Shown here one piece after another: positions 1 through 40,636 of a stretch of DNA of 40,636 nt (its first letter is position 1; each line of letters starts with the position of its first letter). The translations under genes and the position numbers were made by a program. Origin of the DNA: Klebsormidium nitens (Eukaryota > Plantae > Klebsormidiophyceae); contig DF237673.1 of NCBI GenBank assembly GCA_000708835.1, forward strand, positions 1-40,636, written 5' to 3'. The notes beneath the pieces are model-generated. The model saw only the letters and a program-made list of their open reading frames with translations. It searched no databases and had not been told where the DNA came from.

Positions 1-886
1 GTGACTGAAATGCCGGCTGAAATGCGTGCCACACCAAAGACCAGAAGGCTGCAATAGCTCTTCAAACGAAGAGATCGAGAGATCTTAGAGCTTGGCATTT
101 GATTAAAATTGTGCCTGGATACCTGGAGGTGACCTGGAGCGGATACTACCTACCTGTAAGAACTTAGAAGGATGACCATTGACGAAGATGTTGTCATAAA
201 CTGTCACGTTTCGACACCCAGAGCACGCAGCACTGCCACAGTCTACAGACTGCAATTGTACAATGTACGATTATGTACCCGTATGTACGGCATCCTGGCA
301 AACAATACCCGGAAATTTGGGGTGCCCACTGCACTGCCCACTGCCCAGTGCCGAGTCCTGCCGACCGGCGACCATGTCCGACTTCCACGTGGCGGAAGGG
401 CGCTTGAGGACTCCAATGCCGGCAGGTCTACTAAATGCGCGTGCCAGAGTTGGGACTCGGCGATGCGTTTGGATACCTTCGGGAATTGGGTTCTATTTTT
501 CAGGGCTAAGTTAACCCTATCCTTTACCACCGGTATATTCACTTAACTGATATATTTCTTGTAAAAGCCTATGCGGTACGGTGGTCCCGGGGATCGTCCT
601 CCGGGACAAAGTAGGACGGTATTCCACCTCAACGGTCGTCAGTTTCCTACTCCCGGATTGACGGGAGCCGGGCCGCAATTGCATCGGCTGTGTGATTTAA
701 ATTGTATGATTTGTGAAGATTACATATGTATATGTGAAACCGCGCATTTTGACGAAGGTGGTCAAAGACTCAAAGATCGAACAAGAAACTGTGTGTCAGA
801 GACTCGAAGTACGGTACCATATCCGTACTGATTCGGTAGAATTATTCCAGATTCCGCACTGAGCGGCCAGTGAAGTACTGACCATA

Positions 887-1051
887 CCAGGGGTTCTAGC
901 AGGAATTTGCCCGGAGGCCCTTGGGCGCCCCGGGGCTCCACCCCGGGGTGCCAAGCCGCGACCCTCGGGCGCGGCCGGCCGCCCCTACCCAGTCCAGACA
1001 GGGCTCGGCCCTCCGGGCCGGGGCGCTCTGGCGCCCCGCTAGAACCCCTGG
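887..1051. mobile_element. Short non-autonomous TIR element (MITE-like, hAT-style ends)
   Basis: Perfect 14-bp terminal inverted repeats CCAGGGGTTCTAGC (887-900) and GCTAGAACCCCTGG (1038-1051) around a very GC-rich core. ACCATAC occurs on both sides (881-887, 1055-1061) as an imperfect target duplication. Confidence 0.7.
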
Positions 1052-2620
1052 GTCACCATACGTGAGGATTCAGGAATGTGGACGCCCGAGTCCCGACTCC
1101 CGAGGGTCGAGACCGTACATGCATAGGACGACTGGTCAACGCTTGCAATCTTGACTCTGCACAGTGCACTGGACTGCATGTGATCCCGGCCATATGATAG
1201 GTAGACCAGAAATGGCCGCTTTGAACCCACGCTGGCTTCATTGCACCGACAACGCAGATCGGAAGCGCTGGCACGGTAAACCATGTCGTGCAGTGCCAAT
1301 GCAGCTCAAGGTAGCAGCCAGGCTCGCCATTTGGTGTTCCCTTGAATGTCCCGCTGAATGGCCATTGTTACCTATTGTGGGGGCCTATATGACCTGCGCA
1401 GTTGAAGCACGGAAACTTGAAGTCTGCAGTGCTTGGCGCGGGCCTCTGATCTGGAAAGAGCACCTGCAGGACGTTCAGATTGATGTGCGGCGCTCCTAAG
1501 CTTGCACATAAAACATGGTGATTGTATGCAGCTTGAGGGGGCCTCTGCAACAATTGATCAGCAAACTTTTAAAGTAAAGTGCAACAATGCTCTTCGGCGC
1601 TGTAGTCCTGCCAGTTTCAGCTTTTGCATTGAGTACCGCCGACGTTAAGGCAATGTGAACGTTTGAGCTCTGGCAGATGGTATAACACACGCACAGTGCA
1701 ACAGAGGCAGACAGAAAAGTTGTAGGTCTCAGCAGCTTTAGTATCGTTTCAACCGGCATTCTTGGTGGTGGTATAAGCATTAGCTACAATTGAGATTTCA
1801 CAATAGAAGGCTCACCGTTTGCAACTTCAATGTCGACTTGCTAGTCCGCTAAGATTGCCTGCTTCAATCGAGGCAGGAGGCCCACCATTGTGAAAGGGCC
1901 CCACATGCGCACAATGGTGAGCCAATCCACCAATCCAAGCTACCATCTTGGCCTAGTGTCAGTATAATGTGCTTACCGTGTAAAAGGTTCCTGGATCAGG
2001 ATATGACGAACTCAAGAACGGATATACAGGTTTGCAATTGCAAGCAAAAGTAGACCGTCACAGGGTTGTTTGTAAGGCACAGCGCCGGGCCTGTGTTGCT
2101 CAGAGACTGAATGACCAGGCCATCAACAACCCTAGAGCAGACAGACTGAGATGACTGTGCACACAGCCAGTCGACCTGGCTGATATGCACGGTGATGATG
2201 AGCTGCCAATCAATCTGTTAATACTAAAGTGTCACAGGGTCAGCAGCGTCTTGTGGCTGCCTCTAGACGCATTGCAGATGATTAAGCGAAGATGCCGCAG
2301 TTTGTGCAGTATAAAGTCCATGTTTGTGGCTTGAGAGGAGGTATGGTTTTTGGGAAATGACGACATCATCTTAAGGTGGTGGACAATAGCGGATACTTGC
2401 ACGCGGAAGAGCGAGGTTTGCTGTGGCATAGATACTCTTGTTGTCAGGGTTGCTTTGAAGCAAAGAAGGCCGGGTGTTCTGTCATGCTTCCTGCAAACCT
2501 GTTTGTGAAGGAACAGGCAACAGGTGCTACTGTCAATTTAGAGAAGGAGGAGTCGAAGGTTGTCTTGCTTGCAAGGAGCTTAGCAGGTGATCAGTGCACC
2601 ATTTTTTGTGTTGTGGCAAC

Positions 2621-5600
2621 ATGCCTTTAGCTGCTTGCCGGGTATCCACTACATCGGAATTAAAAAGAACTGAGCGTAAGGTGAGGGATCCCTCTCCTGC
2701 TGTATAGTCTCGCCTGACGTGTACCTCTTCCTTTGCAGGGGCAATATCAGCCTGCATCATGCCAGAGATTAGTTTTCAGCGCAGCGCTTGCCACCCTTCT
2801 CATACTGGCCGTAACATGTACTGCGGCATCAGCAGCCCTCGAGTCGAAGGGGGGGCGCACGCACAGACAAATCCTGCAAGTCGCTACTCCCAGTCCCTCA
2901 GCGGCTGCACCACTGAGCACATCTCCTGAGGAAAGTCCCACGCCCCCACCAACCAAGACCCCTTCAGTCACCACCCTCCCTCCCACCCCTGCGACTCCTC
3001 CCCCTACAACAGATGTCCCCGCTACAGACCCTCCCACCCCCCACCAACTAAGACCACCCTCCCTCCCATCCTTGCGACTCCTCCCCCTACAACAAATGTC
3101 CCTGCTTCAGACCCTCCGACGTCCACCCCATCTGTGGCCCCAACAGGGACCCCCTTGAGCACTGCTCCACCTCCGCCACCCCCAGTGTCAGCAACTCTGG
3201 CCCCGCCTATAGGGACACCCCCGGTCACTACTTCCCAAGCCACGCAGCAGGCCACTTTACCACCACCGCCCCCTCCTGTACTGCCTACCTCGCCTCCGCC
3301 AACTTCCTTGCCTCCTACTGAAAGCCCCTCATCATCATTTCCTTCTCCTCTTTCTGGTACTCCCCTTCCCAACATTGTCTTATCCGCAGCAACTTCCCCA
3401 CTTCTATCCCCATCTGAGTCCACCCCAAACACAAGTCCCCCATCCACCCCCCTTCCTTCTGTCGTTCCGGTTTACATTGACCCCCCGTCCCCAAGTCCAG
3501 TGTCTGCCCCAACTGGTAGTAGTGCAGCCCCAACCAGCCCCCCACTTGCTGAGAGTACCATTGCTCCACCAACCAATTCCCCCTCCCCAACTCCAGTCTT
3601 GTCCTACATAGGAACCCCGGACACCCCCGGGCCAGCACCTACTGTTCCACCAACACTTCCCCCCGTTCAATCAGCTCCTCCCACAGGCCTTTCCCCAACC
3701 ACCCCTTACCCACCTCCTTCAGAAGAGATTGCAACTCCAACCCCTTCTCCAACCAGTCCTGCTCCGGACTCGACATTCTCCCCACCATGGGCTGCTCTTT
3801 CCAACGACTTTCCTCCTCCCCCCCTGGGTGTTATTTCCACCACGCCCGCAGCTACTGCAACCGGAGCTGTTCTGCCAGCGCCCCCACCCTTTTCAACCGG
3901 TCCTGCTCCTCTTCTTTCCGAGTCGACACTCTCCCCACCATCCGCTGTCTTTTCTGTCGACTTCCCTCCCCCGCCCTTAGATAATCCTTCCACCGCGCCA
4001 GCCATTGCAGCCCGAACTGTTCTTCCAGCGCCCCCGCCCTCCCCAACCAGCCCTGCCCCTTCTCTTCCTGACACTCCAATCTCCCCACCATCCGATGCTC
4101 TTCCAGTCAACTTTCCTCCACCCCCCCTCGGAACCCTCTCCTCTGGGCCACAAATTGCAACCCAAAGCGTTCTTCTGGCGCCCCCGCCTCCAGCTCGTCC
4201 ACCCGCTTTCCTGGCCACCAACTTAACCTCTGCCGAGCCGCCTCCACCCAGCTTATTCCCTCCGCCAAGCATCGGTATTACGGATGACAACCTGTTTGGC
4301 TGTTCCTGCACTGAGTTCGGTTCTGGTTCGGGTGCCGGCGGGGCAGCTTGCCTGCCTCGGGGAGATGACGCCTTTTCAAGAGAAGCGCCCCTTGTGCTGG
4401 TGAGTTTTCCCGCTCCTTACACTGCACTCCATATGCCGCCTCAGATACAGCTCGACTTGGAATTGAGGGCAAATGCTGCTTATAATATGCAATTCCTGGA
4501 GTAGCTGAGCTGATCAAAATCTTCTCCATCAGATCTAGCTGCTTCATACTAGTGCCTTCAAAGGCCGCGTGTATAAGCTGATTGTCTTGTGAATGGGAGG
4601 GGCACTAAGTAGATCTTGGCGGGCTCGAAAGATGAGAAAAGCTGCAGACTGTTGGATGCACATGCATTTACTACTTCCACTGTAAACAAGCTGCACTTTC
4701 ACATTCAGCGGGTTCTATTTTTGCTAGAAAACACCATCGATTGCCTCTCTCCACACGTCCGTTCAACATCGCACGCTCTACTCTTCCCCGCCCCCATCAT
4801 GATCTAACATGGACATCTCGTTGAGGCTTGCAGCCCATGAAATTCTTCGGCTCGACTGTTTCTTCGCTGTTCGTCAACATCAACGGGGACCTGACGTTGG
4901 ACCAAGAGTACGGCGCATATACTTCACTGCCATTTCCGATACAAGGTGAACCAAAAGCCTTCACTTCACTAGTCTTCGATATTGAAGCACTTATGGCGAG
5001 CATCTTTATCCTCTGATTTCAGGGCTTGGCTGGTTAGCTCCTGTGCTGTGTCGCTTCGCTAGACGGGCCTTTTATCCAACTAACTTAAACTTTTGAATCT
5101 GCTTGCCAGGCGACAGGCTTAGGTGGTAACAGTGCCCTCACTACATTGCCTTGTAATCTAGTGTGCCCAGCTGACAATCTGCCAGACCGAAGCGACCCTT
5201 CGAAGATATAAAGGGGCTTCCTTGGCTGCCAGTTCGGAGCCGGGCCGGGTTAATGAGAACCTGAGCATCAATCTGGAATCCGACCTTCAAATAGGGCCTA
5301 GCGCCGGTTCACATGCTTCTTTTCTGGGGTGACATGGAGCTGGTCCGTTCTAGCCGTGGTTTCGTTTTGGTAAGAAGCTAACGCGCGTCGGTGGTTCAAG
5401 GAGAAAAGAAAGCTTGTGCAAGATATATATTATATAAAATGTCCGTTTTGAGTTGGTGAGAAAGGCAACAGGCTAGGGTGAGTCGATGCAGGGCCCGGCC
5501 CTTGGTCGAACCTTAACCCTCTTTCTTGGCCTACTGATCCGGCGACGCGAGTCAATCTAAACGAAGCGTGGCCGTCTTCAGCACATCTATCGTATTGCAG

Positions 5601-8600
5601 GTCAACCATGTTCCAACGGCCTCTCAGCTTTACCTGGTTCTTGGCTGACTTGTCGAAGCGTCCACTGTGAAGAGGTAGCCAAACACTGACGCCTTGATTT
5701 GCAGTTGGCGGCATCAAGATCTTTGCTGCTTTTTGGGCGGACGTGGACACCAATTCCGATCCGATAGCCGACTCGGATCCGGCCACCAGCTACGTCTGCT
5801 ACCGCAGCACGGCTGACGCCGCTGACGTCAGCAAGTTCCAAGGAGACATTGCAATCGCGTTTCCGTCGGTCACCTTCAATCCCGCCGCGGTTTTCATCGC
5901 CTTTTGGTGAGCAGATGCGAGTCGCGAACTTTCTTCTTTTCAGATCAAGGACGCCTCGCTTTTCAATCTTATCGAGCGGACATCGGGTGTGCGAGAATGA
6001 TCACGTCGGCTGCTTCGTTCTAGGGTTCCAGCATAGTAGCTCCTCAAGTAGAATCTCTGCCAGTTGACGATGCTGACGGAAAAAGCGAACCAGATCAACT
6101 TGACACAGGAGTATATAGTTTCTCTGTGCGGTTATGGCACCAACGGGCACATTCAGAGTGCGGAAAGCAGGGCCACCGTCTGGGTCTTGGTATCATTGCC
6201 GCAGGCGTCTTGTTCGCAGTGCCGACGCCTCGATGAGACCGAAACGTTTCTGCAGCGGAAGCGAACGTACTGAGGAGAACCTGGATGTTTTATGCTGACG
6301 CACGTGAGCGTTCATCCAGGCACAACGTGGGCTACTACCCTGCACAGTACAACAAGCGCAACACGTTTCAGGCGGTGATTGGTTACACCGCCGGCAACAC
6401 GTTCGTGTGTTACTACTACACGGAACTCACCTGGACCACAGGGCAGGCAAGCGGCGGCACCGATGGCCTGGGGGGATACCCCGCGCAGGTCGGCTTTGAT
6501 GCCGGGGATGGGGTCAATTACTTCTCTCAGCCAGGTAGCCAGACGGCTGCCGTCCTCAACTTCGTAAGGGAGAGCAACATGGGCGTGCCTGGTGAGCTGC
6601 TTTTGAACCCAAACTTGGAAGCCTGGCACTACAAAAAGCGAGCCCGTATGGCGTTAAAGAACATCGCGGCTCTCAAAGATGTGCCACCTGCTTACGACAT
6701 GCAGCTTAGCAGGGTTGCACCTGAGGCTAAGTCATATGATGCAGCTCGTCATGAAGCACCGCCACAAAATGAGGGAACATTTCTGTTGCGCTCAAACCAC
6801 CATCCCGCACTTTCTCTTCTTCCTTCCCAATACTTTTTTGTGTCTTCTTTGTCTTTGTCTTCGTTACTCGAGCAAGCCACTACTATACTCATTCTGGATA
6901 TAATCGTCACCTACTCGAGCGGTTTACCCTACCCTTTCAGTCGACGACTCTTTTTTGTGTAATATTCCTACTTTTTCTCGCCTACTTCGTCGACTCGAGC
7001 TTTCATGTTCGACCCTCCTACTTAACTGCTGACGTCACTTTCTTTTACATTTTCACTCGTCGGTTCCTCTCCACGCTACTTCTTCCCCGTTATTATTCTA
7101 CGCGTCACTCTCCTTCTCTTTGACTCCGCGTTCGACGCCATTTCGACTACTTCTCCTTCACTACAATCTCCTGACGTTCCCTCTTTCATTCCCTCCACCC
7201 ATTTCTCCACCCAGACCTTCATACTCCTTCTTTCTTCTTAAAACCGGTTTGAATACCTTCCGCCTGACCGGTCCGCCTTTGGACGCTTGGCAGCACGAAC
7301 AACTCGAACGCAATTGACCTGAATCATCCCTTGGACTCTCAAACGCTTGACCTTTCCGTCCGCGTACACCACTGCCCACATTGGCGACGAAAGTGCATGC
7401 GCGCTCAAAGTTGCTAGTGACACATTTCCGGCCTGACACATTTTTGGCTTCACACTCGTAACCTCCAGTGGTTTCAAAGCCTCTGGAAGGGAAATGTTCC
7501 AAGATTAGCAGCTTGATGGTATTCAACAAGGGCGTTGCCAACACTAGGATTCCGCTGGATACATGTGCCGTTGCCTAGCAACTCGTAGCGTAGCTTATTC
7601 CGCTCCCTCAAGTGGCTAGGGGGGTAAATTGGACACACAATCTATGTACAGCCATGTTTAGCCTCCTAGTCCGGAAAGAGCACGTTTGTGTCTATCAAAT
7701 CTGCACTTTCTCAATCCCTACGATCTTGAGGCCTCAAGTAACTCAAGATTCGATCAGATGGGCTCTGAGGCTGACAGAAAACATGTTGCTTTTCAAAGCA
7801 TCACTTCCTCGGACAGAAACGGACCGTCAGAATCCATTGTATATTAAGTATCCGTTCATCTTTTTGTTGTTCGCCTTTGCGCAGGCAAGTTTTGCTACCA
7901 GGTTGCGGTGGCCATCCAAAACCCGACCGGGGTTTACGCCGGCGGACCGTACTCGGTGCAGAGCGGATCGTCCATCACCCTAACTGGGGAGGCGTCCAAC
8001 GACGGTTCCCTCTGCGGGCCTCTGACGTTTTCCTGGGACACGAATGCCAATCCGCCGGCGTTCAACGTCGACCTGACGGGGCCCTCGCCGACGTTTGTGG
8101 CGAATGTTCCGGCTTCCTTCCGATACGTTGTGCTGCGGGTGACCGACAACTGCGGCGCGACGTCCGTGGACACTTACATCAACGTCACGGGTGAGAGCGG
8201 GCTTGGGTGAACACCATCAGGTCAAACGAAGCCGCCCGTAACAGTCTAAGAAAGCATGTAATCAAATCACCTTGCGTCCTGATGAGTTGCTGTACTCTGG
8301 TCCGAAAGTGTGGGCCCGTTTGGCCACTTCCTAGCTGTCCTCTCGGCTCGAATCCGCCATCCAAATACATTGCTAGAACAGATTCTAATCTTTATTGGCA
8401 ATCTCTGTCAAGGCGAAGAATTCTTCTGTTTCCCCGTGAATGCAAAGCAGGTTTGCCTTTGATCAGTTCAGTGAATCCTAACGTTGAGTCCAGCAAGCAC
8501 CTTTTATCATACCAGTTAATCGGGATGGCACGGCCGCCTTGGACTCGCAAAGAGGCAATTCCACGTATCAAGCGTTCTTCGCGGTGATCCGGAAGTCCGG

Positions 8601-11600
8601 CTTCATCAAAAGATACCGTGAGTTCCAGCAACGTGTCATAGCACTGACAGGTCCTGCATAATCATCAAGCAGAAGACTTTAAACTGTCTTCTGGCCATCG
8701 TCACTTTCCGTTCTTACTCCGTTTATCCAATGATATTGCAGCCGCTCCACTTCCCCCGCCTGCGCCGAGCACCCCTGCGCCCAGCCCTCCGACAGCAGAG
8801 CCCCCGCCACAAGCGACTCTGCCAGGCTTTCCCCCTCCCATGCTGACAGACACGCCAAGGCCTCCCCCATTTGAGCCAGTACCCCCCCCGCCTGTGACGA
8901 CTGCTCCAGTACCCCCCCCGCCTGTGANNNNNNNNNNNNNNNNNNNNNNNNNNNNNNNNNNNNNNNNNNNNNNNNNNNNNNNNNNNNNNNNNNNNNNNNN
9001 NNNNNNNNNNNNNNNNNNNNNNNNNNNNNNNNNNNNNNNNNNNNNNNNNNNNNNNNNNNNNNNNNNNNNNNNNNNNNNNNNNNNNNNNNNNNNNNNNNNN
9101 NNNNNNNNNNNNNNNNNNNNNNNNNNNNNNNNNNNNNNNNNNNNNNNNNNNNNNNNNNNNNNNNNNNNNNNNNNNNNNNNNNNNNNNNNNNNNNNNNNNN
9201 NNNNNNNNNNNNNNNNNNNNNNNNNNNNNNNNNNNNNNNNNNNNNNNNNNNNNNNNNNNNNNNNNNNNNNNNNNNNNNNNNNNNNNNNNNNNNNNNNNNN
9301 NNNNNNNNNNNNNNNNNNNNNNNNNNNNNNNNNNNNNNNNNNNNNNNNNNNNNNNNNNNNNNNNNNNNNNNNNNNNNNNNNNNNNNNNNCCCACTCCCCC
9401 AACTACCACGACGCCAGCACCACCTCCTGCTCAAACAACCAGCGCGCCTCCTCCGCCGCCCCCAACAAGCACGCCGACGCCTTCTCAAAGTACCCCTCCG
9501 CCAAAAACGACCGCCCCATCCCCCCCAGTACCACTAGTGACCGTGCCGACCACACCGTCGCCGCCGCCTTCTAACCCCCCCCACTTCGCCACAAACAACG
9601 ACGCCTGTACCCGCCCCCCCACTTACCACAACACCAACACCATCTCCTCTGCCGGGGCCGCAGACAAGCACGCCAACGCCTTCCCCGACTCAGCCAGTCC
9701 CAACCCCGCCAGAGCCTACTATCCCGTCTCCCCCCTTGCCTCAAGTTACCGGCTCGACCGCGCCCCAACAACCGCCGCCCAGCCTAGTGCCCCCCCTGCC
9801 ACAACCAACTGTCCCAGCTCCTCCGCTGCCGCAGAATGCAACTCCGCAGCCAACAACCCCAGCCACTCCCTCCCAGACCCCACTCCCCCCCCCTTTAAGT
9901 GCCCCGCCAGTGGCCACCCTTCCCTTATCGCCACCCAATATCAACCCGACCCCAACGATCCAATTTCCGACCATTCCTCCATCTCCAAGCCCCCCCGTGG
10001 CCACTCAACCGGGGCTGTTTCCGCCCGCTTCAAACACTCCCTCCCCAGCACCCTCATCCCCGACCGGAAGTCAAGCCCCACCGCCTTTCTCCACTGTTCC
10101 TTTGCCGACAGTCGCGACCCCCCCGGTTCCTCTCCCCGGCCCTTCGTTGTCACCCCCAACAGTAACGCCTACGTCTGGTCCGCCTGCCACCAGCATAACC
10201 CCAATCCCAACGAACACGCCGCTTGCATCTCTCCCTATTCCCAGCCCTAGCGCGTCGCTTGCGGCTCCATCGCCCTCACCTCTAGTTCCCATCGGCAGCC
10301 CTTTCCCGGTGCCGATTAACACCCCCTCGAATACGCCTTCCGGCACTCCTACAGTCATTGCCCCGCCAAACGTCACACTCGCCTCTTCTCTCCCTGTCGG
10401 CTCAAGCCCTCCCACAGCCTCCGATACCCCGGGTCCTTCCTTCCCCCTCTCTAGCCCAGTGCCGACCGGCAGTAACTCGCTGGTTTCGCTGACTGCCTCG
10501 CCGCCTCTTCTGCCCGGGCAGCCGACAACGCCCAGTCCTACCACGGCCGTTCTCCCAGGCTCCACCCTTCCGCTTCCAACCCTTGGTCCATCCCCTGCGG
10601 GAAGCGCCGTCCCCTTTGGAAGTCCCGTAGCAAGTGGCGCGCCGGGAACGGGTTCCATCGATGCCTCAACCGTCGCTCCTAGCCCAGGGTCTACAGCCCA
10701 AGTGCCTGTACTCCCAAGCGACGGGCCAGTCGCAGCCTTTACGACTTCTGTAAGCCCGCCACTGCAAACGGCACCCGTCCTTTTCATCTCCGGCAATACC
10801 GCGTCTCCCTCCGAATCACCCCTTTCCTCCGGCATCCCCGTGGGAACAACAGCTCTCCCGCTTTCCCCAACCTCAAACCCAGTCTTAACCTCAGGCCCGG
10901 TTCCGATCCAAGCCCCGGTCACAACGCAAGCACCGATCACGACGCAAGCCCCGGTCGCGAGCCAAGCCCCGATCACGACACAAGCCCCAGGGACAACCTC
11001 AGGCCCGGTCACGACACGAGCCCCGGGGGCGACATCAGCCCCGGGCTCGACGCAAGCCCCGGTCACGAGTCAAGCCCCGGGGGTGACCTTAGGCCCGGTC
11101 ACGACCTTAGCCCCGATCACGAGCCTAGCCCCGGCAGCCACGTTAAATCCAGGGGTAACCCTATCTCCAACGTCTGCAACCGGCGCTCCGATCACGAGCC
11201 AAACCCCGACATTAAGCCAGGTCCCTGTGGCTACCGTTGACTCAGCCTTGGGAACTGAAGCCCCACTTCCTGCGGGTACGCAAGCGCCGAGTGTAATCCC
11301 CGCACCGGGGACCGCTCAAACCGCCAGCCCAACAACACCCCAGGAGACGATCCCCAGGGTCAGTGCCGTCCCGTCGATTTCACCTCAGCCGGCAAGCACG
11401 TTACCGATCAGCACAAGCCCGGTTCTCTCTGTCGTGGAAGAAACTCCAGTCCCCGAGCCCGTTCTCTCCCCCGTGCCCACCCGGGTTGGCGTCATTACGC
11501 AAGCTCCTCTCCCAACGAGTCCGATTGGCGACCCGACAGTTGTTGTCCCGAGCCAAGTGCCGGCTTCGAGTGTGGTCGCCGGAATCTTTCCGAGCGAGAT

Positions 11601-14600
11601 AAGTGTCCCCGGTTTGCCCGGAAAGTTCGTCGCGACAGCCTCGTCGCAGCTCTTACGCACAGAGACGTCCATGCGGGAGGTGCCCGGTACGGCCAACACT
11701 GTCGCCAGGTTCACTACGGACACGCCGCAGAATGTGGGCGGCATTCTGCAGGTAAGCAGGGCCGGTCCTTCGACGAGGTTCAGAGATGGTACAAAGTTCC
11801 AGTGGTCCTCAGGCAGCTCCGTCCGTTGGTGGTACAGAATTTTAGCTTTGGAAGCACGGGGCGCTTAAATTGAGACGCCGATTCTTTAGCAGGTGGTTGC
11901 AAACCAGGTCGCAGGGTCAAGGGCGTGGTTTGCCGTCGATCGCCTCCTGCAGACAATCGAAAACCCTGATTATCCTATGCGTGTCGTACTGGTTACAAAT
12001 CAGAATCTCCTCCTCTTCGGACAAGGGACCCTTGTTCGTACAGATCACGAAGACCTTTGCGCTGCAGACACGTAAGATCCGGCGAGCCGGAAAAACCTGT
12101 GCCGCCCTGTCACACCCCTGCAAACCGGAAGTGAACTGACCCAGACTTGGCAGTGTTCAAAAGCCACATATAAGCAGCAGAACCTTGTACACCCTCATTC
12201 GGAGCTGACTTTGATCAGCTTCGAGACGGTTCTCGTCAGTCTCGTTCAATTCCTTCCGTTGATTTCACGCCCCTCAAGCTTTGCCGCTTTCGTCCGCTGC
12301 AGCTGCCGAAGCTCGGAGACTTCACCAACCTGGTCTCCCCTCCCATCTCGTTCCAACTGGATCCCGCCACGGCCGCGCTGTGCGGGACCGCGTGCGTTGC
12401 TTCCTGCCGGGTAAGCGCGCACGTGGCCCTTTTCCGTAGTTCAATTCGCAGTGCACACGAGTTTGACTAGGGCACAGATAGACGTATGGCAGTGCCGTTC
12501 TGAGGTGCGGAGTCGCCACAGGAAACGATGTATAAAGGTGCACCATGATACCCTAAGGACTGCGATGAGATTCTTACGTCACAAACCAGCTTCCTCGCAA
12601 CGAGCAAACATAACCTGTTCTGGGCAGAGGTCACCGGGAATGGCGTGAATGGACACCAGCAAAGCTGCTTCTCCGTATCTCTGATCTGTTAATGTCAAGA
12701 GAGAAATACCCCAAGAACTCGCAAGGAATAAAGACGACCGCTCATATGTTGATGAATCCGAGGAGTTTTTCATCGTACCTGGTCGTTGCGCATCTAGCCA
12801 GTTCTGAGCATCTTCGTCGATAAAAGCATCCACTTGAGGACTGACCGACCTTGACCGGCAAAAGTCTTGCAATGCGAATGTTTGCCGCGCACATTCAGAG
12901 CACATTGCAAGATACTTCAGGCTTCTCCCATCTCGACCTTGTGGCGATTTCCTGGTAGCGGCCTTTAATCGATCCTCAAGACCCTTTATAGTCACACGAG
13001 TGTTCCGTGTCTAACCAAACCCGGTAAACAGGTCTGACCTACATTCAAACCAATCCATCTGGGTACAATGGCTTCCAAACACCGCCGAAGCAGGCTTGCT
13101 TAAGTGTGGTGTCCCCTTTTGGATTCGCAGGTCGACGACTTGGCCCCTGTTCCCTGCGGGTCCAGCCAGGCCGCCGTAACTCCGGCTAGCCTGGAGGACG
13201 GTTACCACCGCGTCACGGCTTCTTTCTCCCCTTCGCCCGGGGCACTGGCCCCGGTCGGTGTGCTCAGCATATTCTTCACCGTGGGTAAGATCTTCAACGT
13301 GATGTTCCAAGCTCAATACGCCTGCGGCGTTTAAGAATCATGAATTCACGAAGCAAATTGCTTCCAATCGATCATCGAGCAACTTGACAAGCTCGTGCCT
13401 TCAAGCGCCTCGTGTCATGAATGAGCGTCTCAACACGTTACTGCAAGTCTGCTTAAGACCTTTTAGCTATTCCAGACCCCCGGCGTGCCTCGTATGCTTG
13501 CGCCATACTCTTGTCGGCAGCAAGTCGCCACTGGTCAGGTTGCAAGCGTACGGCAGTCCCGAATCATCTATCTCTGAGCTCCTTGCAGACACGGTACCTC
13601 CGACCGTCTCTGTTGCCTTGGAGGCTGACAACAACGAGTCACCCCAAGTCTTCATTGACGTCATCGACGGCAGGCAGACCGTCTTCATGACCTGGAACAC
13701 CCCGGCGGCTTGCCCCGGGTACGCCGTCGCAAGCGAACCGGTCGACAACCTGAACGGAAATTCGTTCAACCTGGAAGGCGCGCAGTTGATCAACTTCCAA
13801 GTGGACACGTCACGTAGCGCGGGACGGAGGCTGAGAGCCCTTCTGCAGGCGAATCCCTCCTTAGCGAACTCTTCTAATCCGGTCGCCTACAGATTTCAAG
13901 TGAGAGAGCTTGAACCTTTTCTACTCTTGAATTTGGCCCCAGTCGTTGATAATACATGGAAAGGTATTCGGCCCTGGATTTGCACAGTCCTAGGATTAGG
14001 CACCATCATGAGTGGTGTCTTCGAAGGTCTTTGTTCTGCCACATGTTCCAAAAACCGCATCAGAAACAGCTCTCCTGTCTGCGGCCGCGACCTGATTGGA
14101 AGCTCCTTTCCAACTGACTGCGCTCGAACTTCGAACCAAAGACGACGTAGATCCTTGACCTCCTCTAGTCTTTTGTCCCTTGTCTCTGAGCTGGCTTGCC
14201 GCTCTCACAATTTTCTTATGCACATGTCGAATTGTAGTATCAGATTTTCAGCCCCGAGAATCATGAATCGTAAAACCAAGTCTGCCCAGCATAGAACATC
14301 GAAGGTGCATCTTTCTTCTCAATGAAGTGAACAGATCGGTCGAGCGATCACTCTCAGCCGATTTGCGCCCCGGTTTCTCCAGGTGGTGCCAACCGGGTCC
14401 GGTCCCGGGCTGGTGAGAGTCTCAGTGTCCCCGGCAAATCTCGCAGACCGGGCAGGAAACCCCATCCAGCTCACCGGAAGCTCGTCGTACGTCATGTACT
14501 ACGGTGAGTGCGCCATCACACGTTTCGAAGAGGCAATGATATCCTTTTCAATTGGATCCAACCTCCCGACCAGGGATGCTTTTTGCATATCTTTGCGCAT

Positions 14601-17600
14601 GAATGAGTGCACGTTTCGATCCTTGTGAGTGAATCATTCTGTTGATGCTGCGCAGATCGGGATCCCCCGACGGCCCTCCTGCAGCTGGTGTCCACGAGCC
14701 CCAACGGCGCGACGTCACTATCCAGCGACCCGGGGGTGTCTTCCGATCCGACTGTCACGATCGTACTCGACTTCGACAAGAGGGTCATTGGCTTTGATGC
14801 CAACTCGGTGGTGCTCCAGAATGGCACGCTTATCAGGTAGGGCTGCTATTTGGCAGCTCCTCAGTGAGTTGTTCGAGATCATCTGAGATCATTTAAGGAC
14901 CACCACCCTCTAGTTCGTGGTTCTGCCAGTGGGCCTCGTCCGATTTGAAATAGTGGTCAGACACTTTTTGAGGGTTGATTCGTAGCGCCGTCAGTACTTC
15001 CGCGGCGCTCGCGGTTGCCGGGAGATGAGACAAACGTGGCGTTGAAAGCAAGCACATTGTCTGGGGTAGCCTTGTGAGACAGGACTTGGGAGATACACGC
15101 AATATCTGAGGCTCCTTTCTCCTCCATCCGCTCTGCAAAGAGCTGGCAGCATTAAGCAATAAGGACCTGATACTCTGGTCAATTCCTACGCCGCATGACG
15201 TGTTGTTGAAATCTGAGTGACGTTGGGGTTGTCCGGCAGGGCCGGTCCGAACGCTGCCAGCGCGGAGGGCTTTTCGTACGTCCTGACGGTCGCCATCGAC
15301 CCGGGGGCCACCCTGGTACTCTTCGTCCCCGCAGACAGCGCCTACAGCGTCGTCGGACTGGGCAACACCGCCTCCAATCAACTGCAAGTACTCAACTGTG
15401 AGTGCCCAAACACATCGCACCGCGTATAACTATTTCCAGGAAAGAGTCTCATATGATGTCGCATGAAGCAGCATGTCGGCAACACCTTAGCACGAACGAT
15501 CCGAGAAAGAAAAAGAGGTTCATATCACGGAGTTTGGAATCGGGTGGGCAGCTCGGCCAAGAAATCCTAGTTTTCGCTTTGCAGACGCGGGCAGAAATTC
15601 ATCATTGTACCCATTGGGATCCGCTTTAGGAAAAAGCTAACTGGATTTTAAGCGTTCACATCAACCTCAATAAGTGATCTAGGCCGGATTTATTGATTGA
15701 AACAGAGTAGATAACGAAGACGCTTGAAATCCTCTCTTACGAGACATTCAAGTTGTGGGTAAATACGCTTACACGGACACTGCTTCTCTCCCTTTCAGAC
15801 GCCATCAACACGCAGCTTCAGTCGAGTGTGCGAGCTACTGCCGTCGCTTCCTTGGGAGCCGTGGCGGTTGGGAGCGTCTTAGCAGGTTCAGGAACCCTGT
15901 TTATGGTGAGTGGCATCATCAGCCCAGCGATCTTCGCCTACGAGATCCGCTGCACTTCGTGAGCAGGGCCGTATACATCGAAACCTTGGTACTCTTTCTT
16001 CCATCCAGGTTTGCGGTGTCTCGGTCAAAGACCCCTTGAGGTGACAATTTTTGGTTATCTGAACACATCTTAGGGCGCTTGCCCCCCCATTCAATAAAGC
16101 TAGCATCTGTAGTGTAAGGTGGACCTGTCTTGTGTTAGCAATCTTGTTTTTCCAGAGTACACAACGCTAAGCAATAGAAAAGCAATAGAAGTGCTCCACC
16201 CTCCTGGCTTCATTGTGCAATTCACGCGCTCCCTGCGCCTTTTCCAGACGGTTGCCTCCAGCTTCAGCCTCTTCGCGGCGCGTCTCAACCTGGATGTTCC
16301 GCTTCCGACCCCTTACCGGGACGCGAGTTCCGCCCTCGGCTTTGCTCTCTTCCGCTGGCCGTCTCCGTTCGACACGCTCTCGGGCAGCAGCCCGATCCCG
16401 TACACGGAACGCCCACAGCCGCTGGGCTCCGACGCTCCGGTCGGTCCGGCCAACGGAACAGCGGCTGTCAGCGACCGCGGCGGCGGAAGGAGGCGAGCGC
16501 TGCTGCAGGCGGCCGCAAGCAACGGAACTCTGCCCAACGGAACGATCCCGCGGAACACAACCCTGGTGAACCAGGGACGTCCGATCGTCTTCGGAGACAG
16601 GAGCGTGTCCTTTGAAGCCACCACCAACTCTTACAGCAAGGAGCTGAGTGTAAACGCGCTGAGCTTGTTCCACAGCAGCGGACATGACGGGTGAGTAAGA
16701 AGTGCCACCTGTAATCGATTATGACTTGCACCTTCGGCAGCTGTACAAAGGCTGTGGCAAACGGCGGTCGCCTTTGAAAGATTGAGATGCGAACCTGCGA
16801 ACTTTCATCGAGATGTGGCGAGGACTCTTGTAATCCGCTCTCCTCGAGCTCAGAGCAATTTGGCTCCCGGAAAAAGTCCGAATGTGACGGCGAAATCCAT
16901 CATCGACCGTCTCTGGAGATTTTTCAAGCGCTGAAGACCGTTGCTAAGTATGCGGATAGACAATCCGTGACTTGTAACACTTGCAGCGCACTTGCACCTA
17001 CTCTACCTCCTAAATAGTGACGCATAATCCGAATAAGAGGCCAGTTCAACCTGTTGTCAACGTGTTCCTGCCTCCTTGTCTCAACATCAATCTAGGCCCT
17101 ACACCTTCCCGCAGTTTGACAGTGAGCTCTGTCAAGCGCCCGACCTGCATTTCGCAAAATACTGAAACGCGATCATGATCCTACTTGAAGAAGGCCATCG
17201 AAGCGAGAAAACGCGCCGGCTGTGATTCACCGAACCTCGGGTTCTGCGCCGGCTATCACGGTTCGGACCGGCCGTGATCCTCTTCTCGTACTTCTGCCCC
17301 TTTTCCAGGCTGCGAAGCTTGCTGCGCACCGTGTTCTACGTGACGGTCATCCTCCTCGTGGTCTTCCTGCTCCGTTACCCCCTCAGGGCGGCCTCGCTCC
17401 GGCTCGCCAAGATGCAAGCCCCCCCCTCCTTCTTGGTATTCCCGGCCATGGAGCTGGCCTTCTTCTCAGTTGCGCTGGTGGCGCTCTCGTACGTTGCCCT
17501 GGGCGCAATCGTCGGTGAGTGGGACCACGTGCCCGTCTGTGGCGCAACGACAAACCTTTTAGATATACCAGATTCTGCGCGACTTTTGAAGCAGTGTTGG

Positions 17601-20600
17601 GTCTTACGGCGTGAACTTCTGATTTTTAGATTCCTCCAAGTAAAGTCTACCGACACCGCACCAGCTCGTGCTTGTCGTCAGGATCTCACGACTCGGATTG
17701 GCTTCTCTTCCTCATCACTGTAGTCGTTCCTGCAGAAGCTCTCACAGATCGCTTTCGATACGATGAGTGTTGCATTATCAGCAGGTACCCTGCTTTAAAC
17801 AAACCTGTGGGCAGATCCTTTGAAAGTCTCTCGGCCTGCTAAAGTCAAGCATCGCTGGTTGAAAAGAAACGACTGTAAGCTGCCGCTCCGCAGCTCTTCA
17901 TTCCGCACATTTGTTGCTCAGCCCGTCGACTCTCAATGATGATCTGGACGTAAAGATACTCGTCTATCATCTTTGATGGCTTCGGAAGTCCAGCCCGGCG
18001 GTCTGATCTTCCGGTAATTTCAGCTTGTTCAGACGTCCCGCTTGCCCGCATCTCTGTACCTTACCAACTCGAGTTGTGCAGGACGCTCTTCTTGGGGCAT
18101 CGTTCTGGGGCTGCTCGTGATCCTCGCTGTGATCTCCTTCTTCATCCTGGTGCTGTCCGTAGTAGGGCGCCACGTACTCATGGTGAGCAAGATCAAACGA
18201 ATCTCGCAAGATGCTTATTGTAGAGTGCTGAATCTGCTACAAGATAAAACTTTTTGATTGGGTTGCCTCTCGACATGCATGAACATGGACTAGTACAACT
18301 CTCGCTTTGGGTATTGGCCGTGTCAAGATCACCGGAGGCACTGCGTCCCTACGAGCGTGGTTCTTTGCTAGCTGCTGTCAACTAGCATAACCAGAGCTCA
18401 CGCGCAGAAACGTTCTCTGTGTAGCCCGGAAACTGCATGAATCGGATGCCCCATTTTATGTTCTTCAGCTTCTTCACAATTTCTTGAAAGAAACAGGAAT
18501 GCCTTCCGATCTCCTGATATCAGACATGGTGTTGAACACCTGAACAAGCAGCATCTTCAGTGCTTAGCTGGACTCCTGACCGTTCCCAAATGCTTGACTA
18601 GCCGTCTTTGTTTCCTCCAGAGCAAGTCGGTCGCTTTCGTCTCCGAGCAACACCGTCCCGGGGCTTCTCTCGCCGCCTGGTTCCGGGCCCCCGTGAACGG
18701 CTCCTGGGAACCGGTGGATACCGCCGAGGGCGACGAATTCCGGGCCAAGTACGGCTACTTGTACCAAGACTACGCGGGTCGCCCCTCCGAGCTGGTCATG
18801 ATCGGCCCGCAGCGCCTGACCAGGTCGGCGACCAAGAAGGGCGCCCCTGCGGCGCTCTCCTCCCGGGCTGTCTCAGGGGCTCGTGCTTTTTCGTTGTCGA
18901 AGAGCTTCCACCTAAGCGAGGAGGAATTAGAGCAAGCCAAGGAAGACGACCCCCCGGAAAGAGTGGACCCTCTTGAGGGCGGCCTCACGAGTACCCCGGT
19001 GAAAGCTCCCGAGGAGGCTCTGATTGACATTCAAGAGGAACCAGAGGAGCCCACACAGGATCCCACATCCCCGGAGAAGGAGACCAGTGACGTCATTGTG
19101 ACGTCGCCCAACCGGGAGCCCCTGATGGAGACGGCGCCCGGCAAAAGGGCGCCGGGCGCAAAGCTGTCCCGATCGCAAACCATGCGCACGGTGCACCGGG
19201 TGGGCAAGGTTGGCCCCGGGGCGCACCTCCGACCGGGGTGGAAGCTGATGACGCTCTTTGTCGTGGTGAGCGCGCAAACCGGGGCGAGGGCCAATTGGCC
19301 GTCCGTTTTTAGGTCGCGTTCCGAAGGGGTTTTCGTTCAACGGGGTTTTGAAACTTCCGCGCAATGACGTCGTCGATCTGAAGTCAGAGACGGGTGGGTT
19401 TTGGTAGGATGACGTTAGCATGGTTGCTGCACAGAGACTTGGCCGGTCAGAAATGGCGGCGGGTCAGCCTCCCAATCTATTAGCTGCACACGGGGTCCGT
19501 TAGTTGCGAGTGTGCTGAGCAAAGGCCGCTTTAAATCTGCCGGGATGCGGCTGCCCATCCATCAGCTGAATGCCAAAGTCTTTGACTTTAAAACTGCTGA
19601 TTGACAAATCGTAGTCTTTCAAAGTTCCGTTCGAAGGTCCGCAACGAGCCTTCGAGTTGCTCGTTCACCCATCAACGCGCGGCCTTGCAGTGTTTGCTCC
19701 AGCTCATTCCGCTCATACTCGTCCCGCCCGTCTTGCAGGCCGTCGAGGCCGCTCTGCTGGGTGCGACCCACGGTGTGCGTGCCCAGTACTGGCAGGTCTG
19801 CCTCATCGTCATCATGCGAGGAGTGCTCGTCATCGTTTTGATCATTCTCAAGGTAAGTTCACGAATCTTTCCAAGTTGACCGGAGCCCATGCCTTTTCCA
19901 CCCGAAAGTTACAACTTGAATCAAGACTGACCATGTACGTTGAGGCGGCGCTGCTGGAAGACTTGTGTGAAGATGGGACTACTTGGGTGTTCGTGTAAGT
20001 AGAACGAGAATTTCTTAATCAAGCATCCCGTTAGGCTTTGTTTGAGTCACACAACCGAGGCGTCAGCCATGGTCATTAAGGTGAACGGCTGGCTCGCTTT
20101 ACTTCTCGCCGTGGAGAACACAACAGAAAAATGCTGGCATTCACGCTCTGTGAGAAAGCATCCTCAGATTCTGCAATGTTTGCACTGGACTGCTTCCACC
20201 GCCCCTATTGGCTCTCTTCACATCTTACCCCACCATAATGTTTCCGCGCCCTGGCCTCGCCAAATCTTGACAGCCCTCCAAGTATCTTAGGGTGGCCGTG
20301 GTTGCGGAGAAGAATCAATAGATGTAGTCCACGGACATTGTTTTTCTCCGAGCTCTGACATCTCCCTTCTCCTTGCAGCCGTTCACGAGAGCGACCCTCC
20401 AGGTGATCGAGTTGCTGACGTTGGTGTGCGAGTTGTCTGTCGTCACGCTGGCGTTAGCTCTCGTGGTGCAGCAGGACGTCAGCCCCGCGGGGCAGCTGCG
20501 CAAGAACCAAGAGGGGCTCGGCTACACCATGATTGCCCTGCAGCTCCTGGCCGTCTTCGGAAACGTCGTCAACGCGTGAGAACCCCGCCCTGTGCTTTTA

Positions 20601-20951
20601 GTGTGACACTTTTAGAAAGTTTGATCTTTGCTCCACACAAGCGCCTCGGCTACGGGCCGCTATGTACAATCAAAGTCACGACACTTCGTTTTTTGCATTC
20701 TGCTACACACCAGATGAGTCGCGATCACGAAAAGCAAGTGGGGGCAGTTTCCGGCGCTGGCCAGGGTTTGCAGCGCGTCTGTGCACCCAGACAAAAATAC
20801 TGTTCCTGCTTAAACAAGAAAGGGGTCCCCCAATTCGGAGCGCTCCGTCCTCACAAAGTTCTTTTTCTCTGCATGTAGCCTCGCCTCAGCGTGTCTGAAA
20901 CTCTCCGACTATCTGCGGGGCAAGAAGAAGGCGCTTCCAGTCCATCTTTAG
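2621..20951 (+). CDS. Giant multi-exon cell-surface membrane protein: Pro/Thr-rich stalk + NIDO + PKD + Pro/Thr stalk + Ig-like repeats + 8-9 TM At3g48200/Pkd2-FLC-like module (~2,900 aa)
   Basis: Hand-built GT-AG exons: 2621-2680, 2739-4399, 4834-4945, 5705-5906, 6320-6591, 7885-8190, 8742-11751, 11893-12071, 12303-12410, 13131-13284, 13589-13899, 14383-14503, 14656-14836, 15240-15397, 15799-15905, 16248-16690, 17309-17514, 18082-18182, 18621-19265, 19739-19852, 20379-20575, 20879-20951. Splice phases agree at every junction except 12071/12303 (unresolved). The model needs single-base corrections in two poly-C runs (3037-3042, 9575-9582) and spans an N gap. The first and last exons are the least certain; an alternative stop is TGA at 20577-20579. 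Confidence 0.8.
3745..4195 (+). repeat. Three ~150-153 bp coding repeats (SPP..L..DFPPPPL...VLPAPPP)
   Basis: CTCCCCACCAT recurs at 3778, 3931 and 4081, and the peptide motif FPPPPL recurs three times with a ~50 aa period. Confidence 0.8.
4349..7910 (+). other. NIDO (nidogen-like) domain split over 5 exons
   Basis: The spliced translation CLPRGDD...PMKFFGSTVSSLFVNINGDLTL...IFAAFWADVDT...VCYRST...FNPAAVFIAFWHNVGYY...NTFQAVI...WTTGQASGGTDGLGGYPAQVGFDAGDG...PGSQT...SNMGVPGKFCYQV reproduces the hallmark NIDO motifs (FFG, VNxNG, FWADVD, NTFQ, WTTG-ASGG, GFxAGDG, SNxGxPG). Confidence 0.92.
7930..8190 (+). other. PKD-type Ig-like domain
   Basis: The exon translation YAGGPYSVQSGSSITLTGEASNDG...FSWDTN...YVVLRVTDNCGATSVDTYINVT matches the AGGPY...L.G..S.D...WD...V.LxVTD..G pattern of PKD domains. 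Confidence 0.8.
8928..9389. other. Assembly gap (462 N) inside a Pro/Thr-rich exon
   Basis: Run of N. The left edge ends in the second copy of a 30-bp unit (CCAGTACCCCCCCCGCCTGTGACGACTGCT = PVPPPPVTTA), which suggests a collapsed tandem repeat. Confidence 0.97.
10891..11160 (+). repeat. 18-bp coding tandem repeat, ~15 copies (QAPVTT/QAPITT/SGPVTT-like hexapeptide)
   Basis: Units such as CAAGCCCCGGTCACAACG, CAAGCACCGATCACGACG and CAAGCCCCGGTCGCGAGC follow each other at an exact 18-nt period. Confidence 0.9.
12303..15397 (+). other. About three Ig-like (bacterial Big-type) repeats
   Basis: Motifs CRVDD...C...LEDGYHRV, DTVPPTV, LADRAGN, DRDPPTA...LDFDKRVIGFDANSVVLQNG and GNTASNQL, all typical of Big-type beta-sandwich repeats and of the ectodomain of the At3g48200 family. 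Confidence 0.7.
15799..20951 (+). other. Multi-pass membrane module (8-9 hydrophobic helices), At3g48200 / fungal Pkd2-FLC (TRP-like) type
   Basis: Motifs FAARLNLDVPLPTPYRDASSALGF, FPAMELAFF, GSW...FRAKYGYLYQDYAG, LRPGWKLM and LKPFTRATLQVIE, plus long hydrophobic runs in exons 15799-15905, 17309-17514, 18082-18182, 19739-19852 and 20379-20575. Confidence 0.75.
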
Positions 20952-22979
20952 CAAACGGGACCTTATGGGGTTGCGTATCAAGGTATTGCGTCAAATATGA
21001 CAGGACGCTCGAGAAGCATCACGGTGTCCGACATAGCTAGCTGTATGTTTATAGACTCTCGGAGTTTGTCAGAGACGCCAGATGAGTACAACTTTGGCTA
21101 CTTGTAGTTGGGTCCGGTGAATACCGGGGGTCCGCTTTCTAAGAAGTGGCTATAGAGCTTTCCGGACTAACGGAAGATGGAGCAACAGAATAAGTACGTT
21201 TACATACACGTAAGCGGTTTGATTCGGGACAGGTCTGAAAAGATCCCAACTACAGTTATGTTCCAATAAAATGAATCTGAGCTTAGTTCCATCGTAAAGA
21301 TGATACAATAATCAGGTTACTCAAGTATAACGACCTGAATGATTGTTGTGTATTTAGATCAGAGTGCTTGGATTTGACTACAAACTTGACATTTGATGAG
21401 ATTTGACTACATTATTGGCCGGAGTGGTTATATTCCATCTGCATCCCACAATTCGCCAGACAAAGTCAAAGCGCGAATGAACGCTAACTTGTCCGCGTCT
21501 CGATCCCTTGCTGCACGCCCTATAGATACCTTTATCAGTAACTTCGACGGCTGTGCTTGTCGAAGCAAAATTTTGCGGGTCTGTATACATCAACAGAGCA
21601 CTTGTACGTTGCATGCGAGATCAACGGAGCAAAGATTGTATTTCAGGCTGATCTGTACCCCGTTTCCATGGCGCCTGCATGCATAGCGCGGCCCGAGACA
21701 TGTGTGTGGCGGCTGCATGGGCGTGATCGAAGGTGTCACAGAGGTCACAGTAGATTGAGCGTTAGGACAGTCAAAGCCACACTCTATATGTAGCCTATGA
21801 AAATGCCCTCAGTGCGACCCTGATGGTCATATTGGGTTATATAATGTCTGCAATTTGGGAACATGCCATCCGCATATTATAGAACATGCCCCTGCCAGCA
21901 AAGCACCTTCGGTCGGGCTAGACGCTATTGACAATTGAGAATGTACGTACGCACTAGGATGCGCGCGGTACGTTAATCATGGACGCGTGTCCTTCGTACA
22001 TTTAAGGACTGGGGCGACAAAGACATGATCGAGATGCAGGCAAGGTACTATATGCCCCTCCGACCTCGCCGCCGCACTGAGCGCCGGTTCCTCTCCTCGG
22101 CCGTTGCTCCTAGCTTGTTTGACAATGTTACCGACACGCCAGTGCAACTACGCCAACGACCTCAGGCTAGCTTGGATCGCATATGACAAGAGTGCTTCAT
22201 TACCGCGTGCATCCTTTACAATCAGCATATAGTCGACTGCACATGGAGTACTATGTTGTGCGTCAGCTGTCCAGTAAAAAACTCGGTCACGAATCCGCTC
22301 ACGATTCTTCTTATGCATGTTCTAGTACAACACCTAGAATGTCGGTTGTCGCAATGTTCTACCGTGCTCACTACCGCACCTGCTTGTCTACAACCAGGCT
22401 TTCCTACACGTTGGTAACTACGTGTTTCTTGAGCGGTTGCTATGCTGCGCCACCGCAATGATCGCTTTCAGTGACTCTGGCTTTTCTGTCTTTGCAAATT
22501 TTACATACCTGCGGACATGGGTGCACCTTGTAGGCCCGTGTTTGACCACAACGGCGACGTGCTTACAGCACCACGGGACCATGATCTGTGCAACGTAACG
22601 TCCAGTCTTCTTGCCCCAGCGTCGCTGTGCTGCATCTTTTCTTATCTGACTGCCGCGTGGCGAGACCCCCTCGGCAGCCCTGTCGCTTACTGTGAACGAA
22701 GACAATTTGAGTTTGCTGCACCAGCCCACCAGCTGTGCGGCGTGAGCGGGGCCTGAACGTCGGTCCGCATGCCCGAAGTCGGCCTTCCAAGACGTACCTC
22801 GGATTCTTTGACCATCCTTTCGAGGACTTGACGTGTTTACGGTACCAGGAACGATGTTATCCCAGCACATATGTGCCCCGGCCCTAACCACCTAACCAAG
22901 TTGAAGCGTCTTTTGGGCAAGGGCAATTCTGCCCTTTTGGCCTCATAAAAACCGAAGGCGGGACAATAACCGACATTGG

Positions 22980-25900
22980 TTATGAGGGCGCGGAGGGCGG
23001 GTTGGGCGGCGCGACCCCGGTGTAGAGCGTGGTGGGGCGCGGCGGGAGCGGCGGCACCGGGAGGTGCCCCTCCAGCATGGCCAGGCACTCGCGCATGCAC
23101 GGCCGCACGCTCACGGCAGTGTGGATGCACAGCAGGGCCACCTGGCACACACGCACGCGGGCGGCCGGTCAGGGCGCTTAAAAAAGCAGCAGCGATGCAG
23201 ATCCGTGTGGAGGGGTGCCAACAGACAGAGCAGGCTAGGAGGGGGAGACAGACAACTAGTTCTTGAAGAGACAGTGCTGAAAGGATCAAGGAAAGATGGA
23301 ACCGAGGGGCAGCCTTCACGTGAGTAATCTGCACGGAGAGGGGCTCAGTGGGCTTTGATGCTCGTTTGCGGAGCGGCTGCAGGCGTTACGCCAACTGAAG
23401 GCACCGGAAAGCGTCGGCAGCGCGCGCGCGCTCACCCTGGTGGCCTGCTCGATGCTGTGCGCGTGCTGCTCCCGGCCGCTGCCGAGGCGCGCGTCCACCA
23501 GGTCCGCCAGCTGGCCGCGCTCCGCCAGGATCCAGGCCCACTCCGGCAGAAACGCCTGCGCCACTCCGCAAAGGCATCCACCGTTGTTCACTTGAAAAGA
23601 GCCGCAGGACGGGCTCGTTTGAGCAGAGACAAGAGATGGTCAGTGTCATTCGTCTGTGAATACCCGGCAAGTAGCACTTCCACTACTTGGCGGCCTTTCA
23701 TCTCAGCGTCATCGCAACCCAAAAAGCATGTTATTAGATTCCGGTGCCCCACGGATTATGCCCTCGTATGCTCGCATTGAGACCCGCAGTTAGCTGCGCT
23801 TCAGGGTCACAGCTATGCAGAGTTGCCGACGGGCATGATCCAAAGAATTGCTCCAGTCAACCCGTGCAGGCAACGAAGGAGCGCTTCCAGCCTCCAGAGA
23901 CACTTGAATGGGACAAGCTGCGAGGCTCGTCCAGGAAGTGTGTGTTTGAAGTTGAGGATTTTACAGTTGTGGTGCTTTACCTGGTCGCCGTCAGGCGGGT
24001 CTGCGGTGAGCTTCCTGCCGGCGACCAGGGTGAGCAGCAGCACGCCAAAACTGTAGACGTCCACCTTGTCCGTGACCTGCCCTCCCAGAAAGTACTCGGG
24101 CGCCAAGTAGCCCCACGTGCCCACCACGTCTGCAGCCGGACGGAGAGACAACGTTACAACGGTAACGGGCTCGAGGATGAGGGGGGGCCACCAGTGGCAT
24201 AGAAGAGAGCTGCATCTTTGGCAAGCGAACACCAGTCTCGCTTGCCACAGGACAGAAAGTTGTCTAGCTCAATCTGCGAAGAATCTTCGTAGTACATCTT
24301 GAAAACTGGACAGTGTCGCATTGTCTGCCGTTGACAAGCTCGTGGTACCGCTGAAGTCTCCCAAAAAAGACGCGAAGATACACAAATATAAAAAGGTGAT
24401 TGAGCATAAGTGTGCATGCCAGTCCGCAGAGGCCTTTGGGGCGGCGCTTGCCTGTGGTAACCGCCGACTCTTCGAGGTCCAGAACCTTGGCTAAGCCGAA
24501 GTCCGCTAACTTAGGCTCCAGCGTGCTGGACAACAGAACGTTGCTCGGCTTGACGTCGCGGTGAAGTAACCGCGGCTTACACGACTGCCAGCAGGAAGTA
24601 AGGTAGAAAGTCAGGTGCATATCACCAGTAAGGAAGCGTCGCCTGGACCCTCGGTGCCGAGAGACCACATTAAACGTCTGCTTTTTAACGAGGTTTGAGG
24701 AAGGACAATAAGTCATAACATTTCCAGTGATTATGCATCACAGTGAGCAGCGGAGATCAATTGCTTCCGACCTGCATCTGGACGAACAGTAAGATGAATG
24801 GGAAAACAAACAAACACCAGATTTCATATGAATCCAGCAAAAATGCAAGTGAGGACAACCTTGAAATGCCATCCCTCCTCCGAGAGAACCTCACTTCTAG
24901 CTTCTGGCGGTGCAGCCTCCCTGTCAACATCCACTCCCTGAGTGCAATCCCTGACTGACCTCGTGCAAGTAGGCCAGTCCCCGCGCCGCGCCCTGCGCTA
25001 TGCTGAGCCGCGTCGGCCAGTCCAGCACGGGCAGGGCCGGCGGCGCAGCCCCATCGGTGAGAAGGCGGTCCCCCAAGTTGCCGCCCGCCAGGTACTCGAA
25101 CACGAGCACGCAGTCGTCCCCGGTCAAACAGAAGCCCTTGAGCGCCACCAGATTGCGGTGCCGGCACCGCGCTAGCGCCAACACCTCCCGGGTCGCAGCC
25201 TGCGCGAACAAACGGCCTAAACGTTCAACGGGCGGAGACCATTGCGGCTTCTACTGGTTAGCAGGTGGAGCAGACAACGCACGCTTGTCAAGTTCGTCAC
25301 AGAGGTGGTTTCAAGATGGGATGCCGATTCGCCTCAACGCAGCCCGCCAGCTGAATTGCCTCTTCCCGCAACGCCGCTCGCTACCAATCCAGTGACCAGA
25401 ATCCACTGGTCTTTGTTTTGCTGAGTCCCTCACCGCTGGCCCTGACAACACGACAATACCTGGTATAAAACAAGTCAACATGATTGAACATGTCGTTGTA
25501 GCTAGGAGGATGCAACTGACATTAAGGTCGCACCCGGCACATGTCCCGCACGCTCCCCTTTTGGGCATCCTTCATGGCGGGTTACATCTGCACACGTCAA
25601 GTCCTCGGAAGAAGGAAGCTTCTATCCGTTCCCCCCCCTGCGTTGCTGACCTTGGTCCTCCTGGCGAGGTTCTTGTGCGTGGCCACCTTGACGGCCACCG
25701 CCTCCCCCGAGCGCAGCGTCCCGCGGTACACGCGCCCCCAGCCGCCCTCCCCCAGCAGCCGCCGCTCGTCCCAGTTGTCCGTTGCGCGCCGCAGCGCCGC
25801 CAGGCTGAACCGCTGCAGCTGCACGTGGGGCAGCACGTGGTGCCGCCGCCAGCGCGGCCGGCACCCCCCATACACAACCAAACCCGCGAGCGCTATCAGG

Positions 25901-28900
25901 GCCGCGCACCCGGAAGCGATCCCCAAAATCGCCCCGGTTGACACCCATGTTTTCGAGGGGGGCGCTGGTAGGCCCAGCGCGAGGGGGGGCGGGAAGACGA
26001 AGTAGCAATTGAGGCGGTCGGTGACGGCCTGCAGGTTGTCGAAGCGCGCAAGGTATTGCGCGGACATGAAGAGCACGCACAGGGTCAGGATCGTCGCGCT
26101 GCTCGTGTTGGCCAGCTGCGCGCCCACCTCGTAGTAGCTGCGCTGGCACGCGGTGCAGTCGGGCACGCGCGGGTTGCACCGCTCCTGGAAGAAACGAGTC
26201 AGCGAATGAATGCCGGAAGATTTAGTGTGTTGAATCCCTCCAAATGCCTCTTGGTTATGCTTGCTGGCAGCACGCGGAGAGAAGAGTGGCAGGAAGAGAG
26301 TACCACACAGGTTAAGACGACCCGAAAAGACGGCGTTCGAACTGCTTTACGTCTTTTCCATCATATGTGAGCTACAATACTTTGCTGAGGTCGCATCGTT
26401 GCCCGATACTTAGCAGACAAACGGGCATGCAGAGCACGATGCAGGGAACGCCAAGAGCCCCCACTTGCCGGCCCGTATTGCTTGAGAGCTGCGCATTACC
26501 TCGAGGTAGTCGATGTAGTGGGCCGGCACCATTTGCCCCGCGGCCGTCTGGTTGTAGCAGCCGATGGGGACGGAGGGCAGGATGGCCTGGATGCGGCACA
26601 CGTCGACCACGCTGGGGGACACGCCGCGCGCCTGCAGCGCCGCACGCAGGCCCGCCATGCACACGTCGGCTTCCTCCTGAAGGGCGCACGCGGGGCGGGG
26701 CCAGTGTGAGACGATTGCTCATTGGAGGCACGGTGGACAATCAGCACAAGAAGCGGATGCAACCCGTGTAGAGCCGCCGTGGATTTGGCGGAGGCCAGAG
26801 CAGAGGCAACTGACTTGGCAAACATCACGCAACACAAGGGGTGCCCAGGTCGTTGTGGTGGTTGAGAGCGGTTCCTCAGGGATGGAAAAGCTCGTTTTGT
26901 TAGTTGTTTGACCGACGTCAGCTTGCTTGCCGCCGTTTGAAATCGCTCTGAGGCAGGGTGGTTAAGTACAACATGCAACTGAAAAGGGTGACCGTGTTCA
27001 GATCTACCGGTTTCGTCGGGTGCATTCCTAATCCTGTCTGCCCTAGAAATAAGGGTTGTTGATGGGTCACCTGCGGGATGGGGTGACCAGTGCGATTGGT
27101 GTAAATGGCGTGCACCTGTGGCAAAGAGGTAAAGGGACTCGAGTCAAAAGGAGCTGTCACAGAAGGCCGTCTCTTCGAAGTTAGGCAACGAGAATGATGA
27201 AAAAGAGTGAAGACTGATCTAAAAAATCACCTGTGATTAGTCGTTGTGGACGGCTGGTTCGTGGAGAAAACATAGATAAGCCGGCATCACTGAATGCTTC
27301 ATTCTTTGGATTTCTGATAGCATCGCTGGTCGCTGCGGGGGTTTGCAGGCTGCCTAAGACAACTACACAGCCTTCCCTTTGATGATGACACGTTGTCTCT
27401 ATTCTCCTACCTGGCCGTACATCCCAATGAAGAGGTCGCAGCAGCGGTCTTTCCGGACCTGCTGCGGCCCACAGCTGAGCTGCACCGCCGTGAAGTTGGC
27501 TGCCTCCCAGTCAAACGCGGTGCAGCGCGTGGACAGCTGCACGCGGCTGATGTCCACCTTGTGCAGGCACTGCGACAGCCCGTTCGCAATCAGCAGCGGG
27601 TGCGCCGCCGCGGTCATGGCCACCTGCGCAAGGCCTGCTCCGACCAAGGAAAGGGGGGGAAATACTGTCATTCGCATGCGCATTCAATGGTCTTTTGCTG
27701 CTTCTAGATGCTTGCTTAAACCCCCTGTAGCTTGGCCTGTCGCCATAGCTCAGCCTTGAGATCACCATCCCCCATATCTTCTGGCAGTAAGAGAAAAGGG
27801 CTCCGGTGGAGCGAACCCCATCGACGAAAACATGCGGGCAAACACATGTGCCAAGCAACACCATCTTGGCCAGTATGAGATCCAGAGGTGGTTGCCTGTT
27901 GTACGGAAGCCCACCTTGACAGGCGTCGCTGCTGAGCGTAGCGGGGGTGGCGGCGGCCCCCAGGGACAGGATGGCGCTGCGAATGCTGGCCAGGCATGAT
28001 GTGCAGTCGGCCGCCTCGTAGCACGCAAGGCCCACCAGGCCTGGACACAGGCCCCCCACCACAGAGACTGGTAAGTTACACATGAAGACTACTGAGGCTT
28101 CCACTCTGCAGACGACACTGCTAAGGGAGAGTGCACCACCAAGCACATCGCCGTGACCCATCTCGCTATTGCATTCTAAACGTAGAGCTGTCTGTGTGCC
28201 CTTGCCCCCTCTCAGGATGACGCTCTCTCACCCGGGAACGTGTGATTGGCTGCCTCCCAGAAGTCATACACGGTGGTGAGGCCTGGCCCACACGCGGCGC
28301 CTGCCTCCTCCGTCAAAAGGGAACTGCTGAGGCCGCACGCAGCGACAGGGGGCCCGCCGCCGGCTGCCAGCAACGCGTTTAGCGCCTGCAGGAAGAGCGG
28401 AAGGCGCTCTATAGGCTGTGCAGATTTGAAAAGTCAACTGCCGGACTTGACAGGTTTCACAAAGAGGAGGAGGGAAAATGAAGTTGATATCAGAGGCGGC
28501 CCACCTACAGGGGCAGCTTTCGAGGGTATGGACGATATGGAGGGTATGGAAGCGCCTCCGACCTCTGAATGGATCAATCCATCTCACCAGATTGCAGAAG
28601 CCCCACATGACAACCAAAGCCACAGGTGCATTGAAGACTGCGTCCCACTGAGCTGGAGCCAATCTGTCTGGGCATGGGACAGCGCAGCGATAGAAGATTT
28701 GCGGTCGCCACAAGGATCAGTCTACAAGACCGCTAACCAATGGGAGTCACGCCCTCACAGGGCGGCTACAACCGTGTTCGCTCCTACCTGGACGCACGCC
28801 TCCGCCGATGCCTGCGGCAGCAGCAAGCGCCCGGTGCTGTTGGCGTAGCGCACACGGGACGCAAACATGCCCGCTGTCACCAGGGAACAGCACGCAGACG

Positions 28901-29353
28901 AGGGGCCCGCTGCCGAGGAGGCCGACCCATCTGGGGCAGCAAGGGGCGTCCGATCAGTCACACCACCGTGTGTGGTGGTCGCGTGCGGCTTTGATGATGA
29001 TGTACACCATTCTTGGTACAGAGCGAAGCATGTCTGTAAGGAGGTATTATGCACTTCAACTATGTCAACATGCTTGCTTCAGCTGAACGGCAATATACAA
29101 CGGACTCTGTTCAGTTCACCGAGGGCTCCAAAAAACTTCTGGGAAAGTCTGCCTTACCTGCGGAGCACACCGCAAGTGCGCGTTGCGTATCAGCAGGTAG
29201 GAAGGTCAGAGGACACTCTCCATTAGGAATTGGAGGGGGCAACGGCCGGTCTGGTCGAGGGGCTGTTTCCACGTAATCTGCCCCACTCGGCACCACCGCC
29301 GCCGCCAAAAGGGCCAAAGCCCAAAAGAAAAGCATAGGGGCCGACAAGGACAT
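22980..29353 (-). CDS. Receptor-like kinase (RLK/Pelle) with signal peptide, two SPARK-like Cys-rich ectodomains, a TM helix and an RD kinase domain
   Basis: Exons on the minus strand: 29353-29158, 28930-28788, 28385-28232, 28067-27915, 27634-27411, 27115-27071, 26676-26500, 26184-25651, 25199-24960, 24584-24452, 24129-23981, 23555-23436, 23141-22980. All phases agree. Signal [25 protein letters not shown]; [26 protein letters not shown]; kinase motifs [51 protein letters not shown]. Confidence 0.93.
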
Positions 29354-30370
29354 CGTGCTAATCGACCTGCTAAAGCAGCGAGGTATCAGATAGGGATTGG
29401 CAGGGAGCGGCTGTGCCGCTCGCGATCATTGCACGTCGTCATTGAGCCGCCAATGTGCTGTACAGCAGCTGGTCGCTTTCCACTGTGTGGCAAGCAGAAC
29501 GAGAGGAATCACCGAGTCGGGCGGTTGTGCGCCGCCATGGCCCACGCCACGATGTGCACCTGAATTATCAAGGCGGCTCATCATGCTCAGCAGACGGCAT
29601 CATGCATGATGCAACCTGCCCTGCGGTAGCCAAACTTCCAAGGCCCACCATGGTGCGGGCCATGCCGTTTCAGCTATAGCGTATATGTAAACTGTTTATT
29701 TCCGGACACAAAAACGACTGATAAGCCGAAAAATGGAGAGGTACCCGGGCACCCGGCACGTATTCGACGGCCCAACACCAACTAAAAAGGCAGGGCCCAT
29801 ATTGCCGAAAGTCGGGAGATACCCAATCTTTATATTGCATGGATATTTTGGGAAGCTGGTGAGTCTGCGAACGGCCGACGTTCACGAATAACGACCTATA
29901 GTATACACGCCGCCGACGGCCAGCCCTGATGACATCCCCATCATTGCGCAAGCTTGCCGACTGGATCCTGGCCGGCAGAATCCAACCGGCCATTCGCCGC
30001 TCGGGGTTTCATCTTCAAATGTTAACCTTTGAGTTACCTGAATGGTTCAGAACATGTGGTTAAAGCTACTGGCCCTGTAAAGCTGGTTTGATTGGCCAGA
30101 CAGGTGGCTCAAACCCTAATCTAAGTCCCAACTCCTTGAAACCCCAAACTGAAACCCCGGGTCCCATGCACGGCCTTAAAAGTGATCCCACGCGTGGCAC
30201 TGGTGGGCCATCCTCAGGCTGGCCTTACTACTTCTAGCCGACATGCAGGAGTAGCATGGCGGGATGATGCTGGGTGGCAGGCGAGCTGCCTATCGCGGTG
30301 TCTTCTGCGAATTCCGTCCTGATGTATCTGATGTAAATTGTAGGATTGCAGCAGCTCAATGACAGGGCAC

Positions 30371-33300
30371 ATGGCTCGAGCGTTCCTTTCTGCTTTTTTC
30401 CTCGTCCTCTGCATCTCATGCTTGGCCACGATCGGCGCCACAATCTCTGCGCCGCACCTGGTTCTCGACCTCCCGCTGCATCAGGATGAATTCAGGTCTG
30501 TCGCGTCCGCTGCCGCTCCCCGGCCGCCGGCGCTGGCGGGCATGCAGGCCAGCCTCTCTAGCGAGGGACTCAACTACGTCAAAGAAGTGCTGGTGCAGCA
30601 GGTGAGGCGGAGCGTGCACGGAGGGAGGCACAAGCGTTATTTCCATCCTCGTGTTTGCAATATCTGTAATCCAGCAGAAATGCAGCAATGAAGTTGGGTT
30701 GCTCGGGCCTGGAGACTTCACTCGATCATGCTTCTGGAATCTCCATCCTCTGAGATGCTTGGCGCCATTTCTGAGCGTAGGCTGCCCTCCACCTTGCCGC
30801 AGATCCTCCAGCAGCAGCTGCCGCTGGTGGTGCCGGACCTGCGCGTGCGCGAGCGCTCCCCAATTGGCCATGTGGACGTGGTGCTGTCGCACATCGTGCT
30901 GCCCAACATGAGCGTCCCCGAGGCGCACATCGACCTGGAGCCCGCGGGGGCCGTCATCACCATCTTTGCTGCGGGGGTCACCGCCAACGTGTCCCTCAGC
31001 TGGGCGTACAAGGTAGCCGCGCAGTATTGGCCGTGGCCCATGGGGGACGCCGGGCGCGGCCACATCGAGATTGAGGGGCTGCAGACGGGGGTCAGCTTCC
31101 GACTGAAGCAGGTGAGAGAATCTGAGGAAGGGCGATCGCGGCACCGGTATGGCAGGGGCACAGCAGGGGGTAGCTGGCGTAGACATTGACCTGGGCACTG
31201 TGTTGATCCTTGTGAATTGCATGATTCCTGAAGCATTGATCTCCAACTTTCTGTGAAAAGGAAACAGAAACTGCAACTCTTCATTGTTTGCCTGCTTCGG
31301 TTCAATCACTGGGGAGGCGCGTTGATTGCCCGTCGATCGGTTCTGTAGTATTCTGTCCCCATTGATTGATGCTGACGTGCTACGCGGGTGGGCCTCTCAG
31401 GCTGGGGGCGGGGTGCTGCTGGAGGTGGTGCAGACGGGGACGTTCATTGAGGCGCTGCACGTGCACCTGTCGGGGGGCCAGTCGTGGCTGTACAACTGGT
31501 TCATCCAGGTGCTGGGGGGGAAGATCCGCGCCGCACTGGAGAGCGCCGTTGGGGGGGGAGTCGCCAAGGGGGTCGCCAAGCTGGACAAGTGAGCGCCAGC
31601 TGGGGCAAAGGGCCTCTCAGCGCGCGCGAAGCTTTAACCCAGCAGTACATTTGACATCCGCAATCCACTTTGCTGAGGTGGAAGAGTGCCCTGGTCCCTC
31701 GTTGTGTTGTTATTTTGATGCTGAATTGATGTCTCCTACTGTGCAGATTCTTGCAGACGCTACCACAGCGCATCCCAGTGGACCAGTTTGCGGCCATCGA
31801 CGCCACGCTGCTGCGCGACCCCCTTGTCGAGAGCGCCAGCCTCAGCTTCCCCCTCTCCGGCCAGTTTGTGCCCACAGCCGGCCACCCTCCCCCTTTCACG
31901 CCTGCCCCGCTGCCCTTCCCCGCGCTGTGCGGGGCGGAGCGGCCGCACGCGGTGGCCACTGTGAGCGCAGCGGTGCTCAACAGTGCGGGGGCCGTGTACT
32001 TTGCAGCGGGGCAGCTCACGTGGCCCGTGGACGAGCTGCCAGCAGGGTCGCCCGTGCAGGTGACACGCGCGGGCCGCGCTCGAGAAGTCTCGGAGTTCAA
32101 GTGGTTGCTTTGGTACCAGTGGACTCGATGGGCGGTCTCACTATTGTGCAGTCTTCACCATCTTGATTTTGGTCCATCGACTCCTGGAGCACAAGTTGGT
32201 TCGCCTCTAATTCGTGTACAGTTGTGACGTCGCCTGTGCGTATAGAAAAACTTTCGGCATTCCCTTCTGGGACCAAGTGCAGTCCCTTCATGTTTCGAAA
32301 TCATGTCTTTGTCATTACGTCCTCTGTCCATCTTGGCGAAGCTCGTTTCCCCCTAAGTGCATCATGCCGCCCGTGTGATAAGTTGGTCATCTTTGAACTT
32401 GCTTGCCAGGGTTGGAGAATACCCGTCAAAGGTAGTTTACAGAAACAACCCTTCTGTGCTCGTCCCGTTGACGAGAGTTGACAACGTCTTTGCTTTGCTC
32501 CTCGGAGTTTCGTCCTCAAGAGCCGTTCTGCTTTCATGTATTCGAACCCAGTAGACCCAAAGTTGAAAGGTTGCCCGGACTGGGAGCAAGCAGCAGCTTG
32601 AGCGTGCCGTTCAGACCCACAAGGGCGTTGAGCAACCAGACCCAGCGAGTCGGCCGTTTGGGTCGATACTGACTCTTTGTCCTGAGTTTTTGGTTGTCCA
32701 AGCTGAGGTGATAAAGTAGCTTGAATGTTGTCGCCTCTGATGGGATGGAGTACTTTAACTGTCTAGATTCGAGGGTCAGAGCGTGAATATCCTCGTAACT
32801 GCCTCAGATGCAGGCGGCTCTCGACAGAGACTCATATTGTGGAACTTCGAGTGACTGCAAGACAGAATGGTGCACTTTTAGCTGCATGCATCTGAGCGGA
32901 ACCACCATGAGCTTGCGAGAATGCAGGCTGGAAACCCGGACCCACTGGCGGCCTGCAGGCGGAATGGGCCCTGCGGGGCTCCCTCTTCCAATTGGTCGCT
33001 TTCCCCCGCCTGCTGACCCCGTGCGCTGTCCCCCTGCGCAGCTCAACACGCGCAGCTGGCGCTTCCTGCTGCCGCGGCTGTACCTGCAGTACCCGGACGC
33101 GGCCATGGCGCTAAACATCAGCTTCACCGCCGCGCCCGTTGTCACGCTCGACCCGGACGGCGTGGCCGTGGCGGCGCAGGCGGCCATGGAGATGCAGGTG
33201 CTCGACCAGGCGGGGGCGCGCCAGGGGGTGGCCGCCATTGGCATCAGCGCCACGTTCCAGGGGGCCGCCTACGTGCGGGTGAGCAGCAGGGGAAAAGGGG

Positions 33301-34485
33301 CGGCTCCGAAGGCGCTCAAAGCTACTGCCTCGCTCGATCTGGGGGTAGAGGCTAGATTGTTCAGAGGGCGGCTGTCTCGCTTGCGTGGGTGACCCTCTGC
33401 GTGTACTGCTCTAGTCCGATGCATGCCTGGAGGGCTGCCGAGCACCGGTCTCGTCATCTGGCTGGCTAGACACACCTGGTGTATGAGTAGAGGTGATTCG
33501 TGCTGTCATCGACGGGCTGTGTTCATCTCCATATGGTGGCCCGCTCTTTGATGGAAGTCGGACACTGCGTGTGCGAGTACCAAGTACTTCTGGTGCTACT
33601 ACCGTGCTGCACCATTCCTGCAGATAGCTGCATGCAGTGCTGCTCGTGCATTCATTCAACTCGCGACCTGCCCCGTCCTCCGGCTCACGTGTGGCCCCCT
33701 CATGCTTTGGCTGACGCGCGCTGTTTGTCGCAGGGCAACAACGTGACGGGCGCGGTGCACCTGGACTCGCTGCAGCTGGCGCTCCTCTGGTCGCACATCG
33801 GCGACTTCCACATGGGCCTCATTCAGGTGCGTCGGGGGCACAGGCAGAGCACACACACGCGACAGTCAGCCGCAGACACGTCATGCTCACGGTTCAACTC
33901 AGGCTTGGCCGAGGCGACCATGCTCCTAATCGGTCGACTTGCAGTGGGTCTTTCCTGTTGCAGTGCCTGGGAGCGTGGGATCCTCAGTTTGGCGTGGTGA
34001 ACGCGCGTGTTTCCGACCGCGCTAGCCCTCGTTTGGGTGGCCGGCCTCTGACCGGTTTTGCAGGCCGCAGCCAGAGAGCAGCCCAAGCTAGCGGCGCAGC
34101 GGGCCTGGCCCCGCTCGGATCCCCCCTCGTTTCGCGTCAGACTGTCTCAAGAACAGGGGTTGGCTACTGCCCTTTCCTCACGTTCGCGCGTCCCTGATCG
34201 TCCCCCCGCGCTGGTGTGCAGGCGTCGGTGCGCAGCGTGGTGTCGCTGGTGGTGCTGCCGCAGGTGAACCGCCGCCTCGCCACCGGCTTCCCGCTGCCCG
34301 TCGTCCCCGGGGTCCGCCTGCGCAACTCGTCGCTCTGCTATGCGCCCGACAGCCTCATCGTGTGCACCGACGTGGAGTACCGGGACGGACAGGAGGGGCA
34401 GCGAGAAGAGGAGGGGGCGGGCGAGCGCACGGCTGGGGCAGGCGGAACGAGAGGATGGGGCAGCTGGCGGCGGTGGATTCCATAG
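30371..34485 (+). CDS. BPI/LBP/CETP-family lipid-binding protein (LBR-like)
   Basis: Exons 30371-30601, 30803-31111, 31401-31588, 31747-32059, 33042-33278, 33734-33826, 34222-34485, all phase-compatible. Signal peptide MARAFLSAFFLVLCISCLA; family motifs SSEGLNYVKEVL, LSGGQSWLYNW, LDKFLQTLP, LNTRSWRFLLPRLYLQYPD and VLPQVNRRLATGFPLP. Confidence 0.92.
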
Positions 34486-34992
34486 CGAAACCCTACATGC
34501 CTCCTAGATGCTCGCGAGCTTGTAAATCTGCTGAACAGCCTGTATATTATCCAGCATAGCCGATGGTTGAAAGTTTGTCATAGAAGGTGATTGGCCATGC
34601 CTGACCTTCCCCTGTTCTCTCATTTGCAAGGCATGGCGGCCTTAAGCCATGGCGCGATTAAGGCATGGCAAGGCCGCCATGCTGCAATTGCTTACTCAAG
34701 CAAAATCCGTCAATGGATTGTTTGGTTCCAGAGTGCTTACTGAAGGACGCGAGCTTGTTGGGAACCAAGTTTATTGTGCTTCCGAAAGTAAAATAGAGCT
34801 AGCTGATTGTCGACCACGCAAGCCTTCCACTTGTATCTCATGCCTCCTTTTTCTGAATGGCCTTGTTGGAGAATGCATCTAAGTCCGGTTGAGATGTGAA
34901 AGCGGCCATTTCGATCGCAACGAATGTTATTGCAGTTGAATTGTAGGGCCTGCATTTTCGTGTGGCTGTCTAACTCGATCACATCTGGTTGA

Positions 34993-35078
34993 ATGGGGCA
35001 TTTAGTGCCGGCCTTTTTAACTTCGACTTGGCGGAAAGATGGGGCATTTAGTGCCAGCCAATTTACCTTCGACTTGGC
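34993..35078. repeat. Two-copy 46-bp direct repeat
   Basis: ATGGGGCATTTAGTGCC...TTCGACTTGGC starts at both 34993 and 35039. Confidence 0.8.
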
Positions 35079-36296
35079 AGATTCAGTGATACAAGAAATG
35101 TAGACTGTATCCAAATCGACAATTCTTAGTCTCCCTTTAACTATAGATTATCCATGCTCACTAATTATTGATTCGTACATGGAGTTTCAAGCAAAGATGG
35201 GATTCGCGATATGGCAAACTGAAGCTGTACGTGTTTGGCAGTACGTGTTACATGTGATCGAGCACATTCATATACACATGCATGTATGTAATTTGATTGC
35301 GCACATTATATGCAGCCACATGCGAGATATTTTGTCCGATGCCCCTTATTGTTAGGCTCACTGCATTTGTTGCACGAGTTGGTCGACCGATCCGGCCAGG
35401 CGGACGGGTGTACACAATTGGGGCGTACAGAGGTGAATGGGAGTACTGTCGATGTGTTTCGATTGACCAAAGTTTTGTCATTTGACATTCAGAAATCTAT
35501 CGAAGGAATCAAAGTTCAATTATCACTCAAGGGTTGGAAATACGGAAATTACCCGCGATTCGTCGTGAAATTGATACGATGGCCGGAAATGAACACAAAG
35601 CCAGTCGAATTCTGGAACACAACTATAGCAAGCCAAAGACGAATTTATGCAGCAGGCTCTAGCATAATGATCTGAAAACCATTTTTCGGGGACCTTGAAA
35701 GCCTTCTCATCAGTAACATACGGTGGTTCATACCGTACCGCCAAGGGAATTGACCTCCATTATATATTTTCGGGTCAATATGAAAATGTTGAAACTAAAT
35801 TGAGACCTGAGGGTGAAATGGCGTGATGAAGGAAACATGCAAAAACAGCTCTGTTCTATTGGATTGCGTGCTAAAAACTCGAAATTTCGATTTCTGCAAG
35901 AGGAAAAACAAATATTATGATTGCAGGGTGAATCTGAAAACGTTCATGATTAACTGTTACGCACAAAAAGGTGGTGGCAGTCATGCAGGACATTTTGACC
36001 AAGATAACAAATTTCAATGCAAGTCCGGGTGCATGCGACGTATCAAATGCACAGAAAGCTGTAGACACCAGTCAAATTAAATAGTCGAAGTCCAAAACCC
36101 ACTGATCGGGGGGGCCTAGGCTTATTGCCAGAATTCTGGCAATGCTTGCACCGCGGCTTAATTTCAAAGTTTTCGGTTTACCTCACTGATAGCACCTCAC
36201 CAAGACCTTCTCAGTCATAGTCTCTCCTAGGTGCATCTGAAAATTACAGTTTCCGATGCTTGGTGCTATGCCAAGCAATGCGCCTGGCCACAAACT

Positions 36297-39165
36297 CTAC
36301 GTATCTCGAATCCCAGCTTGGAGGTCTATTACAACTACGCTTATGTTGTCTCCCGACCCTCGGGCCAAAGCTACCTTAGTAAGAACCGCAGCGGCGACGG
36401 CGGCTGGCCCCTGCTCATCTGAGGGGTCCGGCCCTGCGCGAATGGTGGGGGCAGCCCCGAGGCTAGTGGAGGATGGCCCGGACGACCGCCGCGGCCGTTG
36501 ACTGCCCCCACTGGGTGTGCTGTCCCCTGAAGCTGCGACTGACGCGGAGGTTGCGGCTGCCCCCGCCTCTGCTTTGGAAGTCGATGCCCCTTGGCTACTG
36601 CGCCGCCGGGACTTGAGGCAGCGGCGGGCAATGTCACAGGCCTCCCGGTTGTTCACGACATCCCACAAACCATCACTGCAAGGCCAACCGCAGAGATGAG
36701 CACTTTGTGAAGGTGCAATACTTAACAAGCACAGTTGAACACCTAATTCGACACATTCCGCAGGCTCACAGAACCAACAGACAAGCACTCTACAAAGCAA
36801 GAACAAATGGAATTCGTTGCTGGCATATGGCTGCTTGCGCAAACTCCTTGTCTACCCTTTCCTGCGCTCTCACCTGGCCAAAATGAGGCACTCGTCCTCT
36901 TTGCTCCGGTCTGTGCACATGATCTCGGGCTCTGAGATGACATATGGTTTCAAGTAACGATCGCCTGCAAGGAGCGCCAGCGAGAATGTAAGGACCCCCT
37001 CCACACAACCGGCCAATGGACGATCTTCATGCCCCAGCCACAGGAGTGTTGGAATGCAAGGGTACAGCTTTCACTGCTGCTCTCACCTATTGCTCGTGAC
37101 ATGGCAAGCACCCCCAGGACGCGATAGCCATTCCAAAAGATGACGCGACCCCCCGCTGCTTCCACGCGCGCCATCTCATCCTCTCGGTCGGGCTGCATAG
37201 CATGAGGCACATGCAACTTTAGAACCCACAGCTCACAGCTATTGCAGGCAAGGATAGCAACAAGCTTGGCAGCAAAGGGGATCCACCACATGTGTGGCAG
37301 ACCAGGGACTGAAACTGACTGCAGCTGGAGAAACTGTTAAAACCTCCTCTAGACTGGATTTCAGCTATAGGCAGCACCCTAGTGAGGTGGTCAAGGGGGT
37401 GACAGACTCACCTTGTGATCTGTGGACAGGGGCACTGCTTCCCCTCCTCGAGACAAGACCGCCCTGGAATCGCCGCAGTTTGCAACCACAATCCTCCCCC
37501 CCCCAATCAAAGCCGCCACTGCAGTGGTCCCCACTGTCTCTGCCGCGATTGGCTCTGAGCCATCGATGGCCATCCCCTCTGAGTTCGTCCTGGCCAGCCC
37601 TGACACTTCCGCATCCAAGCGGTTGAATGTGGCCGACAGGGCCTCCAGCATCGGCTTCTCGCTCGCACTGCCATCTATGGGCTTGGAGGAGCATCTCCTG
37701 ATCTCTTTCGCTAACGAATTGTGCAGCTTGTCTGCACAGTACGTGGCAACCTGCAGACAAACCCCCAGCCACTTCATCAAACCGGAGCAGAGGGGAGGTC
37801 AGTTCGACGAACCAGGGATCGTCAGGTTTGCCTTACTGCACTTCCATGCAACAACGTTACCCACAACCTGGACTTCTTTCAACAAGCTAATCACTCTTGC
37901 CATGGCTGCAATCACGATCTCCAACGAACACTCGGGGCCCTAAATGCAGATTACCAATGGGGCGGAGCCACATGTGCCCTGCCAGTGTTTCTTAAATCAT
38001 CAAGACTGCTGCTTGACGAGGTGCATTGGTCCCCTGCATGCATGCATGCACTCCCTGCCACCTTCTCCCACATCCTTGTCAACCTCAAGCTCGGGGGCTG
38101 CTCCAACTTGCTGCCAGAGAAGGGCAACCAGGGAAGTGCATGCATGCACCTACCAGGGTAGCCCATGACGCTGCCAAGATGGTGGTGCTGCTGTGAGAAC
38201 ACACTGCTCGTTAAGTGAAGCAGGGTATGTATGATGCTTGCCACAGCCATCGGCTGCAGTGCATGCTAGCAGCCCTCACAAAGACAGTCTAATCCGTGGC
38301 TCACCTGCGATCCCCCGTGGCCATCGTACACACCAAAAAAGTGCAGAGGAGCTTCCTCTGTCACTGCTCGGAGTGCAGGGATGGGTGGGAAGTGCACCAA
38401 GGAAGGAAACGCCGCAACTGCATCTTCCATCTCTCGCCTTCTGCCGCAGACTGAAACTAACCCATGCGGAGGGCAATCCAAATCCGCCATGGTATGCTCT
38501 CGGCCACTGGTGCTGGCGAAGCTGTCAGACTCAACACTGCTCTGAGCTATCCTGGCCCGGTCAACCCTTCTATCCAGCACCCTCTCGCTCGTGCCCTCCT
38601 CTATGACAGATACATTCTGCGTGGTCAGCGTGGTCGCGCTGTCGGACTCATTACTGAACTGAGAAGACTCCACTACCCCCGCCTTGAAAGCCTGGTCTGT
38701 TGTCACTGTTGCGCTGCACTCACGCTCCGCCGGCCCCTCCTCCCCTTCCGCCTCCTTGCTTCCCCGCATGCCTTTGTCTGCCCGCATGCTCTGTGCAGTC
38801 TCTCTACTCGTAGGAGACTCCCCCCTGGATACCTGATAGTCCGCACCTTCCTCTTTACTAGCACCTGGGACACTTGGAATGGCCAAAGACAAATTCAAGG
38901 GGTCTGTCAACGAGCTTTTCGTCCCACTGTCTGCTTCCCCTGCACTCATCTCCACCTCCGACGACACACTAGAACTCGTGCTTGTATCGGAATTGCTCGA
39001 TGACTTCCTGCGTCCGTCCGTTGCATCCTCGTTCTCCCCTTCCTGCGTTAGATTTGGGTTGGGTCCCCCTGGATACATCTTCCCGTGCGAGTACTTTGGC
39101 TTTTTGAACATCTGGCGGTGGGGAGCAGGGCCGAACCTTGCGGCGTCAAGGTCAGACGTCCGCAT
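36297..39165 (-). CDS. PP2C: Clade-A protein phosphatase 2C (ABI1/HAB1-like)
   Basis: Exons on the minus strand: 39165-38305, 37750-37412, 37192-37087, 36964-36874, 36675-36297, all phases consistent. Motifs [114 protein letters not shown]. An acceptor-like ...CATTCACAG lies 2 nt before the ATG, so an upstream exon is possible. Confidence 0.95.
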
Positions 39166-40363
39166 GGCTGTGAATGAGGGGAGGGACAGGGGAGGCCAGG
39201 AACGAGTGGATTGAAAAAGCCCTCGGAAGCATTCTCGCCAATCACAGCCCTATCCTCCTCAATTGGTCGTCCTTCCCGCTTCAGGTTGGAGAAGACAAAA
39301 CCAGAAGTTCTTTCAACAATATTTCCGTCCTGATCAACGCCGGAGGCAACCACGCCGTCATAGCCTCCTCAAGCTTCTCCGCTTAGACTTCTCTGCGGCC
39401 AGTGCCCATGCAGACCTGGCCTTCTCGGAGGGAGAGTTTGATGGAAGGATGACAGATTGCAGAACTGCAGAAACTGCAATGCGCGAATGAGTCAGACAAG
39501 TACCAGTAGGAACTGAACTCTGTTCTGACTGATCAGTCAGTCAGTCCCCAGTGGGTCGAAGCTGTTCACCCTTGCAAAGGGGTTGGCCTCCCTGGGCAAC
39601 GGCGGTTCCCAGCGGCGGTGTGAATTGGCGCCAGCTCTCCTGGAGCCGTACAGAAAGTGATGACGAGTCCACGGTGGACGCTAGTCACGTCATCTGGCCA
39701 CAATCATCGCCGCCAGGTGTCCCAGATTTACCCGTTCTAAAAACAGTTACCGCGCACCAAGTCCGCGTGGCAAAAGGTTGCATGGCTGAAGCAGGTTAGT
39801 TGGCTGCGAAGCTGTCGAACAAAATCTCCTCCTCTGAATGTAACGCTGTTTTTGAGTAATATCTGTTCGATGGACACATGTCGCCCAGGTGAGTCCGCGA
39901 CATCCAGATTTGGACAAATAATATCGACCACCTGGTCCGCGGTCTGGACCGTTCGATAGTCGAGGAACCGGAAACACGCTAGCCGTAGGATCCCCGTCAG
40001 CAGATGGACAGAGGTGAGATGGATGGAAAACTTGATCCTGGCTCTAGTTGCCTCAAAGCCTCCGGTATACCCCTGGCAGCGGCCAAGCGGCGGCCGTGGC
40101 GGCTGGCGCAGCGCGGCCGCGTGCCGGCTTGGTGCGGCCGGGCCCCGGCCTGTGACGCTATGACTAGCTTCAAATCAGACTTATATCTATGGCGCAAAAG
40201 CTTCTGGCAAAGCATTCTCCTTTCATTAGTGTTTCCGCTCCCTCACTGAAGTAGATGTAAAGCGTGACACTCAAACACTTAAAGTCGTCTTAGTCGTGAT
40301 TCTGACAATGCCGGGACTTAGTATTACCGTGTGACGATTGGGCTATGGTTAAGTCTAACCGTA

Positions 40364-40596
40364 GGCCCCGGAACGAGAATATTGGAATAGGAAGATCGGG
40401 TTTTTGGGGCTCCAGGAATTGGAATATCGGGATCTTTTGGCCTAGGAATCGGAATATTTGGTTTTGAGATTATTTTTTTCACGGAATATGGAATACTGCA
40501 AAATTAGTGCACGAATCCGGGTAATTTGAATTCCTAAATCTCAAAAATTTCTTGGAATCTGGAATATCCAAAGTCATATATTCTCGTTCCGGGGCC
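40364..40596. mobile_element. MITE-like element with 19-bp TIRs and internal GGAAT repeats
   Basis: GGCCCCGGAACGAGAATAT (40364-40382) and ATATTCTCGTTCCGGGGCC (40578-40596) are exact reverse complements. The interior is AT-rich with about nine GGAAT motifs, and TAACCG flanks both ends. Confidence 0.8.
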
Positions 40597-40636
40597 GATA
40601 ACCGCACAATCACACGGCAGTCAAACCTTCGGGTTT

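Follow-up and report, generated by a model that had tools for sequence, protein, structure and literature searches.

Whether three gene models annotated separately on one scaffold of the streptophyte alga Klebsormidium nitens belong to a single coding unit is the question raised by this locus. The window analyzed here, with 40,636 nucleotides, is the entire scaffold DF237673.1, for which the public annotation lists a 302-aa model containing a NIDO domain, a 999-aa model (KFL_007240025, hereafter P0001), and a 283-aa model on the reverse strand (3315-4272). The three models almost certainly represent one very large surface protein, and the locus is very probably a single forward-strand gene running from about 2621 to 20951, with 22 exons that encode approximately 2,700 residues in addition to an assembly gap. 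From the N- to the C-terminus, this protein starts with a signal peptide and a first Pro/Thr/Ser stalk (about 500 residues), followed by a NIDO domain and a PKD-like beta-sandwich; a second stalk, 850 residues or longer, then leads to three membrane-proximal Ig-like domains of the Big_12 type and to seven to nine helices. The reverse-strand model, which is antisense to the first stalk and lies within an exon transcribed from the forward strand, is probably spurious, i.e., a Gly-rich product of reading Pro codons on the complementary strand, and has no Pfam match.

The initial annotation had read this arrangement as one exon chain of consistent phase, and the junctions of that chain are indeed real and canonical, although the assembly as written contains frameshifts in the C-homopolymers at 3036-3041 and at approximately 9575. 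The junctions 6591/7885, 8190/8742, and 11751/12303 are found base-exact, with GT..AG borders, in the spliced contigs of the RNA runs X1, X2, and X5, which come from two studies. The first two are carried by different contigs from the third, with the gap between them, and the comparison with RNA reads covered 6420-12419. In the downstream half, which comprises the Ig-like and transmembrane (TM) regions, the chain coincides exactly with P0001 (999 aa, 15 GT-AG exons, end at 20951), a model whose start is an internal Met at 11671, inside the exon of the second stalk. Transcripts from the locus are both spliced and abundant among the RNA contigs.

At the 5' end, an upstream exon is required because there is no in-frame ATG between a stop at 2715 and the hydrophobic segment that follows. 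The candidate is an exon of an ATG plus 20 codons (2621-2680, forward strand), which would be separated from 2739 by a 58-nt GT..AG intron, and this prediction, made by reading the sequence, is uncertain. The predicted intron is much shorter than the others in the gene. Exon 2 (2739-4399) holds, in the same open frame, the signal-peptide-like segment LVFSAALATLLILAVTCTAASA, the first stalk of about 500 residues, and the beginning of the NIDO domain, CLPRGDDAFSREAPLVL, so that stalk and NIDO start share both frame and exon. Judging from their lengths, two RNA contigs (X1 rec1, 2430 nt, and X5 rec11, 2329 nt) reach 5' to approximately 3026-3057. A run of six C at 3036-3041, within an 83-nt tandem repeat, shifts the frame from 3 to 2, and it is only after the shift that the second copy of the repeat reads as the first does (PPPTKT...). 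Like the error at 9574, which is proven by RNA, this shift is probably a homopolymer error of the assembly.

Both stalks are rich in Pro (28-30%), Thr (14-16%), and Ser (13-14%), and in each of them SPPPP occurs zero times and SPPP once, with the SP, AP, TP, and VP dipeptides scattered at 4-33 copies each. They had been described as stalks of hydroxyproline-rich glycoprotein (HRGP) type, a description that holds in part: the extensin type, with its repeated Ser-Pro3-5, was rejected given the absence of SPPPP from both stalks. The composition appears closer to that of arabinogalactan-proteins or mucins.

The NIDO domain named in the initial annotation is secure, given that three consecutive exons match successive parts of the 186 positions of the PF06119 profile: 2-29 at 4834-4945, 30-86 at 5705-5906, and 87-178 at 6320-6591. 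The last of these has the best E-value (5e-22) and scores 79.2 bits, against a Pfam cut-off of 25. The junctions 4399/4834, 4945/5705, and 5906/6320, derived from the sequence, are canonical and in phase, and the donor at 6591 is confirmed by RNA, where it is joined to 7885. The next exon (7885-8190), with both of its splice sites confirmed by RNA, would encode a beta-sandwich of the PKD clan, for which the matches to PF18911 (PKD_4, 17.3 bits) and PF22352 (K319L-like_PKD, 17.0 bits) are below the cut-off of 27, with an E-value of 0.005 each, and nearly full-length (profile positions 3-77 of 85 and 2-79 of 84). Searches of PDB sequences with the PKD exon or the NIDO exon returned nothing useful, and an Atlas search with the NIDO exon returned only NIDO again. 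The literature search found no papers on NIDO in Klebsormidium or in algae.

Following the PKD exon, stalk 2a (8742-8927) ends in 30-nt tandem repeats (10 aa, VTTAPVPPPP) at the edge of an assembly gap of 462 N (8928-9389), whose length is an estimate, and in-frame Pro-rich repeats are present on both edges of this gap. RNA contigs join the third NIDO exon to the PKD exon and to stalk 2a, within which they end at 8835-8927 with loose ends that extend the repeat, and one of them comprises stalk 1, NIDO, PKD, and stalk 2a. On the other side, a contig of 6033 nt begins 282 nt inside the gap and continues via stalk 2b through the entire Ig/TM mRNA; the 282 nt, seen in X5 record 12, repeat 9415-9569 in frame but in diverged form, with a 222-nt period and 15 extra letters. 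No contig of X1, X2, or X5 bridges 8928-9389. With the nominal 462 nt (3 x 154), an estimate, frame 2 on one side would not meet frame 3 on the other. Beyond the gap, stalk 2b and the conserved segment that precedes the Ig-like domains (VPGLPGKF...GGILQ) share one exon (9390-11751), which has 788 open codons once the CC added after 9574 in the RNA of three runs is restored, and the frameshift at approximately 9575 is thus an error of the assembly.

The presence of spliced RNA to either side of the gap, the open frame that stalk 2b shares with the Ig/TM part, and the paralogs described below support the mosaic architecture as that of a single gene. It is improbable that two genes meet in the gap, with a secreted, mucin-like NIDO-PKD protein ending within 8928-9389 and a stalk-Ig-TM protein starting there with its own signal peptide. 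Such a division would agree with the separate models of the public annotation, with the unbridged gap and the 1.3-2 fold difference in depth between the upstream and downstream contigs, and with the paralog P0006, in which the core stands alone behind its own signal peptide. Against it, the Pro-rich repeats go on in frame at both edges, and 282 nt (94 codons) of the estimated 462 nt are stalk, which leaves around 165 nt for a stop, a 3' UTR, a promoter, a 5' UTR, an ATG, and a signal peptide. In addition, the frame is still open where the upstream contig stops, within a tandem repeat, which is where assemblers break, and the public models start at internal Mets inside a domain or a long open frame. 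The same assembly, as written, contains two frameshifts that could be taken as real, in which case the gene would be decaying and its long frame would not be translated as one protein. This reading is extremely improbable, given that the CC after 9574 restores the frame in three RNA runs, that the transcripts are abundant and spliced, and that both shifts occur in C-homopolymers of repeats whose copies read as the same amino acids before and after the shift.

Downstream of stalk 2b, six exons (12303-12410, 13131-13284, 13589-13899, 14383-14503, 14656-14836, and 15240-15397, forward strand, from the P0001 model) encode three tandem Ig-like domains. The sequence matches to Big_12 (PF19078) are below threshold, at 12-17 bits, and the modeled fold is that of the Big_12 type: the AlphaFold model, with a pLDDT of about 90 in domain 1 and 64 overall, and a poorly modeled third domain, matches invasin, FdeC, and filamin with E-values of 4e-6 to 1e-5, and PF19078 appears in nine of its ten Atlas cluster rows. 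When an Ig exon was compared with 1.8 billion representatives using HMMER, only P0001, one paralog, one metagenome fragment, and one bacterial match at chance level were recovered.

The last eight exons (15799-15905, 16248-16690, 17309-17514, 18082-18182, 18621-19265, 19739-19852, 20379-20575, and 20879-20951, forward strand, also from P0001) encode the membrane module, which is arranged as a weakly hydrophobic segment, a loop with NxT sequons, three TM helices, an acidic loop of about 200 residues, four TM helices, and a short basic tail. This module had been likened to fungal Pkd2/FLC proteins, a comparison that is upheld in part. PF06011 is the best Pfam match for the last four helices in three of the four paralogs, at the same profile positions, but the scores (13.2-15.8 bits) are below the cut-off of 28.5 and cover only positions 295-397 of 426, or about a quarter of the profile. 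TM helices 2-4 have no Pfam match, and the TRP_N/ML-like domains (PF14558, PF02221) are absent from all of the Pfam scans, with the Big_12 domains occupying that position. We lean slightly towards true homology of the module with PF06011. In an environmental relative with 30-40% identity, the polar helix residues E875, R/K899, and E/D928 (P0001 numbering) are conserved, as is the motif W..G.W.PV...F.A[KR]YG. The AlphaFold prediction of the module with four paralogs had a pLDDT of 38, which made it unusable for fold comparison, and a search of PDB sequences with the family profile gave nothing useful.

Three paralogs, P0006 (KFL_000930340), P0002 (KFL_007310020), and P0007 (KFL_003150070), share 54-62% identity with the protein from the pre-Ig segment through the Ig-like domains to the end of the membrane module, with equal core exon lengths and a Pro/Thr/Ser stalk upstream. 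All three keep the VPGLPG...GGILQ segment behind stalks of their own. As annotated, P0007 has a signal peptide, a head similar to a GT71 mannosyltransferase, a 500-aa stalk, and the Ig and TM regions, whereas P0006 has just a short stalk behind a signal peptide of its own, with no other head, and P0002, named "TRP C-terminal domain-containing protein" in UniProt, is cut off by the end of its contig. No NIDO or PKD was found by tblastn in the 10 kb upstream of two paralogs, nor in the 1.4-4.6 kb available to the contig end for P0002 and two metagenome relatives. The NIDO-PKD head, to judge from these sequences, is not conserved among the paralogs and relatives seen, and since paralogs with the same stalk-Ig-TM core bear GT71 or no head, the ectodomain is modular. 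Word-indexed searches with P0001 residues 400-999, with residues 860-999, and with an alignment (A1) returned no relatives outside of the paralogs, and neither these searches nor HMMER returned land-plant matches.

Among known systems, the head recalls the animal matrix and mucin proteins that bear NIDO, such as nidogen, alpha-tectorin, MUC4, and SNED1. Like them, the algal protein places NIDO beside Pro/Thr/Ser regions of the heavily O-glycosylated kind in a membrane-tethered or matrix setting, but it has a polytopic membrane part where theirs is a single helix, its host is a streptophyte alga, and no AMOP, vWD, EGF, or ZP domains were found in it. Polycystin-1 is defined by REJ, a GPS/GAIN autoproteolysis site, PLAT, and 11 TM helices, and the adhesion GPCRs by GAIN and 7tm_2. 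The analogy that had been drawn with these receptors finds no support: REJ, GPS/GAIN, PLAT, and 7tm_2 were all absent from the Pfam scans of every exon and of P0001, P0002, P0006, and P0007, at E-values up to 0.1-1, and membership of either group was rejected on this basis.

Closer to the Ig+TM half is an Atlas cluster of streptophyte "Bacterial Ig-like domain-containing" proteins (191 members, about 910 aa, PF19078), in which a multi-helix module likewise follows Big_12 domains. The alignment of this cluster with the Atlas model of P0001 residues 540-999 spans 323 residues at a TM-score of 0.61, although proteins of that length are too short for the heads and stalks seen here. From this cluster, the resemblance to a land-plant Ig+TM family is plausible, and the cluster is possibly the At3g48200 family, whose namesake is described only as a transmembrane protein with a stress phenotype (PMC9664069) and otherwise appears in the literature in gene lists only.

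A second likeness is to trypanosomatid DGF-1, which has a giant extracellular region and an Ig-like beta-sandwich (the "hat") directly before seven to nine helices (bioRxiv 10.64898/2026.07.27.741050), the same order as in the algal protein. The Atlas features of its C-terminal module (DGF-1_C) score 0.93, while the TM-scores, 0.49/0.42 over 268 residues, are under 0.5, a level at which homology is only possible. The DGF-1 ectodomain consists of seven beta-helix "ribs", without the stalks, NIDO, and PKD of the algal protein, and PF11040 (DGF-1_C) has no Pfam match in the latter. The PF06011 clusters score 0.90 and 0.81 in the Atlas, and by features and shape the module looks nearer to the streptophyte cluster and to DGF-1_C than to PF06011. 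The fungal FLC/Pkd2 proteins, for their part, share an outside N-terminus, an extracellular beta-sandwich before the multi-helix module, and a cytoplasmic tail. The FLC homologues all have the TRP domain PF06011, and most also have the N-terminal ML-like TRP_N PF14558 (PMC9600462), which the algal protein lacks, and the latter also differs in an inserted acidic loop of about 150-200 residues and in an ectodomain of more than 1,700 residues, against about 150. In Schizosaccharomyces pombe, Pkd2 permeates Ca2+ upon membrane stretch (PMC9727806).

Given this, the stalks may be rods with heavy O-glycosylation that project the NIDO-PKD head into the cell wall or past it, with the Ig domains coupling the stalks to a membrane module that would be a distant relative of the fungal TRP/FLC-Pkd2 and the trypanosomatid DGF-1 C-terminal modules, and whose acidic loop of about 200 aa would be cytoplasmic. 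Rods, coupling, and kinship together would make the protein a link between the state of the wall or matrix and the membrane, be it a tether or a sensor that alters ion flux. This explanation as a whole, i.e., the one-gene architecture, the distant FLC/DGF-1 kinship, and the wall-membrane link, is the one we find somewhat favored. Its parts are of unequal strength: a sensor or channel function is a tentative proposal, and a mechano- or osmosensor or wall-sensor role, as originally suggested, is a guess.

It is equally conceivable, at a similarly low level of confidence, that the single gene encodes a passive wall-to-membrane tether or adhesin, with the multi-helix module serving as an anchor or in non-mechanical transport. 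Glycosylated stalks bearing NIDO, PKD, and Ig-like domains are characteristic of proteins of adhesion and of the matrix, the nearest folds of the Ig region are bacterial adhesins and filamin rods, and no channel activity is known for DGF-1, which is nearest by Atlas features (bioRxiv 10.64898/2026.07.27.741050). On the other hand, seven to nine helices, conserved buried acidic and basic residues, and a conserved cytoplasmic motif exceed what an anchor needs, and the links to the PF06011 family, weak and consistent, are to proteins whose members affect Ca2+ (PMC9727806; PMC9600462). At the far end from the tether is an unlikely reading, in which the Ig-like sandwich before seven to nine helices would be one ancient eukaryotic module, common to FLC/Pkd2, DGF-1, and the streptophyte Big_12-TM proteins, with interchangeable giant ectodomains, and which in Klebsormidium would carry NIDO-PKD on glycosylated springs through the wall and gate Ca2+ on wall strain. 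If true, this would be a wall-integrity mechanosensor of a type undescribed in the plant lineage.

Finally, on the favored reading of one gene, what the annotation now lists as three hypothetical proteins without relation to one another, including an antisense one that is probably not real, is a single protein of about 2,700 residues that is transcribed. NIDO domains are known chiefly from matrix proteins and mucins of animals; here, one is part of a polytopic membrane protein from an alga closely related to the land plants, and an unstudied family of streptophyte membrane proteins is modular, with one stalk-Ig-TM core bearing NIDO-PKD, GT71, or nothing. If the membrane module is kin to Pkd2/FLC and DGF-1, these proteins would be candidates for wall sensing by the walled cells of the plant lineage, and the kinship would provide the first functional handle on their land-plant relatives and on DGF-1.

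The proposed gene occupies the + strand of the window at approximately 2621-20951, and its exon structure was examined using both RNA and domain profiles. The stretch is contained in sixteen RNA runs whose label names the source organism; these come from four studies, and contigs from the public runs X1 and X2 (study P1), X5 (P2) and X9 (P3) were aligned to positions 6420-12419 only. Three GT..AG joints, each present in X1, X2 and X5, were found at 6590 to 7884 (cut +1), 8189 to 8741 (cut +1) and 11745 to 12297 (cut +6), which match exactly the junctions 6591/7885, 8190/8742 and 11751/12303 predicted in the initial annotation. Given that the introns are skipped in these contigs, they represent RNA.

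The upstream contig, which is 2430 nt long in both X1 and X2 and 2329 nt long in X5, joins the third NIDO exon to the PKD region and stalk 2a, and ends at 8905 or 8835. Judging from the exon lengths, its far end would lie at approximately 3026-3057, inside an 83-nt tandem repeat of stalk 1. The downstream contig (3406, 3435 or 6033 nt) passes through stalk 2b, is spliced to 12303 and runs onward, in X5 for a further 3277 nt, long enough to complete the coding part and leave about 470 nt of 3' UTR. Other RNA contigs, at 6755-7680, fall within the intron of 1293 nt that separates NIDO from PKD, their depth being about 5 versus 60-80 for the exons; they probably derive from unspliced precursor, and may otherwise represent a small separate transcript.

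Pfam searches were run on stop-free segments, exons and public models, with the exon joins being used for phase and composition only. The NIDO domain (PF06119) was recovered in three pieces that are consecutive along the profile, i.e., in segments 4825-5013 (profile 2-29), 5698-5907 (profile 30-86, E 8.6e-5) and 6237-6959 (profile 87-178, E 5.2e-22), and its start (CLPRGDDAFSREAPLVL) shares an open frame with stalk 1 (524-codon segment 2930-4501). The exons 4834-4945, 5705-5906, 6320-6591, 7885-8190 and 8742 onward have canonical GT..AG sites and are all in phase, and the exon chain first read from the sequence is confirmed. The domain list proposed at that time is right overall, although its PKD member is weak, given that PKD_4 and K319L-like_PKD matched segment 7848-8207 near full model length at 17 bits, under the cut-off of 27.

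The NIDO-PKD half and the Ig/TM half, which the initial annotation had assigned to a single gene, are very likely to be one gene, and no contig of X1, X2, X5 or X9 spans the assembly gap at 8928-9389 that lies between them. The upstream edge of this gap is a 30-nt (10-codon) tandem repeat, onto which short contigs loop back at a period of 60 nt and whose unit is continued by loose contig ends. At the opposite edge, the X5 contig starts 282 nt before 9390 and includes a copy of 9415-9569 that has diverged (period 222, with 15 letters inserted) plus 70 further letters, 30 of which read in frame as TPPAPLATS, provided that they are adjacent to the aligned part. Both repeat periods at the gap edges are multiples of three, and about 165 nt of the estimated 462-nt gap remain unseen. 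The nominal length would not connect frame 2 to frame 3, 462 being an estimate only.

Downstream of the gap, the assembly follows frame 3 until the C8 run at 9575-9582 and frame 1 thereafter. This frameshift is a homopolymer assembly error: CC is inserted after 9574 in all three runs covering the site, and, with these letters added, 9390-11751 forms 788 stop-free codons. A second shift, from frame 3 to frame 2, coincides with a C6 homopolymer (3036-3041) of the 83-nt repeat, whose copy 2 matches the amino-acid reading of copy 1 only in the shifted frame. Based on the repeat, this run probably lacks one C, an error of the same kind as that at 9574. Elsewhere in this assembly, genes whose coding repeats include C or G runs may likewise have been split or truncated.

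Three public models overlap the gene. The protein encoded at 11671-20951 (+) is, by exact look-up, the 999-aa GAQ91076.1 (KFL_007240025) of Klebsormidium nitens, here P0001, a public gene call which maps back on the window exactly as 15 GT-AG exons. Its first exon begins at an internal Met at 11671, within a 775-codon open segment (9541-11865), and the paralogs retain the residues that precede this Met (SVPGLPG.F...LLRT), behind stalks of their own, which indicates that the public start is too far downstream. The end of the public NIDO model (302 aa, 4837-8210), which reads through to a stop at 8208-8210, is unsupported, given that intron 8220-8619 has zero depth in the RNA contigs of every run examined (X1, X2, X5 and X9). 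A further 283-aa model at 3315-4272 (-), a Gly-rich reading without a Pfam match, is antisense to the transcribed Pro-rich exon of stalk 1 and looks spurious. Comparable ORFs have been called on the minus strand across the stalks of paralogs and metagenome relatives (L002, 161-1384; L003, 3679-6490; L005, 724-3970).

The stalks, of about 500 residues (stalk 1) and at least 810 residues plus the gap (stalk 2), consist of 28-30% Pro, 14-16% Thr and 13-14% Ser, with numerous SP, AP, TP and VP dipeptides and few NxS/T sequons, a composition that suggests glycosylation. Neither contains an SPPPP motif, and by this and their composition they are nearer to mucin or arabinogalactan-protein type regions than to extensins. 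In the Ig region, Pfam gave only weak Big_12 matches. P0001 1-372 was modelled with AlphaFold using paralogs and metagenome exons, giving a mean pLDDT of 64 (about 90 in domain 1 and 70 in domain 2), and Foldseek related the model to tandem Ig-like rods and adhesins, including FdeC, invasin and filamin (E 4e-6 to 1e-5). PF19078 (Big_12) was present in nine of the ten clusters retrieved for this model from the Atlas, a protein cluster atlas.

Hydropathy of P0001 indicates seven strong helices (558-576, 605-623, 630-648, 867-885, 891-909, 922-940 and 960-984) and a weaker hydrophobic stretch of 35 residues at 382-415. Several NGT sequons occur in the loop 420-555, together with the paralog-invariant motif PLPTPY.DASSAL.F.LFRWPSPFD, and an acidic loop of variable sequence spans 650-865. 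Helices 2-4 have no Pfam match. On the last four helices of P0001 and its paralogs P0002 (KFL_007310020) and P0007 (KFL_003150070), the top match is PF06011 (TRP), always at profile 295-397, with E values of 0.006-0.04, far short of the Pfam cut-off. The label "Pkd2/FLC-like" given initially is reasonable as a distant link but unproven. PF06011 is the defining domain of fungal FLC proteins, most of which also have an ML-like domain (PMC9600462), and S. pombe Pkd2 permeates Ca2+ upon membrane stretch, with no solved structure reported for it in the same 2022 paper (PMC9727806).

Another candidate relative is DGF-1, described in a 2026 preprint (10.64898/2026.07.27.741050) as a protein in which a signal peptide is followed by seven beta-helix ribs, then by an Ig-like "hat" and 7-9 helices, its membrane-adjacent layout paralleling that of the K. 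nitens protein. Atlas features scored 0.93 for DGF-1_C, 0.92 for a streptophyte cluster, 0.90 for an oomycete cluster with PF06011 and 0.81 for an ascomycete TRP cluster. In shape, the Atlas's own model matched a streptophyte Big_12 cluster of about 910 aa with a TM-score of 0.61, the values for a DGF-1 cluster being 0.49/0.42; our AlphaFold model of the module (pLDDT 38) was unusable. The membrane module is no closer to Pkd2/FLC than to DGF-1 or to a streptophyte Big_12+TM family. The architecture alone suggests a possible mechanosensor role. The downstream neighbour, adjoining this candidate wall-linked membrane protein at 22980-29944 (-), is an 827-aa model of receptor-like kinase type with SPARK and protein kinase domains, followed from 30359 onward (+) by a 548-aa model with N- and C-terminal LBP_BPI_CETP lipid-binding domains.

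Finally, K. nitens has at least four paralogs, among which P0002 is cut off by the contig start and P0006 (KFL_000930340) has a signal peptide of its own and a short stalk. Two metagenome contigs of about 23 kb (L005 and L006, from JGI metagenomes 3300060284 and 3300060285; 82-86% mutual identity) carry a collinear relative with 30-44% identity, called as many small prokaryote-style ORFs, in which the stalk extends upstream up to the contig end and the polar residues of the helices and the cytoplasmic motif are retained. The family is therefore present outside K. nitens, in another eukaryote. No NIDO or PKD was found at the paralogs or metagenome relatives within their available DNA; the stalk-Ig-TM core is conserved, and the head preceding the stalk is variable. 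KFL_003150070 (DF237264.1, L004 10001-25486) is annotated as one 1980-aa model, where a 500-residue stalk and the core follow a signal peptide and GT71 mannosyltransferase-like domain. In length, four of its core exons (108, 154, 121 and 181 nt) are identical to those of the main gene and most later ones are identical or a few nucleotides off. Its head-stalk junction is a predicted intron and, if the model is real, an enzyme head would be tethered to the same membrane module.
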